Virus record (IMG/VR): IMGVR_UViG_3300023184_000081
Span: 1-64,000 of that record
Source: a virus
Direction: 5' to 3' (one strand)
DNA: 64,000 nt
In this document: in pieces, positions 1-64,000 of the stretch
Numbering within the stretch: the first letter of the stretch is position 1
Layout of the letters: every line of letters starts with the position of its first letter
Program-made: the position numbers and the translations under genes
The notes under the pieces: generated by a model
Seen by the model: the letters and a program-made list of their open reading frames with translations, nothing else
Database searches by the model: none
What the model was told of the DNA's origin: nothing

Positions 1-953
1 GAATTAGTCAAGTTATTCAGCTTGGTGATATTGTTGATCGTAGAAAGTTTATCAATTATATAACTCTAAACAAACTTAAATCGTTTGTTGATAAACATAG
101 AGACAATAACATTACTCTACATGTTCTTATAGGAAACCACGATGTTCCGTTTAGGAATACTAATTCTATAAATTCGATGGATGAATTATTTTCTGACAAT
201 AATTTTCTTCACGCATATTCTGATCCTAAAGAAATAGAAATTGATGGATGCAAATTGCTAATGATGCCATGGATCAATAGTTCAAACTATCAAGAATGCA
301 TGGAAATTATGAAGACGACTAAAGCTCAAATACTGTTTGGGCATTTAGAAATAAAAGGTTTTGAGATGTATAGAGGCATGCCTTCTCATGATGGTTTTGA
401 TGTTTCTAAATTTGATAAATTCGACACAGTTTTTTCTGGCCACTTTCATAGAAAATCAGAAAGTAGAAATATACGATATGTAGGAACACCTTATGAGATA
501 ACTTGGTCAGATCATGGCGATCAGCGCGGATTCCATATATGGGATACAGAAACTAGAGAGCTAGAATTTATTGAAAATACAAATAAGATGTTTTATAAAG
601 TTTGGTATGACGATTCAGAACAAACTCTGGATAAACTTCTTAGTCAAGACTTCGACTATGTAAAATCTTCATACGTTAAAATTATTGTTCAAAATAAAAC
701 TAATCCTTATTGGTTCGACTTATTCGTAAATAAAATATACGAATCATCGCCGTCAGATGTTACAATTGTTGATGATCATCGAAATATGGACGATCTCGAC
801 ACAAACGATTTAGCCAATGAAGCTGAAGATACTTTGACAATTTTGTCCAAATATGTTGGAAACTTAGAAACCAATGTTGATAAAAAAGACCTTGACAAAT
901 TGATGCATTCACTATATAATGAATCTTTATCTATGGAACTAGATGAATGTTGA
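1..953 (+). CDS. gp47: T4-like recombination endonuclease subunit gp47 (Mre11/SbcD-like), 5'-truncated by window edge
   Basis: Frame open from position 3 (…QLGDIVDRRK…GNHD…), then FSGHFH, GTPYE metallophosphoesterase motifs; directly precedes gp46. Confidence 0.95.
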   Translation, partial: ISQVIQLGDIVDRRKFINYITLNKLKSFVDKHRDNNITLHVLIGNHDVPFRNTNSINSMDELFSDNNFLHAYSDPKEIEIDGCKLLMMPWINSSNYQECMEIMKTTKAQILFGHLEIKGFEMYRGMPSHDGFDVSKFDKFDTVFSGHFHRKSESRNIRYVGTPYEITWSDHGDQRGFHIWDTETRELEFIENTNKMFYKVWYDDSEQTLDKLLSQDFDYVKSSYVKIIVQNKTNPYWFDLFVNKIYESSPSDVTIVDDHRNMDDLDTNDLANEAEDTLTILSKYVGNLETNVDKKDLDKLMHSLYNESLSMELDEC

Positions 954-2656
954 AATTTAAATCTGTTAGATGGAAAAATTTGCTATCTACGGGAAGCGCA
1001 TTTACAGAAATTTTATTAGATAGAAATACGAATACTCTAGTTGTTGGAGAAAACGGTGCTGGAAAGTCGTCTGTTCTAGATGCTCTTTGTTTTGTTCTTT
1101 ATGGTAAGCCGTTTCGTAAGATTAAAAAAGATCAGCTGCTCAATTCTATAAATGGGCGCGATCTTGTTGTAGAAATTGAATTCGAAATATACAATAAGAA
1201 ATATAAAATTATTCGTGGAATAAAGCCTACGATTTTTGAAATATATCAGAATGATGTATTACTAGATCAGGACGCGGCTAGCAGAGACTATCAGGAGTAT
1301 CTAGAGAAGAATATTTTGAGAATGAATATGAAGTCGTTCACTCAGATTGTAATTCTAGGATCGTCATCTTTCGTTCCTTTCATGCAACTTCCAGCAGGGA
1401 TTCGCAGAGAAGTCATTGAAGATCTCTTAGACATTAGAATCTTTTCAACAATGTCTGTGTTATTGAAGGATAGGATATCTAGCAATAAAGAAGAAATATT
1501 AACGAATAAGAATGAAATTCAAAACTCTATAGATATATTGGAACTACACGAAAAGCAAAAACAAAAGAATAGTGAAAAGAAAAATGAGATCATAATTGTT
1601 TCCAATGAAAGAATATCAGAATTACACTTTAATATTAGCAGAGCAAACGAAGAAATAACTATGGTTCAAAGTGAGATCGACAAGTTATTTGTTGATATTG
1701 AAGATGAATCTAAAGTTATCAAGAGAATATCTAAGATAGAATCATTAGAGAGTGATTTAGAATCTACAAAAACTAAAGCCAAAAAGACTATAAAATTCTA
1801 TGAAGACAACGATAATTGTCCTACCTGCACGCAAACGATTGACGCACTTATCAAGTCGAAGAAAATCGAGGAAAAGCAATCGTCATTGGCTAAGATTAGC
1901 GACGCGCTTATTCTTCTTGGAAAAGAACTCAGCGAAACTCAGAATAGGAATCGCGAGATATCTGAAATTAATAAAAACATCAAAAGTAAAGAGCGAAGGA
2001 TTACAAATGATTTGTCAGCTTCTGTGCTCGCGGATCAACGTGAAATTACTGTTTTGCAAAAGCAAATCGCAAATACCACAACTGATAAAGAAACAGACAA
2101 TGCTGTTGAAATCGATGAAATAGAAAAACGCCTTATCGATCTAAGACTGATTAAAGATCAGCTTTTGCATAGAAAAGAATTATATGAATTAGCTTCAATC
2201 ATATTGAAGGACGGTGGAATTAAGTCACGGATCATCAAACAATATATTCCGATTATGAATTCTCTGATTAATAAGTATCTTGCTTCTATGGACTTCTTCG
2301 TTAAGTTTCAATTGAATGAATCCTTTGAAGAAACTATTCTTTCTCGTCATAGAGATGACTTCACTTATGATTCATTTAGTGAAGGTGAAAAGATGAGAAT
2401 CGACCTAGCCTTGCTCTTTACATGGAGAACTATTGCTAGGATGAAAAATAGCGCGAATACAAATCTTCTTATGTTGGATGAAGTGTTTGATGCGTCATTG
2501 GATGCAAATGGATGTGAAGAGTTTCTAAAATTAATTCATAGTTTAGAAGATGCAAACGTATTCGTTATATCCCATAAAGGTGATATTTTGCAGGATAAAT
2601 TTAGAAGTACAATTAAATTTGAAAAACATAAAAACTTTTCTAGGATATCTCTATGA
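947..2656 (+). CDS. gp46: Recombination endonuclease subunit gp46 (Rad50/SbcC-like ATPase)
   Basis: Walker A GENGAGKS, coiled coil with CPTC zinc hook, FSEGEK signature, LLMLDE Walker B, ISH. Confidence 0.96.
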   Translation: MLKFKSVRWKNLLSTGSAFTEILLDRNTNTLVVGENGAGKSSVLDALCFVLYGKPFRKIKKDQLLNSINGRDLVVEIEFEIYNKKYKIIRGIKPTIFEIYQNDVLLDQDAASRDYQEYLEKNILRMNMKSFTQIVILGSSSFVPFMQLPAGIRREVIEDLLDIRIFSTMSVLLKDRISSNKEEILTNKNEIQNSIDILELHEKQKQKNSEKKNEIIIVSNERISELHFNISRANEEITMVQSEIDKLFVDIEDESKVIKRISKIESLESDLESTKTKAKKTIKFYEDNDNCPTCTQTIDALIKSKKIEEKQSSLAKISDALILLGKELSETQNRNREISEINKNIKSKERRITNDLSASVLADQREITVLQKQIANTTTDKETDNAVEIDEIEKRLIDLRLIKDQLLHRKELYELASIILKDGGIKSRIIKQYIPIMNSLINKYLASMDFFVKFQLNESFEETILSRHRDDFTYDSFSEGEKMRIDLALLFTWRTIARMKNSANTNLLMLDEVFDASLDANGCEEFLKLIHSLEDANVFVISHKGDILQDKFRSTIKFEKHKNFSRISL

Positions 2657-3324
2657 ATCGATTTGAAAATATACCTATATTATTTAATGAAGTATATAAA
2701 CTTGGATATATATCGTGTTCAGTTCCCACTGATATTACTCAATGTATAGAAACTGAAATTCAAAAAATGATAGAGACTGATTTTAGAGATTGTATTAGTT
2801 ATAATTCACAGTTAGCTGGATCTATTCATAATGAATACCTTTTGACACAAAGCGTTCGTTGTTTAGATGAATTTTTAAAAGTCGTGGCTCCTAGATATTG
2901 GGATTATTTTGGAAATATGAATGCGTATAAAGATCATAGAATCCAGATGAATAGGACGCTAAGTAAAGAATACGGATATCCGATCAAAGATTTGTGGATA
3001 AATTTTCAAAAGAAGTATGAATTTAATCCAATACATTCGCACTCAGGAGACCTTTCTTTTGTAATATGGCATAAAATACCATACGATATAGAAAAAGAAA
3101 AAGAAATGGCTAATATCGGAAGAACCGCAGTTGCTGGATCGTTTGTTTTCAATTATCCAGATCATCTTCATAGGGGAGGAGTTAGTCAACATCCCATAGT
3201 TGTAGATAAGTTTCGTAAAGATACTATCATTATTTTTGACTCAAGAATGCAACATCTTGTATATCCGTTTTATACAAGTGATGAATATAGAATATCTATT
3301 TCTGGAAATTTGGAGATTATATGA
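2653..3324 (+). CDS. Putative 2OG-Fe(II) oxygenase
   Basis: WINFQ…FNPIHSH, distal H-V-P-F and RISISGN C-terminus typical of phage 2OG-Fe(II) oxygenases. Confidence 0.75.
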   Translation: MNRFENIPILFNEVYKLGYISCSVPTDITQCIETEIQKMIETDFRDCISYNSQLAGSIHNEYLLTQSVRCLDEFLKVVAPRYWDYFGNMNAYKDHRIQMNRTLSKEYGYPIKDLWINFQKKYEFNPIHSHSGDLSFVIWHKIPYDIEKEKEMANIGRTAVAGSFVFNYPDHLHRGGVSQHPIVVDKFRKDTIIIFDSRMQHLVYPFYTSDEYRISISGNLEII

Positions 3325-3533
3325 CAAAAGAATTTTTATCTGAATATGGATCTAGTGTGCCTATCGTAGAATGTGATCGTTCTGATTGTAGAATAATTAA
3401 AAGTAAAAAATTTACTCCACTTTATCAAAATGAAGTTTATGATAAGAACGGAAATGTTCTCGCTGAAAATTGTTCTGGTTCAGAAATGAAATGTTTAATT
3501 TGTGGTAAAGAATGGAAAAGAGAAGAATTATGA
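3321..3533 (+). CDS. Small Cys-containing hypothetical protein (possible Zn ribbon)
   Basis: ATGA-coupled ORF, CxxxxC…CxxC. Confidence 0.55.
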   Translation: MTKEFLSEYGSSVPIVECDRSDCRIIKSKKFTPLYQNEVYDKNGNVLAENCSGSEMKCLICGKEWKREEL

Positions 3534-4054
3534 AATTATCTTTAGTGAGTTCTGATCATCCGATACTTCGTCAAAAGGCTGAAGATTTTGATTTTGTTGG
3601 TGGCTATGATCCAAAAGAATTATTTGAAAGTATGTGTGAACTCATGTGCAAAGAGCGCGGTATAGGGCTCGCCGCTCCGCAATGTGGTATTCCTTTGAAC
3701 GTTTTTATTATGGGGAATCCGTCGGATCCTTCTTCTATCATATCTGTGTTTAATCCAAAAGTCATCGAAGAAATAGGTGAGGATGTTTACTATGACGAAG
3801 GATGCTTGACATTTCCAGGACTATTTGTTAGAATGAAACGCAATAGCGCAATCCGAGTTCGATACACAACCTATCAAAATTTTACAGACACAATAAAATT
3901 TGATGGTATGACCGCTAGAGTATTTCTTCATGAGTGCGATCATTTGCAAGGAGTTCTCTATACGGATATTGCTAAACCTTATCATTTGGAGAAAGCAAAA
4001 CGTAAACAGAAAATTTATGTTAAACAAAAGCAAAGACAAGATGCCCTACTTTAA
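3530..4054 (+). CDS. def: Peptide deformylase
   Basis: GIGLAAPQ, EGCLT, HECDH motifs; likely start MKLSL at 3530. Confidence 0.95.
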   Translation: MKLSLVSSDHPILRQKAEDFDFVGGYDPKELFESMCELMCKERGIGLAAPQCGIPLNVFIMGNPSDPSSIISVFNPKVIEEIGEDVYYDEGCLTFPGLFVRMKRNSAIRVRYTTYQNFTDTIKFDGMTARVFLHECDHLQGVLYTDIAKPYHLEKAKRKQKIYVKQKQRQDALL

Positions 4055-5252
4055 GAGTGATGTTACTTCAGAATCGTCTAAAAAACTATTCACGGTAATT
4101 TCTACATTTGCTGGGGGCGGCGGATCGTCTACTGGATATCGCTTGGCTGGAGGAAATGTTCTCGCAATAAACGAGTTCGTTGAAGAAGCTATCAAAACAT
4201 ATTCATTGAACTTTCCAGATACTAAAATCATTCCTGGTGATATTAAAAAACTTTCAGGAAAAGACTTTCTAGATGTCTCTGGATTAAATGCTGGCGATTT
4301 GGATATATTTGATGGATCTCCTCCATGCTCTGCATTTTCTGTTTCTTCTTCATCTAAGGGGAAAAATTGGAAGGGTGCGATAGTAGATACTCGAAAATCA
4401 TATTTCGATGATGAAGGTGAAATGGTCCACGAGGGATCTGTGAAAATCAGTTCTGGTATAAAGTCATACTCTGATGGAAAAACTGTAGAAGCCATTGAAG
4501 ATCTGTTCATTGAATTTATTCGCGTCGCTAAAGATATAAAACCTAAAGTGATTATTGCAGAAAATGTAAAGGGTTTGACAATGGAAACGGCTCGCGCTAA
4601 ACTAGCAGAGTTCATTAATGGATTTGAAAAGATAGGATATCTTACCACATATAAAGTATTAAACGCAGCAGAGTATGGAGTTCCACAGAGTAGACAAAGA
4701 ACATTCTTTGTTTGCGTTAGAGAAGATGTTGCAGATGCAATTGGAATGAATATGTTAAATGTAAATAGCATTGCATTTCCTGATCCATCTACTCCAAAAG
4801 AACATGGCGAATATTCTAAAGATGTTGGTATTGAGAAAGCGATTGGAGATCTAGTTAATGATCCACAGGAAGTAAAAGAACTATTGGATGTTATTGAAAA
4901 TGGATTCCTAAAGAAATTTGTAGCTTTATTGCCAAAAAATCCATCTAAAGTTCTACAACCAAAAAAGACTTGTTTCAATCTAAAGAGACCAGCTCGTCAT
5001 CTTCCGTGTCCAACACTAACACAGACTGGTCAACAAAAAGGTGCGTCTGGCGTTATACATTATAATGAAGATCGCAAGTTGACAATTAAAGAATTAAAGC
5101 GTATAATGAGTCTTCCTGATGATTATGAATTGACGGGAACTTTCGACCAACAAGCAGAACGTATCGGAAGAATGGTCGCTCCGAAGATGATGTTCGCTTT
5201 AGCAAGTCACGTTTATAAGAATATATTGAAACCATACAAGGATTTATCATGA
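4041..5252 (+). CDS. C5 DNA cytosine methyltransferase-family enzyme, probably a carboxy-SAM-dependent carboxymethyltransferase
   Basis: Motif I FAGGGG, IV GSPPC, VI ENV, VIII QSRQR, IX RKLTIKELKRIM; motif X reads IGRMV instead of IGN(A/S)V; likely start MPYFK at 4041. Confidence 0.9.
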   Translation: MPYFKSDVTSESSKKLFTVISTFAGGGGSSTGYRLAGGNVLAINEFVEEAIKTYSLNFPDTKIIPGDIKKLSGKDFLDVSGLNAGDLDIFDGSPPCSAFSVSSSSKGKNWKGAIVDTRKSYFDDEGEMVHEGSVKISSGIKSYSDGKTVEAIEDLFIEFIRVAKDIKPKVIIAENVKGLTMETARAKLAEFINGFEKIGYLTTYKVLNAAEYGVPQSRQRTFFVCVREDVADAIGMNMLNVNSIAFPDPSTPKEHGEYSKDVGIEKAIGDLVNDPQEVKELLDVIENGFLKKFVALLPKNPSKVLQPKKTCFNLKRPARHLPCPTLTQTGQQKGASGVIHYNEDRKLTIKELKRIMSLPDDYELTGTFDQQAERIGRMVAPKMMFALASHVYKNILKPYKDLS

Positions 5253-5932
5253 CACAGCCGTTTACATTTGCGCAGCGTTCCGAAGGATTTGAAACACATA
5301 TAGACTTATCTATAAGAGGTTATTCTAATCTTATTGACGATGTATTGAAACTTTCAGAATATTTTGTGGAAGACGACACAAATGTTGTCGATATTGGATG
5401 CTCTACAGGAAAGATGTTAAGGTCTATGATCAGTCAAAATTCCTTCGCTAAAAGCGCGTTGTATACTGGAATCGAATTAGAAAAAGAATTTGTCGATGGT
5501 TGGAAACTTGAGTCGATAGCAAATTTCACACCAAATTTATATCTCTTAAACGAAGATGTTCGAGACTTCAATTTCGACAACTGTTCATTCGTTTCTTCAA
5601 TTTTCACTCTAATGTTTATGCCACTGCATCAACGAGAGATGGTCGTCAAAAACATATATAATGGATTGAATTCCGGTGGCGCGTTCGTTTTTTCTGAGAA
5701 GACTATGGCTGACTCTGCAAAAATTCAAGATATCAGAACTTTTACATATTACGACTATAAAAGAACAAATTTCACAACTGATGATATTATGGATAAAGAA
5801 AAAACTTTGCGATCAATGGCTAAACCAAACACCCGTGACGAATTGTTAAATATGTGCAAAGCTGCAGGTTTTAGCAAAATTGAATCTTTTTGGCAAAACC
5901 ATGCGTTTGTAGGATTTCTTGCAATAAAATAA
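5249..5932 (+). CDS. cmoA: CmoA-like carboxy-S-adenosylmethionine synthase
   Basis: FTF…F…SIRGY, DIGCSTG, IFTLMF, GGAFVFSEK, AGF…FWQ…F…AIK match the CmoA family along its length; ATGA-coupled to the MTase. Confidence 0.82.
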   Translation: MTQPFTFAQRSEGFETHIDLSIRGYSNLIDDVLKLSEYFVEDDTNVVDIGCSTGKMLRSMISQNSFAKSALYTGIELEKEFVDGWKLESIANFTPNLYLLNEDVRDFNFDNCSFVSSIFTLMFMPLHQREMVVKNIYNGLNSGGAFVFSEKTMADSAKIQDIRTFTYYDYKRTNFTTDDIMDKEKTLRSMAKPNTRDELLNMCKAAGFSKIESFWQNHAFVGFLAIK

Positions 5933-5935
5933 ACC

Positions 5936-5964
5936 TTGACAATTAACCCTCATGATAGTATAAT
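5936..5964 (+). promoter_or_regulatory. Sigma70-type early promoter
   Basis: TTGACA-N17-TATAAT. Confidence 0.85.
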
Positions 5965-5989
5965 AGTATTTCAAACTACGGAAAAAATC

Positions 5990-8116
5990 ATGATCGATAA
6001 ACTTGCAAAGCTCCTCGCAACTGAAAATATTATTGTTGAACATCGAAACACCTCCACGGCTTCATTCGATACCAAGAATCGAGTTTTAACTCTTCCGATG
6101 TGGAAAGACATCACTCCCGCATTGGAAACACTATTAGTGGGTCATGAAGTCGGTCATGCTTTAAATACTCCAGATTCTGGTTGGAGTCCAATGGCATCTG
6201 AAAAGAAAACTATCTGTAATATCGTAGAGGACGCTCGAATTGAGCGCAAGATGAAGATTAAGTATCCTGGCCTTCGTCGTGATTTTTATGAAGGATATAA
6301 AGAACTCTTTGATAAAGATTTTTTCAAGATAAAAGATCAAAAAATAGAAAAGATGAATTTCTTGAATCGCATAAATTTACATTTTAAGATTGGCGCATTC
6401 CAGAATATTCCTTTCGAAGAAGATGAACAAGGTTTTGTCGATGAAATCGGAGAAACAAAAACTTGGAATGAAATTGTAGATATAACAGATAGAATATTTG
6501 ATTTCTTGAAGGAAAAACAGGATAAGAACATTATAGATCCATCTCCGATTAATGACGATGGAGATGACTACGATCAACAAGAATTTGACATCTTGGAAAA
6601 AGAAGAATCGGATAAATTTGAAAAATCTGACGAATTCGAAGAACAAGACAGTGAAGAAGTAGATCAATTTTCTTGCGATACACAAACTTCAATGGATGAT
6701 AACATTGCAGAACAATTGATTGATGATAAGTCGAAACCGATCTGCTATGTAAATGTTCGCGATATAGAATATAAAGATAAAACTATATCTCATACAACTT
6801 TGCTTCGGATGTTCAAAGATGAAAAAAATACTCGAATAAAAAATGACTGGCAATTTCGAAGCGCACACTCAGATGATTATGATGAGTTTTATAAGAATCA
6901 CGATTCCAAAATCACTAAACAAAATAAAATTTCTTGGAATAAATTTTTAAATGTAAACAGCAAAGTCGTTACTTATTTGATCAAAGAATTTGAAATGAAA
7001 AAAGCTGCTGATCATTATATTAAACAGCGTGAAGGTAAGACTGGAGTCATTAATTCAAATAAACTTCATGCATATACAATTATTGATGATATCTTTAAAA
7101 AGACCACGATTCTACCAGAATCAAAAAATCACGGATTAGTTCTTTTTGTTGATTTTTCTGGATCTATGAGTGAAAATATTTACGGAACAATCGAACAATT
7201 ACTTTGCTTGACATTATTTTGTCGTAGAGTTAACATTCCCCATCGTGTTTATGCATTTACTGATCAAATGATTTCTGAAGAATATCTATCCAAACCCATT
7301 ACAGAAACTTCTCATGTCCCAGGAGATATCGTTGTGACTGGGCAAGATAGATTGCTGGAACTCTTTACAGAGAAAATGCGAAATAATCAGTTTTCTGAAA
7401 TGGGTCAATGGCTTTTGAATTTTGCAGAGGGTGCACGTTCGAGATGCAATGGTTATCGGGGCACGAATGAATACTATTCTCAGTGTATTCATTTGAATTC
7501 AACACCGTTGAATTCCGCATTGATTTATGCCAGAAAAATAATTGAAGACTTTAAAAAGCAGACAAATGCACAAATAATCAATTGTGTCGTTTTGACTGAC
7601 GGTGAATCTAATATTAGTAAATGTGCTGGAATCGCTGCAGCGTTTACATATCATTCTAGAGAAAAAACGATTGCTCGTGATATCCAGACTAAACAAGAAA
7701 TTGTGATAAAAAAACCTGCTATCGATAATGCTTATGATAATAGAAATACGGATGTTTTTGTTGAGTTTCTCAGAAATAGATGCCATGTTAATGTGATTTG
7801 TTATCGAATTGAAAATTCTAATTCTTCTATCAGAAAAACTATTAATTCTGCATGCCGTCCGATGAGTCCTGAAGCCGCAGGAATAAATTACAGAACAATG
7901 CGAAAACAAAAATATTTTCATATCAAAGGATATATGAAATTTGATGATTACTTTTTGATCCATGGTGGAGAAAATATCAATACCGAAGATTCTTTGTTGG
8001 GAGATGAAGTTTATGAGAACAAAAATTCCCTTGCGAAAGCGTTCATGAAAGCCAATGTTCGCCGTGGTATTAGTCGAGTTCTTCTATCGAAATTTATTGA
8101 GAAAATTGCAGCATAA
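5990..8116 (+). CDS. CobT-like VWA-domain protein with N-terminal HExxH metallopeptidase-like domain
   Basis: HEVGH, NIVEDARIE, acidic linker, MIDAS DFSGSM, TPL, LTDGE; adjacent to MoxR ATPase. Confidence 0.85.
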   Translation: MIDKLAKLLATENIIVEHRNTSTASFDTKNRVLTLPMWKDITPALETLLVGHEVGHALNTPDSGWSPMASEKKTICNIVEDARIERKMKIKYPGLRRDFYEGYKELFDKDFFKIKDQKIEKMNFLNRINLHFKIGAFQNIPFEEDEQGFVDEIGETKTWNEIVDITDRIFDFLKEKQDKNIIDPSPINDDGDDYDQQEFDILEKEESDKFEKSDEFEEQDSEEVDQFSCDTQTSMDDNIAEQLIDDKSKPICYVNVRDIEYKDKTISHTTLLRMFKDEKNTRIKNDWQFRSAHSDDYDEFYKNHDSKITKQNKISWNKFLNVNSKVVTYLIKEFEMKKAADHYIKQREGKTGVINSNKLHAYTIIDDIFKKTTILPESKNHGLVLFVDFSGSMSENIYGTIEQLLCLTLFCRRVNIPHRVYAFTDQMISEEYLSKPITETSHVPGDIVVTGQDRLLELFTEKMRNNQFSEMGQWLLNFAEGARSRCNGYRGTNEYYSQCIHLNSTPLNSALIYARKIIEDFKKQTNAQIINCVVLTDGESNISKCAGIAAAFTYHSREKTIARDIQTKQEIVIKKPAIDNAYDNRNTDVFVEFLRNRCHVNVICYRIENSNSSIRKTINSACRPMSPEAAGINYRTMRKQKYFHIKGYMKFDDYFLIHGGENINTEDSLLGDEVYENKNSLAKAFMKANVRRGISRVLLSKFIEKIAA

Positions 8117-8122
8117 TATACC

Positions 8123-8151
8123 TTGACAATTAGGTGCAAGTGAAGTATAAT
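8123..8151 (+). promoter_or_regulatory. Sigma70-type early promoter
   Basis: TTGACA-N17-TATAAT. Confidence 0.85.
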
Positions 8152-8186
8152 ATTAGTTCACGTATCAATTATATAATGGAAATAAA

Positions 8187-9371
8187 ATGAAACATGTAAT
8201 TCTTGAAGAGCTTATTAAGAAATTTGGCGCGAATGCAGTTGTTCGTAAAAAAGAAGTCGAAGAGTATGTTCAATCACTTGGTTATGATAATGCGAAATTT
8301 CTTTATCGAAAAAAATTCAATGTTGGTTGGGGACAGTTTCAATTGCCGGCTGACCTGAAATCTTCAACGATCAATATGATTGCAAAAGTTGTTCCGATTA
8401 CTCGTGAAGCAAAGATTGAGAATAAGATGCAATTTGATCCAAATGCAGAATCCTCGCACAATTATGCGATTGTTCCAGAACGCGATTCTCATTATGTTCC
8501 GTTTGGAGAATTTAAAGACATTGAAAAGATTATAAAATCAAAACAATTTTTTCCAGTGTTCATTTCCGGTATGTCTGGAAATGGTAAGACGCTTATGGTC
8601 GAACAAGCGTGTTCTCGCTCACATACCAAAATGATTCGTATTCAGTTGTCGAAAGAAACTGATGAAGATGATTTGATGGGTGGATTCCGACTCATCAATG
8701 GAGAAACGAAATTCATTAAAGGTCCTGTTCTTCGTGCAATGGAACTTGGCGCACTACTTCTTTTGGATGAAGCTGATCGTGCTGATCCCGGTAAGATTAT
8801 GTGTCTGCAGGGAGTTCTTGAAGGCAAACCATATTTCGTGAAAAAGACTGGTGAAGTTGTTTATGCCAAACTCGGATTTAATATTATCGTCACAGCTAAT
8901 ACTAAAGGAAAGGGCTCGGAAGATGGTCGTTATGTTTCTGCGACGATGCTCGACGATGCTTGGCTTGAACGATTTCCGATCACGATTGAGCAGCAATTTC
9001 CGAATCCGACTATCGAACGAAAAATTCTGACTCTGTATTTTTCAGATAATCGTGAGATAAAAGAAGATGAATCTAAATTTATAGATAAACTTATCATGTG
9101 GGCAGAAGTAATTCGAAAGACGTTTGCAGAAAATGCGATTGATGAAGTTATCTCTACGCGCCGTCTTGTCCATATCGTTCAGACGTATAAGCTCTTTGGT
9201 GATCGTATGCGTTCGATTCGTATGTGTATCAATCGTTTTGACGAAGAAACGAAAACTGCATTTCTGGATCTCTATTCAAAAGTAGATGAGACAGTAACCC
9301 CGCCTTCAGTAGTATCAGATAGTAACATTGAGTCTGGTGCGCAGGAGACTACGCCACCTGTCGTGGCGTAG
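8187..9371 (+). CDS. CobS-like MoxR AAA+ ATPase
   Basis: GMSGNGKT, LLLDE, TANTKGKG, ERF, ISTRRL. Confidence 0.9.
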   Translation: MKHVILEELIKKFGANAVVRKKEVEEYVQSLGYDNAKFLYRKKFNVGWGQFQLPADLKSSTINMIAKVVPITREAKIENKMQFDPNAESSHNYAIVPERDSHYVPFGEFKDIEKIIKSKQFFPVFISGMSGNGKTLMVEQACSRSHTKMIRIQLSKETDEDDLMGGFRLINGETKFIKGPVLRAMELGALLLLDEADRADPGKIMCLQGVLEGKPYFVKKTGEVVYAKLGFNIIVTANTKGKGSEDGRYVSATMLDDAWLERFPITIEQQFPNPTIERKILTLYFSDNREIKEDESKFIDKLIMWAEVIRKTFAENAIDEVISTRRLVHIVQTYKLFGDRMRSIRMCINRFDEETKTAFLDLYSKVDETVTPPSVVSDSNIESGAQETTPPVVA

Positions 9372-9402
9372 GTATTTAAACTTAAACAGGAGCTTCAAAT
9401 AT

Positions 9403-9660
9403 ATGGTTAAAAACAAAACTAGCAAAACGGCACGCGTTCTTTCTTTCCTGAAGAAAGGTTATGATCTTACAGAAGGTCAAGCATGGTCACGATTCGGGGT
9501 TCGTAATATGTCGGCGGTTGCTTCATATCTTCGCATGCAGGGCTATGCGATTTATTGCAATCAGAAGACATTCTCGAATGGTAGTGTCGCATCAGTTTAT
9601 AAGCATGGTGCTCCGACGCGTCGCGTTATTGCTGCTGGCTATCGCGCACTCGCTGCGTAG
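9403..9660 (+). CDS. Small basic HTH-like hypothetical protein
   Basis: CAGGAG RBS before ATG 9403; helix-turn-helix-like pattern. Confidence 0.6.
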   Translation: MVKNKTSKTARVLSFLKKGYDLTEGQAWSRFGVRNMSAVASYLRMQGYAIYCNQKTFSNGSVASVYKHGAPTRRVIAAGYRALAA

Positions 9661-9674
9661 TCTTGTTGTAAAGG

Positions 9675-9701
9675 ACAGGGGAATTAATTCCCCTGTTTTT
9701 C
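9675..9701 (+). terminator. Rho-independent terminator
   Basis: ACAGGGGA-attaat-TCCCCTGT followed by T run. Confidence 0.85.
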
Positions 9702-9731
9702 TATTGTTGATTCAAATATACTGAATTTGAA

Positions 9732-9739
9732 TATAAATA
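9732..9739 (+). promoter_or_regulatory. T4-type late promoter
   Basis: TATAAATA in intergenic space. Confidence 0.7.
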
Positions 9740-9772
9740 AGTGTTTGATGTGAATGTTAAAGGTGAAATATT

Positions 9773-10630
9773 ATGTCTATTGAAATCTCAGTATCTATCG
9801 AAGAACTTCGCAAACGAAAGATCTTTGTTGCCACACCAATGTATGGTGGAATGTGCACTGGTCAATATTGTAAATCGTCTGCTGACCTAGCCATACTCTC
9901 TTCCAAATATGGAATGGATGTTAGATTTTTCTATCTATATAACGAATCACTAATCACTCGTGCCAGAAATTATCTAGTAGATGAATTTTTGCGAAGCGAT
10001 TGCACGCATCTGATGTTTATCGATGCAGATATAGGTTTTGATCCAGACGACGTAATCGCTCTTTCTGTTATTGCAGAAACTGGAAGCGACAAAGAAATCG
10101 TTTGTGGTCCATATCCAAAGAAATGTATTTCTTGGGAAAAGATTAAGAAGGCTGTTGATCGTGGATTTGCAGATAAAGATCCACAACAATTAGAGAAATA
10201 TGTTGGAGACTATGTTTTCAATCCGACAGATGGTCAAGAGTCTATCGCTCTAAATGAACCAGTTGAAGTTCTAGAAGGCGGAACTGGATTTATGATTATT
10301 CAGCGTGGCGTATTTGAGAAATTTAGAGAGGCATATCCACATCTTTCATATAAGCCAGATCATGTTCGCACTGAGCATTTTGATGGATCGCGCGAGATTC
10401 ATGCATATTTTGATTGCGTGATTGATCCGAAAACAAAGAGATACTTGTCGGAAGATTATATGTTCTGTCAGTATGCTAGAGATGCTGGAATGAAAGTTTG
10501 GCTGTGTCCGTGGATGAAACTTGAGCATCAAGGAACATATGTGTTTGGTGGATCATTGGTAGATCTAGCTAATCTTGGAGTGACTGCCACAGCTGATGTG
10601 AGTATGCTGAAGAAAAAGAAGAAGAAGTGA
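9773..10630 (+). CDS. GT-A-fold glycosyltransferase-like protein
   Basis: ATPMYGG, SLITRARN, FIDAD (DxD), GTGFM, LSEDY.FC. Confidence 0.65.
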   Translation: MSIEISVSIEELRKRKIFVATPMYGGMCTGQYCKSSADLAILSSKYGMDVRFFYLYNESLITRARNYLVDEFLRSDCTHLMFIDADIGFDPDDVIALSVIAETGSDKEIVCGPYPKKCISWEKIKKAVDRGFADKDPQQLEKYVGDYVFNPTDGQESIALNEPVEVLEGGTGFMIIQRGVFEKFREAYPHLSYKPDHVRTEHFDGSREIHAYFDCVIDPKTKRYLSEDYMFCQYARDAGMKVWLCPWMKLEHQGTYVFGGSLVDLANLGVTATADVSMLKKKKKK

Positions 10631-10659
10631 TTGACATTTTGAATTGAGTGTAGTATAAT
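10631..10659 (+). promoter_or_regulatory. Sigma70-type promoter
   Basis: TTGACA-N17-TATAAT. Confidence 0.85.
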
Positions 10660-10683
10660 TGTATTTTAATAATGGAGTAATAA

Positions 10684-11346
10684 ATGAAACTTTCTAAGCA
10701 AACAATTGAAATTTTGAAAAACTTTTCTTCTATTAATATGTCTGTTGTATTGAAACCAGGAAGTAAAATCCGAACTGTATCTCCTCAAAAAACTATTTTG
10801 GCTCAAGCGATCGTTTCGGAAACTTTTCCTAAAGAATGTGCGATCTATGACTTGAACATATTCATCAATACATCAGCGATGTTTGAAGATCCAGATTTCA
10901 ATTTCAATGAAAACTCAGTCGAAATTAAAAATGGTCCAGCATTTGCTAGAGTTCCATATGCTAGCATCTCTACCATCGCGACTCCGCCAGAAAAAGATAT
11001 CGTTCTTCCTAGTGTAGATGTGACGTTTACAATTATGAAGGAAGTTATGGCTCAAGCGATCAAAGCTGCAGGAGTTATGTTGCTGCCAGAAGTTGCTCTG
11101 TTGGGGAAGGACGGGTCAGCATCTCTTACTGCGATTGATTCGCGTCAAGATGGCGGTGCTTTCTTTAATTATTTGGTCGGAACTTCTACGACCAATTACA
11201 ATATGATTTTTAAAGTAGAAAATTTGAAGTTACTTCCTCGCGACTATGATGTTACTGTCTCCGCCAAAGGAATTGCAAATTTCAAATCCAAGACTGGTGA
11301 TATCGAGTATTGGATTGCAACAGAGCAAGGTTCGACTGCCGTCTAA
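10684..11346 (+). CDS. gp45: Sliding clamp gp45
   Basis: MKLSKQTIEILKNFSSIN, IYDL, ENLKLLPRDYDV; 45-44-62-regA synteny. Confidence 0.95.
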   Translation: MKLSKQTIEILKNFSSINMSVVLKPGSKIRTVSPQKTILAQAIVSETFPKECAIYDLNIFINTSAMFEDPDFNFNENSVEIKNGPAFARVPYASISTIATPPEKDIVLPSVDVTFTIMKEVMAQAIKAAGVMLLPEVALLGKDGSASLTAIDSRQDGGAFFNYLVGTSTTNYNMIFKVENLKLLPRDYDVTVSAKGIANFKSKTGDIEYWIATEQGSTAV

Positions 11347-11374
11347 CAATTGCAATTTATATTATGGAGTTTAA

Positions 11375-12319
11375 ATGCTTGCTCGTGAAGAATTTTTATT
11401 TGTTGAAAAGTATCGCCCCCACAAAATATCAGATTGTATTCTACCCAATAATCTAAAAACAGTCTTTCAAAAGTTTGTTGATGATAAAGCAATTCCAAAT
11501 CTATTATTGAGTGGTGGGTCAGGAGTCGGAAAGACAACAGTTGCTCGTGCGATGTTGGACGAGATTAATGGCGATTATATTATTATCAACGGATCGATGA
11601 ATGGTAATATCGATACGCTTCGAAATGATATTCGTAATTACGCAGCAACTGTTTCTTTCACTTCTGATCGGAAGTATGTTATATTGGATGAAGCGGATTA
11701 TCTAAATGCTAATTCGACTCAACCTGCTCTTCGTAATTTCATGGAAGAGTTCTCGAGTAATTGTGGATTTATTCTGACCTGTAATTTTAAGAATAGGATT
11801 ATCGCTCCTCTGCATTCTCGATGTTCAGTTATTGATTTTAAGATAGATGCCAGCGAAAAGGCTGAACTTGCGACACAGTTCCTAAAAAGGACTTACACTA
11901 TTCTAGAAGCAGAGGGAATCGAATACGATAAGAGGGTTGTTGCTCAGCTTATCACTAAATTCTTTCCCGATTGGCGTCGTGTTCTAAATGAACTACAACG
12001 TCACGCAGCGACTGGTAAAATCGATGCCGGAATTTTAGCTCAAGTTGCAGATGTCGATTTGAAAGATATTATTAAACATCTTAAAGAGCGTGATTTTACT
12101 TCTATGCGGAAATGGGTCGCGCAGAATAATGCAATGGAAACGAATACTCTCTTTCGCAAATTATATGAATCTGCGTATGATTATCTTAAACCGGAATCTG
12201 TTCCTCAATTAGTTTTAATTCTTGGTGATTATCAATACAAGAGCGCATTCGTTGTAGATCAGGAAATAAACATCGCTGCTTGTTTAACTTCCATCATGGC
12301 TGACTGTCAGTTCAAATAG
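11375..12319 (+). CDS. gp44: Clamp loader large subunit gp44
   Basis: VEKYRP, GSGVGKT, ILDEAD, SRC, FPDWRR. Confidence 0.96.
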   Translation: MLAREEFLFVEKYRPHKISDCILPNNLKTVFQKFVDDKAIPNLLLSGGSGVGKTTVARAMLDEINGDYIIINGSMNGNIDTLRNDIRNYAATVSFTSDRKYVILDEADYLNANSTQPALRNFMEEFSSNCGFILTCNFKNRIIAPLHSRCSVIDFKIDASEKAELATQFLKRTYTILEAEGIEYDKRVVAQLITKFFPDWRRVLNELQRHAATGKIDAGILAQVADVDLKDIIKHLKERDFTSMRKWVAQNNAMETNTLFRKLYESAYDYLKPESVPQLVLILGDYQYKSAFVVDQEINIAACLTSIMADCQFK

Positions 12320-12322
12320 ATT

Positions 12323-12718
12323 ATGAGTAGTCCATTTGATTACATCAATAGCGTAAGTCATCTCAAAAAGGATATGATGCGCGGAACGGATAATGACGAG
12401 CTTTCTGAAAAAGACTACAAACCTTTTTTAGCAAATCGCTCGTTATCGTTCCATGCAGATTCAATTCTGTATGCAAACGAAATGAATCGTATGGGTCATC
12501 TAGACAATCTATTACAATATGACTTCTATATGAAAAGCCTTCGAAGTCGCAAAAGATTTAGTAAGTGGTTAAAGCCAGAAGAATCTAAGAAATTAGACAT
12601 AATTCAAGAAGTTTATAAATGTAATCTTAGAAAAGCGATAGATATTTCAAAGATTCTGACGGATGAACAGTTTGAAGTTGTGAAAGACTATATCTATACT
12701 GGAGGAACGAAAAAGTAG
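12323..12718 (+). CDS. gp62: Clamp loader small subunit gp62
   Basis: YKPFLANRSLS, ANEMN, RKRFSKW; synteny. Confidence 0.92.
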   Translation: MSSPFDYINSVSHLKKDMMRGTDNDELSEKDYKPFLANRSLSFHADSILYANEMNRMGHLDNLLQYDFYMKSLRSRKRFSKWLKPEESKKLDIIQEVYKCNLRKAIDISKILTDEQFEVVKDYIYTGGTKK

Positions 12719-12759
12719 ATTATTATAAATACTAGATATATGTATCAAAGGTGCTTGTA

Positions 12760-13164
12760 ATGAATATAATAATCGATAATATGATTGAAGTTCTATTAGA
12801 ATCACCCGACGATTTTCTAAAGATTCGGGAGACTCTAACACGTATTGGTGTGGCTTCTAAAAAAGATAAAAAAATATTTCAATCTTGTCACATTCTACAT
12901 AAACAAAATAGATATTTCATTGTTCACTTCAAAGAGCTCTTTGCTTTAGACGGAAAGCCTACGAATTTTTCTGAGGATGATGTTGCACGTAGAAATACGA
13001 TCAGCAATCTTCTTGCAGAGTGGAATTTGTATAAACTTATCAATCCAGAAAAGACAAAAAGCCCAGTCGCTCCGATATCACAGATAAAGATTATTGCATA
13101 TAAAGAAAAGTCTGAATGGATATTAGAGCAAAAATATAATATAGGAAAAAAACGATCTAGTTGA
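12760..13164 (+). CDS. regA: Translational repressor RegA
   Basis: DDFLKIRETLTRIG, QSCHILHK, VHFKELF; TATAAATA at 12724-12731 upstream. Confidence 0.95.
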   Translation: MNIIIDNMIEVLLESPDDFLKIRETLTRIGVASKKDKKIFQSCHILHKQNRYFIVHFKELFALDGKPTNFSEDDVARRNTISNLLAEWNLYKLINPEKTKSPVAPISQIKIIAYKEKSEWILEQKYNIGKKRSS

Positions 13165-13172
13165 AACTGCGT

Positions 13173-13266
13173 TATAAATAAATTTAGAGGTAATCAGTCG
13201 ATTATCTTTGAATGAACTGCCTTCGGGGGTTCAATTTTAATCTTGCTTGAATTTAAGGAGAATTGT
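13173..13266 (+). promoter_or_regulatory. Late promoter plus structured 5' UTR with ROSE-like RNA thermometer
   Basis: TATAAATA, two hairpins, then TCTTGCTT pairing with the AAGGAGA RBS of hsp20. Confidence 0.6.
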
Positions 13267-13740
13267 ATGACACTATTAGACCTACACAAATTTGATCCGT
13301 TTTCTATTGGCTATGATAAGATGTTTGATCGATTTGATCAATTCAATGCTGCCCGCAGCGTCGCCACTGGCGGATATCCTCCATATAATATCAAAAAAAC
13401 AGAAAAGAATTCATACGTCTTAGAATTAGCTATCGCGGGTTTTTCTAAACCTGATATCGATATCGAATTAAATGACGGTTGTCTGACTATTTCTGGATCA
13501 ACCAAACCCGAAGAATCTAAAGCTGAGTTTCTCCATAAGGGAATTGCTGATCGATCCTTCAAACGAAAATTTGAATTGGCTGACAGTGTTGAGATTAAAA
13601 GTGCAGATCTGATTAACGGTATGCTCAAAATTTCATTAGAGTATGTAATAGCTGATAATAAGAAGCCAAAAAAGATTGAGATTAACGCATCTGAAAATCC
13701 GACTGTTCGTGGTCAAGAATTTTTGGTGGAGGTTAAATGA
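13267..13740 (+). CDS. Small heat shock protein Hsp20 (IbpA-like)
   Basis: YPPYNI, LAIAGF, FLHKGIA.RSF.R.F.L, NGML; RBS AAGGAG before ATG 13267. Confidence 0.93.
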   Translation: MTLLDLHKFDPFSIGYDKMFDRFDQFNAARSVATGGYPPYNIKKTEKNSYVLELAIAGFSKPDIDIELNDGCLTISGSTKPEESKAEFLHKGIADRSFKRKFELADSVEIKSADLINGMLKISLEYVIADNKKPKKIEINASENPTVRGQEFLVEVK

Positions 13741-13843
13741 TGGATAAACTTATGAATATTCTTTATTGTATGAGCTCTTATCTAAAGGAAGTCAGACAAC
13801 TTAGAGCCATGGCTAGAAAACGAACATAAGTAATGTGTAAGAA

Positions 13844-13870
13844 GAGAAGGGGGCGTAAGCCCCTTTCTTT
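13844..13870 (+). terminator. Terminator hairpin
   Basis: AGAAGGGGGC-gtaa-GCCCCTTTCTTT; abuts late promoter TATAAATA at 13870-13877. Confidence 0.75.
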
Positions 13871-13903
13871 ATAAATAGAAAACATTATAAGGAGATATTT
13901 TCT

Positions 13904-14524
13904 ATGTCATTCGTATTTACAAAAAATCATCTTGAAGAAATTCTTCCAGGTGCCTCATATTTAGATGAATGGTATTCCGCCTTATCCAAATTACTTCCAG
14001 AATATGATATAACAACTCCAGAAAGAGTTGCAGCTTTTATGGCTCAATGTGCTCATGAAAGTGGTGGATTTAAATCCCTCAAAGAGAATTTAAATTATAA
14101 AGCGGAAAGTCTTTGTAAAGTATTTCCTAAATATTTTCCTAATATTGAATTAGCAAATCAATATGCCCATCAACAAGAAAAGATAGCAAATAAAGTTTAT
14201 GGAAGTCGTATGGGTAACGGTGACGAAGCCAGCGGTGATGGATATCGTTATTGTGGTCGAGGATTGATTCAATTAACAGGCAAAGATAATTATACCGCAT
14301 TTTCAGAAAGTATCGAAACTCCTGTAGAAGAATTACCAGAATATCTTTCTACGTTTGAGGGAGCAGTTCAATCAGCTTGTTGGTTTTGGGAAACAAATAA
14401 TTTAAATCAGTATGCTGATAGTGGTGACATTTTAACAATGACAAAACGTATTAACGGTGGAACCATAGGACTTGAGGATAGAAAAAAACATTATGAGCAC
14501 GCTCTACATGTCCTAAGTGCTTGA
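13904..14524 (+). CDS. Glycoside hydrolase family 19 endolysin
   Basis: AFMAQCAHES, ENLNY, GRGLIQLTG..NY, TKRINGG. Confidence 0.93.
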   Translation: MSFVFTKNHLEEILPGASYLDEWYSALSKLLPEYDITTPERVAAFMAQCAHESGGFKSLKENLNYKAESLCKVFPKYFPNIELANQYAHQQEKIANKVYGSRMGNGDEASGDGYRYCGRGLIQLTGKDNYTAFSESIETPVEELPEYLSTFEGAVQSACWFWETNNLNQYADSGDILTMTKRINGGTIGLEDRKKHYEHALHVLSA

Positions 14525-15068
14525 TATGGAAACAAGTCGATTAAGTCGTTCAGAAAGAGAAGCGTTAATTAAAGATAAGGCAGGATGGGTTATTACAATC
14601 CTTGCTGCTCTATTGGCTATTAATACCTATATGGGCGGTGGAAACAGTTCAAAGGTATTAAATAATACCATCGATGCTAATAATACATGGGCGTTCTATC
14701 AAGCGAAATCTATCAAAGGCACATTGGCTGAAATGGCTTTAGATGATGCTGTTCGTGTCAATGATAAAAAGAAAATTGAATTCCTTGAAAAGAAAATTTC
14801 TCGCTATGAGTCTGATCCAGAAACTGGAGAAGGCAAAAAAGAACTGATGGAAAAAGCTAAGAAGTTAGAGTCTGAAAGAGCAGTTGCGAAGGCACGAGGG
14901 CCATGGTATACATTCGGAGGATCTCTATTACAAATCGCAATTGTGCTTCTGACTGCTTCTATTCTAGCAGTTAGTAATAGATTATATAATTCAAGTCTTG
15001 TAGTTGGCGTATTTGCAGCCATACTTATGTCGCAAGCAATTTGGTTATGGATTCCACTAATACTATAA
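14517..15068 (+). CDS. Membrane protein (DUF4337-like)
   Basis: N- and C-terminal TM segments, WAFYQAKSIK motif. Confidence 0.7.
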   Translation: MLDMETSRLSRSEREALIKDKAGWVITILAALLAINTYMGGGNSSKVLNNTIDANNTWAFYQAKSIKGTLAEMALDDAVRVNDKKKIEFLEKKISRYESDPETGEGKKELMEKAKKLESERAVAKARGPWYTFGGSLLQIAIVLLTASILAVSNRLYNSSLVVGVFAAILMSQAIWLWIPLIL

Positions 15069-15088
15069 CTCTATAATAAAGGAACCAA

Positions 15089-15580
15089 ATGAACAGAAAG
15101 ATCGCGTCAGCGGTGCTTTTTGTCATGACTACATCAATTTCGTTGGCACAGCCAATCGTAACTGACTCGACGAGCAGAAGCGCAACAGATTCTAACTCGA
15201 ATAGCACCACAAAAGTAATTTCTCCTCCACCAACAGCGGTGGCTCCATCAATAACAAGCATCAATAATGATCTGTGTGCCGTTGGCGTTTCCGGCGCGGC
15301 ACAAACTCAGATCCTTGGTATTGCGATCGGTTCAACGTTCGTAGATAAGAATTGTGAGCGATTGAAACTTTCCAAAACGCTCTATGATATGGGCATGAAA
15401 GTCGCGGCAGTTTCCACTCTTTGCCAAGACGAACGTGTCTTCACTGCAATGATGAACGCGGGAACGCCATGTCCGGTTGATGGTAAAATTGGCGAACAGG
15501 CAAAAACAATCTGGGAAGCTGATAAGGAACTTCCAGAAAGAGAACGTCGCGCACCGCAAAAGATTAAAAGTAGAGAGTAA
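15089..15580 (+). CDS. Secreted Cys-containing hypothetical protein
   Basis: Signal peptide, PPPTAVAPS, D.NCERLKL, AGTPCP. Confidence 0.75.
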   Translation: MNRKIASAVLFVMTTSISLAQPIVTDSTSRSATDSNSNSTTKVISPPPTAVAPSITSINNDLCAVGVSGAAQTQILGIAIGSTFVDKNCERLKLSKTLYDMGMKVAAVSTLCQDERVFTAMMNAGTPCPVDGKIGEQAKTIWEADKELPERERRAPQKIKSRE

Positions 15581-17424
15581 TGCCGCGTTTTATATTGACC
15601 TTTGGTGTTGTATTATTTTGCGTGGCCATGTATACCATATGTGCCCATGCTCAAATAATATCAATACCAATACCCGGAAGCCCATTATCATTGACGGTAA
15701 TGGCTAATCCTCAGCCATTACAGGATTTGAGACTTAATCCGGCAGCAACAAATATTACAATGGGCGATGATAGTAATGTTAATGTTCCTCTGCAATTTAC
15801 ATTTCCGTTTTATGGAAGAAACTTCACAAACTCATGGATGTATTCAAACGGTGCTGTAAATTTTAGAGGAGCAAATGCACCTGGTGGTTTCTGTTGCTCT
15901 GGATTACCTCTAACAACGTCGTTGAATAGTGGATATAATTATTCTATTCTACCACTGTGGGCGGATCTGATTGCCCTTCCAGAAAAAAATGGGGCACACT
16001 ATAAACTTGGCACATCCAACACAATGACCTATGGTTGGTATAACGTCAGCGAATACGGCGTTCCAAATAATCTTAGCAGTTTTGAGGTTAAGATTGACAG
16101 CACTGGATTGATAGATATGCGTTTCAGCGGAGCTTTAGTTACGTATCATCCGGTTACTATCGGAACAATTGGAGATGCATCAAGAGGTGAGTTTACGCAA
16201 AATTACTACAACTCTTCGGGTATCAATATGGCGTCTCCGTTTCAGTTGAGCACCGGTGCCGTGGATATATGTATAGTTAATCCGACATCTAGTCCTGCAT
16301 GTCCAGGATATCAAATTGCTATGTGCGCTATTAATGAATTATTTACTCCATCATGTCCTGGATATCAGCAAGCATATCTCACTCAACAGTGCGGAATAAA
16401 TTCATTATATGATACTGCATGTCCAGGATACGCAGCCACTTATTTACAATATCAATGTTCTTTAAGTCCACTATATTCTTCAACGTGTGAAGGTTACGCA
16501 GCTGCATATAAGACACAGCAATGCGATCTGGACGGATTATACGCAAGAGATTGTCCGAATTATGCGGAAGCCTATGCTAGAAGATATGTTCTAAATATTT
16601 CCCCAACTACGTCTTATCAAGCTGGGCCAGCGGCGGGTGGTGACCAGTCATCGTATAATAGTCAGAACTCAAATTCCGGACCAGCAACGATGGGCTATAG
16701 TGGTCCTGGTGCAACAAACGTCACAACAACCCAACCAGTAACTTCGATTAGTAATACTGGACAAGTTTCTACTGGAGTTAATTTGACGAGCAATAGCACA
16801 GTTAACGCGATTATCTCCGCGCCACCAATGACTGGTCCAATGGCAACAAATACCAACAATCCTGTTGCTTCCGCTATTGCTCCGGTTCAAACACAAATGG
16901 CTGATGGACCAATGGCAACGTCCGCGCCAGCGCAAAGACCAGCAGAATCGTCACCAGAGCAAAGATCATCTACTGCATCTAACGACGGACCAGCAACTGA
17001 TAGTTCTACACCTGCTCCAAGGCAATCTTCTACATCGGCTCAAGCAAGTCCTGCGCCGCAGCAGAGTAATACTCAAAGTGCTCCGGCACCAACTGCTCGC
17101 CAAGAACTTCAAGCCAAACGAGAACAGGCTGCAAAGGCACAAGCAGTTGAAGCCGGAAAGAACTTGGCAAATGAGATGGGCAAGGCAGCGTCAATGGAAC
17201 AACAGATCTCCGTGCAAAATGTAGTTCTTCAAGCAATGGGTTATAGTCCAGGATTCGCTGGGTATACAAAGGGATATATCCCCGACGTTGCAGGATATAA
17301 ATCGCACACAGCATATGCCAATCAAAAGAATGTGGACAACGCAAGACTAAGTCGTGGTTTATTTGGTGCCACTGATAGATTACATAATGATATGATCGAA
17401 TCACAATATCAATTAGAAAAATAA
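15580..17424 (+). CDS. Secreted protein with nidogen(NIDO)-like domain, five Cys-pair repeats and low-complexity linker
   Basis: Signal peptide; GDD…F.FPFYG…SNG…PLWADL (NIDO-like); CxxxxxxxxxCxxY repeats; S/T/P/A/Q-rich linker. Confidence 0.7.
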   Translation: MPRFILTFGVVLFCVAMYTICAHAQIISIPIPGSPLSLTVMANPQPLQDLRLNPAATNITMGDDSNVNVPLQFTFPFYGRNFTNSWMYSNGAVNFRGANAPGGFCCSGLPLTTSLNSGYNYSILPLWADLIALPEKNGAHYKLGTSNTMTYGWYNVSEYGVPNNLSSFEVKIDSTGLIDMRFSGALVTYHPVTIGTIGDASRGEFTQNYYNSSGINMASPFQLSTGAVDICIVNPTSSPACPGYQIAMCAINELFTPSCPGYQQAYLTQQCGINSLYDTACPGYAATYLQYQCSLSPLYSSTCEGYAAAYKTQQCDLDGLYARDCPNYAEAYARRYVLNISPTTSYQAGPAAGGDQSSYNSQNSNSGPATMGYSGPGATNVTTTQPVTSISNTGQVSTGVNLTSNSTVNAIISAPPMTGPMATNTNNPVASAIAPVQTQMADGPMATSAPAQRPAESSPEQRSSTASNDGPATDSSTPAPRQSSTSAQASPAPQQSNTQSAPAPTARQELQAKREQAAKAQAVEAGKNLANEMGKAASMEQQISVQNVVLQAMGYSPGFAGYTKGYIPDVAGYKSHTAYANQKNVDNARLSRGLFGATDRLHNDMIESQYQLEK

Positions 17425-17435
17425 AGGAATTATAA

Positions 17436-18032
17436 ATGGCAGAAGAAATCAAAGACGTCAATGCAAAGATTGACGATCTAGAGGCAGCGGCAAAGAAATA
17501 CGCAAGTAAAGATACAGTCATTAGCATTGGCGGATATGCATTCACTCCGGCAAAATTGATGGTAGCCTTTACTCTTATATCTTCTATCCTTGGTGGTCTT
17601 TATGGCACATTTGAGGTATACAAAGATTATCAGGGCATGAAGAAAAAGATCGCTGAATATGTTTCACCTGATTTAGCTGAACTATATAAGAAAATAGAAG
17701 TGCTGGATGCTAATACTAGCAAGATGACTGAATACACCAATAACATTAAGAACGATCTGAAGTCGGACGTTCGTAGATTAGAAACTGTAGTCGAGAGTGT
17801 TGAAAGAACTACCAAAACAGATCAACGTATGACCGATACTACTGTGAAAGAAATTAAACGAGACGCAGATAATACTTTGAAAGAAATTAAGCGTGATGTT
17901 GATACTACGCTGAAAGAAGTTAATCGTGAAATCGTGAAGAATCAAAAAGAAACAGCCGCTGATATTCGCACAGTAAGAAGTGAAGTTGACGCCAAGATTA
18001 AAAAAGCATTGGATAATCCTCTAAGCAATTAA
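17436..18032 (+). CDS. Single-TM coiled-coil protein
   Basis: One TM near N-terminus, 11-aa T(L/V)KE(I/V)(K/N)R(D/E) repeats, ends LDNPL. Confidence 0.7.
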   Translation: MAEEIKDVNAKIDDLEAAAKKYASKDTVISIGGYAFTPAKLMVAFTLISSILGGLYGTFEVYKDYQGMKKKIAEYVSPDLAELYKKIEVLDANTSKMTEYTNNIKNDLKSDVRRLETVVESVERTTKTDQRMTDTTVKEIKRDADNTLKEIKRDVDTTLKEVNREIVKNQKETAADIRTVRSEVDAKIKKALDNPLSN

Positions 18033-18067
18033 TCAAACTAAATAGAATATAACTAGAAAGAAATAAC

Positions 18068-18424
18068 ATGGAAGAAAAGAAACAAGAAGATTGGATGCAA
18101 AAAAAATGGAGACCTGCTATGGGCTGGACTTATATGGTTATTTGTTTATTGGATATGGCAGTGTTTCCAGTTATTTGGAGCTTGGCTCAAGTCTTAACTA
18201 AGCAACCTCTTTCGCAATGGATGCCGCTTACATTACAGGGTGCTGGATTATTTCACATTGCAATGGGTGCAGTATTAGGTATTGCAGCGTTTGGTAGAAC
18301 TCAAGAAAAAGTAGCTGGTGCCGCAAATAATATTGAACCTGCAAAACCTACAGCGGCACCAATTGGATTTGTATCAACAACTGCTACAAAGAAACCGGTT
18401 CCCGCTGAGGATCAATCACTTTAA
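18068..18424 (+). CDS. Putative holin (3TM-holin-like)
   Basis: KWRPAMGW…, two TM segments, LG..AFGRTQEK; downstream of endolysin. Confidence 0.7.
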   Translation: MEEKKQEDWMQKKWRPAMGWTYMVICLLDMAVFPVIWSLAQVLTKQPLSQWMPLTLQGAGLFHIAMGAVLGIAAFGRTQEKVAGAANNIEPAKPTAAPIGFVSTTATKKPVPAEDQSL

Positions 18425-18433
18425 GGATCTAAT

Positions 18434-18622
18434 ATGAAGTCACTAATTTTGATTGGAACGCTACTATTCTTTGGATTGAATAGTAGTGTGTATGCTGCTG
18501 AAAGTAAGAAAGTTTGTAAAAATGTAACTGCAAAAGGTAAGACGACTGAAAAATGTAGAACGGTGAAAATTCACAAAAAACTTGATGGCAAAAAGATTCC
18601 GGAAAAGGCGAAGAAAAAATAA
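18434..18622 (+). CDS. Small secreted basic protein
   Basis: Signal peptide, two Cys, Lys-rich tail. Confidence 0.6.
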   Translation: MKSLILIGTLLFFGLNSSVYAAESKKVCKNVTAKGKTTEKCRTVKIHKKLDGKKIPEKAKKK

Positions 18623-18933
18623 TGGATAATATATTGATTATACGATTAATTAGTGGTGAAGAAGTTATTGCGAATATGTCACTGTTAGAATCAAGCGTCA
18701 CCTTAAAAGCACCCGCATCTATAATTATTCAATCTGGACGAGATGGGCGACCATCTATGGGATTGGCTGACTATTTGATGTTTGCAGATAATAAAGAAAT
18801 TAGAATTTCAACAGAACATATTCTATTTTCATACGAGCCGAATGCAGATATCAGAAATGCGTATAATTCGGCATTTGGTTCTGGAATAGTTGTAGCAAAA
18901 ACTACAGGAAATATTATTCCTTTTTCAAAATAA
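18622..18933 (+). CDS. Sm-like-fold hypothetical protein of T4-like phages
   Basis: RLISGEEVI start, Y…FGSGIV end; directly upstream of gp43. Confidence 0.65.
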   Translation: MDNILIIRLISGEEVIANMSLLESSVTLKAPASIIIQSGRDGRPSMGLADYLMFADNKEIRISTEHILFSYEPNADIRNAYNSAFGSGIVVAKTTGNIIPFSK

Positions 18934-18936
18934 GCC

Positions 18937-18965
18937 TTTACATTTAGTTGTATATGAAGTATAAT
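18937..18965 (+). promoter_or_regulatory. Sigma70-type promoter
   Basis: TTTACA-N17-TATAAT. Confidence 0.75.
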
Positions 18966-18990
18966 ACTATATTGACTTATTGGAAATACT

Positions 18991-21492
18991 TTGAGCAAAT
19001 TCTATACATCAGCTATTCTATGGGGAGATAATGTTCTTGTTCGTGGGTATGATGACGACGGAGCATTCTCCAAAAAGATACACTACAAACCGAAACTATT
19101 CGCTCTAGCTAAAACTAAATCAGCTGCGACTTGGTCGAGCATTGAAGGACTACCTCTAGAACCAATAGAGTTTGATTCAGTCACTGAAGCTAAAAACTTC
19201 ATCGAAAATTATAAAAATGTTACAGGGTTTCCTATCTATGGATTTTCTAGATATGAATATGCGTGGCTGAATGAAGAATATCGAAATGAAGTTGTATACG
19301 ATGTTGATAGAATTCGTGTCGCTAATATCGATATCGAAGTATACTCTGGAAACGGATTTCCGAATGTAAGTTCTGCGAGTGAAGAAATTACTGCAATCAC
19401 ACTTAAGAAAGACAAAATTTTCTATGTGTTTGGCTGTAATAATTATGAGCCTGAACGTGACGATGTAAAATATATTCATTGTAAGAATGAAAGGCATCTA
19501 TTGAAGGCGTTCTTAGATGAATGGGAACGCTACGGCGCTCCCGATATTCTGACTGGATGGAATATATCTTTCTTCGATATTCCATATCTAGTCAATCGTA
19601 TTCGTCAAGTTCTTGATGAAAAAGAATGTAAACGTCTTTCGCCATGGAAGCATATAAATGAGAAGACGACTAAATTCATGGGAAAAGAACATACATTAAT
19701 AACAATCGTTGGTGTTGCAGTTCTTGATTATCTTGAGATGTATAAGAAGTTCACATACACTCAGCAAGAATCTTATCGTCTAGATCATATAGCATTCACT
19801 GAACTTGGTGAAAAGAAATTAGATTTTCACGAACTGGGTTACGAAACTCTTCATGAATTTTATGAAAACGATTTCGTTAATTACATCAATTATAATATTC
19901 GAGATGTTGAGCTTGTAGATAAACTAGACGATAAGATGAAACTTATTGAGATGGTTTTAACTCTAGCATATGACGCCAAAGTCAATATGGCTGATACTTT
20001 CACGCAAGTTAAGATGTGGGATGTTATCATTCATAATCATCTATATAAAAAGAATATTGCTATTCCGCTTTCTGGAGGAGGTCATAAGTCCGAACAATTT
20101 ATTGGTGCTTATGTTAAGGATCCACAAGTCGGATCGAGCGATTGGGTAATATCATTCGACTTGAATTCATTGTATCCACACTTGATCATGCAGTATAATA
20201 TTTCTCCAGAAACTATGCTGAAGGGTAAGAAGGCAGATATATCTATTGATCACTTCTTGAGTGATAAACCACTTCCTCTTATCGATGGATATTGTCTTGC
20301 ACCAAATGGAAGCTATTTTAAAAATGATAAGCAAGGATTCCTTCCTGAAATTATGGAAAGGCTCTATGCAGATAGAACGATCTATAAAGAGAAGATGATT
20401 GTTTCTCAAAAGAAATATGAAGTAGCAAAAACTCCAGAAGAGAAGAAAAAGTATTCTAAAGAAATATCACGTTTCAAGAATATGCAGTTGGCTAGAAAAG
20501 TGCAATTGAATTCTGCTTACGGCGCGATTGGTAATCAGTATTTTAGATTCTTTGACATAGATCACGCAACTGCAATTACCATGGGCGGACAGTTAGCTAT
20601 TCGTTGGGCAGAAAATCATTTGAACATCTATATAAATAGATTGTTAAAAACAAATGAAATCGATTATGTTATTGCATCCGATACGGACAGTCTATACATT
20701 ACTTTTGGTAGGCTTGTGCAGAGTGTTTTTAAAGATAGAGACAACATTTCAAAAGAAAGAATTGTCGAATTCTTGGATAGGATTGCACGCGAGAAATTTG
20801 AACCTGTTATTGATGATATTTACCAGAGACTTGCTGAAAGATGCAGTGCTTTCCAACAGAAAATGAACATGAAGCGAGAGGTTATCGCTGATAGAGGAAT
20901 ATGGACAGCTAAAAAAAGATATATTCTAAACGTGTATGATAGTGAGGGTGTTCGTTATGCAAAACCTAAACTGAAGATGATGGGCGTCGAAACAGTTAAA
21001 TCATCCACTCCGTCTAGTTGTAGAGCAGCATTGACAGAGTCTTTGAATATTATCATGAATAATAGCGAAGAACGAATGCAAGAATATATCAAAGAGTTTA
21101 AGAAGAAATTTAAAACTCTACCGTTTGAGGATATATCGTTTCCAAGAAGTGTTCAGAATGTTCAATTCTATTCTAAGGAAACGAAAGCTATACCGATTGC
21201 AGTCCGAGGTGCGATTACATTCAATAAGGCTCTCAAAGATTTTAAACTAACAAAAAAATATGAGTCGATTAAAGATGGCGAGAAGATAAAATACTGCTAT
21301 ATGAAGATGCCAAATCCATTGCATGAAAATATTTTATCTATTGTATCCATTCTTCCTAAAGAATTTAAAATCAATGCATATGTGGATTACGATTTGCAAT
21401 TCGAAAAGGCGTTTCTTGATCCATTGCGATCAATATTAAATGTGATTCACTGGAAAGAAGAACCGATTGCATCTCTAGAAAACTTTTTTTAA
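18991..21492 (+). CDS. gp43: Family B DNA polymerase gp43
   Basis: ExoI DIE, FDIPY, YNIRD, SFDLNSLYP, KVQLNSAYG, ASDTDS, KKRY. Confidence 0.98.
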   Translation: MSKFYTSAILWGDNVLVRGYDDDGAFSKKIHYKPKLFALAKTKSAATWSSIEGLPLEPIEFDSVTEAKNFIENYKNVTGFPIYGFSRYEYAWLNEEYRNEVVYDVDRIRVANIDIEVYSGNGFPNVSSASEEITAITLKKDKIFYVFGCNNYEPERDDVKYIHCKNERHLLKAFLDEWERYGAPDILTGWNISFFDIPYLVNRIRQVLDEKECKRLSPWKHINEKTTKFMGKEHTLITIVGVAVLDYLEMYKKFTYTQQESYRLDHIAFTELGEKKLDFHELGYETLHEFYENDFVNYINYNIRDVELVDKLDDKMKLIEMVLTLAYDAKVNMADTFTQVKMWDVIIHNHLYKKNIAIPLSGGGHKSEQFIGAYVKDPQVGSSDWVISFDLNSLYPHLIMQYNISPETMLKGKKADISIDHFLSDKPLPLIDGYCLAPNGSYFKNDKQGFLPEIMERLYADRTIYKEKMIVSQKKYEVAKTPEEKKKYSKEISRFKNMQLARKVQLNSAYGAIGNQYFRFFDIDHATAITMGGQLAIRWAENHLNIYINRLLKTNEIDYVIASDTDSLYITFGRLVQSVFKDRDNISKERIVEFLDRIAREKFEPVIDDIYQRLAERCSAFQQKMNMKREVIADRGIWTAKKRYILNVYDSEGVRYAKPKLKMMGVETVKSSTPSSCRAALTESLNIIMNNSEERMQEYIKEFKKKFKTLPFEDISFPRSVQNVQFYSKETKAIPIAVRGAITFNKALKDFKLTKKYESIKDGEKIKYCYMKMPNPLHENILSIVSILPKEFKINAYVDYDLQFEKAFLDPLRSILNVIHWKEEPIASLENFF

Positions 21493-21500
21493 GGATTAAT

Positions 21501-21872
21501 ATGACCACCCACGCAGTAGTTCCCGCAGAGTATCTTTCATTGGATTATGGATTTTCGGCTGTTGATGAAAGTGCTATAAAGCCAATTGAGTCCATATCGA
21601 CGACAGAACAAGCTATTCCTTCTCAGGATATTCAACGTCTTGAAGAAAAAATAGACGCGCTTACTTCACTAGTATTTCAATTGGAACAACGTGGAGACGA
21701 AAATATAACTGAAGCGCAGTTGAAAGATAAGATACACAAACTAGAACAGATTATCGTTCCGCTTCTAAATAATCTTTTAAAGACTGCAGATAAGGAATAT
21801 ATCTTATGGCCGAATCGTGGTCCAATAGTTCAAAAACAATTGGATGCAGTATTAGCTATTACAAGAGGCTAA
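21501..21872 (+). CDS. Conserved hypothetical protein
   Basis: DYGFSAVDE, PLLNNL, YILWPNR. Confidence 0.7.
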   Translation: MTTHAVVPAEYLSLDYGFSAVDESAIKPIESISTTEQAIPSQDIQRLEEKIDALTSLVFQLEQRGDENITEAQLKDKIHKLEQIIVPLLNNLLKTADKEYILWPNRGPIVQKQLDAVLAITRG

Positions 21873-22691
21873 ATGATTGATAAGTTACTATGTAATGAGA
21901 TACAGAAAAATTCTAAATCAGGATCTGTAGCTGTTTTAATGTCTGGTGGTGTTGATAGTATTTCTTGCGCTTTCTCTGCACATAGATTAGGTAAGAAAGT
22001 TCATGTGTATACGTTTCATTTAGAAAACGATCCTTCATATGATGCAATAAAGGCTATTGAAGTTGCAAAGATCATGAATTGGGATTATACTTTAACTGAA
22101 GTTCCTACTAAAAATCTCGAGAGTGATTTTATACATCTAGCTACAGATATCAAATGCAAAAAGAAGACTCATTTTGAATGCACATTTCCATTTCTATATG
22201 TATATCCGAAGATAAAAGAATCTGAGGTAATTTCTGGAATTGCAGCTGATGGTCATTATGGAGTTTCTAAGAAAGCGTGTATTCATTACAAATCACCAAA
22301 ATGTAAATTCGATGAATTCCGTATAGATTATTTTTCACAAAAAAATCCTGCAGGATTGATTCAACAAAAAATTCTAGCTAAACAATATGGTAAGAAATTC
22401 ATTGCTCCTTATTTAGAATCAAATGTAATTGATTTCTTTCGACGGTATGATTGGTATGAATTGAATAAACCATTTCAAAAACATCATGTAGTGAATTCTT
22501 TTCCTGAATTTAAAGAAATAGGTAAGTTTAAGAAACATATTAATCTTCAATTAGGTTCAAACATAGATAAATTATTTGAAACTCTTTTAGAAAACGATAG
22601 AATCAATTTCAAGAAACGAATTCGAGTTATGGATATATGTCGCGATTGGAGTAAATTAGGTAAAAGTTTATATGAAGATCAAAATCAATAA
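21873..22691 (+). CDS. Asparagine-synthetase-like ATP-dependent amide ligase (no glutaminase domain)
   Basis: PP-loop VLMSGGVDS, SGIAADGHYG (cf. GEGADE.FGGY), APYL. Confidence 0.75.
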   Translation: MIDKLLCNEIQKNSKSGSVAVLMSGGVDSISCAFSAHRLGKKVHVYTFHLENDPSYDAIKAIEVAKIMNWDYTLTEVPTKNLESDFIHLATDIKCKKKTHFECTFPFLYVYPKIKESEVISGIAADGHYGVSKKACIHYKSPKCKFDEFRIDYFSQKNPAGLIQQKILAKQYGKKFIAPYLESNVIDFFRRYDWYELNKPFQKHHVVNSFPEFKEIGKFKKHINLQLGSNIDKLFETLLENDRINFKKRIRVMDICRDWSKLGKSLYEDQNQ

Positions 22692-23559
22692 AGACAGATC
22701 ATTAGCAATTTTTACGGGGATTACACTTTCATTTGTATCCGCGTGGTATGCCATAACTGGATTAGCTGCTATATTTTCTGCATCGTTTTGGCCAATCATT
22801 ATAATGGGAACTACTCTAGAGATAGGTAAAATTATTACAGCTTCTTATCTATACAGAAACTGGAGTATATTACCCTTTCTGATGAAAACTTATTTTTCTA
22901 TTGCAGTTATTATATTGATGTTTATCACGAGTATGGGTGTTTTCGGATTTCTTTCTAAAGCACATATAGATCAGAATCAATCTTCAGGTGACGTTCAATC
23001 TAAGATAGAAATGATAGACTCTAAGATAGAAAGAGAAAAGAGTCGGATAGATACTAGTGCGCTCGCCCTCAAACAATTAGATTCTGCAGTCAATAAAATC
23101 ATTTCAGATAAAGATGCAGAGCAAGGATTACGTTATAGAAAGAGTCAAGAAAAAGAACGGTTATCAATAAACAAAGAAATTAAAGATGCACAAAAAACTA
23201 TTGATGAACTTCAAACAGAAAAGATGCCACTAGCAAAAGAGATGCGTGCTGCCGAAAAAGAAGTCGGACCTATTCGTTATGTAGCCGAATTAATCTACGG
23301 AGAATCTAACAAAGAAATATTAGAGAAAGCAGTGCGATTTATGATCATCGCTTTGGTTTTAGTATTAGACCCATTGGCTTTATTACTCATAGTTTCCGCC
23401 AATATTAATTATTCGCAGAAATCCAAACCGACAGATATTTCTAATAAATATTCTATGGAAGCTCGGAAGTGGTTTAAGAGTAACGCAAATGCAGTAGCAA
23501 CAGATGGTAAGAATTGGATGGAAATGCCAGACGTAACTGTAACAAAAACAAAAAAATAA
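22672..23559 (+). CDS. Membrane protein with coiled coil
   Basis: Three N-terminal TMs, coiled coil, EVGPIRY, C-terminal TM with DPLA. Confidence 0.7.
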   Translation: MKIKINKDRSLAIFTGITLSFVSAWYAITGLAAIFSASFWPIIIMGTTLEIGKIITASYLYRNWSILPFLMKTYFSIAVIILMFITSMGVFGFLSKAHIDQNQSSGDVQSKIEMIDSKIEREKSRIDTSALALKQLDSAVNKIISDKDAEQGLRYRKSQEKERLSINKEIKDAQKTIDELQTEKMPLAKEMRAAEKEVGPIRYVAELIYGESNKEILEKAVRFMIIALVLVLDPLALLLIVSANINYSQKSKPTDISNKYSMEARKWFKSNANAVATDGKNWMEMPDVTVTKTKK

Positions 23560-23562
23560 GCC

Positions 23563-23591
23563 TTTACATATCTCGAAATATAGTTTATAAT
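23563..23591 (+). promoter_or_regulatory. Sigma70-type promoter
   Basis: TTTACA-N17-TATAAT. Confidence 0.75.
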
Positions 23592-23614
23592 ATACTTTAT
23601 ACAAGGAGTTTCAT

Positions 23615-24724
23615 ATGTCGAAATACGATTTTATCAAAAACATGATTAAGGATCTTGGCGATGTTGATACACATTTGGCGGACGATGGTTTACATTCCTC
23701 AGAATATTCTGGAGCTATCGATACTGGCTCTTATATTCTTAATGCTGCACTAACTGGAAGCATCTACGGCGGAGTTCCAAATAATAAGATCACCGCATTC
23801 GCAGGTGAAAGTGCTACAGGAAAAACATTTTTCGTTCTAGGAATTGCTAAAAGGTTTCTGGACGATAATAAAGATGCAGCAATTTTCTACTATGACACAG
23901 AAGCTGCTGTTACTAAACAGATGATGCTTGATCGCGGGATTGATACGAAACGAGTTATCATTGTTGAAACAGATACCATTCAGAATTTTAGAACTCATGC
24001 GATTAAAGTCCTAGATAATTATGCTAAGATCTCGAAGGATGATCGTCCTCCAATGCTTATGATTCTAGATTCCTTTGGTATGTTGTCGAGCACGAAAGAA
24101 ATTTCTGATTCTACTGAAGGTTCAGAAACCAAAGATATGACCAAAGCTGCTTTAGCTAAAGCAACCTTTCGAGTGCTTTCATTGAAGCTGGCAAAAATTA
24201 ATGTTCCTCTGATCATCACCAATCACGTCTATGCAGCTATCGGTTCTTTCTTTCCTACAAATGAAATTTCTGGCGGATCCGGATTGAAATACGCAGCATC
24301 ACAGATTGTAATGCTGTCAAAGAAAAAAGATAAAGAGGGAACTGAAGTCGTAGGCAATATCATTCACTGCAAGATGCACAAGAGTCGAATGACAAAAGAA
24401 AATAAGATGGTTGATGTTAAACTATCTTATTCTAAAGGTCTAGATCGCTATTATGGATTGTTGGATCTTGCTGAAAAATACGGTATCATTAAGAAGGTCA
24501 GCACTCGTTACGAACTTCCAGATGGAACTAAAGTTTTTGGTAAAACAATTAATGACGAACCAGAAAAATACTTTACAAAAGATCTCCTTGATCAATTAGA
24601 AGTTGCAGCTGCTCGTGAATTTAAATATGGACAAGAAACTAAGTCCGACGATGGATCAATTGAAACTACACAGAAGAAAGTAAATGAGAATCGAATCGAC
24701 GATACTGAATCATCTGTTGCATGA
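23615..24724 (+). CDS. uvsX: RecA-like recombinase UvsX
   Basis: DTGSY, GESATGKT, YYDTE, ILDS, SGGSG. Confidence 0.95.
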   Translation: MSKYDFIKNMIKDLGDVDTHLADDGLHSSEYSGAIDTGSYILNAALTGSIYGGVPNNKITAFAGESATGKTFFVLGIAKRFLDDNKDAAIFYYDTEAAVTKQMMLDRGIDTKRVIIVETDTIQNFRTHAIKVLDNYAKISKDDRPPMLMILDSFGMLSSTKEISDSTEGSETKDMTKAALAKATFRVLSLKLAKINVPLIITNHVYAAIGSFFPTNEISGGSGLKYAASQIVMLSKKKDKEGTEVVGNIIHCKMHKSRMTKENKMVDVKLSYSKGLDRYYGLLDLAEKYGIIKKVSTRYELPDGTKVFGKTINDEPEKYFTKDLLDQLEVAAAREFKYGQETKSDDGSIETTQKKVNENRIDDTESSVA

Positions 24725-26099
24725 TGATAGCTATGCACGAAAAGTTATTCCCTTCCTTAAAGAAAAGTATTTTGTAGATTCAAGCGAAAGGCTCGTTTTC
24801 AAACAGATCGAGTCTTTCGTTTCAAAATATAATTCACTGCCAACAAAAGAAGCACTTTCAATTGAGTTAAATAATTTAATCGGAGTTGGTGAGTCTGAAC
24901 ATAAGCAATCTTCAGAACTTATCGACAGCTTAACTCCTCCAGAAAAGGTTGACGAAACTTGGTTGCTGAATACAACTGAGCAGTTCTGTCAGGAGAAAGC
25001 TGTATACAATGCCATTATGGATAGTATTCATATTCTGGATGGAAAGGAAAAGCATCAGGATAAAGGTAATATCCCACAGATATTGACTGATGCTCTTGCC
25101 ATCTCTTTCGATAATCATATTGGTCATGATTTTCTAGAGGACTTTGCAGAGCGATATGATTTTTATCATCGCGTTGAAGAGAAAGTTCTTTTCGATTTAG
25201 ATATGATGAATAAGATAACTCGCGGCGGATTTTCTAAGAAGTCATTGAACATTGTCATGGCTGGAACTGGCGTTGGTAAAACTCTAGCGATGTGTCATTT
25301 CGCAGCAGCAAATATGATGCTCGGAAAGAATGTTCTTTATATCACCATGGAAATGGCTGAAGAAAAGATTGCGGAACGTATTGATGCGAACCTTTTGAAT
25401 GTTGCATGTGAAGATCTAGCTAATCTTTCCAAAGATCTGTATGAAACAAAAGTTTCTAAGGTCCGCGCAAAAACTGTTGGAAAACTCATCATCAAGGAAT
25501 ATCCAACAGCAACTGCTCACGTTGGTCATTTCCGCCATCTACTCAATGAGCTAAATCTGAAGCGAACATTCAAACCAGATATTATCTATCTAGATTATCT
25601 GAATATCGCTATGTCTTCGCGAGTTAAACCTGGAGCAAATATAAATAGCTACACTTATATTAAATCTATCGCGGAAGAATTGAGAGGATTGGCAGTTGAA
25701 TTTAATGTTCCTATCGTCAGCGCAACACAAACAACTCGATCTGGTTTCAGTAACTCAGATCCGGATTTAACTGATACCTCAGAATCCTTTGGTCTCCCAG
25801 CCACAGCAGATTTCATGATAGCACTTATATCATCGGATGAACTGCAAAATTTAAATCAAATAATGATTAAGCAATTAAAAAATCGATACAATGATCTTAC
25901 ACTTCATTCTAAGTTCGTTGTCGGTATTGATAGATCTAAGTTTCGATTATATGATGTAGAGCAATCAGCACAGGAAGATCTTATCGTCGATAAGCCAGCG
26001 TTCGATAAGAGTAAGTTTGGGTCGCGTGCGAATGAAGAAGATTCCATGCGTTGGGCTACTAAAAAAATGGGTCGTAAAGACTTTAGCGGATTTAAATAG
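24684..26099 (+). CDS. gp41: Replicative DNA helicase gp41
   Basis: AGTGVGKT, ITMEMAEE, IIKEYPT, DYLNI, SATQTTR, SESFGLPATAD, KQLKNRY. Confidence 0.96.
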   Translation: MRIESTILNHLLHDDSYARKVIPFLKEKYFVDSSERLVFKQIESFVSKYNSLPTKEALSIELNNLIGVGESEHKQSSELIDSLTPPEKVDETWLLNTTEQFCQEKAVYNAIMDSIHILDGKEKHQDKGNIPQILTDALAISFDNHIGHDFLEDFAERYDFYHRVEEKVLFDLDMMNKITRGGFSKKSLNIVMAGTGVGKTLAMCHFAAANMMLGKNVLYITMEMAEEKIAERIDANLLNVACEDLANLSKDLYETKVSKVRAKTVGKLIIKEYPTATAHVGHFRHLLNELNLKRTFKPDIIYLDYLNIAMSSRVKPGANINSYTYIKSIAEELRGLAVEFNVPIVSATQTTRSGFSNSDPDLTDTSESFGLPATADFMIALISSDELQNLNQIMIKQLKNRYNDLTLHSKFVVGIDRSKFRLYDVEQSAQEDLIVDKPAFDKSKFGSRANEEDSMRWATKKMGRKDFSGFK

Positions 26100-26107
26100 G
26101 GTGTAAT

Positions 26108-26275
26108 ATGGGAAAAACTTGGAGAAAAGAACGCTACGAATCAGACGAAAATTCCAATCGTAGTTTTGCTAAAAGCCAAAAAAGGCATTGGGTTGAGCAA
26201 GAAATTATTGAGGAATTTGGATATGAGGCATCAGAAGGCGAAGACGAAGACGAAGAAGTGAAGAATAATAAATAG
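26108..26275 (+). CDS. Small hypothetical protein (55 aa, acidic tail)
   Basis: MGKTWRKERY…EDEDEEVKNNK; fills the gap after gp41, below ORF-track cutoff. Confidence 0.5.
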   Translation: MGKTWRKERYESDENSNRSFAKSQKRHWVEQEIIEEFGYEASEGEDEDEEVKNNK

Positions 26276-26299
26276 TGATATATCTTCATGGAGAACTAG

Positions 26300-26785
26300 A
26301 TGAGGAATTCGATATTATCAGTGCGAAATGCTCCGAAAGGAACTCTAAAGCAATTTAGATCAGCTACGCGATCGATATCTGCTCATCTTCTTGGTAGTAG
26401 ACTTTCCGAATTAATATCTATACATCTAATATTCTGTAAGGATCTCTGTAAGAAAGAGTTCGTTTATGGAGATTGTGGCTGGGAAGACGATAGCTGTCCG
26501 CCAAGAATGTTTACGATACGCATAGATTCTGGTATGACGAGGTTCCAACAATTTATTACATTAAGCCACGAATTGGTTCATATGAAACAATTCGCTAAAG
26601 GTGAGCTTTATGATTACACTTATCGTCCAGAAATTACTAGATGGAAACGAAGAAAAATTAATGTAGAGAAAACAGATTATCAAGATTTGCCTTGGGAAAA
26701 AGAAGCATACAAACTGCAAAGAAATTTAATTATTTCGTGGGCTAAAGAAACAGGGAATATGAAATTCATACACAAGAAAAAATAG
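26300..26785 (+). CDS. HExxH metallopeptidase-like protein
   Basis: TLSHELVHMKQ, PWEKEA. Confidence 0.75.
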   Translation: MRNSILSVRNAPKGTLKQFRSATRSISAHLLGSRLSELISIHLIFCKDLCKKEFVYGDCGWEDDSCPPRMFTIRIDSGMTRFQQFITLSHELVHMKQFAKGELYDYTYRPEITRWKRRKINVEKTDYQDLPWEKEAYKLQRNLIISWAKETGNMKFIHKKK

Positions 26786-26797
26786 CCCTTTTGGTAT

Positions 26798-26805
26798 TAT
26801 AAATA
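26798..26805 (+). promoter_or_regulatory. T4-type late promoter
   Basis: TATAAATA 5 nt before ATG. Confidence 0.7.
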
Positions 26806-26810
26806 AGTGT

Positions 26811-27422
26811 ATGTTAAAATTCACAGAATTCATCGCAGAAGATATGAGAGCAAGTTCGCTTTCTATTTTCGATATAGATGACACTCTCTTTCGCACAACA
26901 ACAAAAGTGTTCGTTGTAAAAGGTGATAGACGTGTTAAAACATTAACACCAGCAGAATTTAATGTCTACAAATTAAAATCTGGAGAAGAATTCGACTTCT
27001 CCGAGTTTCGTTCGGCTGAAGTATTTAACGCCACTGCGCGTCCTGTCGATACTGTATTTAAAACAGCAAAGAAGATGCTGAGTAAATTCAGAGACAGTCC
27101 TCAGAAAAAAATCATTATCATCACAGCTAGAGCTGATCTAGATGATAAAAAACTATTCCTAGCTACATTTAAGAAATATGGATTCGATATCAATCGTGTT
27201 CATGTTGAACGTGCAGGCAATAGAAGTATACCGGGTCCGGCTGCAAAAGCACAGATCACTTCTGAGTATCTACAAAAAGGAAATTACACTGTTGCAAGAA
27301 TGTTTGATGACGCTGTAAAAAATCTTCAATCATTCCTTGCGCTCAAAAGAGAATTTCCTAAAGTTAATTTCGAAGCATTCTTGATACATGAGAATGGTTC
27401 AATTACTAGATACGGAGGATAG
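26811..27422 (+). CDS. HAD-superfamily phosphatase-like protein with capsid-targeting-like N-terminus
   Basis: FDIDDTL, ITAR, K, FDD motifs; starts MLKFTEFIAE. Confidence 0.75.
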   Translation: MLKFTEFIAEDMRASSLSIFDIDDTLFRTTTKVFVVKGDRRVKTLTPAEFNVYKLKSGEEFDFSEFRSAEVFNATARPVDTVFKTAKKMLSKFRDSPQKKIIIITARADLDDKKLFLATFKKYGFDINRVHVERAGNRSIPGPAAKAQITSEYLQKGNYTVARMFDDAVKNLQSFLALKREFPKVNFEAFLIHENGSITRYGG

Positions 27423-27426
27423 GATA

Positions 27427-28483
27427 ATGGCAAAACTCAACGAAGGAGATGTGATTGAAGGCATCTTTACAATTGCGTTAAGTCTATATCTTGCTTATGG
27501 AAAAGTTGATAAAATTAAATTAAATAAAATCCGTACTGAAATAGACACAAAGATGTTTAATACGGGTCGTTTCAAATACACAGTTGTAAAAGAATATGTT
27601 CGTCAAAGAGGAAAAAATCCTCCAGATATTTTCAATGTCAATTTCGAAATGAGATTAAAATTTGAATCAACCGTTGGTGCATTCGATAAAGAATATAATC
27701 TTTTATATAAATCATCTAAAGAAATTGGTAACTTGGATAAAAAGATAGATCAATTAATTAACTCTTTTAAAACAGCAAATTTTGCAAAAAAAGCAGACGC
27801 GGCAGTAGATCATTTTTTAAATAATAATAAAGGTGAAGTTGTCACATTTACCGTTATCGCGGATGGAATTGCAGGAGAATCAAGCGGCGGGGGTGTGAAG
27901 GGTGACGTTACACTAGAAGTTTATGCCACAGGTAAAAATTCTAATAAAAAAATAATATCTGGATCTTTACCATTTTCACTTAAATCTGAAAGCGTTACTG
28001 TTGCAAATTTATCTCCCTATAATGGCATGTTAGATTTTGCAGAGGCTATGCAAATTAATTGGAATGCTAAAGATGATTATATTAGACTAAAAACACCATT
28101 TAATGGTCCAATTGAGCAAGCAGCTAAATTTAAATTAATAGCCTCAATGTATAATGAATTAAAAACAGAAATAATTAAAAAAATCAAATGATTCGAATTT
28201 CACAAAAACAGCATTTTCTTTTTTAAAGAAAAGTATTTTTGGTTCTGATCTTGCAAATGTTATTGACATTCAATCAGGAACAGTAAAAGAAATTACAGTA
28301 GAATATGTGAATGTTCTTGAAAAAACGATAGAATTGAGTGTTGAAGCAAAAGGAAATAATTTAGTATTTTCGGATAAGAAAAATAATATTTCTATTTTTC
28401 AAATAAGAACAAAACTAAGACCGCCTCCAGCTAATGAAGCAAAATTCTATTTAGAAGTTGGAAAGGGTATTTATTCAAAATAG
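27427..28483 (+). pseudogene. PD-(D/E)xK nuclease-like gene split by a frameshift at an A7 run
   Basis: KGDV…SLK motif; ORF stops at 28191, but removing one A at 28177-28183 reads on ~100 codons (…FQIRTK…YLEVGKGIYSK) to TAG at 28483. Confidence 0.65.
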
Positions 28484-28550
28484 AAAAACACTAAATAGAT
28501 CATGATTAACCGCAGTTAGGCTTAGGTAAACCTGCGAAAAAGGATATAAT

Positions 28551-29690
28551 ATGCTAAGATTTACTAGTTTCCTCGCTGAAGCAGCACAACAGCGGGGAAT
28601 ATTACATATAGAGCACCCATCCGATGGAACATTCGACGGTCCAGACGCTGCTCGTAACGCTCTCAATACTATCAAGGGCGTTGCTTCTGGCAAAACTCCA
28701 ATCACCCGTAAGATCGACGATAAGATGTCTTATCAAGCGATTCGAGACAAAAATGGTCGCGTTGGAGTTAAATACAAAGGCGCAGGATCACATTACAATT
28801 TCTCTCATGGAGATATCGATAAGCAACACGGCCATAAGCCATATCTTGCTCATCCGCTTCATGCTCTTCTAAGCCACGTTGGAAAAGTTCTTCCAAAAGG
28901 TCATGGTGAATATCAGGGTGGCTTTATGAGCACTCCAGAAACGAGAGCAACGTCTGGTGGAAAAATTTCTCATACACCAAACACTCTGAAATACGAAACT
29001 GATGCTAAATCTGAAGAAGGTAAAAAACTTAAGAAGTCTAAAGTAAGCACAGTCATTCACACAAAAATAGATGCAGAAGGTCGTGCTCACCCAATTACCG
29101 AGTCGATTGATATTACAGAAGCCAAAGGTTTTGGTAGTCATCCAGATGTTCATCAGGTAGATCACATCGTTGGAAAAGATGAGCGCAAGTTATCACCAGA
29201 ACATCAAAAAGCTGTAGACCATCACGTCAAAGAAGCTGAGAAGTTAATGAAGGATCACACATATGGTCATCTGGCTGGTCATGAAGGTCATCTAAGAACA
29301 TACATAAATTCAACTGTTCGTTCGGGAGATACTCCTAGCGTCTCAGGATACAAAGCTCATTTGGCTGCTCATCACGATAAGCAGATCGCTGCAGTTAAGA
29401 TGGAAAAAACAAAGGCTGCTAAAACAGGCGAGAAAAATAATTCTCTAGCGCATGTAGATAAAAATAAAAGCGCGTTTCAACGTTCCTTTGATATTCATCA
29501 TCACGTTCAACAAGCTACTAATCATTTAGCTAGAGGATTAGACGCAGCATCTAAACATCCATTCGAAACTTCTATTGAAGGAAACAAAAGCGGTGGTGAA
29601 GGCTATGTAGCGAATGGACTTAAGGTTGTTGATCGTGCAGGATTCTCAGCAGCCAATTTAAAAGCGTCTGATAAGTTTAAAAAAGGTTAA
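28551..29690 (+). CDS. His-rich conserved T4-like protein (DUF6267-like, ligase-like motifs)
   Basis: HIEHP.D, KIDD, YQG, PNTLKY, EGYV, K.VDR..FS..N; starts MLRFTSFLAE. Confidence 0.6.
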   Translation: MLRFTSFLAEAAQQRGILHIEHPSDGTFDGPDAARNALNTIKGVASGKTPITRKIDDKMSYQAIRDKNGRVGVKYKGAGSHYNFSHGDIDKQHGHKPYLAHPLHALLSHVGKVLPKGHGEYQGGFMSTPETRATSGGKISHTPNTLKYETDAKSEEGKKLKKSKVSTVIHTKIDAEGRAHPITESIDITEAKGFGSHPDVHQVDHIVGKDERKLSPEHQKAVDHHVKEAEKLMKDHTYGHLAGHEGHLRTYINSTVRSGDTPSVSGYKAHLAAHHDKQIAAVKMEKTKAAKTGEKNNSLAHVDKNKSAFQRSFDIHHHVQQATNHLARGLDAASKHPFETSIEGNKSGGEGYVANGLKVVDRAGFSAANLKASDKFKKG

Positions 29691-29692
29691 AA

Positions 29693-30754
29693 ATGAAAAC
29701 ATTTAAATCTTTTTTAAATGAACAAGATCTTTACGAAGAATCATTGTTCGAAGAGTTTCTTTCAGAAGCAGCCGATGATGCTTCTAAAGAACATGGTGTT
29801 TCAAATAACACTAAAGGTGTTCTTCATGAAATTCTAACTGGCAAACATCTTAATGGTGAAAAGCATATGGAGAAACATGTCAATGAACATGGCGAAACTC
29901 CAACACAAACCCATGATCGTTTGAAGAAAGCAATTCATCCAAACGACTATAAGCGTATTGATGCCAATGCTAAGTCTGCTGCTGCTCATATTAAGAAGCA
30001 TATCGAGTCTACTCATCCAGGTCATGCAATTAATGCTGTCACTCATACTTCTAAACCTGGAGATACAGAAAAGGTAACTGGTCATAAAGCATCTCAGAAA
30101 GAAGATTCTTCTGATATTTATGTTTCCACTAAGCATCCTAAGACTGGAAAAGTAACTCACCATGGTATAAGTTTAAAAGTTAGCGATAACTCTAACAAAA
30201 ATATTCCTACATCAAGTCTTGGTATTGAATCTGGTGGTTTAAAAGCCAAAAAACATTTCGCTGCTCACAAATCTGCGATTCTTAAAGCACATCCTACATT
30301 GATTGGTAAAAATAAAGCAGATCGTAAAGAAGCTGCAAAAGCACACCCTAAGCTGCATGCTGATGTTAAAGAACGCAATAAAACACTATTGAATAAAGTT
30401 GCTCATAGCCACGCTGCTGAATTACAGCATCACTTAGATACTGGCAATCATGAGAACGTAGTTAAGCATATCCGTGAAGTCATACATGCTCATAAAACTC
30501 CTGCTCAAGAAAAGGGAAATAGTTTTATTAAGCATACAACTTATCAAACTGCCAAAGGCGTTCAGCACCACATTAGCAGCCCAAGTGAAGACCATGAGCA
30601 TATCCTAAAAGATCATAAAAATCTTTCAGTTAAGTCGAGTGGTGGTTCTGTTCACTTCTATCACAAAGGTAAGAAATTTGCGTCGCAATCGCATAAATTT
30701 GATTCGCAAAGCGATCCACTAAGTTCACTGAAGAGCGCAGGTAGAGTAACATGA
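29693..30754 (+). CDS. His-rich PD-(D/E)xK nuclease-like protein
   Basis: KG.LHE, SDIYV…GISLK; starts MKTFKSFLNE. Confidence 0.55.
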   Translation: MKTFKSFLNEQDLYEESLFEEFLSEAADDASKEHGVSNNTKGVLHEILTGKHLNGEKHMEKHVNEHGETPTQTHDRLKKAIHPNDYKRIDANAKSAAAHIKKHIESTHPGHAINAVTHTSKPGDTEKVTGHKASQKEDSSDIYVSTKHPKTGKVTHHGISLKVSDNSNKNIPTSSLGIESGGLKAKKHFAAHKSAILKAHPTLIGKNKADRKEAAKAHPKLHADVKERNKTLLNKVAHSHAAELQHHLDTGNHENVVKHIREVIHAHKTPAQEKGNSFIKHTTYQTAKGVQHHISSPSEDHEHILKDHKNLSVKSSGGSVHFYHKGKKFASQSHKFDSQSDPLSSLKSAGRVT

Positions 30755-33700
30755 AAACACTTTTTCAATTATCAGAAGCGACTAAAGCAGATCAACATCA
30801 TGTGACTGCATTCACACGTATGAATCCTCCAACAACAGGTCATATGCAGTTGATTGATAAAGTTCATGCAGTCGCAAAAGATCATGGCGCTGATCATTCA
30901 GTTGTTGTGTCACATTCTCAAGATCCTAAAAAAAATCCATTATCTTCTGATCAGAAAAAGAAACATCTTAAAAGATTTTCTTCAGAAACTAATGTCATTG
31001 CTTCGTCAAAAGAACATCCAACAATTCTTCATCATCTTTCATCATTACACAAAGCTGGAGTTACACACGCTCATATCGTTGCTGGATCTGATCGTCACGA
31101 TGAGATGAGTAAATTGACGAATGCTTATAATGGTAAAAAAGCAGGTCACGGATATTACAAATTTAAAAAGATAACAATTCATTCTGCTGGGGAAAGAGAT
31201 CCAGACGCCGAAGGCACATCCGGCGTTAGCGCAACCAAGCAACGTGAACATGCAGCTTCTGGAAATTTCAAAGAATTCCGTAAAGGTGTTCCTGCGCATG
31301 TGTCTGATGAGCATACCAAAGACTTAATGAATGATGTTAAAAATGGACAAAAGACTAAGAAAAATGAGGAGTCGGAAATGGAATCATTAGACAATCTATT
31401 CGAAGAATTCATGATTGAGGATAGCCAATCATTTTCCGATGAAGAAATGTGGAATGTTGTAAATGGAATGCATTCTCATGAATTAGATCCGAACGAAAAT
31501 GATGTAGAATTCGTTGATATTCTAATGGGTGAATCGTATGAAGAAGACATCGACGAGAGTCGTGTTCTTTCTATTGCGCAACGTCAACGTGCCAAAATGA
31601 AATTTAAATCGCGTCAGCCACGTCTAAAAAGAATGCGCGAAATCAAAAGAAAAAGAATGGCCACGCCGCAAAGATTGCAGTATCGCGCTAGAACATCTGC
31701 GCTTATGATGTTGCGTAAACGAATTGCCGGTGCTAAGGGTCTCGCTTATCACACACTATCTCCATCACAAAGATATACAATTGACAAAGCTGTTCAACAA
31801 AGATTTGGAAAGAATCTAGATAAACTCGTCGGAACGATATCTAAAAGAACGCTTCCCATGATTCGTAAAAAAGAAATGGCTCGTCTTGCTAAAGCGCGCG
31901 GTCAAAAAACTTCTTCGATAATTGGTCCACAAACGATGACTCAGTCCTATGATGTGAGTGAAGCGCCGGATTATATTTCAACCAACAACGATCATCTCCT
32001 GACACCAAAAGTTAATATGCTTCTGCGTCTTGGTTTGGTTGATCAAGATGAAATTGAAAGATATCGTCGCGCTCTTAAGATTGGTGAAAAAGCATTATCA
32101 TCTCCAGAATTACGAAGCAAGATTCTTTCTATGCTTGATAAAACATTGAAGCTGGCTACAGACGATCCGCAAACATTCGCTAGAATTCGCGCTATGGTTG
32201 TGCTCAGAAAAAATTCGCAGAATGAACAAAATTCTCTTGAAGTGAATCCGCTCGAAATAGATCCTCTTCAAATTGATAAAACAGATCCGACTCCAGATAA
32301 AGGTCATTCGCAGCATTTGACTTTGCGCAAGAAGATGATTCGGCAACATGAAGCGGTGAATCCTGCAGTAGTTGCACAGAAAGCACAAAAGGCACAGAAA
32401 GCAAGTGCACTTCGTCAGCAGAAAATTCAACGATCTTTAAAACAGAAAGCGTTTACAGAAAAACAACGCCGAGAAAAAGAGCAATTTAATGCAAGCACTG
32501 GCAAACCACAGAAAAAATTCTCATCAATGAAAACTAAAACATCTGGAGTTTCTTCTCTAGGTGGAATCGCAGCTGCAGCTGCATTTGGAGGAGACAAAGA
32601 AATGACAGCAGCTGTTGGTAATGCCGTGCATAAGGGTTATGGTTGGTTAAAGAAAAAATTAACTTCAGAGTATGATCCATTAGCAGAAGATAAGATTGTA
32701 GAGAGTCTATACAAAAAATCAATGAAGTATAATATTTCTATAGATACTGTCGTTGAAGTTTATGAAGCTGCTCTTAAACATTCTGGTAACGAAAACATTG
32801 CTTTCGATGCAGTTAATTCGTTCTTAGCGAATCAACAGGAAGCTGTCAACGAGAAGGATTCAGTAGTAATGGATATCCCTCTGTTGATTCGTGTTCTGGA
32901 ATTAGCTCGCGAAGATTTAAAGAGTGATATGGATTTGCATAAAGTTGTAGAAAAATTAATCAATATTCGCAACAAAGGTATATTGACTATGGACGACTAT
33001 GATTATATTGCACACATCAAAGAGCAAGTCGAACAGATTGACGAAAAACATTTAGTTAATGTAACTATATCTGATCCAAATCACACTATGGTTTCTAAGC
33101 GTAAAGAAACAATGCAAAGACGTGCTTCAGTAACAGCAAAAGATCGTGAACATGCTATAGATACTGCAATTAATCATTATAAGAAACAAGGTTATAAAGT
33201 TCATGACCATCAATATGTTGAAAAAGATTTTGAAAATACTTCGCCTGCACCTAAAGTGAGTAAAACATCTCTGCTCCAAGATGTAAAAGAAGATGTGGAT
33301 GCAGATTCCATATTCGAAATCGAAATGTATGTTCCAGAAATACACGAGGCAAGAGGCGATCATCTTCTAACGATTCAAGGTGGTCGTGGCAAGGGAAGAA
33401 AGTTCATGCATAAAGACACATCTGTAGATGACCACCTTTCTGCTATGGAGTTTCACCTTAAAGGATATCATGCCGCTAAGAAAGATAAATTAGACGCGAC
33501 AAAAAATCATCACGCTAAGATGTATCATAAGCATAAAGATCAGATCGAAGCTCTGGGTGAAAAGGGTAATCATCTTAAAGAATCCAATGCGCATAAAATC
33601 TTGGCTCAAAAAATTCAACAAATGGCTAATCGTAAAAAGATGACAGATGATGCTTTAGCAAGACATAACGCTGAGCAGGAAAAAGCTGAGAAAGAAAAGA

Positions 33701-34326
33701 AGCAAGGTGTGGCGGAAGCATCAGATAGGATGCAAAGATATGGTCAACAAATACTTAAACGTGCTAGAGCTGCACGAGATGCTGAAGCAAATAAAGAAAA
33801 ACCACAAACATCAACTGATACTAGTTCCACTAGCACACGTGATCTTCTCCAGCAACTAAGAAGACCCAATACTAAGAAAAAACGCGTGTCTGAAGAGGGC
33901 GGAGCTGGTGTGGCGGAAAAAATCGTAGAGGTAAAGAGATTTCGCACAACTTATGGCTTTGCGGGCGGTGCTAAAGAACCACGATCAGCTCATGCCAAAG
34001 AAGTGGCGCGTAAAAACGCAGAATATTTAAAAACTTTGGGTCACTTTGAACCAAATGATGATATGGTTGGTACTGCTAAGAAGATTAAAAAACCTGTTAA
34101 GGAAGAGGGTGGAGCTGGTGAGTTTGGTACTCCAGAACTCACAAAAAACTACGCAAAAGACACACCAGGACAATGCCAAGAAATACTAAATATGAATACT
34201 TCCGATATGGGTGATGTAATTAAAGACTTTAAGAAATCCGATGCGCCTCAGTTTAAAGGTAAGAGTATCGAAAAGAGACGTCAAATGGCTATTGCTGCAA
34301 AATTAAGTTCACAAGATAAGGAATAA
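30751..34326 (+). CDS. Large modular protein: N-terminal cytidylyltransferase/NMNAT-like domain plus many charged modules (probable internal head polyprotein)
   Basis: RMNPPTTGH, KNPL, VAGSDR, SAGERD, SAT..R in the first ~200 aa; the rest is charged modules bounded by IDE/VNE/VAE/VKE. Confidence 0.7.
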   Translation: MKTLFQLSEATKADQHHVTAFTRMNPPTTGHMQLIDKVHAVAKDHGADHSVVVSHSQDPKKNPLSSDQKKKHLKRFSSETNVIASSKEHPTILHHLSSLHKAGVTHAHIVAGSDRHDEMSKLTNAYNGKKAGHGYYKFKKITIHSAGERDPDAEGTSGVSATKQREHAASGNFKEFRKGVPAHVSDEHTKDLMNDVKNGQKTKKNEESEMESLDNLFEEFMIEDSQSFSDEEMWNVVNGMHSHELDPNENDVEFVDILMGESYEEDIDESRVLSIAQRQRAKMKFKSRQPRLKRMREIKRKRMATPQRLQYRARTSALMMLRKRIAGAKGLAYHTLSPSQRYTIDKAVQQRFGKNLDKLVGTISKRTLPMIRKKEMARLAKARGQKTSSIIGPQTMTQSYDVSEAPDYISTNNDHLLTPKVNMLLRLGLVDQDEIERYRRALKIGEKALSSPELRSKILSMLDKTLKLATDDPQTFARIRAMVVLRKNSQNEQNSLEVNPLEIDPLQIDKTDPTPDKGHSQHLTLRKKMIRQHEAVNPAVVAQKAQKAQKASALRQQKIQRSLKQKAFTEKQRREKEQFNASTGKPQKKFSSMKTKTSGVSSLGGIAAAAAFGGDKEMTAAVGNAVHKGYGWLKKKLTSEYDPLAEDKIVESLYKKSMKYNISIDTVVEVYEAALKHSGNENIAFDAVNSFLANQQEAVNEKDSVVMDIPLLIRVLELAREDLKSDMDLHKVVEKLINIRNKGILTMDDYDYIAHIKEQVEQIDEKHLVNVTISDPNHTMVSKRKETMQRRASVTAKDREHAIDTAINHYKKQGYKVHDHQYVEKDFENTSPAPKVSKTSLLQDVKEDVDADSIFEIEMYVPEIHEARGDHLLTIQGGRGKGRKFMHKDTSVDDHLSAMEFHLKGYHAAKKDKLDATKNHHAKMYHKHKDQIEALGEKGNHLKESNAHKILAQKIQQMANRKKMTDDALARHNAEQEKAEKEKKQGVAEASDRMQRYGQQILKRARAARDAEANKEKPQTSTDTSSTSTRDLLQQLRRPNTKKKRVSEEGGAGVAEKIVEVKRFRTTYGFAGGAKEPRSAHAKEVARKNAEYLKTLGHFEPNDDMVGTAKKIKKPVKEEGGAGEFGTPELTKNYAKDTPGQCQEILNMNTSDMGDVIKDFKKSDAPQFKGKSIEKRRQMAIAAKLSSQDKE

Positions 34327-34330
34327 TAAA

Positions 34331-34594
34331 ATGCAAACTTACAAGAATCTCTCTTCGGTTATAAGACAGGTAGTAACAGAAGCGCATACAAAAGATCATC
34401 CTCCATTTGAACCGGATGAAAAATCATCTTTTAAGAAGCCAGATAACAAAAATAGAACTGGAATGGATGCTGCTAGAGCACTGGCTCGTAAGGCAATGCA
34501 GCAGAAGATGAAAGAGTCGTTCGACTTGGATATCACAGATGAAGAAGCTGATGATCTTCTAGAACATATCCAAGAAATTTCAAAAGGAGAATAA
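34331..34594 (+). CDS. Hypothetical late protein
   Basis: ORF in tightly packed late block. Confidence 0.6.
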   Translation: MQTYKNLSSVIRQVVTEAHTKDHPPFEPDEKSSFKKPDNKNRTGMDAARALARKAMQQKMKESFDLDITDEEADDLLEHIQEISKGE

Positions 34595-34595
34595 C

Positions 34596-35615
34596 ATGAA
34601 ACCAACAACAAATTACGGATTATCCGATTCACTTATCGATGCAGTAAGAAAATCGGTCGAAGAAGCTCTTGTTGGTGGCCAGAAGAAATTGGACGTCGAT
34701 AAAGATGGTAAGCTAGAAAAGTCGGACTTTGCTTCTCTGCGCGCTAAGAAAGATGCTGTCAATACAAAGCCTAAGTTGAAGGAAGAAGACGAACAGATAG
34801 ATGAAGCTCCCTTGCGCACAGTTAATGCTTTAGTCGGATATCCAAAGCTGAATAAAAAGGTCGCTGCAAAAGGAACACCAGGTTCTGAAGATGAAAGAAA
34901 CAAAGCAGCTGCTGGATTAAGGAGAGATCGCAGTGGTCTTGGTCGTCGTGCATACACTGGAGACCAGCACTATGATGTTCGTAGGGAAGAAGAACAGATG
35001 GACGAAGCAATATATGATAATAAAGATCACGCTCAATCTATCACTGATAAACTTAAAAAGAAAAATAATGACGGTAACTACTTTATAAAAGCTGATCATG
35101 GCAAACATCGTATTGTCCACGCTTATTATTCTAACTCAAAAGTTAAGAAAGATATTGCTAGATTAAACGAAGCTGAATTGGACGAAGTCGAACAGATGGA
35201 TGAAAGTCTCGATTCTATTGCTAAAAAACATGGCATGAAATACACGACTACAGCCTATGGTGCAGGAATGAAACATCCAACTAAAGGCGAAATTTCTATT
35301 AATCGTTATGGCGAATGGCATCATAAAGGAACTAATAAAACAGGTGATAGTGAAAACGATTTTTCTAGTTTAGATAAACACCTTTCGACAGTTAAAGAAG
35401 AAGAACAGATGGACGAGGTTAAACTTGCAGATCTTCCCCGTCGTAAAGTTGTGGGTAAATCCTATGGTGCAGACTATGTCGATCCAGAAGGCGCTGATGA
35501 AACTGCAGCAGATATGAAAAAAGCAGAACCAAAGCGTAAAAGTGGTCCACAAGGAACCATGAAGAGACGATTTAATACTAAATCTTACGCTAAACTTAAA
35601 TCACAATACAAATAA
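34596..35615 (+). CDS. Modular charged protein with EEQMDE linkers (probable internal head protein)
   Basis: EF-hand-like DVDKDGKLEKSD; four EQ(I/M)DE linkers. Confidence 0.65.
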   Translation: MKPTTNYGLSDSLIDAVRKSVEEALVGGQKKLDVDKDGKLEKSDFASLRAKKDAVNTKPKLKEEDEQIDEAPLRTVNALVGYPKLNKKVAAKGTPGSEDERNKAAAGLRRDRSGLGRRAYTGDQHYDVRREEEQMDEAIYDNKDHAQSITDKLKKKNNDGNYFIKADHGKHRIVHAYYSNSKVKKDIARLNEAELDEVEQMDESLDSIAKKHGMKYTTTAYGAGMKHPTKGEISINRYGEWHHKGTNKTGDSENDFSSLDKHLSTVKEEEQMDEVKLADLPRRKVVGKSYGADYVDPEGADETAADMKKAEPKRKSGPQGTMKRRFNTKSYAKLKSQYK

Positions 35616-35619
35616 AGTT

Positions 35620-35627
35620 TATAAATA
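35620..35627 (+). promoter_or_regulatory. T4-type late promoter
   Basis: TATAAATA. Confidence 0.7.
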
Positions 35628-35691
35628 GACAATACTATATTATGCAGAGTAGTCAATTTCGACGAAAATGTGAATTCTAGGAGAAAAAGAA

Positions 35692-36441
35692 ATGGCACAA
35701 TTTGGATTTAGTAGAGAAAACAGTCAGGTAAAAAGTGGCGCAAACACTGAGGCTTCACTGAAAGCTGGTCAGCAACCATTTGCCGGCATGACTGACGGAA
35801 ATGAACCATGGAAGCGGAATGTTGTTGCTACAACTGCAGGATGGGTTCGTAGAACAAACAAAACACCAACTACCGGAGCAGTTCGTCAGCATGATGAAAT
35901 TCTTATTGCCGGAAGTCCAGGCCGCGAATATGGCGGTGGTTCAGTTGCATTTACATATGTAGCTAATACGAATCTGGGTCCTGCAGATATCTCAGAAATA
36001 TTTGTTAAGCTAAATGCGAATAATGTTATTTCCGCAAACGTAGCTGCTAACCTTTATGTTGTTTTCAATCAACCCGTTCATTTCAAGGCTTCAGGCAATT
36101 CATTCCATCTTCAATTGAGCAATACTGCTGGTGGAAATCACGGCCGAGCAGTTTTCGCAACTGGTCGTCGTGCAAACGGAGCAAATAACATTCTTGTATT
36201 CGTTATGCCTAAACTTCAAGGTCGCACTGGTTCATTGAAAGCGACTTATCATATCAATGCAGCTGCTAAATTCTTCGGTCCAACGACTGGTGTTGCAGTA
36301 GTAGGAATGCCGCTTTACAATCCTGAAATCGGAATTACAGCTGCAGCAAATACTACAATCACTGGTGCAGTTGCGAATGGATTGAATAATGGTTTTGGAA
36401 CTCGTATTACTAACTTTACAGTGTCACCAAGAGGCGTTTAA
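35692..36441 (+). CDS. Putative virion structural protein
   Basis: Late promoter, AGGAG RBS, G/A/N/T-rich beta-type composition. Confidence 0.55.
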   Translation: MAQFGFSRENSQVKSGANTEASLKAGQQPFAGMTDGNEPWKRNVVATTAGWVRRTNKTPTTGAVRQHDEILIAGSPGREYGGGSVAFTYVANTNLGPADISEIFVKLNANNVISANVAANLYVVFNQPVHFKASGNSFHLQLSNTAGGNHGRAVFATGRRANGANNILVFVMPKLQGRTGSLKATYHINAAAKFFGPTTGVAVVGMPLYNPEIGITAAANTTITGAVANGLNNGFGTRITNFTVSPRGV

Positions 36442-36443
36442 TT

Positions 36444-36974
36444 ATGGCTGATAAAAAGATATCTCAACTGACTGCGCTTTCGACAACTTCGTCGGAAGAT
36501 CTATTATTGATTGTTGACGATCCAAATGGGACTCCAGCTTCGAAGAATATTACTGTAAAGAATTTCTTCGGTGCTGTTTCTTCCAACACAGTATTTTCTG
36601 GTGCGAAGAACATTATTCGAAGTGCGAATACAGTTTTTCCTGCTGGAAATACGACGTTCACGAAAACAGTTTCTATGAACGTCGCAGTTTATTTTGGATT
36701 GACTTCACAACGCTCTGCTGCACCTACTGTCGCAAGTGCAACAACAATTGCCCCAACGACTCAAATTGCATATGTTTCCGGCACAACTGCAATTGTTACT
36801 ATTACTGCGCCAACTCCAATTTCTATAGGTGGTGGTCAGATTACATTGATTCCTACAGGAATCTTTACAACTACAACAGCTGGAAATATTGCGTTGGCAT
36901 CAACAGCTGTTGTTAGCAAGGCTCTTATTATGACTTATGATGCAACTGCTGCTAAATGGTATCCGAGCTACTAA
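36444..36974 (+). CDS. Putative fibre/virion decoration protein
   Basis: MADKKISQLT N-terminus, Thr-rich, ends KWYPSY. Confidence 0.6.
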   Translation: MADKKISQLTALSTTSSEDLLLIVDDPNGTPASKNITVKNFFGAVSSNTVFSGAKNIIRSANTVFPAGNTTFTKTVSMNVAVYFGLTSQRSAAPTVASATTIAPTTQIAYVSGTTAIVTITAPTPISIGGGQITLIPTGIFTTTTAGNIALASTAVVSKALIMTYDATAAKWYPSY

Positions 36975-36980
36975 CGAAGT

Positions 36981-37370
36981 ATGCATCAATTGACAGATTC
37001 AAACTTTATATTATACGCAGCGCAAAATTATAATAATGCATCATGTATCGATGAGAAAGAATTTTACGATGATTTATCAAAGATAAAGAGTTTAAGTAAA
37101 TTATTCAACCGCTACATGAAAAGTGGCGAGTTGAATGATAAATTGATTTTGAATCATCTTATAATTTTATATAATGTTTTCGATCGTCAGGCTATAACTC
37201 GAATTCTTGTCTTTAAATTATACAGCTATCTTTATTATCTAAAGCCATTTTTGATTCTACTTGGATTTTGGCCGGAGAGAATAGAAGGAATTGGCATCAA
37301 TAATGAAACAATTATTAGTAGCGATATTCCTATGGATAATAATGTAGTAAATATACTCAGAAGAATATAG
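36981..37370 (+). CDS. Conserved T4-like hypothetical protein
   Basis: F.LYAA.NY, EFYDDL, LILNHLIILYNVF. Confidence 0.7.
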   Translation: MHQLTDSNFILYAAQNYNNASCIDEKEFYDDLSKIKSLSKLFNRYMKSGELNDKLILNHLIILYNVFDRQAITRILVFKLYSYLYYLKPFLILLGFWPERIEGIGINNETIISSDIPMDNNVVNILRRI

Positions 37371-37933
37371 TGGCCTCTCCAATTATCGATATCTATCTAG
37401 TCTATGAATTTATAAAAAGACTAGTTACGCCATTCAATAAGACTAAAGCGTTTTCTCTTGGTCTTATTGACGCTGATGGTAAAAAACTTAAAAATGCAGT
37501 TACGTCTCAAGAAAAAGACGCGATGGGTTATTTTGATCGTCTTGTATTTAATCTAAAAAGAATTCTAGAAAAAGTTCCTCTTGGTAAGAGTCAGATTGCG
37601 TCCTACGCAGCTGCTCTACTTCTATTGAGAGAACGAAACGAAGCAACTCTAATCGGAGACTATCCATTACAGCTTCGTGAAAAATTATACGAGCAAATGA
37701 AAGCTCTAGAATTAAATGAAGATGTCGGAGCAGTAGCTGCGCCTGCAAACGCAACTGGAGCCGCAGTCTCTGGAACTGGAGATAATGTCGCGTCATTTAA
37801 AGGAACTAAAACTAGCAAAACTATTTCTAAAATTCTACGCAGAAAAGGTATTAAGACTGAAGAAAATAAGTGCAATAAAACACGCGCAGGAATACAGTGT
37901 CCGACACATGGTATTAAATCATGTGGTTATTAA
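37370..37933 (+). CDS. Conserved T4-like hypothetical protein
   Basis: LVTPF..T.AF.LG.ID..G, RLVFNLKR, YAAAL.L. Confidence 0.7.
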   Translation: MASPIIDIYLVYEFIKRLVTPFNKTKAFSLGLIDADGKKLKNAVTSQEKDAMGYFDRLVFNLKRILEKVPLGKSQIASYAAALLLLRERNEATLIGDYPLQLREKLYEQMKALELNEDVGAVAAPANATGAAVSGTGDNVASFKGTKTSKTISKILRRKGIKTEENKCNKTRAGIQCPTHGIKSCGY

Positions 37934-38508
37934 GTTTCATTCCTACTGAAATTCTTCAATGGATGATTCATGGAATCGTTCTATTAGGTCTCTTCGCATT
38001 TATTTCTAGTTACTTTGTACCCGTATATGGAAAGATAATTTCTCCAATCGCAATATTGATTTTAGCATTTGGTGTATATTGTGAAGGTGGTTATTTTGTT
38101 GAAAAAGAATGGCGCAGTAAAGTAGAAGAAATGGAAAAGAAAGTTGCAGCGGCTGAAGAGAAATCTGCAGTAATAAATACAGTCATTAAAACTAAGATTG
38201 TTGAAAAGATAAAAGTAATCAAGGAAACAACCAAAGGGAATATAGAATATGTTGACCGTGTTGTTGCGAGGTATGATAACAAGTGCGTTCTGTCTAATGC
38301 TGCTGTCGGGGTGCATAACGCAGCCAGTCAAAATGTCTTGGCCAAAAGTTCCGGAGCAACTGATGAAGGAGCCTCCGATGTTAAAATCAGTGAGCTCGTC
38401 AGAACAGTCACAGAAAACTACGGTCTCTACTATCAAACCAGAGAGCAAGTAATCGGTTGGCAGATGTGGTACTCGGAACAGAAAAAGATTTTTGAAAGCG
38501 TAAAATGA
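37921..38508 (+). CDS. Rz-like inner-membrane spanin
   Basis: N-terminal TMs, periplasmic coiled coil, C…HN.A; hosts a nested lipoprotein ORF. Confidence 0.75.
   Translation: MWLLSFIPTEILQWMIHGIVLLGLFAFISSYFVPVYGKIISPIAILILAFGVYCEGGYFVEKEWRSKVEEMEKKVAAAEEKSAVINTVIKTKIVEKIKVIKETTKGNIEYVDRVVARYDNKCVLSNAAVGVHNAASQNVLAKSSGATDEGASDVKISELVRTVTENYGLYYQTREQVIGWQMWYSEQKKIFESVK
38249..38452 (+). CDS. Rz1-like outer-membrane lipoprotein spanin nested in +1 frame
   Basis: AAGGGA RBS, hydrophobic signal, lipobox LSGC (Cys22), Pro-rich mature part WPKVPEQLMKEPP. Confidence 0.75.
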   Translation: MLTVLLRGMITSAFCLMLLSGCITQPVKMSWPKVPEQLMKEPPMLKSVSSSEQSQKTTVSTIKPESK

Positions 38509-38927
38509 AAAATTTCAAACAATTTTTAAATGAAGAATTTAAATTTCGGCGGACACTTGTTATGGATAAACCAGTTCATACCAAGACGATTACCTCAGAT
38601 GAATTGCTAAAGCACATCGGACGTTCGAAGATAAGATCTATGGTTAAACATCCATTTCATCGGGAGTATTTTAACAATGTTTCGCATGCTGGGTATCAAT
38701 ATCATCGTGATTCAAATGGTCATGAGCATGTTCTAGCAGCACCAGTTGATCCACAAAAGAAAAAAGACGGAACCGAGATTAGAAGAATGGTTCAGTTTGA
38801 TTTTTATAAGCGTTCTGTAAATAATGCTCATCTCTTTCATAATAAAGATAATGAACGTCACCATCCCGATGATGGTGGTAATAGAATTTGGCGTCACATA
38901 AGAAGTCATAAAGAGGATGAAGAATAA
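38505..38927 (+). CDS. His-rich hypothetical protein with capsid-targeting-like N-terminus
   Basis: Starts MKNFKQFLNEE. Confidence 0.6.
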   Translation: MKNFKQFLNEEFKFRRTLVMDKPVHTKTITSDELLKHIGRSKIRSMVKHPFHREYFNNVSHAGYQYHRDSNGHEHVLAAPVDPQKKKDGTEIRRMVQFDFYKRSVNNAHLFHNKDNERHHPDDGGNRIWRHIRSHKEDEE

Positions 38928-39412
38928 TGTTAACCTTTAAACAGTTTATAAGAAAACGTCCTCCTGAAAAATATTATGGACCAGACAGACGCGTTGGTCC
39001 TCGTAGAACTAAATCTGCAATTCCTGGAAATGTTGTGAAATGGGGTGGAAGAAGAAAAGTTGATGAAACAAAGAAAGATCCCTGCTGGAATGGATATAAG
39101 ATGTTGGGTATGAAAAAGAAGGGGAACAAAAAAGTTCCGAATTGTATTCCGGAAGCAGCAGTTGACGCCAAAGGATATAAGAGTTCTACAGGCGGATTAA
39201 CTCAAAAGGGTCGCGATCATTATAATAGCCAATCTGGCGGAAATCTCAAAGCACCAGTCACAACTCCTCCTTCGGAATTAAAAGCTGGAAGCAAAGCTGC
39301 TAATCGTAGAAAGTCTTTCTGCGCTCGTATGGGTGGAGTAGATGGTCCGATGACAAAGCCAAATGGTGAGCCAACACGTAAAGCTCTTGCCCTTAGAAAA
39401 TGGAATTGCTAG
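38927..39412 (+). CDS. Basic hypothetical protein (DUF6321-like)
   Basis: PCW.GY…VPNC, GGLTQKGR, RRKSFCARM, LRKWNC. Confidence 0.65.
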   Translation: MLTFKQFIRKRPPEKYYGPDRRVGPRRTKSAIPGNVVKWGGRRKVDETKKDPCWNGYKMLGMKKKGNKKVPNCIPEAAVDAKGYKSSTGGLTQKGRDHYNSQSGGNLKAPVTTPPSELKAGSKAANRRKSFCARMGGVDGPMTKPNGEPTRKALALRKWNC

Positions 39413-39831
39413 TGAAACTGTTAACAACAATCATACTTATTTTTTCTTTAAGTGGATGCGCGACTATATCTAATCTTTATGATTCATATTTTATGGCACC
39501 ATATGACACTAATGAACATTTTTTAGTCAATAAGATTAAATTTTATTCTGAGTTCTCAAAGAAAAACTGTGCAAATCATGAAGCTGCTAAAAGTTCAGCT
39601 ACAGAGCTCTTTTCATTATCAAGTCAGTTAAAGAGTTTTAGTGGAAATCTTCCACGAAATAAATCGACAATCCAAATGACTGATTCTTTATTCGTGCTCG
39701 TTGATGAACTATACATAAGATATGATACTGCAAAAGAAGTCAACAAAACTTATTGTGAGCTGAAACTACAATCGATTTCGGACTCTGCAAATACTATACA
39801 AAAAGTTATCGCAAAGAGGAATAGACCATGA
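39400..39831 (+). CDS. Lipoprotein
   Basis: Signal peptide with lipobox LSGC. Confidence 0.7.
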   Translation: MELLVKLLTTIILIFSLSGCATISNLYDSYFMAPYDTNEHFLVNKIKFYSEFSKKNCANHEAAKSSATELFSLSSQLKSFSGNLPRNKSTIQMTDSLFVLVDELYIRYDTAKEVNKTYCELKLQSISDSANTIQKVIAKRNRP

Positions 39832-40034
39832 CACCAGAAGAACTAGCAATAAGAGCACAAGACTTAAAACAGATGTTTGAATCTGGAGATTTGAGTAAAG
39901 AAGAATTTAAAGAACTGATTGATAACATAATTATAGTAGAAACAATAAATAATGATGCATTACGACTTGAAGAAAATATTGCAACTCGAGAAATTATTGT
40001 AGGAATTATTGACTTCGCATCGGTGTTAGTATAA
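39828..40034 (+). CDS. Hypothetical protein
   Basis: ATGA-coupled ORF. Confidence 0.55.
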   Translation: MTPEELAIRAQDLKQMFESGDLSKEEFKELIDNIIIVETINNDALRLEENIATREIIVGIIDFASVLV

Positions 40035-40050
40035 TATGAAAAAATAACCC

Positions 40051-40079
40051 TTGTAATTTAGCTTGTAGTATTATATAAT
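40051..40079 (+). promoter_or_regulatory. Sigma70-type promoter
   Basis: TTGTAA-N17-TATAAT. Confidence 0.65.
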
Positions 40080-40085
40080 GACTGT

Positions 40086-41093
40086 ATGATGACTCTTCAA
40101 ATTGATCAAAGATATATCGGGCTAATATCAGCCAAACTCCCTCTATTCAAGAAAAAAACAGAACGACTGTATAATTGTCGTTGTGTCTTTTGCGGCGATT
40201 CTAAAAAGAATCGCCTTCGTTCTCGGGGATATCTTCTAGAGTATAAGGGCAGTTTTCTTTTTAAGTGCCACAACTGTAATGTTGCAGTCTCATTAGATAA
40301 ACTAATTGAACATTTAGATCCTAGTCTACAGCGTGCGTATCGCTTAGAAAAGTTCAAGAGTAAACAAAGTAATGATTACACAATAATTCGAAATGATGTC
40401 ATTAAGAATATTGTTATTCCTAGAGTCGATTTGAGTGAGTATGGACTTATTCCTATTTCAGAATTGTCCTCACATCGTGCTCTTTCTTATTTAGAATCTA
40501 GAAAAATTCCAGTAAAATTTTATTCTGAATTGTATTATGTTCCTTCTATGAAAGAGCTAGAAAGATTCAGTCCGATGTATGAAGGAAAACTTTCTAAAGA
40601 AGAAAGAATTGCAATACCATATTATAATAAAGAAAATGAACTTGTAGGTCTAAGTTGTAGATCTATGGGTAATTCTTCATTACGATATCTCACTGTTAGA
40701 AAAACAAATGATCCTCTTGTTTATGGAATTCAAAATGTTGATCTGAATAAAACAGTATTCGTGATAGAAGGTCCATTCGATAGTATGTTCGTCGAAAACT
40801 CTATCGCGCCCGGCGGAACGGATTTCATCAAAGCAACAAACATGATACCAAAAGAAAATGCAGTCTTAGTTTTCGACAATCAGCCTAGAAATAAAGAAGT
40901 CATACAGCGTATGGAAAAAATGATTTCTTTTGGATATAGGATGGTTATTTGGCCTAACACTTGGAACTTCAAAGACATCAATGAGGCAATTATTTCTGGC
41001 ATGAATTCAAAAGACGTAGAAGACGTTCTAAATAGAAACTCCCACAAAGACTTATCTCTAAAATTAGCTTTACGAAATTGGAAAAAAATATGA
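40086..41093 (+). CDS. gp61: DNA primase gp61
   Basis: CVFCGDS…CHNC zinc finger, EGPFDSMF, DNQPRN, KDINE. Confidence 0.95.
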   Translation: MMTLQIDQRYIGLISAKLPLFKKKTERLYNCRCVFCGDSKKNRLRSRGYLLEYKGSFLFKCHNCNVAVSLDKLIEHLDPSLQRAYRLEKFKSKQSNDYTIIRNDVIKNIVIPRVDLSEYGLIPISELSSHRALSYLESRKIPVKFYSELYYVPSMKELERFSPMYEGKLSKEERIAIPYYNKENELVGLSCRSMGNSSLRYLTVRKTNDPLVYGIQNVDLNKTVFVIEGPFDSMFVENSIAPGGTDFIKATNMIPKENAVLVFDNQPRNKEVIQRMEKMISFGYRMVIWPNTWNFKDINEAIISGMNSKDVEDVLNRNSHKDLSLKLALRNWKKI

Positions 41094-41755
41094 CAGTATC
41101 ACTTATATCCTATTCACAACAACCAGAAGGATGTCGCTGCAGCGGAAGTTCGTTGTTAGATATCATAGCATTTTGTGCTCGTGTTTCAAATCCAAGTAAT
41201 CAAAACAATACTGAAACGAATGAAAAACTTATTCGATATCTGATTAAGAATAATCATTGGTCTCCATTTGAGATGGTCACTGCTTGTTTAGAAATCACAA
41301 CGACTCGTGATATTGCACGTCAGATTCTTCGTCATCGCTCTTTCAGCTTTCAAGAATTCAGTCAGCGTTATGCAGATCCAACAAAAGATTTGAATTTCGT
41401 GACACGTGAAGCACGATTACAAGATTCTAAGAACAGACAGAATAGTATTGAGACTAATGATATTGCTCTAAATTTGAATTGGGAAACACAACAGAGTTAT
41501 ATTATGGACGCAGCGATTAAAACATATCGTTGGGCTATAGACAAAGGAATTGCCAAGGAACAGGCTCGCGCTGTTTTGCCAGAAGGACTGATCGAATCGA
41601 AATTGTATATGACCGGATCTATACGTTCTTGGATTCACTATATACAACTACGAAGTGGTCCTGAAACTCAAAAAGAACATAGACAAATTGCTTTGGAATG
41701 TGCAAACGCCTTAGGACCAATTTTTCCGATGATCACTGAATTTGTAAATCAATAA
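41090..41755 (+). CDS. thyX: Flavin-dependent thymidylate synthase
   Basis: HWSPFE, RHRSFSFQEFSQRY, ARAVLP, TQKEH. Confidence 0.96.
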   Translation: MTVSLISYSQQPEGCRCSGSSLLDIIAFCARVSNPSNQNNTETNEKLIRYLIKNNHWSPFEMVTACLEITTTRDIARQILRHRSFSFQEFSQRYADPTKDLNFVTREARLQDSKNRQNSIETNDIALNLNWETQQSYIMDAAIKTYRWAIDKGIAKEQARAVLPEGLIESKLYMTGSIRSWIHYIQLRSGPETQKEHRQIALECANALGPIFPMITEFVNQ

Positions 41756-41776
41756 CAACAATATTGGAGTTAAAGT

Positions 41777-43561
41777 ATGTCGGAGATTAAGATAGACTAT
41801 TCGCGTGACAATTTATTCGATGAGCTAGGTATCAAGAGATTAAAAGAATCATACATGAAGAAGGGTGAGGAATCTCCTCAAGAAAGGTTTGCATATGTAT
41901 CCAAAATTTTCGGAAGCAATCCGGATCATGCTCAACGTCTTTATGATTATTCTAGTAAGCATTGGTTATCTTATTCTACTCCCGTTCTTTCTTACGATCA
42001 TACTGGTCGTGGGCTTCCTGTTTCATGCTATCTTAATTATATTGAAGATACTGCGGAAGGTTTAGTAGAGAATCTATCAGAAACAAATTGGCTTTCTATG
42101 ATGGGGGGTGGTGTTGGAATCGGTTTTGGTATTCGCAGTGCTGGCGATAAGTCTACTGGTGTTATGGCTCATCTTAAAATTTACGACGCTAGTTCTTTGG
42201 CATATCGCCAAGGTCGCACTCGCCGTGGGTCTTATGCTGCTTATCTTAATATTAATCATCCCGATATTATTTCTTTTCTTGATATGCGCAAGCCTACTGG
42301 CGATCTGAACATTCGTTGTCAGAACATGCATCATGGAATTAATATCACAGACGACTTTATGCAGATCATTGAGAACTGTATGATTAATCCGGAGTTCGAT
42401 GATAAGTGGGATTTAGTCGATCCTCACTCAAAAGAAATTCGTGATACAGTATCAGCGAAAGCTCTTTGGCAAAGCATATTGGAAATGAGAATGCTAACTG
42501 GAGAGCCATACATTCATTTCATTGATGAGTCTAATCGTAAACTTCCGAAGTGGCTTAGTGACAGAGGACTTCGTGTTCATCAATCGAATCTATGCTCAGA
42601 AATCATTCTTCCGACGAATGAAAAGAGAACTGCGATTTGTTGTCTTTCATCATTGAATCTAGAATATTTTGACGAATGGAAAAGTAATAAACAATTTCTG
42701 AGAGATGTTGCTGAGATGTTGGATAATGTTCTTCAGTGCTTCATTGATAATGCGCCTAAAGAAATTAAACGCGCAAAGTATTCAGCGCAGCGAGAACGTT
42801 CAATAGGAATTGGTGCTCTTGGATTCCATGCGTATCTTCAGAAAAACAATGTTCCATTTGAGAGCGCATCAGCAAAGAGTAGTAATTTGAAAATGTTCAA
42901 ACACATTCGAAAAGGATTAGATATAGCTAACTTAGAATTAGGAACAGAGAGAGGATCTGCTCCAGACGCAGAAGGAACAGGTCTTAGACTATCTCATCTA
43001 ATGTCAATTGCACCAAATGCATCAAGTTCAATTATTATGGGAAATACATCTCCATCAATTGAGCCATTCAGAGCCAATGCGTATCGTCAGGATACGATGT
43101 CTGGCGCTTCTCTGAATAAAAACAAATATCTAGATAAAATTATAAAGGATAAATGTGATGCCGATAAAAAGATGGACTACAACGAAATCTGGTCATCCAT
43201 CATCGCAAATGACGGTTCGGTCCAACACCTTGACATTCTCGACGACTGGCAGAGGGATGTTTTCAAAACAAGTATGGAGATCGACCAAAGATGGATTGTG
43301 GAACATGCAGCTGACAGACAGAGTTACATTGATCAGTCGCAATCCCTTAACCTATTTTTTCGGCCAAACTCCAACATAAAGTATATTCATGCAGTTCATT
43401 TTCAAGCATGGAAGCAAAAATTAAAGACGCTGTATTATTGCCGTTCTGAGAAAATTGGTAAGGCTGATAAAGTTGCTAAGAAAATTGAACGACAAGTGAT
43501 CGATGAGATTGATCTGAAACAACTTGTCGAAGGTGATTCCTGTTTGGCTTGCGAAGGATAA
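41777..43561 (+). CDS. nrdA: Class Ia ribonucleotide reductase alpha subunit (no ATP cone)
   Basis: SCY, SNLCSEI, APNASSS, DQSQS, TLYY, C-terminal CLAC. Confidence 0.95.
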   Translation: MSEIKIDYSRDNLFDELGIKRLKESYMKKGEESPQERFAYVSKIFGSNPDHAQRLYDYSSKHWLSYSTPVLSYDHTGRGLPVSCYLNYIEDTAEGLVENLSETNWLSMMGGGVGIGFGIRSAGDKSTGVMAHLKIYDASSLAYRQGRTRRGSYAAYLNINHPDIISFLDMRKPTGDLNIRCQNMHHGINITDDFMQIIENCMINPEFDDKWDLVDPHSKEIRDTVSAKALWQSILEMRMLTGEPYIHFIDESNRKLPKWLSDRGLRVHQSNLCSEIILPTNEKRTAICCLSSLNLEYFDEWKSNKQFLRDVAEMLDNVLQCFIDNAPKEIKRAKYSAQRERSIGIGALGFHAYLQKNNVPFESASAKSSNLKMFKHIRKGLDIANLELGTERGSAPDAEGTGLRLSHLMSIAPNASSSIIMGNTSPSIEPFRANAYRQDTMSGASLNKNKYLDKIIKDKCDADKKMDYNEIWSSIIANDGSVQHLDILDDWQRDVFKTSMEIDQRWIVEHAADRQSYIDQSQSLNLFFRPNSNIKYIHAVHFQAWKQKLKTLYYCRSEKIGKADKVAKKIERQVIDEIDLKQLVEGDSCLACEG

Positions 43562-43562
43562 T

Positions 43563-44897
43563 ATGGCATTTAATACAGAAAGTTTTTGTCCGGAACTATA
43601 TAATGCGATCGAAATCGACGAGCAAGGTGATTTCAAAATATGTTGTCTAGCTAACTCTGATGAAAATTTTGGCGTGGCGATGACTCAAGATGGCGTTAAG
43701 ATGAATATCATGACACATTCTATTTACGAAGCGATCAATAGTCCCACACACAATGCTCACAGACTTCTATTGAAGGATAATATAAAACCTGAAAGATGTA
43801 AGACCTGTTATCAGGAAGAAGCTGCGCATAGAATTGCTGGCGGTACGCACGATTCGACAAAGCGTCTTGTGAATCTATCAAGAGATTATTATGTAAAAGC
43901 TGATCAAGCACACGATTATACAAATCAAGATGGATCGTTGACATATCTCTCAAAAATTAAAATGTTAAGTCTTCGTTTTGGAAATTTTTGCAACTTTAAG
44001 TGTATTATGTGTAGTCCAAAACACAGTCATTTGTGGGCAGATGATCATGTTAAACTATATGGAACTAGAGAATTCGATAAAGGAAATAGTATTTATGAAA
44101 TACCATTAAATGAGAGAGGAAAGCTAGACGCAAAATCATTTCCATGGTGGGAAACGGATCAGTGGTGGAAGAAGTTCGATTCAGTGATTCCGACTTTGAG
44201 TTCTATGTATTTCACTGGCGGAGAACCATTTTTGATTCCGGCAATGGGTAAATGTTTGGATCGACTTATAGAAGCAGGAGTTTCAAAAGATATAACTCTA
44301 CAATATGACAGCAATATGTCGGTTATTAACGATAATATCATACAGAAATTTGAAAAGTTTAAAGGTATTTCTATTGCAGCCAGCGTCGATGATATAGAAG
44401 AACGATTCGAGTTAATTAGAGATCCTGGAAAATATGATGTTGTATTAGATAATATCAAAAACATTTTATCTATGAAAGAGAAAAAACATAACATCAATAT
44501 CAATATGACAATTACAAGTTGCATTGGAATAGCATCACCTTATGTAACTTCTAGAATAATTCCTCTAGCAGAAGAACTAAACTGTGATACTTTTTTTAGA
44601 TATCTAGAAGGGCCGAAATGGCTGAGTTTGAAATATATGTCACCTGGTTCCAAACTTCAAATGATTCGCGAACTAACTTCTATGAAAAATTCAGCATCTA
44701 AAGATCTAACAAAACATATTTATCAAACTCAAATTAATTTCTTGCATAAGTTTATGGATCTGCATGATCCGATATTAATTCAAACCTTTGTCATTAATAT
44801 GGACAAATTAGATAAACTACGAAATCATGACTGGAAGAAAACATTACCAGACGTCTACGAACTACTTTATAAATATTCACCAGAAGCATTTGAATGA
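43563..44897 (+). CDS. Radical SAM protein with N-terminal SPASM/twitch-like Cys cluster
   Basis: CNFKCIMC, FTGGEP; N-terminal C…CC…CxxC. Confidence 0.88.
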   Translation: MAFNTESFCPELYNAIEIDEQGDFKICCLANSDENFGVAMTQDGVKMNIMTHSIYEAINSPTHNAHRLLLKDNIKPERCKTCYQEEAAHRIAGGTHDSTKRLVNLSRDYYVKADQAHDYTNQDGSLTYLSKIKMLSLRFGNFCNFKCIMCSPKHSHLWADDHVKLYGTREFDKGNSIYEIPLNERGKLDAKSFPWWETDQWWKKFDSVIPTLSSMYFTGGEPFLIPAMGKCLDRLIEAGVSKDITLQYDSNMSVINDNIIQKFEKFKGISIAASVDDIEERFELIRDPGKYDVVLDNIKNILSMKEKKHNININMTITSCIGIASPYVTSRIIPLAEELNCDTFFRYLEGPKWLSLKYMSPGSKLQMIRELTSMKNSASKDLTKHIYQTQINFLHKFMDLHDPILIQTFVINMDKLDKLRNHDWKKTLPDVYELLYKYSPEAFE

Positions 44898-45148
44898 AAA
44901 CATATATTCATGTGAATCAAAATGTTATACGATCAAATAAGAAATACGATGCTAATGATCCGATAATAACAGTCAAGCAAGGATCAAAAAATACTTATGG
45001 TCATGAAGTAATCATCAACGGTCCGTCGAGAGTTGTATATAGCAAAGACAATCCTCTCTCTTGTGGTGCAAGAGTTTGGATTGAAACGGAAAACGATGTA
45101 ACAATATTGGGAGCAGCAAAGTATGAGCGCAGGAAAAGTAAAAACTAA
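44894..45148 (+). CDS. Conserved phage hypothetical protein
   Basis: IHVNQ, PLSCGARVWIET. Confidence 0.7.
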   Translation: MKTYIHVNQNVIRSNKKYDANDPIITVKQGSKNTYGHEVIINGPSRVVYSKDNPLSCGARVWIETENDVTILGAAKYERRKSKN

Positions 45149-46118
45149 ATTAACGGATTCGCGGGATCACTTCAAACCTTTCTCATACAGCTGGGCGTAT
45201 GATGTATGGCTTAAACATGAGCAATCTCATTGGCTACATTCAGAAGTTCCGATGGGAGAGGATGTTAAGGACTGGAAGAAAAATCTCACTAAAGAAGAAA
45301 AACAATTCTTAACTCAGATCTTTAGATTTTTCACGCAAGGGGATCTAGATGTCGCTGGTGGATATGTTGAGAATTATTTGCCGTATTTTAAGCAGCCAGA
45401 AATCCGTATGATGCTACTTGGATTTGCAGCAAGAGAAGCATTGCATGTAGCTGCATATTCTCATCTAATCGAAACATTAGGAATGCCAGATTCTACATAT
45501 GCTGACTTTCTTGAATACAAAGAAATGCGAGAAAAGCATGAATATTTCCTCGAACTCTCAGGAAAGAATGGAACTCTTGAGTCAGTCGCTACTAACATTG
45601 CTGCGTTCTCGGCGTTCACGGAAGGTATGCAACTCTTTAGCTCTTTTATTATGCTTCTTAATTTTACTCGTCATGGTAAAATGAAAGGCATGGGTCAAAT
45701 AATTACTTGGTCTATCGTCGATGAAACCATGCATGCAGAGTCTATGATTAAATTGTTTCGGACGTATATTGAAGAAAATAAAGAAATCTGGAATGATGAT
45801 CTGAAGTCTAAGATTTATGCGATCGCTGAAAAGATGGTAGAACTAGAAAATAAATTTATCGATCTTTCATTCTCGACAGGTGGTATCATTGGTCTTACTG
45901 CAGATGAAGTGAAAGAATACATTAAATATATCGCAGATCGTAGATTAATTTCTATGGGTATGCGAGGAATATTTAAGGTAAAGAAGAATCCATTGCCATG
46001 GGTAGAAGAAATGATCAATGCTCCGACGCATACTAATTTCTTCGAAAATCGTGCTACGGACTACGCCAAGGGAGCTCTTACAGGAGAATGGTCTGATGTG
46101 TGGGCGCGACCCAGTTAG
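45123..46118 (+). CDS. nrdB: Ribonucleotide reductase beta subunit
   Basis: FFTQGD, EALH..AY, EGMQLF, DETMH, NFFE..ATDY. Confidence 0.95.
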   Translation: MSAGKVKTKLTDSRDHFKPFSYSWAYDVWLKHEQSHWLHSEVPMGEDVKDWKKNLTKEEKQFLTQIFRFFTQGDLDVAGGYVENYLPYFKQPEIRMMLLGFAAREALHVAAYSHLIETLGMPDSTYADFLEYKEMREKHEYFLELSGKNGTLESVATNIAAFSAFTEGMQLFSSFIMLLNFTRHGKMKGMGQIITWSIVDETMHAESMIKLFRTYIEENKEIWNDDLKSKIYAIAEKMVELENKFIDLSFSTGGIIGLTADEVKEYIKYIADRRLISMGMRGIFKVKKNPLPWVEEMINAPTHTNFFENRATDYAKGALTGEWSDVWARPS

Positions 46119-46440
46119 GAATAGAAAGATCTCTCAAATAGCTAAGACGCAATCGAACATTCCACATATCATTTTTCATCAGTGGATTAAGTCTGTTATT
46201 CCATTGAAGTATATGTTCAGTTGCTCTAGCGTGAGATCTCTTTTCGAATTCAGCGATTGTTTCTTTTCTGAAGCCGTGTGATTTAGGATTTGTTTTTATT
46301 TCGTCTAAGATGAGCTTTGATGATCCAAAATACTTCTCATACTGGGTTCCACTCTTCGAAGAGAATCCGATATAGAATTTTCCATCTGGCCAGTGCGTCA
46401 CATAGACCTTAAAGATTTTCTTTTCTTTCTTTTTTCTCAT
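46078..46440 (-). CDS. Short GIY-YIG (Seg-like) endonuclease
   Basis: VY…KFYIG…YFGSS, E, N; minus-strand TATAAATA at 46467-46474. Confidence 0.7.
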   Translation of the reverse strand: MRKKKEKKIFKVYVTHWPDGKFYIGFSSKSGTQYEKYFGSSKLILDEIKTNPKSHGFRKETIAEFEKRSHARATEHILQWNNRLNPLMKNDMWNVRLRLSYLRDLSIPNWVAPTHQTILL

Positions 46441-46485
46441 ATATATAATAATGTATAATAATTTGATATTTATAATGGAGTTACA

Positions 46486-47082
46486 ATGAAAATTAATATA
46501 ATTGATTCTGCATCATCAGATGACGAACTTCCAGAACATCTTGGAGGTCATCTAAATAAAACCCATGTAGACGAAGGCGCTCTAGATTTTCTAATTGAAA
46601 ATTTTGATATCGCAACAATGCTAGATATTGGATGCGGTCCTGGCGGAATGCTAGATCTAGCTCACAATCGAGGAATTCATTCTGTTGGTCTAGATGGAGA
46701 CTATACTCTCCCTCGGAGACGGAATGTTCATATTCACGACTTCACGACTGGACCGTTTTTAAATTGGGAAAATAACGATATTGAATTTGATCTCGGCTGG
46801 TCTGTAGAATTTCTAGAACATGTAGAATCTAAATATGTTCCAGTGATCATGCACGCATTTCAACGATGCAAACTTTTGATGGTTACTGCTGCACCTCCTG
46901 GTTATACTGGACATCATCACGTGAACTGCAGAAATCTAGATTATTGGGAAGGTGCATTTAATGCTAGTGGATTCTATTATGATGCAGAAATGACAACAAA
47001 AATCATTGAGGCATCCTCTATGAAAAAACCATTCTTGCAAATGCATGGAATGTTCTATCGGAGATTTCATTATGACAATTAG
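46486..47082 (+). CDS. SAM-dependent methyltransferase
   Basis: LDIGCGPG, EFLEHV, GHHHVN. Confidence 0.85.
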   Translation: MKINIIDSASSDDELPEHLGGHLNKTHVDEGALDFLIENFDIATMLDIGCGPGGMLDLAHNRGIHSVGLDGDYTLPRRRNVHIHDFTTGPFLNWENNDIEFDLGWSVEFLEHVESKYVPVIMHAFQRCKLLMVTAAPPGYTGHHHVNCRNLDYWEGAFNASGFYYDAEMTTKIIEASSMKKPFLQMHGMFYRRFHYDN

Positions 47083-47791
47083 ACTGTTCATCGGAACATC
47101 TGCTAATGGTGAGGATACAGATGCAGAAATGGTATATGAACATTCACTAAGAAAGAACAGTTCTGTTCCCATAGATATCACATGGATGCGTCAAACAAAT
47201 GATAAGTCTAGTGTGTGGGGTGGTTGGGATACTTCTCTATGGCCAACACCATTCAGTGGCTATCGTTGGGCGATACCTGAAGTTTGTAATTTTGAGGGTC
47301 GTGCAATTTACACAGACGTAGACATGATTAATTTCAGAGATCTGAATGAGCTATGGAATATTGATCTTGGAGATAACTGGGTTGGTGCTCGTCTTGGTCC
47401 AAGATTTGGTGGACACGAATTCTGTGTTATGGTTATCGACTGTGCTTCGATGAAAGGAGAGATTGCGTCGATAGAAAGAATGAAAGTTATTCCAGAATCA
47501 CATTCCAGATATATTCGTGCATTCAGCGGAAGTGAAGTTATAAAGAGTATTGATCCAAGATGGAATTGTCTAGACGGAGACGATCTAAAAATAGAAGATA
47601 TGTGGCAACTTCATTATTCTAGAATGAGCACTCAGCCATGGCGTCCCACTTGGTATACTGGAGAAAGTGCTGATCATCCTCGTCCAGAGTTAGTTAAACT
47701 TTGGTTTGATTATCGTGATAAGCTCTTAGAAGAAGGACACAAACCTAATGTAGTCAACAATAGTGTAACATATGATTTTATAGGCAAATGA
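47072..47791 (+). CDS. GT8-like glycosyltransferase
   Basis: FIG, TPFSGYRW.IP, AIYTDVDM, RWN.LD, LHY…QPW. Confidence 0.75.
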   Translation: MTIRLFIGTSANGEDTDAEMVYEHSLRKNSSVPIDITWMRQTNDKSSVWGGWDTSLWPTPFSGYRWAIPEVCNFEGRAIYTDVDMINFRDLNELWNIDLGDNWVGARLGPRFGGHEFCVMVIDCASMKGEIASIERMKVIPESHSRYIRAFSGSEVIKSIDPRWNCLDGDDLKIEDMWQLHYSRMSTQPWRPTWYTGESADHPRPELVKLWFDYRDKLLEEGHKPNVVNNSVTYDFIGK

Positions 47792-48552
47792 TGATAAACT
47801 GGAATGTAATTGGCGAGCGTCCTAGAAAATTTTGTCTATTCACTTCGTGTGATCCTAAGTATCTAGATGCACATGCTCAAGCATATATTTCTTCTTGTGC
47901 TAAAGCTGAAAATAACGTTCATCTTCATGTAATCAATGCAAGTGTGAATGACTGGACATATATGCAAACTCTTAAGATGGGATATAAACTTATGTTCCCG
48001 TCTGGTGAAATGACTATATCTTCAGAGGATACAGATCTACCAACGATCTCTGATGAACAGAAACGAACATATTATGCGTGTAATAGATTCATTTTTGCTT
48101 CTTCAATAATCACTCAGCCAATGTTGATTACAGATATTGACTGTTTGATAATGAAACATATAAATCCTCTGGAAACAGATCTTGGAATATTTCTTCGAGA
48201 GCCACTTCCAGGCGTTAATGACTGGGAGAAAGAAGGATCTAGAGTAGCTGCAGGCGCAGTCTTTGTTAAAGAAACTGCAAAAGAATTTTTAGAAGGCGCT
48301 GCTCAGATTATTCTAGATAACGAATGGAGATGGTTTTTAGATCAGAACGCATTGAATGTTTCGTATCAACATTTCAAAACTAAATACACATGCACTGCGT
48401 TCGGAACAGATTTTATGGATTGGGAATTTATTGACGGAACTACGATCTGGACTGGAAAGGGAGATAGAAAATACAGCAATCCGAAGTATCTTGGTATGAA
48501 GAAACACTATTATGATGCATTTCCTAAACTCTCTGAGGAATATTGGTTATGA
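47788..48552 (+). CDS. Putative nucleotide-sugar transferase
   Basis: YYAC.RF, TDIDC (DxD), AGAV, WFLDQ. Confidence 0.6.
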   Translation: MMINWNVIGERPRKFCLFTSCDPKYLDAHAQAYISSCAKAENNVHLHVINASVNDWTYMQTLKMGYKLMFPSGEMTISSEDTDLPTISDEQKRTYYACNRFIFASSIITQPMLITDIDCLIMKHINPLETDLGIFLREPLPGVNDWEKEGSRVAAGAVFVKETAKEFLEGAAQIILDNEWRWFLDQNALNVSYQHFKTKYTCTAFGTDFMDWEFIDGTTIWTGKGDRKYSNPKYLGMKKHYYDAFPKLSEEYWL

Positions 48553-49547
48553 AAAAAGTTTTACTGCTATCGCCCAGATTAGATTGCATGTTTAAGAAGG
48601 GTCCGGTTCCTTCTGAAATCGGCTCAATCGCACCAATCAGAAAGCACTGGAGGAATTTTATAGAACGAGTCATATCTGAATATTCCAACAGAACTGATGT
48701 TTCATTTAAAGTTCTAGAACTGCCGCTCTGGCAGTTCACTCCAGAACTTGTTAATGAACTCAAGCCTGATATTGTATTCGTTCCGCATAAAGAAGCGCAC
48801 AGCTTTCCTGTAGAAAACTGCGAAGTGTATTACTATATGCAAACTGCATTTCCGTGGATGTTTTCAGTAGATCGAAAAGGATGGGGTGCTGGATCATCTA
48901 AATATCCGTTCGACCGCAGATATATCGGCACTGCTCAAGACGCATATAACGGAGCCGACATATTTAACATGCTTCAAAGTCGCATGAACGACAATCAGAG
49001 TAAATTTGAACAGCCAATTTATCAGAGCAGAGAAAAGATAAATCTACCTGATTACTACGCATTTTTCCCCTGTCAGATTCCACACGACGAAACAATTAAG
49101 TTTCATTCCGACGTCACTGTGGAAGAAGCATTAGAAAGAACTTGTATAGCGACTCAAGAAATAGGAATGAATTTAGTTGTAAAAGGTCATCCTGTCAATC
49201 CTGGTAGTATGCAATCATTAAAAGAAATCGCCAAAAAATATCTGCATGTTACTTGGTATGATGATGTATCCATCCATCAATTGATTCAGACTGCTCGCTG
49301 CACAGTGACAGTAAACTCTGGCGTCGGATTCGAATCTCTTTTGCATAAAGTTCCAGTTGTAACATTCGGAAGATCAGAATATGACTGCGTTACATATAAA
49401 GTGAATAGCAATACAGATCTCGCAAAAACTATAAAATTAGCAAGCCATAGCGTTTTCAACTATGAAGAAGTATGTGATTTCTACAATAACTGGTGGAAAT
49501 ATTGTTACGACTCAAAGAACGGAGATGATTTCACGAAACTGCCATAA
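48549..49547 (+). CDS. Capsule-polysaccharide (KpsS/KpsC-like) glycosyltransferase
   Basis: Q.PHD, VKGHP, TVNSGVGFESLL. Confidence 0.75.
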   Translation: MKKVLLLSPRLDCMFKKGPVPSEIGSIAPIRKHWRNFIERVISEYSNRTDVSFKVLELPLWQFTPELVNELKPDIVFVPHKEAHSFPVENCEVYYYMQTAFPWMFSVDRKGWGAGSSKYPFDRRYIGTAQDAYNGADIFNMLQSRMNDNQSKFEQPIYQSREKINLPDYYAFFPCQIPHDETIKFHSDVTVEEALERTCIATQEIGMNLVVKGHPVNPGSMQSLKEIAKKYLHVTWYDDVSIHQLIQTARCTVTVNSGVGFESLLHKVPVVTFGRSEYDCVTYKVNSNTDLAKTIKLASHSVFNYEEVCDFYNNWWKYCYDSKNGDDFTKLP

Positions 49548-49553
49548 TAAATC

Positions 49554-49582
49554 TTGACAATTCATTATAAATAGGGTATAAT
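49554..49582 (+). promoter_or_regulatory. Composite promoter: sigma70 promoter with late TATAAATA inside its spacer
   Basis: TTGACA (49554) … TATAAATA (49566) … TATAAT (49577), 17-nt spacer. Confidence 0.75.
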
Positions 49583-49630
49583 ACGTGTTCGAATGAAGTT
49601 CCTTTTTAAATTAAAAGTATTGGAGAAAAT

Positions 49631-50338
49631 ATGAAGAAAATTATTTTTGCACTATTGTTTGTAAGCGGTATTGCACAAGCGCAAGTAACTGGTAATGTTG
49701 GAGTGACTTCCGACTATCGTTTCCGTGGCATCAGTCAAACACAAAATTCACAAGCTCTACAAGGCGGAATTGATTATTCTCATAAGAGTGGATTCTATGT
49801 TGGCAACTGGAATAGCAGCGTCAGTAGTCTTGTTTATACCGACAGCATCGGTCTAGAAAATGACGTTTATGGTGGCTTTAAGAAAGAACTTTTTAAGGGC
49901 GTAACCGTCGACGTAGGATCGTATAATTATTACTTTTCGCGTTCTGGCAATGCTTTCAACAGCAATAGCAATACACATGAAGTCTATGCTGGAGTTTCGA
50001 CAGGTCCGGTAAGTTTCAAGTATAGTCAGTCTCTTGGTGATTACTTCGCCGTTGCTAATAGCAAAGGAACGAAATATGTTCAAGCTGATCTGAATATGCC
50101 TATCATAGAAAAACTAACGGGTAATGTTCATTTTGGTCACGCTTTTATTGCAAATCATAAAGATAGCAATTTTACTGATATCAAACTTGGCGCAACTTAC
50201 AATATTGTTGGTGTAGATGTAGGCGCGCACTATTACACAAATCGTGGAATGACAGCTGCCACAAAATTAGCTGATACAGTTTCTGGAGAAAAACTCTACA
50301 AAAACGCATTTGTCTTTTCTGTAGCGAAATCATTCTAA
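49631..50338 (+). CDS. TorF-family putative outer-membrane porin
   Basis: Signal peptide, SDYRFRGISQT, QGGIDY…GFYVGNW.S, C-terminal Phe. Confidence 0.85.
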   Translation: MKKIIFALLFVSGIAQAQVTGNVGVTSDYRFRGISQTQNSQALQGGIDYSHKSGFYVGNWNSSVSSLVYTDSIGLENDVYGGFKKELFKGVTVDVGSYNYYFSRSGNAFNSNSNTHEVYAGVSTGPVSFKYSQSLGDYFAVANSKGTKYVQADLNMPIIEKLTGNVHFGHAFIANHKDSNFTDIKLGATYNIVGVDVGAHYYTNRGMTAATKLADTVSGEKLYKNAFVFSVAKSF

Positions 50339-50354
50339 TTTATAATGACTTATT

Positions 50355-50391
50355 TGAAAACAAGGGATCTGTTGCTAACCCCTTGTTTTCA
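50355..50391 (+). terminator. Inverted repeat, probable terminator
   Basis: TGAAAACAAGGG…CCCTTGTTTTCA. Confidence 0.6.
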
Positions 50392-50420
50392 TTGATGATT
50401 TTAAATGACCAAAATACGCC

Positions 50421-50449
50421 TTGACATTTAATCTGATATGACTTATAAT
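50421..50449 (+). promoter_or_regulatory. Sigma70 promoter of the tRNA operon
   Basis: TTGACA-N17-TATAAT. Confidence 0.88.
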
Positions 50450-50482
50450 AGTTGTATATTAAATGGTAGCACAAGCAGTAAC

Positions 50483-50494
50483 TGCTCTTTAAAA
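50483..50494 (+). promoter_or_regulatory. rrn-type boxA antitermination element
   Basis: TGCTCTTTAAAA vs consensus TGCTCTTTAACA, between promoter and first tRNA. Confidence 0.7.
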
Positions 50495-50508
50495 ATTTGG
50501 AAAATAGT

Positions 50509-50583
50509 GTCCTGTTTGACTTCTGGTGAGGTCACCACCCTTTCACGGTGGCAAGAGGGGTTCGAATCCCCTACAGGACGCCA
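50509..50583 (+). tRNA. tRNA-Glu(TTC)
   Basis: Cloverleaf, CT-TTC-AC loop, TTCGAAT, CCA. Confidence 0.92.
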
Positions 50584-50703
50584 TATTGAAGCGCATTATT
50601 GTCTATTTCGGCGTTCCTCCGATGGGTCAGAGTGTTTATATAGACACCCTGATAAGGAAAACAGTATCCATTGACAAGATATTGGTAGTGCGTTTCAATA
50701 TGG
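50581..50703 (+). ncRNA. Structured RNA cassette 1 closed by a 20-bp stem
   Basis: CCATATTGAAGCGCATTATT / GGTAGTGCGTTTCAATATGG, with internal hairpins. Confidence 0.6.
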
Positions 50704-50832
50704 TAACATGCAACAGCATGAGAGTAACGTGATACTGGCCAGTAAGCGTTCGGACATGCAATATCTCAAAGCGGAAAGTCATGAGTCCGTAGAGAAAAAG
50801 ATTTCGGTTCGATTCCGAATTGCGTGTGACCA
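50702..50832 (+). ncRNA. tRNA-like RNA (acceptor stem, T arm, CCA, enlarged core)
   Basis: CATGCAA/TTGCGTG stem, TTCGG-TTCGATT-CCGAA T arm, 3' ACCA; no canonical anticodon arm. Confidence 0.55.
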
Positions 50833-50838
50833 TATTAC

Positions 50839-50912
50839 GCGGGATTAGTTAAATGGTATAATTAGAGTTTTCCAAACTCCAGTCATCAGTTCGATTCTGA
50901 TATTCCGCTCCA
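50839..50912 (+). tRNA. tRNA-Gly(TCC)
   Basis: Cloverleaf, TT-TCC-AA, CCA. Confidence 0.9.
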
Positions 50913-50920
50913 TTTGTTGT

Positions 50921-50994
50921 TGGGGATTAGTTAAATGGTATAACCGCGGATTTTGATTCCGCTATCACAAGTTCGATTCTTGTATCCCCTGCCA
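50921..50994 (+). tRNA. tRNA-Gln(TTG)
   Basis: Cloverleaf, TT-TTG-AT, CCA. Confidence 0.9.
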
Positions 50995-51024
50995 GAAAAT
51001 TTTATTTAACAGAAAGGAAATTGT

Positions 51025-51057
51025 ATGAAGCGAAAATCCAAAACACGCAAGACATAG
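51025..51057 (+). CDS. Micro-ORF MKRKSKTRKT inside the tRNA operon
   Basis: GAAAGGAAA RBS, ATG, TAG overlapping the first base of tRNA-Lys. Confidence 0.45.
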   Translation: MKRKSKTRKT

Positions 51058-51133
51058 GGAGTGTGGTGTAAAGGCTTGCACAACGGACTTTTAATCCGCT
51101 AAGAGTTAGGTTCGATTCCTACCACTCCCACCA
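51057..51133 (+). tRNA. tRNA-Lys(TTT)
   Basis: Cloverleaf, CT-TTT-AA, CCA. Confidence 0.85.
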
Positions 51134-51208
51134 TATGAAAACACATTCTTTAAGGTCTTGGTCGTTACCAGCCTGGCAAAAACGACGACAGAGTGTGTTT
51201 CCATATAG
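51131..51208 (+). ncRNA. Structured RNA cassette 2 (long hairpin)
   Basis: CCATATGAAAACACATTCT / AGAGTGTGTTTCCATATAG plus inner GTCGTT/AACGAC stem. Confidence 0.55.
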
Positions 51209-51216
51209 TAGAAAAA

Positions 51217-51308
51217 GGAGAGTAATGCAGCGGGGTTGGTCCTGCGACCAGCCTTGAAAACTGGGTTCTGAGAAATCGGATGGGGTTCGACTCCTCTGCT
51301 CTCCGCCA
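51217..51308 (+). tRNA. tRNA-Ser(TGA)
   Basis: CT-TGA-AA loop, long variable arm, GCCA. Confidence 0.85.
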
Positions 51309-51314
51309 ATTTTT

Positions 51315-51390
51315 GACTCGTTAGCTCAATCGGAAGAGCACATGCCTGTCACGCATGAGGTAAGGGGATCGAAACCCCTACGGGTCGCCA
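51315..51390 (+). tRNA. tRNA-Asp(GTC)
   Basis: Cloverleaf, CT-GTC-AC, GCCA. Confidence 0.92.
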
Positions 51391-51398
51391 AGAATTAC

Positions 51399-51492
51399 GG
51401 AGATTTGGCTGAGCATGGTTTAAGGCAGCGGATTGCTAATCCGTCGATCGAGGAAACTTGATCCATTGGTTCGAATCCAATAATCTCCGCCA
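51399..51492 (+). tRNA. tRNA-Ser(GCT)
   Basis: TT-GCT-AA, long variable arm, GCCA. Confidence 0.92.
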
Positions 51493-51506
51493 GAATTAAA
51501 AGTTTT

Positions 51507-51602
51507 GCTCCCCAGCACTCGGCGTGCGGCATGCCCTTATAAAGCGTGGAGACTGGTCAGATAGGCTGGAACGGGAAGGTTCAAAACCTTCGGGGAGTAC
51601 CA
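51507..51602 (+). tRNA. Atypical tRNA, anticodon TAT (nominal Ile), long variable arm
   Basis: GCTCCCC/GGGGAGT acceptor, CT-TAT-AA loop, ~27-nt variable region, GAAGG-TTCAAAA-CCTTC, ACCA. Confidence 0.6.
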
Positions 51603-51607
51603 AATTT

Positions 51608-51685
51608 GGTGAGGTGGCAGAGTGGTCAAATGCAAGAGCCTGCAAAACTCTAAAATCGTCGGTTCGAATCCGACCCTCACTTCCA
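51608..51685 (+). tRNA. tRNA-Cys(GCA)
   Basis: CT-GCA-AA, U discriminator, CCA. Confidence 0.92.
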
Positions 51686-51690
51686 AACTT

Positions 51691-51765
51691 GCCCTGTTAG
51701 TTCTAGTGGTAAAACGTCGGTTTTGTAATCCGAATTCGGGTGTTCGATTCACCCACGGGGCACCA
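51691..51765 (+). tRNA. tRNA-Thr(TGT)
   Basis: TT-TGT-AA, ACCA. Confidence 0.9.
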
Positions 51766-51772
51766 AAGAAAT

Positions 51773-51865
51773 GGAAGTATTGATGCTATGGCGTGTGCAT
51801 CCCGAGACTGTAAATCTCGTCCCTCAGGGTAAACATTACTGGTTCGACTCCAGTTACTTCCACCA
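51773..51865 (+). tRNA. tRNA-Tyr(GTA)
   Basis: CT-GTA-AA, long variable arm, ACCA. Confidence 0.88.
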
Positions 51866-51872
51866 GATTTAT

Positions 51873-51947
51873 TCCTCGATAGCTCAGCGGTAGAGCAGTT
51901 GACTGTTAATCAATTGGTCCGTGGTTCGATCCCACGTCGAGGAGCCA
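51873..51947 (+). tRNA. tRNA-Asn(GTT)
   Basis: Canonical cloverleaf, CT-GTT-AA, GCCA. Confidence 0.95.
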
Positions 51948-51956
51948 GTATCAAAA

Positions 51957-52032
51957 CGGTGTGTAGCTCAGCTGGTAGAGTGCGTGGTTTGGGACCATGA
52001 GGTCGGGAGTTCGAAACTCTCCACACCGACCA
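51957..52032 (+). tRNA. tRNA-Pro(TGG)
   Basis: C1-G72, TT-TGG-GA, ACCA. Confidence 0.93.
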
Positions 52033-52037
52033 GAATT

Positions 52038-52124
52038 GCAAGTGTGATGGAACAGGTATACATAAGAGACTTAAAATCTCTCGCTCGCAAGGGCATGCGG
52101 GTTCGATTCCCGCCACTTGCACCA
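52038..52124 (+). tRNA. tRNA-Leu(TAA)
   Basis: CT-TAA-AA, long variable arm, ACCA. Confidence 0.93.
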
Positions 52125-52140
52125 TAGTGATTCAGTATTT

Positions 52141-52216
52141 GGGGGTGTAGCTCAGTTGGGAGAGCGTATGCTTTGCAAGCATAATGTCGTCGGTTCGATC
52201 CCGTCCATCTCCACCA
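52141..52216 (+). tRNA. tRNA-Ala(TGC)
   Basis: G3-U70, TT-TGC-AA, ACCA. Confidence 0.93.
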
Positions 52217-52224
52217 GATTTAAT

Positions 52225-52298
52225 GCCTCGGTAGTTTAACGGTAAAACGCCATCCTTACACGGTGGATTCGGGAGTTCAACTCTCCAACGAGGTACCA
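52225..52298 (+). tRNA. tRNA-Val(TAC)
   Basis: CT-TAC-AC, ACCA; mismatches at acceptor/T junction. Confidence 0.82.
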
Positions 52299-52307
52299 AA
52301 AAGTTTT

Positions 52308-52384
52308 GCCCCGGTGACGGAATTGGCATACGTGTCGGTCTTAGAAGCCGAATTTTAGGAGTTCGAGTCTCCTCTGGGGCACCA
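52308..52384 (+). tRNA. tRNA-Leu(TAG) with short variable arm
   Basis: CT-TAG-AA, Leu-type D loop, ~5-nt variable region, ACCA. Confidence 0.85.
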
Positions 52385-52549
52385 TAAGTAACTGCATTGG
52401 TAAGGAAAGACAATGTTCATAGACTCTCGAGGGAATATGTTCATACCTCCGCTGCAGCGGAGAAAAGGAGGATGGGCAAGCGATGATTTGGGGATTTTAG
52501 ACATCTCCTCTAGCTGGATACCCCACCTGCCAGTGCAGTTTCTTATGGT
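52381..52549 (+). ncRNA. Structured RNA cassette 3 closed by a 19/20-bp stem
   Basis: ACCATAAGTAACTGCATTGG / CCAGTGCAGTTTCTTATGGT; internal CTCCGCTGCAGCGGAG palindrome. Confidence 0.6.
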
Positions 52550-52622
52550 AATGTAGCATAGTGACTAATGCAGTTCCTTCATACGGAAAAGATCGTTGGT
52601 TTGAGTCCAACCATTACTACCA
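52547..52622 (+). tRNA. tRNA with CAT anticodon (elongator Met or Ile2)
   Basis: TT-CAT-AC, ACCA; lacks initiator hallmarks. Confidence 0.78.
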
Positions 52623-52629
52623 AATTTTT

Positions 52630-52706
52630 GCGCCCATAGCTCAGTGGATTAGAGCCAACGGTTTCTACCCGTTAGGTCGGCAGTTCGAATCTGTCTGGGC
52701 GCACCA
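52630..52706 (+). tRNA. tRNA-Arg(TCT)
   Basis: TT-TCT-AC, ACCA. Confidence 0.92.
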
Positions 52707-52712
52707 GTATTT

Positions 52713-52788
52713 ACCATCTTAGCTCAGCGGTAGTAGCAGTGTGTTGATAACGCATTGGTCAGTGGTTCGATCCCACTAGATGGTACCA
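52713..52788 (+). tRNA. tRNA-Ile(GAT)
   Basis: TT-GAT-AA, ACCA. Confidence 0.9.
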
Positions 52789-52793
52789 AATTT

Positions 52794-52867
52794 CTCGGTG
52801 TAGTATAATGGCATTACGGCAGCCTCCAAATCTGCTTATGGGAGTTCGATTCTCTCCGCCGGGGCCA
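52794..52867 (+). tRNA. tRNA-Trp(CCA)
   Basis: CT-CCA-AA, GCCA. Confidence 0.88.
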
Positions 52868-52869
52868 AT

Positions 52870-52945
52870 ATCTCTATAACTCAGCGGACAGAGTTCTTCG
52901 GTCCTAACGAAGCGGTCGCAAGTTCGAATCTTGCTAGGGATGCCA
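52870..52945 (+). tRNA. tRNA-Arg(CCT)
   Basis: GT-CCT-AA, GCCA. Confidence 0.85.
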
Positions 52946-52950
52946 GTTTT

Positions 52951-53028
52951 AGATGGAGAGCTAGTCTGGTGATTCAGCGCGTGCCTGAAGAGCATGAGAA
53001 CTCAGTTCGATTCTGAGTCCATCTACCA
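52951..53028 (+). tRNA. tRNA-Phe(GAA)
   Basis: CT-GAA-GA, ACCA. Confidence 0.85.
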
Positions 53029-53037
53029 AAGAACAAT

Positions 53038-53111
53038 GGTGTTGTTAATGTAATGGTTGCATAACTGTCTGTGAAACAGTTAGAGAGGGTTCGATTCCCC
53101 ACTTCACCCCA
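53038..53111 (+). tRNA. tRNA-His(GTG), imperfect acceptor/T stems
   Basis: G-1, CT-GTG-AA, CCCA; two U-U mismatches and a short T stem. Confidence 0.7.
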
Positions 53112-53119
53112 ATAAATAT

Positions 53120-53196
53120 CGGTCCTTAACTCAATTGGATAGAGTGCCAGTCTTCGAAACTGGAGGTTGGGAGTTCGAGTCTCTCAGGATCGGCCA
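53120..53196 (+). tRNA. tRNA-Arg(TCG)
   Basis: CT-TCG-AA, GCCA. Confidence 0.88.
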
Positions 53197-53219
53197 ATAT
53201 TTTAATGAAAGGAGTTTGT

Positions 53220-53690
53220 ATGAAGAAATTAAATTTGCAAGAGGTTAAAACATTTATAGAAGCGCAAACTCCATCGACCAAAATTTATCTAGGTTGTGAT
53301 TCTGAAAAGTATAAAGCGAATGGTCAATGGTATGCAGATTATATCTTAGCAATTGTTGTGCATATCGACGGATGTCATGGTTGCAAAATCTTCGGTGAAG
53401 TTCACACTGAAAAAGACTATGATGCTAAGGCTAGCAAGCCATCGCTCAGATTGATGCAGGAAGTTTATAAAGTGGCAGAACTTTATCTGAAACTCGGCGA
53501 AGTATTAGAAGGTCGCGATGTAGAAGTGCATCTAGATATTAATCCGGATATGGAATATGGCAGCAGCTGCGTTATCAATCAAGCAGTTGGTTACATAAAA
53601 GGAATGTGTAATGTCATTCCTCTTGTAAAACCCAATGCTTTTGCTGCCAGCTATGCTGCAGATAGACTAAAAAGCATAAGAGTCGCATAA
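53220..53690 (+). CDS. RNase H-like protein (YkuK/DUF458-like)
   Basis: GCDS, RLMQEV, VHLDIN, A..AAD; AAGGAG RBS. Confidence 0.75.
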   Translation: MKKLNLQEVKTFIEAQTPSTKIYLGCDSEKYKANGQWYADYILAIVVHIDGCHGCKIFGEVHTEKDYDAKASKPSLRLMQEVYKVAELYLKLGEVLEGRDVEVHLDINPDMEYGSSCVINQAVGYIKGMCNVIPLVKPNAFAASYAADRLKSIRVA

Positions 53691-54028
53691 TGGAAACCAT
53701 TCGTCCGTGGGGATATTATCGTGTATTGCATGATGTCGATGGAACTAAGGTGAAAGAACTTGTTGTAAATCCTGGTTGCAGTTTATCAATGCAACGACAT
53801 AATTTTAGATCAGAACATTGGCATGTCACTGAAGGATGTGCAGTGATTAATACAAGCATAACTTCTGTGGATCCAATTAACACCACATTGTTTATGCATC
53901 AGTCTATTCATATCAATCGGGGTGAATGGCATCAATTAACAAATCCATTTGATACGCCATGTAAAATAATTGAAATACAGTATGGTGAAAAATGTATTGA
54001 AGATGATATTGAGAGACATTCTTATTAA
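53690..54028 (+). CDS. Cupin, mannose-6-phosphate isomerase type II C-terminal-like
   Basis: RPWGYY, LSMQRH..RSEHW, WHQL.N, IEIQYG…EDDIER. Confidence 0.85.
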   Translation: METIRPWGYYRVLHDVDGTKVKELVVNPGCSLSMQRHNFRSEHWHVTEGCAVINTSITSVDPINTTLFMHQSIHINRGEWHQLTNPFDTPCKIIEIQYGEKCIEDDIERHSY

Positions 54029-54037
54029 AGAAATGCC

Positions 54038-54066
54038 TTGCCATTTAGCCAACATGAGCGTATAAT
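54038..54066 (+). promoter_or_regulatory. Sigma70-type promoter
   Basis: TTGCCA-N17-TATAAT. Confidence 0.7.
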
Positions 54067-54087
54067 AATACTCTGAATGGAGATAAT

Positions 54088-54285
54088 ATGGCGTATGTAT
54101 TCACTGAAGACGAACTAGAAGATATCAAACAGATCGTAGACGCTAATGGTGAGTGGGGTATTCGATCCGCTTACTATTGGTGGAATGGCCTTGCTAAGGA
54201 TAAGACAGTTAAAGTCGACGAAGTAGAAAATTTTGCAATAGCATTTATGTCACAATATAATGAACAATTTGGAGTAACATATTAA
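54088..54285 (+). CDS. Hypothetical protein
   Basis: GGAG RBS, ORF coupled to ligase. Confidence 0.6.
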   Translation: MAYVFTEDELEDIKQIVDANGEWGIRSAYYWWNGLAKDKTVKVDEVENFAIAFMSQYNEQFGVTY

Positions 54286-55580
54286 TGAAACCGTGGGAAA
54301 TAATTACTCGTCTTGAGTCTGACAATTCGCGTCTGTTTAAAGAATCGGTCATCGCTGAAGCAGTTAAAGAAAATAACATTGAATTTTTTGATGGCATAGG
54401 TTATGCTCTCGATTCATTCACCACCTTTGGCGTAAAGAAAGTTCCGGAGAAAACTAATGAAAATGGCAATGGTGTGTCTTGGTCTGATTTTGATTGTATA
54501 TGCCAGCGTCTTATCAATCGTGAGCTCACAGGTAATCTCGCCAGAGATTCGATTGAACAAATGATGAATGATTCTACGAAAGACCAATGGAATAATTGGT
54601 ATCGTAGAATTCTGATTAAAGATCTTCGTTGCGGTGTTTCTGAGAAAACTGTGAACAACGTTGTTCCTCCTCTCTTTTCGATTCCGACATTCTCGTGTCA
54701 GTTGGCTCATGATTCTGCAAAGCACGAATCCAAAGTTTCTGGCAAGAAAATGATTGAAAACAAACTTGATGGAGTTCGCGTTATCACGATTGTTAATCCT
54801 GATGGTCGTGTTGATCAATATTCTAGGAATGGAAAAGAGTTACTCAATTTCCAAAAGATCAAAGATCAAATCAGTGCTATCGCTTCTACCTTTACTCAGC
54901 CGATGGTGCTAGATGGTGAAGTAATGTCTAGCAGTTTTCAGGATTTGATGACGCAAGTGAATCGCAAGAGCAATGTCAATGCTGGCGATGCTATATTGAA
55001 TCTGTTTGATATTCTTCCTCTGATTGATTTTAAAAAGGGTGAACACAATGTCATTCAGAAAGAAAGAACTGAATATCTGACAGATTGGTATGAGAACAAT
55101 ATATCTAAACTGCCTAATGTTACTGTTTTGAATCATGCACTTCTAGATCTAGATACAAAAGAAGGGCAGAAATTGTTCAAGATGTATAATTTTTCTGCGA
55201 TCGAAAACGGATACGAAGGTCTTATGATCAAGGATCCAGAAGCGATTTATGAGTGCAAACGAAGTGTTGCGTGGTTGAAACTTAAACCATACATAGAAGT
55301 GAGTTTGACCGTAATCTCTACAGAAGAAGGAACTGGAAAGAATCTAGGTAAAATGGGTGCACTGATCTGTGAAGGTGTTGATGATGGAAAACTAATCCAA
55401 GTCAATGTTGGCTCCGGATTTACTGATCTTCAGCGAGACGAATTTTGGTCATGTAAAGTAGATGGTCAAATTGTTGAGGTTCGTGCTGATGCCATAACGC
55501 AAAATCAGGATAAGACTTATAGCCTAAGATTTCCGCGTTTCAAATGTTTTCGTGGGTTCAAAACAGGAGAGAAAATATAA
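54285..55580 (+). CDS. gp30: ATP-dependent DNA ligase
   Basis: KLDGVR, LDGE, EGLMIK, WLKLK, VGSG, SLRFP. Confidence 0.95.
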   Translation: MKPWEIITRLESDNSRLFKESVIAEAVKENNIEFFDGIGYALDSFTTFGVKKVPEKTNENGNGVSWSDFDCICQRLINRELTGNLARDSIEQMMNDSTKDQWNNWYRRILIKDLRCGVSEKTVNNVVPPLFSIPTFSCQLAHDSAKHESKVSGKKMIENKLDGVRVITIVNPDGRVDQYSRNGKELLNFQKIKDQISAIASTFTQPMVLDGEVMSSSFQDLMTQVNRKSNVNAGDAILNLFDILPLIDFKKGEHNVIQKERTEYLTDWYENNISKLPNVTVLNHALLDLDTKEGQKLFKMYNFSAIENGYEGLMIKDPEAIYECKRSVAWLKLKPYIEVSLTVISTEEGTGKNLGKMGALICEGVDDGKLIQVNVGSGFTDLQRDEFWSCKVDGQIVEVRADAITQNQDKTYSLRFPRFKCFRGFKTGEKI

Positions 55581-55708
55581 GTGAATGTAGTTTACATCAT
55601 TATGATACCAGTGTATATCGCTTTCATTATAATGTGGTTTGGCATTATGCCTATAATGTTTTATGGTTTAATCAAATATTTTTTAATATCACTGATGAAG
55701 ATGATTTA

Positions 55709-55924
55709 ATGAAGACGCCTGCATTTGGAACAAAAGGATACATAATTTTATGTGTAGACGGAAAGTATCGATTTAGAGTCTATACAGAAAAAGATTTTAT
55801 TGATTACGATTTAGCTCACAGCGATTTATGCGTAGAGATAGTGGATAAAGATGCGACTTTTTATTCAGACGATCGCGGCGACAGATTGGATCACAACCCC
55901 TCAACATTAGGATATGACGAATGA
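55709..55924 (+). CDS. Hypothetical protein
   Basis: Likely start MKTPAF at 55709. Confidence 0.5.
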   Translation: MKTPAFGTKGYIILCVDGKYRFRVYTEKDFIDYDLAHSDLCVEIVDKDATFYSDDRGDRLDHNPSTLGYDE

Positions 55925-56427
55925 GTAATTATAAAACACACGCAATAAACGAATTCCGTGCTGCAGGATGGATGGATCAGAATGGTAAATACCTTGATGA
56001 GATGCAAGAAATGATATGTAATCATGTTCTTGCTCTATTAGATGTTTTTGCCGATGAAGGACATTCTGGCACCACTGCGCCATACACTATCGAATTGTTC
56101 TCTAAATTAGCAAAGTTTGATCCGATTGTTCCATTGACTGGTGAGGACTGGGAATGGAGTGAAGTGTCTGATGGCGACAATGGAAAAATGTATCAGAACA
56201 AACGATGCGGTGCTGTATTTAAAGACGCAAATCGACATGATGGACAACCATATTATCTTGATGGCAAAGTGTTTTGGGAATGGTATAAGAGTGAAGATGG
56301 TGAAATGTCTAAGTCATATTTCACAAGTGCCGATTCTCAAGAGCCTATTGTATTTCCCTACACACCAAAGTCGGAGTATGTGTTTAGGGCAACAGAACAA
56401 TTTCCAAATGAGGAAATTACAAAATGA
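55921..56427 (+). CDS. Conserved phage hypothetical protein
   Basis: GHSG..APY, PLTGE..EW, QNKRC..VFK. Confidence 0.7.
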   Translation: MSNYKTHAINEFRAAGWMDQNGKYLDEMQEMICNHVLALLDVFADEGHSGTTAPYTIELFSKLAKFDPIVPLTGEDWEWSEVSDGDNGKMYQNKRCGAVFKDANRHDGQPYYLDGKVFWEWYKSEDGEMSKSYFTSADSQEPIVFPYTPKSEYVFRATEQFPNEEITK

Positions 56428-56900
56428 ATAACACAGTTAAAGCAAGTATAGATCTGAGAGACTGGGATACAAGATTTTTGGATCTTACAGAGCATATTTC
56501 CAAATGGAGTAAAGATCCATCTACGAAAGTGGGTGCCGTGATTGTAGACTCGCAACGCAGAATCGTATCCACCGGATATAATGGATTTCCTGTTGGAGTT
56601 ATGGATTCGTATGATCGCTTGACTAATCGCGATAATAAATATGAAATGATAATCCATGCTGAAGCCAATGCTATTCTTTTTGCTCATCAACGTATGAATG
56701 GTATGACGCTATACACAACTCCATTTCAGCCATGCAGTCGATGCGCTTCTCTGATCATTCAGAGTGGAATTTCTAGAGTTATATCGTATGAAATAGAAGA
56801 ATCGAAAAATCGTTGGGTGGATAGTTTTAAACTAGCGAAAGAATTATTCGAGGAAGCCGGAGTCGAACTTCTACTTTTGGAAAAGGTGTATAATGTTTAA
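56424..56900 (+). CDS. dCMP deaminase
   Basis: SKDPSTKVGA, GYNG, HAEANA, PC..C. Confidence 0.93.
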   Translation: MNNTVKASIDLRDWDTRFLDLTEHISKWSKDPSTKVGAVIVDSQRRIVSTGYNGFPVGVMDSYDRLTNRDNKYEMIIHAEANAILFAHQRMNGMTLYTTPFQPCSRCASLIIQSGISRVISYEIEESKNRWVDSFKLAKELFEEAGVELLLLEKVYNV

Positions 56901-57057
56901 TTTGATTTTCTCTGCAATGGCTGGATGTTTCGCATTTATATGTTCGAACAATTCACAAGAAATTGGAGTGCTTGGAGCAATTGGATGGATTTTAGTTTCT
57001 GGTTATTTCTTTTTGTGTGAATTGATTGAACAATATATTCAGAAAGAAAAACAATGA
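56893..57057 (+). CDS. Small membrane protein
   Basis: 54-aa hydrophobic ORF coupled at both ends. Confidence 0.45.
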   Translation: MFNLIFSAMAGCFAFICSNNSQEIGVLGAIGWILVSGYFFLCELIEQYIQKEKQ

Positions 57058-57245
57058 ATAGAATAGTCGAAATCTCAAATCCATCGGTCGAGCGTATGAT
57101 TGCCGAATATAGATTAGCTCAAATGACAAAGTCGATTCGAGTAGATCAGGAAACTGCTGTAGAAATGGAACAGCACGTAAAAGATCTAAAGATCATCAGA
57201 GAATCGTTAGATGGTAAGGGTAAGACAGTAGATATAACAATTTAG
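57054..57245 (+). CDS. Hypothetical protein
   Basis: ATGA-coupled ORF. Confidence 0.5.
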   Translation: MNRIVEISNPSVERMIAEYRLAQMTKSIRVDQETAVEMEQHVKDLKIIRESLDGKGKTVDITI

Positions 57246-57255
57246 AAAGTATGAT

Positions 57256-57825
57256 ATGCCTTCAGTATTTTTAATCGCAGATACACATTTCGGACATAAA
57301 GGAATGTGTACGTTTACGCGAAATGATGGAATTACAAAACTTAGACCATTTGATACGCCTGAAGAAATGGACGAATTCATGGTCAAAGCATGGAATGATA
57401 AAGTGAAGCCTACTGATAAAGTATATCATCTTGGCGATGTCGTCATCAATAAAAAGTCTTTGTCTATTATGGATAGACTCAATGGCGATAAAGTTCTGAT
57501 TCGAGGCAACCATGATATCTTTCATGACACGGAATACAGAAAATACTTTCGTGAACTTCGTGCGTATCATGTTATGAACGGAATGATTCTGAGTCATATT
57601 CCTATTCATGATGAAAGTCTTGGTCGATTCGGAACTAACATTCATGGACATCTACACGCAAATCGCGTAAAGAAGAATGGCGAAATTGATGTTAGATATC
57701 ATTGTGTATCAGCCGAGCATGTAGATTTTACTCCGATTCTTTTTGAAGACGTTATCAAACGCATTGTAGAAGAAGGTGGACATGTCGGTTTCAAAAATGG
57801 GAATTATCAAAGCCCTGCTAGTTAA
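57256..57825 (+). CDS. Calcineurin-like metallophosphoesterase
   Basis: DTHFGH, LGD, GNHD, HGHLH. Confidence 0.9.
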   Translation: MPSVFLIADTHFGHKGMCTFTRNDGITKLRPFDTPEEMDEFMVKAWNDKVKPTDKVYHLGDVVINKKSLSIMDRLNGDKVLIRGNHDIFHDTEYRKYFRELRAYHVMNGMILSHIPIHDESLGRFGTNIHGHLHANRVKKNGEIDVRYHCVSAEHVDFTPILFEDVIKRIVEEGGHVGFKNGNYQSPAS

Positions 57826-57885
57826 ATGGCATAACGATCAATTTGTAGTGATCAGTAGGCAGTTCGATTCTGTCACAGGGTATCT
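57812..57885 (+). pseudogene. Degenerate tRNA (Thr-TGT-like) overlapping a stop codon
   Basis: GCCCTG/CAGGGT acceptor, D arm, GATCA/TGATC with 8-nt loop, GGCAG-TTCGATT-CTGTC; no CCA. Confidence 0.6.
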
Positions 57886-57903
57886 TAAAACCGGAGAGCA
57901 ATA

Positions 57904-58068
57904 ATGAGCATATGGGATGAATCGCACGAGAAAAAGCTGATGGAGAAACGAATCGCGAATTCCACTAGAAAACGTTCTTACTTTAAAATCTGCTGTATCT
58001 TGTACTATGTGTTGATTGGTGTGATTGGTTTATTATTTGGGGAATGGATTGCGCTGTGGATAAAGTAA
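57904..58068 (+). CDS. Small membrane protein
   Basis: GGAG RBS, C-terminal TM. Confidence 0.45.
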   Translation: MSIWDESHEKKLMEKRIANSTRKRSYFKICCILYYVLIGVIGLLFGEWIALWIK

Positions 58069-58490
58069 GTGATACGCCGAGGACGGATGCGATTGCTACA
58101 GAAGGATCAATCTACAGTTTTGGCGTAAGAATTACCAAGCTATCTAGAGAACTTGAACGCGAACTCGCCGCCGCAATTGAGCAGCGCGACAAGGCTAGTG
58201 GAAATGCGTCGAAGGAGTTGATGGACTGCAAGGGTTATGACCTATACCCTGACGGCACGATGCGACCGGCTCATGGCTTGGGCGAATGGGTTAAAGCCGA
58301 AGACTACGACAAACTCCACGCCGAGATTGCAATGCTGCGGAAGGATACGGAACGGCTTGACTGGCTTGATACTGTTGACTGCGGGATTAACCAATGTGGT
58401 TACGGAGAATACAGAGATTATACTGGGCGTGGATTTATAAAAAAGATACGCGAAGTGGTTGACGCGGCGATGAAGGAGTGCTGGAAATGA
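58044..58490 (+). CDS. Hypothetical protein in GC-rich island
   Basis: SDTPRTDA…LERELAA, RLDWL; GC-rich codons. Confidence 0.55.
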   Translation: MDCAVDKVSDTPRTDAIATEGSIYSFGVRITKLSRELERELAAAIEQRDKASGNASKELMDCKGYDLYPDGTMRPAHGLGEWVKAEDYDKLHAEIAMLRKDTERLDWLDTVDCGINQCGYGEYRDYTGRGFIKKIREVVDAAMKECWK

Positions 58491-58789
58491 GCACGCCAAG
58501 CGCAGCACAAGCAGCAGGGGAATCTTATGAGCAAAAGATTGCGCGTCTTGAACGCGAACTCGCCGCGCAGAAGGAGCAGTACCGCGTTCTGACGGATGAA
58601 ATGCTGGTTATCCATACCCGCTATGAAACGGTCAGGCGTATGCGGCCAGCGCAATTCGCTGAACTGTTCAGGGCAAACATTGAACAGAATATTCCGTTCG
58701 ATGATTTAGTGGACAACGCCGCCACCGCGCAGGGGCGGAAGGGAGGTGGTCGACAACCGCGCCGGTTGCCGACGAGATTCGTGCGATGA
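58478..58789 (+). CDS. Hypothetical protein in GC-rich island
   Basis: AAGGAG RBS, LERELAA; GC-rich codons. Confidence 0.55.
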   Translation: MLEMSTPSAAQAAGESYEQKIARLERELAAQKEQYRVLTDEMLVIHTRYETVRRMRPAQFAELFRANIEQNIPFDDLVDNAATAQGRKGGGRQPRRLPTRFVR

Positions 58790-58800
58790 AGAAAATATAA

Positions 58801-59049
58801 TTATTTTTTATCTTTAATATGTCTTAGCATCAATACAATATTGATCTTTTGATTGAGTCTAATCAAATCATTATCTAACATCCTTACACGATCGATTAGA
58901 GCTATCAATATAGTTTCAGCTTCTTTTAAGACAGGTTTGATTTCTGTCGTTGCCCATTTCCATACGAAATATATCAAATATCCCATCCCACCAGCTGCCA
59001 CAATCGGAAATCCGTATTTGTTGATAGCATCTACTATGTTCATGTCCAT
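58801..59049 (-). CDS. Small membrane protein (paralog of neighbour)
   Basis: GFPIVAAGG.GY…R.R..D.D.IR. Confidence 0.7.
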   Translation of the reverse strand: MDMNIVDAINKYGFPIVAAGGMGYLIYFVWKWATTEIKPVLKEAETILIALIDRVRMLDNDLIRLNQKINIVLMLRHIKDKK

Positions 59050-59051
59050 TT

Positions 59052-59330
59052 CTAATCCTTCCTAGCATCGCTTTGCCCGTCAGCTCTTGCGATACGATCA
59101 ACATCAGGTTTAATACCTAATGCGTTAGAAACTAAAGTGTCAATACGAATCACGTCAGAATTCATGGTTCTAACGCGATTGTTAAGTCCTCCGATTAATC
59201 CGGTCAGACCTCTAACTGTGGATGTGACGCCCTGCAGAATAAACCGTAGAGTTAAGAAGACAAAATATCCACCAGCACATGCTGCAGCTATTGGAAATCC
59301 TACTTCTGCTACAAGTTTAAAAAAATCCAT
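59052..59330 (-). CDS. Small membrane protein (paralog of neighbour)
   Basis: GFPIAAA..GGY…RVR…D.IR; TAATG-coupled to the nuclease. Confidence 0.7.
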   Translation of the reverse strand: MDFFKLVAEVGFPIAAACAGGYFVFLTLRFILQGVTSTVRGLTGLIGGLNNRVRTMNSDVIRIDTLVSNALGIKPDVDRIARADGQSDARKD

Positions 59331-60103
59331 TACAAACCACTCCAATCACTCAATACAGGCTGTGTGATTTCTATCTTCTGTAAATTAGATGGAAGTTGTG
59401 GCATAAAATTTATATTTGTTTCTAGTTCAATCGCTTTAATTGTTGTAGCATATTTTGGAAGGTCTCGAACTGGTAGTGCTTCATTTGGAAATATAAAAGA
59501 GATAACCTTACCCGTTTTGCGATCGATGATAACTTTCCACAACTTTGTAGGAACACCAACCTTGTTGTTACCTATAGTCAAATGATTTTGTTCATACAAA
59601 GTTCCTGTAACAACATAGATATCTTTTCCTTCAAGAACCCAATTTCTGATATAAGTTTCTAGTTGCTTCCATATCCCGCGATTGTGATTTGGAACTTGTG
59701 GAACCATATTTGACAGAAAGAAACTTTCACTCATAATTTCTTCCGATGTTGTATTGTTTCCTGCTGGAGATAGATGCCCGCGATCATATGGATTTCCGGC
59801 ATAGTCTGAAAGAACAGATTGATGCTCTTTTGGAATTTCTGGATCTGCCCTGAAATCATCTTCTCGATGAGCAGGACCAGAAACAGATTCTTTGGTTACG
59901 TGTTCCACCACATACTCTGCTGTTCTTGTGTCATTGCGATAATGAATCGCATAATTCTTTTTGCAAAGATATTGTGAATTCGTTAATTTGCTTACTGGTG
60001 CGCCGCGAACAACAAATTGTGGACAATTATCGTCTATCGGATTTGCGAATGTTTGTAGAGAAACGCATAAAACCGAAAAAAATATTAAATTTTTCATAGT
60101 CAT
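59330..60103 (-). CDS. Secreted DNA/RNA non-specific endonuclease (NucA/EndoG family)
   Basis: Signal peptide, DRGHL.PA, SNMVPQ…N.GIW..LE, VP…WKV; minus-strand TATAAATA at 60171-60178. Confidence 0.92.
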   Translation of the reverse strand: MTMKNLIFFSVLCVSLQTFANPIDDNCPQFVVRGAPVSKLTNSQYLCKKNYAIHYRNDTRTAEYVVEHVTKESVSGPAHREDDFRADPEIPKEHQSVLSDYAGNPYDRGHLSPAGNNTTSEEIMSESFFLSNMVPQVPNHNRGIWKQLETYIRNWVLEGKDIYVVTGTLYEQNHLTIGNNKVGVPTKLWKVIIDRKTGKVISFIFPNEALPVRDLPKYATTIKAIELETNINFMPQLPSNLQKIEITQPVLSDWSGL

Positions 60104-60214
60104 TATCTTCCGAATAATTTGTTTTTATTATGTATTCAGAGAGAATCTACGAAATTATCAATCCTGCATCTATTTATAACGCTAACCTATTGATTTTATT
60201 AGCCAAAATAAACC

Positions 60215-60243
60215 TTGACAATTAGCCAAAACCAGCGTATAAT
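60215..60243 (+). promoter_or_regulatory. Sigma70-type early promoter
   Basis: TTGACA-N17-TATAAT. Confidence 0.85.
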
Positions 60244-60249
60244 ATTCAT

Positions 60250-60645
60250 ATGAACATTGTAATTCAAACAAGAAATCTGTATCGATTTGAGAATGTATAT
60301 TTTCTCGGGACGGATGTCGTCGTTCAAAGATCTATCAAGGTTTTACAGAAGAAAATGGAGCGGATCTGGAAAGAATATAAAGATTCAGATTTTCCCATTC
60401 TCTTCGAAAGTAAAGGAACTCCTCACTGTGGAAAATGGATGTCATATAGTATAGAAAATGAAATTCATTTGGCTCCAGGTCAGCGTGATTATTTGACTCT
60501 TGTTCACGAAATGTGTCATGCCATGGGTAAAGGTTATCACAACAAAAATTTCGTAGATTTAGAATTTGATATATTGGAAAGATTTTTTAATATCGACCGT
60601 GGCGAGCTAGAATTAGCAGCAGGTCTATTTGGAGTGGATAGATGA
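60250..60645 (+). CDS. HExxH (SprT-like) protein
   Basis: LVHEMCH……H…F. Confidence 0.65.
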   Translation: MNIVIQTRNLYRFENVYFLGTDVVVQRSIKVLQKKMERIWKEYKDSDFPILFESKGTPHCGKWMSYSIENEIHLAPGQRDYLTLVHEMCHAMGKGYHNKNFVDLEFDILERFFNIDRGELELAAGLFGVDR

Positions 60646-60974
60646 GAGCATTGAAAGAAATTACGGAATGGAATGTTGGTTATAAACAACCAAATCATAC
60701 ATATTTGATCGACGATCACGATAACATAATTGCATACAGGAAATGGCATAAAGGCGAGCAAATCTTTTCAACTAGCAAATTTCCGCTAAATAAAAGATAT
60801 CGCAAATTTGTAGAGGTTGATGCTGCTCAGTTCAAATATACAGCGCCGGAAACCAAAGCTAACATCAAAATTGTTATTGGCAGCAAAGGCGACAAGTATA
60901 TTATAGATCTAGATAAGTCGACATGCACGTGTAATGGATTTAAATTTCGGGGAAAATGCAAACATATACCTTGA
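60642..60974 (+). CDS. SWIM zinc-finger protein
   Basis: GSKG..Y, CTC..F.FR..CKH. Confidence 0.8.
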   Translation: MRALKEITEWNVGYKQPNHTYLIDDHDNIIAYRKWHKGEQIFSTSKFPLNKRYRKFVEVDAAQFKYTAPETKANIKIVIGSKGDKYIIDLDKSTCTCNGFKFRGKCKHIP

Positions 60975-60999
60975 CAATTAGGTGTGTTCCTGATATAAT
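60971..60999 (+). promoter_or_regulatory. Sigma70-type early promoter
   Basis: TTGACA-N17-TATAAT. Confidence 0.85.
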
Positions 61000-61038
61000 A
61001 CATATGTTCCGAAGGGTCAATATTAATAGGATTTCATT

Positions 61039-61407
61039 ATGGGTATGATGCCAGTATATTTCACGACTACTTCTTTCAGGAAACGAAAGAAACAGAAGTT
61101 CACTAATGCAGCTTCAGCGAAGCTATCACGTGAGAATCAAGAAAGCTGGAAGAAGCTTCTTCTATCTCATGACGTAAAGAAAATTTCTAAGAATATAAAA
61201 TCAGTTCAAAGAAAGCCTGTTTCATACCGTGGAAGTGATTTGCCTAGAATACCTTCTGTCAAAGATACGTGGGAGCCATGTGTTCGACCAGCAGACAAAG
61301 TATACACTGGCGATGCGATTGTGGGTATTTCTACGATGCATAAGTCTAATGCAGTTCCTGTATTCAATAAACAAGCAGCAATTGATATTTCTAAGATGAG
61401 GCGATAG
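61039..61407 (+). CDS. Conserved T4-like hypothetical protein
   Basis: YTG…GI.TMHKSNAVPV…MRR. Confidence 0.7.
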   Translation: MGMMPVYFTTTSFRKRKKQKFTNAASAKLSRENQESWKKLLLSHDVKKISKNIKSVQRKPVSYRGSDLPRIPSVKDTWEPCVRPADKVYTGDAIVGISTMHKSNAVPVFNKQAAIDISKMRR

Positions 61408-61409
61408 TG

Positions 61410-61568
61410 ATGAATGCGCTGATAAAAATGTGGGATGACTTCGATGATTCGTTTTCTCATGTTCTATACGGCGGTGGGAAAGCATTTTCATCAATATTGG
61501 TAACTGCAGCTGCGATTGTAATTGAATTGAGCTTCGTCGGAATCATGGTTTGGTTGTTTGTATTCTAG
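61410..61568 (+). CDS. Small membrane protein
   Basis: 52-aa ORF with hydrophobic C-terminus. Confidence 0.4.
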   Translation: MNALIKMWDDFDDSFSHVLYGGGKAFSSILVTAAAIVIELSFVGIMVWLFVF

Positions 61569-61586
61569 AACAATTTAAGGAGTATA

Positions 61587-61757
61587 ATGATGGATAATAT
61601 TTTTGTTTGGTTGCGGAAATACGATTTGCAAATCGCTTGGTTTTTGATTGGTCTTTTCTCTTTTGCAGGTCTCGAGGCATTCAAGAATGATGACATTGTA
61701 ACTGGTTTGGTTTACTTTGGATTTGCTGCTATTAACTATTTACTCGTCAGAAAATGA
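61587..61757 (+). CDS. Small membrane protein
   Basis: AAGGAG RBS, two hydrophobic segments. Confidence 0.5.
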   Translation: MMDNIFVWLRKYDLQIAWFLIGLFSFAGLEAFKNDDIVTGLVYFGFAAINYLLVRK

Positions 61758-62050
61758 TGGGAATGTTTAATGAGGTAAATTTTTCTATGACATGTCCGGT
61801 TTGTGCAACGGAGATTAATGGATTTCAGACCAAGGACGGCACTCTTTTGCTCGACAATGTGGAGCCAGACAGTATAGATAATTTCTATTCATCATGTGAT
61901 AACTGCTACAGAACAGGTGTCAATACATGGATTGAATATTCTCGGGCACCAAAAGAGATGACTCACCGAGAAAAGAAACTCAGTGAAGAAGAAATTATTG
62001 CGATGGGTTTTGTTTTAAAAGTAACTTCGAAATATATGCCTTTACTTTAA
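61754..62050 (+). CDS. Zn-ribbon hypothetical protein
   Basis: MGMF, CPVC…FQTKD, C.NC. Confidence 0.65.
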   Translation: MMGMFNEVNFSMTCPVCATEINGFQTKDGTLLLDNVEPDSIDNFYSSCDNCYRTGVNTWIEYSRAPKEMTHREKKLSEEEIIAMGFVLKVTSKYMPLL

Positions 62051-62069
62051 CTCAAATCTAGCGTATAAT
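62041..62069 (+). promoter_or_regulatory. Sigma70-type promoter
   Basis: TTTACT-N17-TATAAT. Confidence 0.6.
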
Positions 62070-62075
62070 AACACT

Positions 62076-62927
62076 ATGAAGATCGCACTTTGCTCGGATT
62101 TACATCTAGAGTTCGGAGATATTATTCTCAAGAACACTGAGAACGCAGACGTATTGATCCTGAGCGGAGATATCCTCATTGCCGAAGATCTTCGTAGGAC
62201 TGCTAAATTTTTGGGAATGACTCCAGAGGAATTTGATCAGTCGATGTATCAAATCACTTATAGAGTCGAAGCAGCTAAACGGTTCAGAGAATTCTTGAGC
62301 AGAGTAAGTTTTGAATTTCCGCATGTGATATATGTTGCTGGTAATCATGAATTTTATCACGGAAAGTGGAATGAGACCATAGATGTATTGCGTGCTGAAT
62401 GTGCCAGATATGAAAATATTTATTTTCTTGAGTGTGATACAAAGGTCATTGAAGATATAACCTTTGCTGGCGGAACACTATGGACTGATTGCAATAAAGG
62501 TGATCCGCTGACGCTTCATGGTTTGACCACATATATGTATGATTATAGCGCGATCGTAAATGATAATGCTGGTTATACAAAATTGCGTCCGATTCATACT
62601 GTTGAACGCCATGATAAAACTAAGAGATACCTCAAGCATGTATTGGATAACACTGAGGGAAAAATCGTAGTTGTTGGTCATCATGCGCCAACTGCGCTCA
62701 GTGTTCATGAAAGATATGTTCGCGACACTATTGTAAACGGTGCATTTTATAGCGATCTGAGCGAGTTCATTTTAGATCATCCTCAGATTGTTCTATGGAC
62801 GCATGGACATATGCACGATCCTTGGGATTATATGATTGGTGATACTCGCGTTGTATGTAATCCTCGCGGATATACTGGTCAGGAAAGACGCGCATCTGAA
62901 TTCAAATTGCAGTATTTACAAGTGTGA
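62076..62927 (+). CDS. Calcineurin-like metallophosphoesterase
   Basis: SDLHLE, SGD, GNHEFY, HHAP, HGHMH, NPRGY. Confidence 0.9.
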   Translation: MKIALCSDLHLEFGDIILKNTENADVLILSGDILIAEDLRRTAKFLGMTPEEFDQSMYQITYRVEAAKRFREFLSRVSFEFPHVIYVAGNHEFYHGKWNETIDVLRAECARYENIYFLECDTKVIEDITFAGGTLWTDCNKGDPLTLHGLTTYMYDYSAIVNDNAGYTKLRPIHTVERHDKTKRYLKHVLDNTEGKIVVVGHHAPTALSVHERYVRDTIVNGAFYSDLSEFILDHPQIVLWTHGHMHDPWDYMIGDTRVVCNPRGYTGQERRASEFKLQYLQV

Positions 62928-63070
62928 CGAAGTGAAAACCATAAGAATATATGGAAAATTTAATTATTGGATAGATATTGAAATGGAAGATGATCAGAAT
63001 AACGATATGGCTATTATCATTGCCATGACTACTAATTTGGATAGATGGAACTGTGAGGAATATAAAGAAT

Positions 63071-63421
63071 ATGAGTGATTACAATCCAGACAAATGGGTA
63101 GTTGTTAAAATTACTCAAAAAGATGTATCTCCCATTTATAAGGTATTCGCTTCTTGGTATGGCGGCTATAATGGTTCGGATTCTTGGAGAATGAATAGTG
63201 GTATCGCCAAAGTTTCTTTCTATCAGGATCTCTATGAAGATGTGTATTCTTTTCATGGCTATTCTGGTTCGGTTTATGAATGCAACGATGGGAATTATGG
63301 CTGTAGTGTTTATGGCCATAATATTATTCTAGGTATGTGTGCAGACGCTGAAATGCTAGGTTTTGAAATCGAAATACTTCCTGAAGAAACTAACTGGCTG
63401 GAGATAAATTATGCAAATTGA
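63071..63421 (+). CDS. Conserved phage hypothetical protein
   Basis: PDKWV, W.GGY…DSWRMNSGI, G.SGS.Y.C. Confidence 0.7.
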   Translation: MSDYNPDKWVVVKITQKDVSPIYKVFASWYGGYNGSDSWRMNSGIAKVSFYQDLYEDVYSFHGYSGSVYECNDGNYGCSVYGHNIILGMCADAEMLGFEIEILPEETNWLEINYAN

Positions 63422-63617
63422 AATCGATGAAGCAATTATAGATCAAATTATGAAAACTGAATTGCGCGAGTCTATTGACTATCTGAAGATGGATATCAAG
63501 AAACTGAAAAAAAATAAATCGCGCGAGAAATATGAAGATGAGGATTTGAAGCACAACGAACAAATTCTTCCACACCTAGAAGCAGTATACAATTATTTTA
63601 CTGGGGAAACATTATGA
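63411..63617 (+). CDS. Hypothetical protein
   Basis: GGAG RBS, coupled ORF. Confidence 0.55.
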   Translation: MQIEIDEAIIDQIMKTELRESIDYLKMDIKKLKKNKSREKYEDEDLKHNEQILPHLEAVYNYFTGETL

Positions 63618-64000
63618 GATCGAATTATTGGACATGCAGCAAATTTGCTGACTGGCTCCGTGGAACTCCGAAACCACAGGCAGCCAGTAGCAAAGGGTGG
63701 GATGAGTGGAACGAAAAAGCTAAAGCTGATCATCCATTTCGTTTTTGGTTGGCTGATGATTTTCTTGATATAATGCAGAAAATTATTTGCTCGCCAGTAA
63801 ATCTTCTTTATGATATCAAATATTATATCAATAATCGTTGGGTTACTCGCACTCATAGTCTAACTGCTCATCCTAAAGATATCAAGCCAGGAGAGTGGAA
63901 AGATATTGGTCATCGCTTTCTTCCCTGCTTGTTCAATGAGCTTGTCGATTATGTTGAGGTAGAGCTAGCATGGTTTCATATAGTATGGGACTCGAAAGCA
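63614..64000 (+). CDS. Hypothetical protein, 3'-truncated by window edge
   Basis: MRSNYWTCSKFADWLRGT… open to end of window. Confidence 0.6.
   Translation, partial: MRSNYWTCSKFADWLRGTPKPQAASSKGWDEWNEKAKADHPFRFWLADDFLDIMQKIICSPVNLLYDIKYYINNRWVTRTHSLTAHPKDIKPGEWKDIGHRFLPCLFNELVDYVEVELAWFHIVWDSKA

Follow-up and report, generated by a model that had tools for sequence, protein, structure and literature searches.

The closest described system to the locus analysed here is the CmoA/CmoX pathway of Synechococcus phage S-B43, which has been shown experimentally (Yang et al., Nat Commun 2025, December; PMC12783734). In this phage, CmoA (SpCmoA, kcat 2.33 per s) converts SAM and prephenate into carboxy-SAM (Cx-SAM), and the DNA cytosine transferase SpCmoX, whose target motif is GC, accepts Cx-SAM but not SAM (PMC12783734). 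Arg350 of SpCmoX replaces Asn304 of HhaI and touches the carboxymethyl group, an R350N variant is inactive with either substrate, and the authors regard the residue as mirroring the engineered N374K change in M.MpeI (PMC12783734). The product, 5-carboxymethylcytosine (5cxmC), is amidated with glycine by the ligase SpCmoY (nucleoside signals at m/z 286.1 for 5cxmdC and 343.1 for 5gcxmdC), and in E. coli the host CmoA can replace the phage one (PMC12783734), so that linkage of cmoX and cmoA is not obligatory. The same work surveyed 5,615 candidate CmoX sequences, some of them from IMG/VR, with the SPPC motif as one of two criteria for calling CmoX (PMC12783734).

The DNA analysed here, hereafter the window, is a stretch of 64,000 nucleotides (IMG/VR record IMGVR_UViG_3300023184_000081, positions 1 to 64,000; the full record has 80,241 bases and is ~43% complete) from a T4-like phage of freshwater lakes whose gp43 is only ~50% identical to that of cultured cyanomyoviruses. 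The window very probably encodes a three-gene CmoX-CmoA-CmoY system for post-replicative hypermodification of cytosines in the phage's own DNA, with all three activities assigned from ~50% identity to the assayed S-B43 enzymes. This system is a further member of the published pathway, the known chemistry being unchanged. The initial annotation of the window had pointed to a report of such a pathway from a cyanophage, had assigned CmoA the synthesis of Cx-SAM from SAM and prephenate, and had read a basic residue in motif X as a mark of Cx-SAM use; that report is real and is the one on S-B43, whose CmoA catalyses this reaction and whose SpCmoX Arg350 is the residue likened to M.MpeI N374K (PMC12783734). 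Since the pathway is published and candidate CmoX sequences from IMG/VR are already listed (PMC12783734), the novelty is lower than that annotation held.

Like S-B43, the phage has a T4-like (Kyanoviridae-type) genome background and all three genes, at 49-51% identity, with SPPC, the predicted Cx-SAM-binding Arg and the PP-loop of the ligase. Gene order differs, being cmoA-cmoY-cmoX in S-B43, whereas in the window cmoX precedes cmoA with an ATGA overlap and cmoY, unlinked, lies between gp43 and uvsX at a distance of 16.6 kb. The habitat is also different, the window phage coming from lakes. psbA (PF00124) was not found in the 80-kb record or in two relatives that are 88-90% complete. Similarly, ParB_N (PF02195) and chorismate mutase (PF01817) were not found in the record, though at ~43% completeness missing genes are weak evidence; the near-complete relatives lacking psbA suggest that the hosts may not be cyanobacteria. 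The second cultured phage of note, S-CRM01 (HQ615693), is itself a freshwater T4-like cyanomyovirus with adjacent, overlapping cmoA and cmoX and a transferase that carries ERIGRMV and is 47% identical to the CmoX of the window. However, its order is cmoA-cmoX, between clamp-loader genes and regA, with no cmoY adjoining the pair, and S-CRM01 was not among the matches of the CmoY search. M.MpeI N374K shares with the window enzyme a basic residue in place of the motif-X Asn and uses Cx-SAM to form 5cxmC (PMC12783734), but it was made in the laboratory, has Lys and a CG target, and is only distantly related as a C5 methyltransferase (4DKJ/8C56, E ~8e-6). A megablast search of positions 3500-8200 against cultured phages, in a collection from which the window's own or near-identical records may be missing, gave no match.

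The cmoX gene (4041-5252, plus strand, 403 aa) runs, in the sequence and its translation, from an ATG at 4041 to a TGA stop at 5250-5252. Its product matches Pfam PF00145 (E 2.3e-53), exceeds the TIGR00675 cut-off of 100.65 with 152.7 bits, and aligns with SpCmoX (PDB 8YF3) over residues 1-397 at ~50% identity (E 1.2e-112). Additionally, an AF2 model of the protein (pLDDT 86.8) has 8YF3 as its top PDB fold match (E 1.9e-40, TM 0.92) and also matches the M.HhaI fold (E 2e-20). Motif I reads FAGGGG, and motif IV is SPPC (residues 93-96, codons 4317-4328), which contains the predicted catalytic Cys96 and is the same in 36/36 aligned relatives. The ENV (residues 174-176) and QSRQR (residues 216-220) motifs contribute E174, R218 and R220, which do not vary in the alignment of relatives and are predicted to be the cytosine-contacting Glu and Arg residues. 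Motif IX is RKLTIKELKRIMSLPDDY. Motif X reads IGRMV, with Arg377 replacing the usual Asn of C5 methyltransferases, and its AGA codon lies at 5169-5171, exactly where the initial annotation had placed it. That annotation had also proposed aligning this motif with other C5 methyltransferases; the comparison, made by sequence, pairs ERIGRMV with ERVGRMV of SpCmoX, puts Arg377 opposite Arg350, and sets it against the Asn of IGNAV in M.HaeIII, which points to Arg377 as a predicted binding site for the Cx-SAM carboxylate.

CmoX has diverged from SpCmoX in its target-recognition domain (TRD), which is only 39% identical to that of SpCmoX (the core 52-55%), a value inside the range of 28-58% between the TRDs of two co-resident CmoX paralogs in single phages, and GC specificity is therefore not to be assumed. 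Moreover, directly after the loop with the catalytic Cys there is a 23-residue insertion (Ser103-Glu125, positions 4347-4415, plus strand) that alignment with relatives shows to be missing in SpCmoX, S-CRM01 and Melnitz. The AF2 model renders this insertion as a beta-hairpin region of low to moderate confidence (pLDDT 42-78). In the 80,241-base record GGCC is mildly depleted (0.58 of expectation), which is not what a GC-directed protective mark would predict, while restriction-site (k-mer) statistics of the record, taken as a stand-in for the motif recognised, carry no information for GC-containing sites.

Directly downstream, cmoA (5249-5932, plus strand, 227 aa) starts with an ATG (5249-5251) that overlaps the TGA of cmoX, giving ATGA at 5249-5252, so that the arrangement first described, a complete C5 methyltransferase ATGA-coupled to a full-length CmoA-like gene, stands. 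The protein carries the SAM-binding DxGCSxG motif (as VVDIGCSTG) and is homologous to E. coli CmoA along its whole length (4GEK, E 1.5e-23), with residues 5-227 aligning at E ~1e-23 to 4GEK, H. influenzae YecO (1IM8) and 4IWN. The TIGR00740 model is matched over positions 15-239 of 239 (E 5.7e-32), but at scores below the curated equivalog cut-offs (111.3 bits against 193.3 for TIGR00740; 89.6 against 285 for NF011995). No family other than the CmoA models gives a comparable score. Among phage homologues, identity is 49% with SpCmoA, without large gaps and with a common MDKEKxLRxMxKPNT segment, and about 51-52% with the S-CRM01 protein. Arg199 of E. coli CmoA presumably contacts the product carboxylate; in the phmmer alignment Glu184 stands opposite this residue, with Lys183, Lys185 and Arg188 close by, and this pattern is shared by SpCmoA, which is active.

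The third gene, cmoY (21873-22691, plus strand, 272 aa), lies in the gp43 DNA polymerase operon 16.6 kb downstream of cmoX and cmoA. It encodes a homologue of AMP-forming amide ligases with a PP-loop (SGGVDS), matching PF00733 over residues 17-168 (32.6 bits, cut-off 21) as an Asn-synthetase-type PP-loop domain that stands alone, with no glutaminase domain attached; a sequence search of the PDB gave no match. With QDH50619, the 'putative asparagine synthase' of S-B43, it shares 51% identity over 97% of the length, and the E value of 1e-80, set against the published edge threshold of 1e-56, puts it in the glycine-type cluster of SpCmoY. QDH50619 is SpCmoY, and its gene sits between cmoA and cmoX of S-B43. 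In this record cmoY has no genomic linkage to the other two genes and occupies a separate operon, so that what ties it to cmoX is homology, together with the position of the gene in other phages: in S-B43 and many IMG/VR relatives cmoY is next to cmoX. There is no strong promoter directly upstream of the gene, the closest being ahead of gp43 (18937-18965). Both flanking open reading frames were considered as extra pathway genes and rejected: that at 21501-21872 has no family match, and a homologue of it adjoins gp43 in a related locus (L012) where cmoY was not detected; the frame at 22672-23559 has neither a family match nor a homologue in the loci compared.

In the window a consensus scan found nine perfect sigma-70 sites, every one of them on the plus strand, where 0.07 were expected. 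One of them (TTGACA-N17-TATAAT, 5079-5107) lies inside cmoX, where it coincides with the codons of motif IX (L-T-I-K-E-L-K-R-I-M), and the ATG of cmoA follows 142 bp downstream. The site is kept in two related loci (L006 and L007) and recurs at 11-12 of 12 consensus matches in several lineages, mainly where cmoA is directly 3' of cmoX, which makes it a candidate for a separate early promoter of cmoA. Consensus scanning also gives a promoter-like site upstream of cmoX (3806-3834, plus strand; TTGACA-17-TAGAAT, 11/12, with TG), 207 bp before the gene and within that for peptide deformylase. When sequencing runs (two of freshwater DNA, two metatranscriptomes) are aligned to the window, they show strain variants of 85-99% identity. 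Short contigs from the RNA libraries cover parts of cmoX (4108-4417) and the cmoX/cmoA junction (4994-5268), but as these are contigs in which DNA carry-over is possible, they are no evidence of transcription or of where a transcript begins.

The distribution of the motif-X Arg bears on whether it has a function. Among IMG/VR relatives of CmoX, at 49-96% identity, SPPC and the Arg are present in 78 of the 78 that could be read, with cmoA in 59/80 and cmoY in 39/80 within the flanks retrieved. In twelve complete genomes of cultured phages, a CmoA-like gene accompanies all six transferases with Arg (S-B43, S-CRM01, Mcat8, TurkishDelight, Yoloswag and PaBG) and none of the six with Asn or Leu (CL131, YongM2, HCTV-16, Nostoc N1, Oscillospiraceae NatCom and Melnitz), an association with a Fisher p of 0.002 when relatedness is ignored. 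The co-occurrence of the GR motif with cmoA that had been expected thus holds in these sets, but with some seven exceptions among the relatives, which have an Arg-type CmoX and no cmoA nearby although 6 kb or more is available on either side. Such a pattern makes it very unlikely that the Arg is neutral and that the pair is a conventional SAM-dependent 5mC methyltransferase beside an unrelated class-I methyltransferase acting on small molecules or RNA. That reading could draw on the generic methyltransferase domains that are all Pfam gives for CmoA, and on its equivalog score, but CmoA aligns end to end both with structures of CmoA proteins and with SpCmoA, which has been assayed, and this goes against it. 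Moreover, wild-type SpCmoX, which shares ERxGRMV, takes Cx-SAM only (PMC12783734).

A true Cx-SAM synthase could still serve other ends, such as translation. In the bacterial CmoA/CmoB pathway, which modifies tRNA to cmo5U34, the synthase has the same fold and reaction as is predicted here, and the window CmoA has full-length homology to 4GEK and 1IM8; it might then supply Cx-SAM to a host CmoB acting on phage tRNAs, the transferase being an ordinary methylase that evades restriction. The window has an array of 22-23 tRNA genes (50508-53196), including Ala-UGC, Pro-UGG, Thr-UGU, Val-UAC and Leu-UAG, that covers five of the six isoacceptor types that in E. coli have cmo5U or mcmo5U (PMC4737166). 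However, UNN anticodons are usual in the tRNA sets of AT-rich phages and the overlap is not specific, the association of Arg and CmoA was seen in phages sampled regardless of tRNA content, and cmoA is translationally coupled to the Arg-bearing transferase and to no tRNA gene. In contrast to bacteria, this phage pairs a divergent CmoA with a DNA C5 transferase as the predicted acceptor enzyme, and CmoB (PF08003) has no match in the window, as annotated, or anywhere in the 80,241-base record. Translation as the main role therefore seems highly improbable, though CmoA may add secondarily to tRNA modification. We give equally little credence to CmoA being mainly a SAM-consuming counter-defence against SAM-dependent host immunity with DNA carboxymethylation as a side benefit, a question that the S-B43 authors posed as open (PMC12783734). 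A separate consensus promoter for cmoA could mean the early, high expression that such a role calls for, but conserved coupling to an Arg-type transferase together with a carboxyl-specific ligase argues that Cx-SAM is wanted and is not waste.

On the preferred reading, hypermodification of the phage's own DNA, CmoA would convert SAM and host prephenate into Cx-SAM. CmoX would flip out the target cytosine, Cys96 would attack C6, and the C5 carbanion would take the carboxymethyl group of Cx-SAM, its carboxylate held by Arg377, to give 5-carboxymethylcytosine and SAH. CmoY would then use ATP to adenylate the carboxylate of 5cxmC and couple an amine, most likely glycine, to yield 5-glycylcarboxymethylcytosine. 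The initial annotation had the phage writing 5cxmC, and the route matches that of S-B43 at ~50% identity with the Arg kept, but 5cxmC is probably not the end product: given the SpCmoY-like ligase gene, 5-glycylcarboxymethylcytosine is the more likely final base. DNA modified in this way would be expected to resist host restriction enzymes. As to timing, early promoters of the sigma-70 type surround cmoX and cmoA, with cmoA apparently having its own, and these two genes may be expressed early; cmoY is co-oriented behind the DNA polymerase gene.

Some related phages have two tandem Arg-type CmoX paralogs. A wider proposal, which we put forward tentatively and consider possible but less than probable, joins an early promoter of cmoA's own within the motif-IX codons of cmoX, a non-GC target set by the TRD divergence together with the loop insertion of 23 residues, and tandem CmoX paralogs that mark two motifs; the wiring of the system in this freshwater T4-like lineage would then depart from that published. 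The apparent promoter inside cmoX would uncouple Cx-SAM supply from expression of the transferase, and the relatives with two paralogs provide a testable lead for the enzyme family. With its different TRD and extra loop, the window CmoX is a candidate for a new specificity in 5cxmC-based DNA labelling. Until now demonstrated in one cultured cyanophage alone, the pathway appears also in abundant freshwater T4-like phages, and if the wider proposal is true, the CmoX family would be a multi-specificity hypermodification toolkit and not a single GC-marking enzyme.

Carboxymethylation of cytosine has been described in Synechococcus phage S-B43, where CmoA makes carboxy-SAM (Cx-SAM; Yang et al., Nat Commun 2025, PMC12783734) and CmoX, which in its wild-type form accepts Cx-SAM as its only cofactor, carboxymethylates cytosine at C5 within GC sites (PMC12783734). 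In the 1.9 Å structure of this enzyme, 8YF3, Arg350 replaces Asn304 of HhaI and contacts the carboxymethyl group (PMC12783734). This is the cyanophage CmoA/CmoX report to which the initial annotation had referred. Homologues of both genes form an overlapping ORF pair on the + strand of the present phage, surrounded by early and replication genes of T4 type. Family searches placed a gp46-like SbcC (947-2656), a 2OG-Fe(II) oxygenase (2653-3324) and a peptide deformylase (3512-4054) upstream of the pair, and a phrog_459 'peptidase' (5990-8116), a CobS-like AAA protein (8187-9371) and the clamp and clamp loader proteins gp45 and gp44 (10684-12319) downstream.

The first gene of the pair, cmoX (4041-5252, +), encodes a C5-cytosine transferase of 403 aa with all the usual motifs (PF00145, E 2.3e-53). 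Its motif X reads IGRMV, with Arg377 encoded by AGA at 5169-5171, exactly as had been read from the sequence and its translation. The protein matches 8YF3 over its whole length (E 1.2e-112), ERIGRMV aligning on ERVGRMV, and an AlphaFold2 model (pLDDT 86.8) has 8YF3 as by far its closest solved fold (E 1.9e-40, TM 0.92), against E 2e-20 for M.HhaI. The idea that the transferase is an ordinary 5mC methylase is very improbable. Two regions are distinctive. Unlike SpCmoX, the S-B43 enzyme, this CmoX carries an extra 23-residue insertion (Ser103-Glu125) directly after the catalytic-Cys loop, modelled with low to moderate confidence as beta-hairpins, and its target-recognition domain (TRD), which separates motif VIII from motif IX, shares 39% identity with that of SpCmoX, compared with 52-55% in the catalytic core.

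The second gene, cmoA (5249-5932, +; 227 aa), has an ATG that overlaps the TGA stop of cmoX, and its product can be aligned over its full length with the CmoA structures from E. coli and H. influenzae (E about 1e-23), which bears out the initial description of a full-length CmoA-like gene coupled to the transferase. The protein also aligns with the CmoA equivalog model TIGR00740, but below its cut-off (111 vs 193 bits). Its 49% identity to the assayed CmoA of S-B43, together with the 8YF3 match and the aligned Arg, supports the proposed Cx-SAM-dependent modification of cytosine. It is conceivable that CmoA also contributes to tRNA modification through a host CmoB as a side function, as the phage carries an array of 22-23 tRNA genes for almost all amino acids (50508-53196, with a further doubtful call at 57812-57882). 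Of the six isoacceptor types with cmo5U34 in E. coli, five are represented in the array, namely Ala-UGC, Pro-UGG, Thr-UGU, Val-UAC and Leu-UAG. However, tRNA modification is unlikely to be the main function because cmoA is translationally coupled to an Arg-type DNA transferase and because CmoB, already noted as missing from the window, is not encoded in the 80-kb record (~43% complete). Chorismate mutase and a ParB-N protein are likewise not encoded there. A role for CmoA in depleting SAM has very little probability.

Arg-type transferases that commonly occurred without cmoA would speak against a Cx-SAM cofactor. A profile-guided IMG/VR scan returned 80 loci with CmoX relatives, of at least 450 existing, with identities of 37-98% over the best aligned segment (49-96% for full-length matches). 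SPPC and the motif-X Arg are present in all 78 readable relatives, and within the fetched flanks cmoA was found at 59 of the 80 loci and cmoY at 39. No nearby cmoA was found at about seven Arg-type loci that extend 6 kb or more to either side; these genomes may carry cmoA at another position, or Cx-SAM may be supplied by the host, as E. coli can do for SpCmoX (PMC12783734). Among 12 complete cultured-phage genomes of very different lineages, a CmoA-like protein accompanies Arg at the motif-X position in six of six (S-B43, S-CRM01, Moraxella Mcat8, Streptomyces TurkishDelight, Erwinia Yoloswag and Pseudomonas PaBG) and Asn or Leu in none of six (CL131, YongM2, HCTV-16, Nostoc N1, an Oscillospiraceae phage and Melnitz; Fisher p = 0.002, with no correction for relatedness). 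The Cx-SAM reading therefore stands.

The C5 transferase of the Methylophilales phage Melnitz (MZ577097; L005:4010-5224) adjoins the DNA polymerase gene, is 39-45% identical to the window CmoX and has SPPCPP but Leu in place of Arg/Asn (RIGLMV); no CmoA homologue was found in its complete genome. A relative at 64% identity (L012:2953-4146) reads ICRMV, with Gly changed to Cys before the Arg, and contains a perfect internal promoter-like site; cmoA and cmoY were not found within 10 kb downstream. TurkishDelight (L091) and PaBG (L094) each combine a ParB-like gene with an Arg-type transferase, CmoA and an AsnB-type ligase gene, the order differing slightly between the two. In TurkishDelight the annotation of the ligase gene includes a glutamine amidotransferase domain, consistent with the second, ammonia-type, ligase cluster of PMC12783734.

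In S-B43 a third enzyme, CmoY, a stand-alone ligase of the Asn-synthetase type, converts 5-carboxymethylcytosine (5cxmC) into its glycine amide 5gcxmC (PMC12783734), the base actually present in virion DNA (PMC12783734). The only Asn-synthase domain match in a scan of the record lies at 21873-22691, between gp43 DNA polymerase (18991-21492) and UvsX (23615-24724). This cmoY encodes a PP-loop protein of 272 aa, 51% identical to SpCmoY over 97% of its length (E 1e-80). The homologue points to an amide of 5cxmC as the likely end base, probably the glycine amide. The initial proposal that the phage writes 5cxmC is thus supported for the Cx-SAM-type transferase, but free 5cxmC is probably not the final base. 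The SpCmoY gene lies between cmoA and cmoX, giving the order A-Y-X, and S-CRM01 has A-X, whereas here the order is X-A with Y unlinked. In the relatives the three genes occur in many orders at two recurrent sites, deformylase-peptidase/CobS or gp43-uvsX, both of which are occupied in this phage. A 295-aa ORF (22672-23559, +) shares 20 nt with the end of cmoY; neither Pfam nor PHROG assigns it to a family (the sole match being a weak, sub-threshold Tetraspanin), and it has no homologue among the 80 related loci.

Two CmoX paralogs occur at 17 of the 80 loci (L014-L022, L024, L037-L039, L044, L045, L072 and L081), in most cases as a tandem pair flanked by cmoY and cmoA, as at L016:10001-11128 and L016:11149-12291. 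Both copies have SPPC and Arg at 16 of the 17, all those where the positions are readable, and the TRDs of co-resident copies are 28-58% identical to each other. Such paralogs, which the main text of PMC12783734 does not mention, presumably differ in specificity, so that the GC motif of SpCmoX should not be assumed for this CmoX. Under a second-order Markov model of the 80,241-base record, GTAC is strongly avoided (14 sites vs about 128 expected, ratio 0.11), which suggests that the host has a restriction system that cuts GTAC and against which the cytosine modification gives no cover. GGCC stands at 0.58 of expectation, and the remaining 4-mer palindromes are near 1.

Nine perfect TTGACA-N17-TATAAT sites (sigma-70 consensus 29-mers) occur in the window against 0.07 expected, all on the + strand, at 892, 5079, 5936, 8123, 10631, 49554, 50421, 60215 and 60971. 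Six begin with TTGACAATTA, and in eight cases a gene start or the tRNA array follows immediately downstream; the sites are probably the phage's early promoters. The site at 5079-5107 (+) lies inside cmoX, in the motif IX codons L-T-I-K-E-L-K-R-I-M and 142 bp before the cmoA ATG, and is kept in the 92-96% relatives. Of 88 CmoX copies, 34 have cmoA directly behind them, and in 10 of these the homologous codons match the promoter at 11-12 of 12 positions; 2 of the remaining 54 do so (p about 0.001), one of which has cmoA 82 bp downstream. Because the association spans perhaps four or five clades, it is no more than suggestive; it points to early, separate transcription of cmoA from a candidate promoter inside cmoX.

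More than 10 studies of lakes and freshwater yielded metagenomes that contain the stretch, in part or as close variants. For its gp43, identity to cultured phages does not exceed about 50%, marine Synechococcus myoviruses being the top matches. The host may not be a cyanobacterium, since psbA was not found in the 80-kb record (CheckV completeness ~43%; the window is its first 64 kb) or in two relatives with cmoX and cmoA (157.6 kb, 90% complete; 145 kb, 88% complete). The CmoX-CmoA system itself is already known, and the published survey counted 5,615 CmoX candidates, some of them from IMG/VR (PMC12783734). What this phage adds is modest and local: a split module, a candidate internal promoter, a loop insertion and a diverged TRD.

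What the first reader, a model, noticed from the sequence alone, without database searches (positions are those of the whole stretch)
50581..52549. Three non-tRNA RNA cassettes in the tRNA operon, each closed by a related ~20-bp stem that starts at the upstream tRNA's CCA
Seen: 50581-50703 (20/20 bp with G-U pairs), 51131-51208 (17/19) and 52381-52549 (19/20). The 5' strands CCATATTGAAGCGCATT, CCATATGAAAACACATT and CCATAAGTAACTGCATT share a pattern, as do the 3' strands AGTGCGTTTCAATATGG, AGTGTGTTTCCATATAG and AGTGCAGTTTCTTATGG, with compensatory changes. The enclosed sequences (~85, ~40, ~130 nt) are unrelated but structured. In cassettes 1 and 3 the stem also takes in the first bases of the next tRNA or tRNA-like RNA. 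Inference: a reusable processing stem (RNase III-like, as in rrn operons) releases different small RNA cargos from the tRNA transcript and/or gates tRNA end maturation. I do not recognise a described family.
Basis: partly seen in the sequence, partly recalled or inferred. Interest (0 to 1): 0.8.

Follow-up and report, generated by a model that had tools for sequence, protein, structure and literature searches.

The report
RNase III-type clamp stems in phage tRNA operon
Three non-tRNA inserts in this uncultured lake phage's tRNA operon are each closed by the same double-stranded RNA stem, a member of a large phage-only family absent from Rfam and the searched literature, whose base pairs resemble a known cutting site of the host enzyme RNase III, so it probably serves as a "cut here" adaptor that frees tRNAs and swappable small RNAs.

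Summary
Three 17-20 bp stems lie at 50581-50703, 51131-51208 and 52382-52548. Each starts on the CCA of the tRNA before it. Two end on G1G2 of the next RNA.

The pairing is at RNA level on the tRNA strand: 95.7% of cells pair, 11 of 18 pairs show compensatory changes, and 0 of 500 shuffles reach this. G-U pairs favour the tRNA strand.

The family looks phage-only. It hit 5 small MAG contigs, 4 of them tRNA-dense, among 185,579 species genomes, no isolate phage, no Rfam family, and no paper was found.

The upper stem carries the distal box (U-A, U.G) and proximal-box positions 2-3 (A-U, A-U) of the T7 R1.1 / E. coli RNase III site, with the same spacing. That predicts staggered cuts between stem positions 7 and 8. 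No cleavage is shown, the host is unknown, and two box positions deviate.

Cargo is very diverse (142 clusters) and moves between tRNA contexts. This window's three cargos do not fold better than shuffles.

This scan has already reported the same family on other DNA at least eight times.

The parts
50421..50449 (+). Consensus sigma-70 promoter (TTGACA-17-TATAAT, 12/12), 59 nt upstream of the first tRNA. Likely start of the tRNA/cassette transcript.
50508..50583 (+). tRNA-Glu(UUC). Its CCA (50581-50583) forms stem positions 1-3 of cassette 1.
   Evidence: Rfam tRNA, 49 bits; anticodon read
50581..50703 (+). Cassette 1. 5' arm 50581-50597, cargo 50598-50686, 3' arm 50687-50703. Position 8 is G-C. 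The stem extends to 19-20 bp. Predicted RNase III cuts: 50587|50588 and 50698|50699.
   Evidence: cut register
50697..50836 (+). Module X: a 140-nt CCA-ended tRNA-like RNA with a T-arm (Rfam tRNA 25 bits, below threshold). It is closed by its own 16/17 stem, which re-uses the AUAUGG of cassette 1 and a downstream CCAUAU. It is conserved in L097, where a cassette lies on each side.
51057..51133 (+). tRNA-Lys(UUU). Its CCA (51131-51133) forms stem positions 1-3 of cassette 2.
51131..51208 (+). Cassette 2. 5' arm 51131-51147, cargo 51148-51191, 3' arm 51192-51208. C.A mismatch at position 2 and A.C at position 8. Predicted cuts: 51137|51138 and 51203|51204. The cargo has a 91% identical homologue in L016, with compensatory changes in the stem.
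51216..51305 (+). Type II tRNA-Ser(UGA)-like gene, 7 nt after cassette 2. ARAGORN missed it. It is 85-96% identical to copies in more than 30 other contigs.
   Evidence: (tRNA-Sec model, 34.9 bits)
52308..52384 (+). tRNA-Leu(UAG). Its CCA (52382-52384) forms stem positions 1-3 of cassette 3.
52382..52548 (+). Cassette 3. 5' arm 52382-52398, cargo 52399-52531, 3' arm 52532-52548. U.U at position 8. The last GG (52547-52548) is G1G2 of tRNA-Met. Predicted cuts: 52388|52389 and 52543|52544.
52547..52622 (+). tRNA-Met(CAU). Its first two bases are shared with the 3' arm of cassette 3.
53205..53690 (+). Gene for a PF04308 (YkuK/DUF458) RNase H-like protein, directly after the array. It is a conserved resident of these phages' tRNA arrays and a candidate alternative processing nuclease. 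The link to the stems is unproven.

Best explanation
**What it is.** The three stems are members of an undescribed, phage-specific RNA family. The family is a constant helix of about 17-20 bp (consensus 5' CCAUAUAAAAACACAUU ... AGUGUGUUUCUAUAUGG 3') that closes a variable insert inside phage tRNA operons.

**How it most likely works.**
1. The operon is transcribed by host RNA polymerase from the consensus promoter at 50421-50449 (inferred).
2. The helix forms in the precursor, often taking in the CCA of the tRNA before it and G1G2 of the RNA after it (shown by sequence and covariation).
3. Host RNase III recognises it as an R1.1-like site and makes a staggered cut between stem positions 7 and 8 on the 5' arm and between 12' and 13' on the 3' arm (inferred by register with T7 R1.1; not shown).
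4. That cut would leave three products:
   - the upstream tRNA with a 4-nt trailer, for 3' exonucleases to trim;
   - the downstream tRNA with a 3-nt leader, for RNase P;
   - the insert as a separate RNA capped by a 10-bp stem with a 2-nt 3' overhang.

**Role.** The stem therefore acts as a universal 'cut here' adaptor. It lets RNAs that RNase P cannot recognise ride in a tRNA transcript. What the inserts do is unknown.
For: **RNA-level helix on the tRNA strand.**
- 95.7% of cells pair, against 87.4% in shuffles.
- 11 of 18 pairs change on both sides; 208 compensatory cells against 59; 0 of 500 shuffles reach this.
- Slid controls pair at 29-62%.
- G-U to mismatch counts are 138:83 on the + strand and 64:157 on the - strand. 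For elements caught incidentally they are 90:44 and 28:106.

**Family size and location.**
- 191 unique elements in 120 IMG/VR loci plus the window.
- 88% lie within 150 nt of a tRNA, where only 33% of the bases lie.

**RNase III determinants.**
- In the T7 genome, the R1.1 upper stem reads AAGGUCAUUC/GAGUGGCCUU.
- PMC1540722 defines the distal box as U-A then U.G (the U.G is stringently required), followed by 4 bp, then the proximal box: position 1 G-C, position 2 A-U or U-A, position 3 A-U, position 4 A-U or U-A. The cut lies next to proximal-box position 4.
- All three window stems have U17-A, U16.G, 4 bp, then A-U at positions 10 and 9, with the weak or odd pair at position 8.
- The U.G is kept in 83% of elements although an A would give a Watson-Crick pair.
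- At proximal-box position 2, none of 72 incidentally caught elements has G-C or C-G, while neighbouring positions do.
- C14-G and A15-U also match R1.1, so CAUU/AGUG is identical over 4 bp.

**Other support.**
- Five 'empty' stems with a 4-11 nt loop show that the helix is kept without cargo.
- No phage RNase III (PF14622) in this record or in 4 relatives, 2 of them complete, so a host enzyme would be used.
- Consensus sigma-70 promoter upstream.
- Precedent: RNase III releases the tRNA in the E. coli metY-nusA-infB transcript (reference 46 in PMC5371410).
Against: - No cleavage or RNA end has been observed.
- The host is unknown. PMC1540722 itself notes that distal-box recognition may differ between RNase III orthologues.
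- Proximal-box position 1 is A-U, G.U or C-G here, not the preferred G-C.
- Position 8 is G-C in cassette 1 and in about 22% of the family. That pair lowers cleavage 14-fold at proximal-box position 4 of uR1.1.
- Natural E. coli sites mostly do not match the consensus (PMC5371410), so a match is suggestive rather than diagnostic.
- Positions 1-6, 9-10 and 14-17 of the 5' arm were fixed by my retrieval pattern in 120 of the elements.
- High sequence constancy could also come from recombination or recent spread.
- A conserved RNase H-like gene sits in or next to these arrays and could be the real partner.
Confidence: 0.55

Rival explanations
1. The stem is not cut. RNase P cleavage at the next tRNA, plus 3' end processing at the CCA, releases the whole hairpin. 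The constant helix is then an exonuclease-proof clamp and/or a docking site for a protein, in the way the Y RNA stem binds Ro, and it presents the variable cargo.
For: - In 63 of 165 CCA-anchored elements the 3' arm ends on G1G2 or G-1 of the next tRNA, so the two tRNA ends alone would excise a hairpin with a 1-nt overhang.
- The conserved U.G and A.C irregularities would suit sequence-specific protein binding.
- 98% of the tRNAs here encode their CCA.
Against: - A stable helix that abuts the CCA would block the 3' exonucleases that normally finish CCA-encoded tRNAs, so some endonuclease is still needed.
- Many elements do not abut a tRNA on either side.
- The spacing of the conserved pairs fits the RNase III boxes.
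- The YrlA model does not match any cassette.
Confidence: 0.2
2. A phage-encoded nuclease cuts the stems, not host RNase III. The candidate is the PF04308 (YkuK/DUF458) RNase H-like protein encoded in or next to these tRNA arrays.
For: - The gene follows the array directly in this window (53205-53690).
- 29 of 120 cassette-bearing stretches contain a homologue, often between tRNA genes.
- It is present in 4 of 5 records searched, including both complete genomes.
- The family is an uncharacterised member of the RNase H1 endonuclease clade (PMC3985635).
Against: - Close relatives carry the gene next to arrays that have no cassettes (L129-L135).
- One cassette-bearing record, 74% complete, lacks it.
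- No known RNase H-like enzyme of this clade cuts dsRNA hairpins.
- No biochemical data exist for the family.
Confidence: 0.1
3. The arms are terminal inverted repeats of a DNA-level mobile or recombining element (MITE-like). The RNA helix is a by-product with no processing role.
For: - The arms are near-palindromic.
- The same cargo cluster occurs behind different tRNAs, and different cargos occur behind the same tRNA: 142 clusters among 186 cargos.
- In pairs with homologous cargo, the lower stem matches in 18/23 when the upstream tRNA is the same but only 15/35 when it differs. This hints at exchange points inside the stem.
- Related arrays exist with and without cassettes.
Against: - Departures from perfect pairing are G-U on the tRNA strand, which would be C-A on the other strand, so selection acts on the transcript.
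- Compensatory changes keep the pairing.
- Elements are almost confined to tRNA operons and to one orientation.
- No transposase was seen and no target duplication was noted.
- Shuffling by homologous recombination is compatible with the RNA function and does not replace it.
Confidence: 0.07

Closest known systems
Phage T7 R1.1 RNase III processing signal and its minimal form uR1.1 (Pertzev & Nicholson 2006, PMC1540722)
   Same: - A hairpin helix in a phage polycistronic transcript.
- Identical CAUU/AGUG block that includes the distal box (U-A, U.G).
- Four base pairs, then A-U, A-U at proximal-box positions 2 and 3.
- A weak or unpaired position where the R1.1 internal loop and cut lie.
   Different: - Sits between tRNAs, not mRNAs.
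- The top of the helix holds 4-211 nt of variable RNA instead of a tetraloop.
- Proximal-box position 1 is not G-C, and position 4 is often A.C or G-C.
- Many copies per genome and hundreds of variants.
- Cleavage is untested.
RNase III processing stalks of rRNA operons, and RNase III-excised intervening sequences of 23S rRNA
   Same: A long helix, formed by sequences on either side of an RNA, marks that RNA for release from a stable-RNA precursor. (From established knowledge; not retested here.)
   Different: - Here the helix sequence is constant and the enclosed RNA is variable and swappable.
- The helix is only 17-20 bp.
- It is usually anchored on a tRNA CCA end.
RNase III site downstream of tRNA metY in the E. 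coli metY-nusA-infB operon (Regnier & Grunberg-Manago 1989, as cited in PMC5371410)
   Same: An RNase III cut next to a tRNA separates that tRNA from the rest of the transcript.
   Different: A single cellular site that starts mRNA decay. It is not a repeated cassette with cargo.
Phage T4 stable RNAs rnaC (species 1) and rnaD (species 2) in the T4 tRNA operon
   Same: - Non-tRNA small RNAs are co-transcribed with phage tRNAs.
- T4 rnaC (139 nt, with a T-arm) resembles this window's module X in size and layout.
   Different: - The T4 RNAs have no R1.1-like clamp stem and no CCA-anchored helix.
- Sequence similarity to X is marginal.

Membership tests
E. coli-type RNase III site (T7 R1.1 / uR1.1 rules, PMC1540722) | Double helix of at least 11 bp between the cut and the distal end, and about two turns overall | tested here: met
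   17-20 bp stems. There are 10-12 bp from position 8 to the top, and position 18 is paired in 87% of the family.
E. coli-type RNase III site (T7 R1.1 / uR1.1 rules, PMC1540722) | Distal box: U-A followed by U.G, with U on the 5' strand | tested here: met
   U17-A and U16.G in all three cassettes. U.G occurs in 100/120 and 39/72 elements.
E. coli-type RNase III site (T7 R1.1 / uR1.1 rules, PMC1540722) | Proximal-box positions 2 and 3 are A-U (or U-A), with no G-C or C-G at position 2 | tested here: met
   A10-U and A9-U in all three. Position 10 is G-C or C-G in 0 of 72 elements not fixed by the retrieval pattern.
E. coli-type RNase III site (T7 R1.1 / uR1.1 rules, PMC1540722) | Proximal-box position 1 is G-C and position 4 is A-U or U-A | tested here: not met
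   Position 11 is G.U, A-U and C-G in cassettes 1 to 3. Position 8 is G-C (a catalytic antideterminant), A.C and U.U.
E. coli-type RNase III site (T7 R1.1 / uR1.1 rules, PMC1540722) | Cleavage by RNase III with 2-nt 3' overhangs | not testable with these tools
   The runs served are assembled contigs only and carry no end information.
Any Rfam 15 family | Covariance-model match to the stem or to a cargo | tested here: not met
   Only tRNA-clan hits in the array. Nothing falls on cassettes at E <= 1. The same holds for 11 related loci and for the 180-nt cargo.
MITE / terminal-inverted-repeat DNA element | Arms conserved as DNA regardless of strand, with insertions spread through the genome | tested here: not met
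   G-U to mismatch asymmetry favours the tRNA strand. 88% of elements lie within 150 nt of a tRNA. Only the three copies occur in the 64-kb window.
Bacterial Y RNA (YrlA) | Match to the YrlA model; a terminal stem plus a tRNA-like module | tested here: not met
   The only YrlA hit (26.9 bits, threshold 69) lies on the tRNA-Leu/Ala junction, not on a cassette.

The most novel reading that the evidence does not exclude
The constant stems serve two purposes. As RNA they are processing adaptors. As DNA they are short homology handles, through which related phages exchange a large library of small RNAs (at least 142 sequence clusters in my sample) in and out of their tRNA operons. That would make them an integron-like cassette system for non-coding RNAs. 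The cargos would then be under arms-race selection, for example as decoys or inhibitors of host tRNA-targeting or RNA-sensing defences. An anti-Thoeris Tad3 homologue lies 2.7 kb downstream.
Probability: 0.2. Interest if true: 0.85.

Novelty: new variant of a known kind. Interest (0 to 1): 0.66.

Why it matters
- **A new phage strategy.** If host RNase III does cut these stems, phages have a modular way to express arbitrary small RNAs from tRNA operons: one constant adaptor and hundreds of different inserts.
- **A catalogue of unstudied RNAs.** That would point to a large set of phage small RNAs. At least one cargo family of about 180 nt shows covariation.
- **A practical use.** The adaptor could serve as a natural design for releasing engineered RNAs from polycistronic transcripts.
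- **Annotation.** It would explain gaps that tRNA finders leave in phage tRNA arrays.
- **Testability.** The family is absent from Rfam and from the literature I could search. Simple in vitro cleavage assays would test the idea.

Tried and rejected
**Expression data.**
- Four lake metatranscriptome runs (Logan contigs) were laid on 50400-53250. Contigs matched tRNA genes and module X of relatives at 90-99% identity. Nothing lay on cargo 1 or the interior of cargo 3.
- Contigs carry no end information, so this says nothing about expression or cleavage.
- One RNA contig joins 50835 back to 50698. I read it as a relative in which X is followed by another cassette, as in L097, not as a circular RNA.

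**Homologues of this window's cargos.**
- For cargos 1 and 3: none in 120 + 42 fetched loci, and none for an exact 27-mer of cargo 3 in IMG/VR.
- For cargo 2: one homologue only (L016).

**Isolate phages.**
- megablast and blastn of the array find only tRNA matches.
- A consensus cassette finds nothing meaningful in 50,697 phage records.

**Literature.** Exact arm sequences and several keyword sets gave no description of the family.

**Other ideas tested.**
- 'Empty site' idea: the palindromic junction CCA-UAU-GG between tRNAs occurs only 10 times in 820 junctions, which is not informative.
- Homology of module X to T4 rnaC: only a short shared motif and the T-arm, so undecided.
- PDB sequence search with the PF04308 protein: no hit.
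- I first favoured the 'uncut clamp released by tRNA processing' reading. I demoted it after checking the R1.1 register.
Full report
**Observation.** The window comes from an 80-kb IMG/VR virus record estimated to be 43% complete. Positions 50508-53196 hold a + strand array of 23 ARAGORN tRNAs, behind a perfect sigma-70 consensus promoter at 50421-50449. Three gaps in the array hold the reported stems.
- 50581-50703 folds with 19-20 uninterrupted pairs (z = -6.1).
- 51131-51208 folds with 16 pairs and two mismatches (z = -3.3).
- 52381-52549 folds with 20 pairs and one U.U mismatch (z = -4.4).
- The 5' arms start at C74 of tRNA-Glu(UUC), tRNA-Lys(UUU) and tRNA-Leu(UAG).
- The 3' arm of cassette 3 ends on G1G2 of tRNA-Met (52547-52548).
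- The 3' arm of cassette 1 ends on the GG that opens a 140-nt tRNA-like RNA, called X here.
- A scan of the array for any 16/17-paired long-range helix returns these three and the closing stem of X. Shuffles give about one hit.
- In a 405-nt fold of tRNA-Glu, cassette 1, X and tRNA-Gly together, the cloverleaf and the full cassette stem coexist.

**A large family.** I scanned IMG/VR for a T-loop, 12 nt, then CCATAWNNAANNNCATT. In 128 of 132 matches the 17-nt arm has a partner with at least 15/17 pairs within 400 nt.
- After adding elements caught incidentally in the same loci, I had 191 unique elements. The consensus is CCAUAUAAAAACACAUU ... AGUGUGUUUCUAUAUGG.
- 88% lie within 150 nt of a tRNA gene, although only a third of the fetched bases do.
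- A two-armed pattern found only six stretches on five contigs among 185,579 species genomes. All were small MAG contigs. Four of the five are packed with tRNA genes and so look like mis-binned phage DNA; the fifth (L126) has no tRNA.
- Neither the array nor a consensus cassette matches any isolate phage beyond tRNAs.
- Rfam 15 has nothing on the stems or cargos, even at E <= 1.
- Searches for the arm sequences and for several keyword sets found no paper.
- Earlier notes of this scan describe the same family in at least eight other genomes. I treated those notes as leads only.

**It is an RNA structure.** On an alignment of 147 elements the helix is 95.7% paired, against 87.4% in shuffles.
- 11 of 18 pairs change on both sides, with 208 compensatory cells against 59. 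No shuffle of 500 reaches any measure, and slid registers pair at 29-62%.
- Departures from Watson-Crick pairing are G-U on the tRNA strand: 138 G-U to 83 mismatches, against 64 to 157 if read on the other strand. Elements not selected by my pattern give 90:44 against 28:106.
- This argues against a purely DNA-level inverted repeat.
- Caveat: positions 1-6, 9-10 and 14-17 of the 5' arm were fixed by the retrieval pattern in 120 elements. Conservation there is partly by construction. The 3' arm was never constrained.

**Relation to the tRNAs.** Among elements that follow a called tRNA, 163 of 165 start exactly at C74, and 63 end on G1G2 (or G-1) of the next tRNA.
- That is biased by how I searched. 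A scan seeded on the 3' arm shows that only 47% of independently found elements start with CCA, and 18% start on a called tRNA. The lower five pairs are still intact in 59 of 88.
- The L016 orthologue of cassette 2 starts 4 nt after the CCA. It has UU/AA where the window has CC/GG, and U-A where the window has G-C.
- Anchoring on the CCA is therefore common but not defining. I found no evidence that it gates tRNA maturation.
- Upstream neighbours are mostly tRNA-Lys(UUU), Glu(UUC) and Gln(UUG): 121 of 165. This may simply reflect a conserved array order.

**Mechanism.** The T7 genome gives the R1.1 upper stem as AAGGUCAUUC / GAGUGGCCUU.
- PMC1540722 defines an E. coli RNase III site within an 11-bp helix. 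The distal box is U-A then U.G, and the U.G is stringently required. Four base pairs follow. The proximal box is then G-C, A-U or U-A, A-U, A-U or U-A. The 5' strand cut lies next to proximal-box position 4, and the 3' strand cut lies 2 nt further on.
- The family stem reads U17-A, U16.G, A15-U, C14-G, two more pairs, then A11-U, A10-U, A9-U and A8.C.
- So both distal-box pairs, the next two pairs and proximal-box positions 2-3 are identical to R1.1. The conserved weak pair at position 8 sits where proximal-box position 4 and the R1.1 internal loop lie.
- The U.G is kept in 83% of elements although an A would pair better. Position 10 is never G-C or C-G in 72 unconstrained elements.
- By this register the cuts fall at 50587|50588 and 50698|50699, 51137|51138 and 51203|51204, and 52388|52389 and 52543|52544.
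- The products would be tRNA-CCA plus 4 nt, a 3-nt leader on the next RNA, and a cargo RNA capped by a 10-bp stem with a 2-nt overhang.
- No RNase III gene (PF14622) occurs in this record or in four relatives, two of them complete. A host enzyme would therefore do the cutting.
- Five stems with only a 4-11 nt loop show that the helix is kept for its own sake.

**Weak points.**
- Nothing shows cleavage.
- The host is unknown, and distal-box recognition may vary between orthologues.
- Proximal-box position 1 is not G-C.
- Cassette 1 and about 22% of the family have G-C at position 8, which lowers uR1.1 cleavage 14-fold.
- Natural E. coli sites rarely match the consensus (PMC5371410).

I put the RNase III adaptor reading at about 0.55.

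**Cargo.**
- Cargo length runs from 4 to 211 nt, with a median of 54. The 186 cargos of 20 nt or more fall into 142 sequence clusters.
- The same cluster is found behind different tRNAs.
- Among pairs with homologous cargo, the lower stem matches more often when the upstream tRNA is the same (18/23) than when it differs (15/35). This hints weakly at exchange within the stem, but relatedness confounds it.
- Related arrays next to the same flanking gene have either no cassettes or two.
- One cargo family of about 180 nt has 22 of 53 predicted pairs with compensatory changes and no Rfam match. Some cargos are therefore real structured RNAs.
- This window's three cargos do not fold better than shuffles (z = -1.07, +0.18, -0.36). 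Only cargo 2 has a homologue.

**Rivals.**
- *An uncut clamp released by RNase P and 3' trimming* (0.2) fits the tRNA-to-tRNA geometry. It leaves the CCA-abutting helix as a block to exonucleases, and it does not explain the box spacing.
- *A phage nuclease* (0.1). The gene directly after the array (53205-53690) is a PF04308/YkuK RNase H-like protein, from an uncharacterised family of the RNase H1 clade. Homologues lie in 29 of 120 cassette loci, often between tRNA genes, and in 4 of 5 records. They also lie next to arrays without cassettes.
- *A DNA-level mobile element* (0.07) is contradicted by the strand asymmetry. Recombination at the arms may still move cargos.

**Comparison and novelty.** The closest known things are the T7 R1.1 site, rRNA processing stalks and 23S intervening sequences, the RNase III site after tRNA metY, and the stable RNAs rnaC and rnaD of the T4 tRNA operon. 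The T4 RNAs lack any such stem. This family differs from all of these in three ways: one constant helix repeated within a genome and across more than 100 uncultured phages, highly variable and swappable inserts, and frequent fusion to tRNA ends. I class it as a new variant of a known kind of processing signal, in an RNA family that appears undescribed. The same family has already been reported by this scan on other DNA.

Noticed in passing
window 50697-50836: Module X is a 140-nt CCA-ended RNA with a T-arm and a 16/17 closing stem (AAUAUGGUAACAUGCAA / UUGCGUGUGACCAUAUU). The stem competes with cassette 1 for AUAUGG. X is conserved in L097 with stem covariation, and there it has a cassette on each side. 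In size and layout it recalls T4 rnaC, but homology is undecided.
   Followed up: partly
window 53205-53690: A PF04308 (YkuK/DUF458) RNase H-like gene directly follows the tRNA array. Homologues sit inside or beside the tRNA arrays of many related uncultured phages (29 of 120 loci; 36 syntenic loci). The family has no known function.
   Followed up: partly
window 51493-51607: A second tRNA-like gene that ARAGORN missed here has acceptor and T arms and a long variable arm. Its L097 homologue is called a type II tRNA with anticodon AUA. The loop could also be read as UAU (Ile). Homologues occur in at least 15 contigs.
   Followed up: partly
window 51026-51058: A 10-codon ORF (MKRKSKTRKT) with an AAGGA Shine-Dalgarno-like motif lies in the 62-nt Gln-Lys spacer of the tRNA array.
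   Followed up: no
window 55921-56427: Homologue of the Thoeris inhibitor Tad3 (PF25185, E = 3e-34), 2.7 kb downstream of the array, followed by a dCMP/cytidine deaminase gene.
   Followed up: no
window 46486-50338: Host-like envelope genes lie just upstream of the array: a methyltransferase, a weak glycosyltransferase-8 match, a capsule polysaccharide synthesis domain, and a Gcw_chp (PF09694) protein with a C-terminal Phe. This suggests a Gram-negative host.
   Followed up: no
L032:5825-6036 (-), L035:2928-3142, L121:4849-5064, L119:4116-4353 (-), L086:9655-9899 and others: A conserved cargo family of about 180-210 nt has invariant single-stranded motifs (ACAUGAAGCC, GUAAUGUGG). 22 of 53 predicted pairs covary, and there is no Rfam match. 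It looks like an undescribed structured phage RNA.
   Followed up: partly
120 IMG/VR loci (L002-L121): Cassettes follow tRNA-Lys(UUU), Glu(UUC) and Gln(UUG) in 121 of 165 cases. These are the three tRNAs with a modified wobble U that several anticodon nucleases target (from memory). This could be conserved gene order or something functional.
   Followed up: no
window 57812-57882: A weak tRNA-like hit (Rfam 34.4 bits; ARAGORN reports a 4-base anticodon) overlaps the end of a phosphoesterase gene (57256-57825).
   Followed up: no
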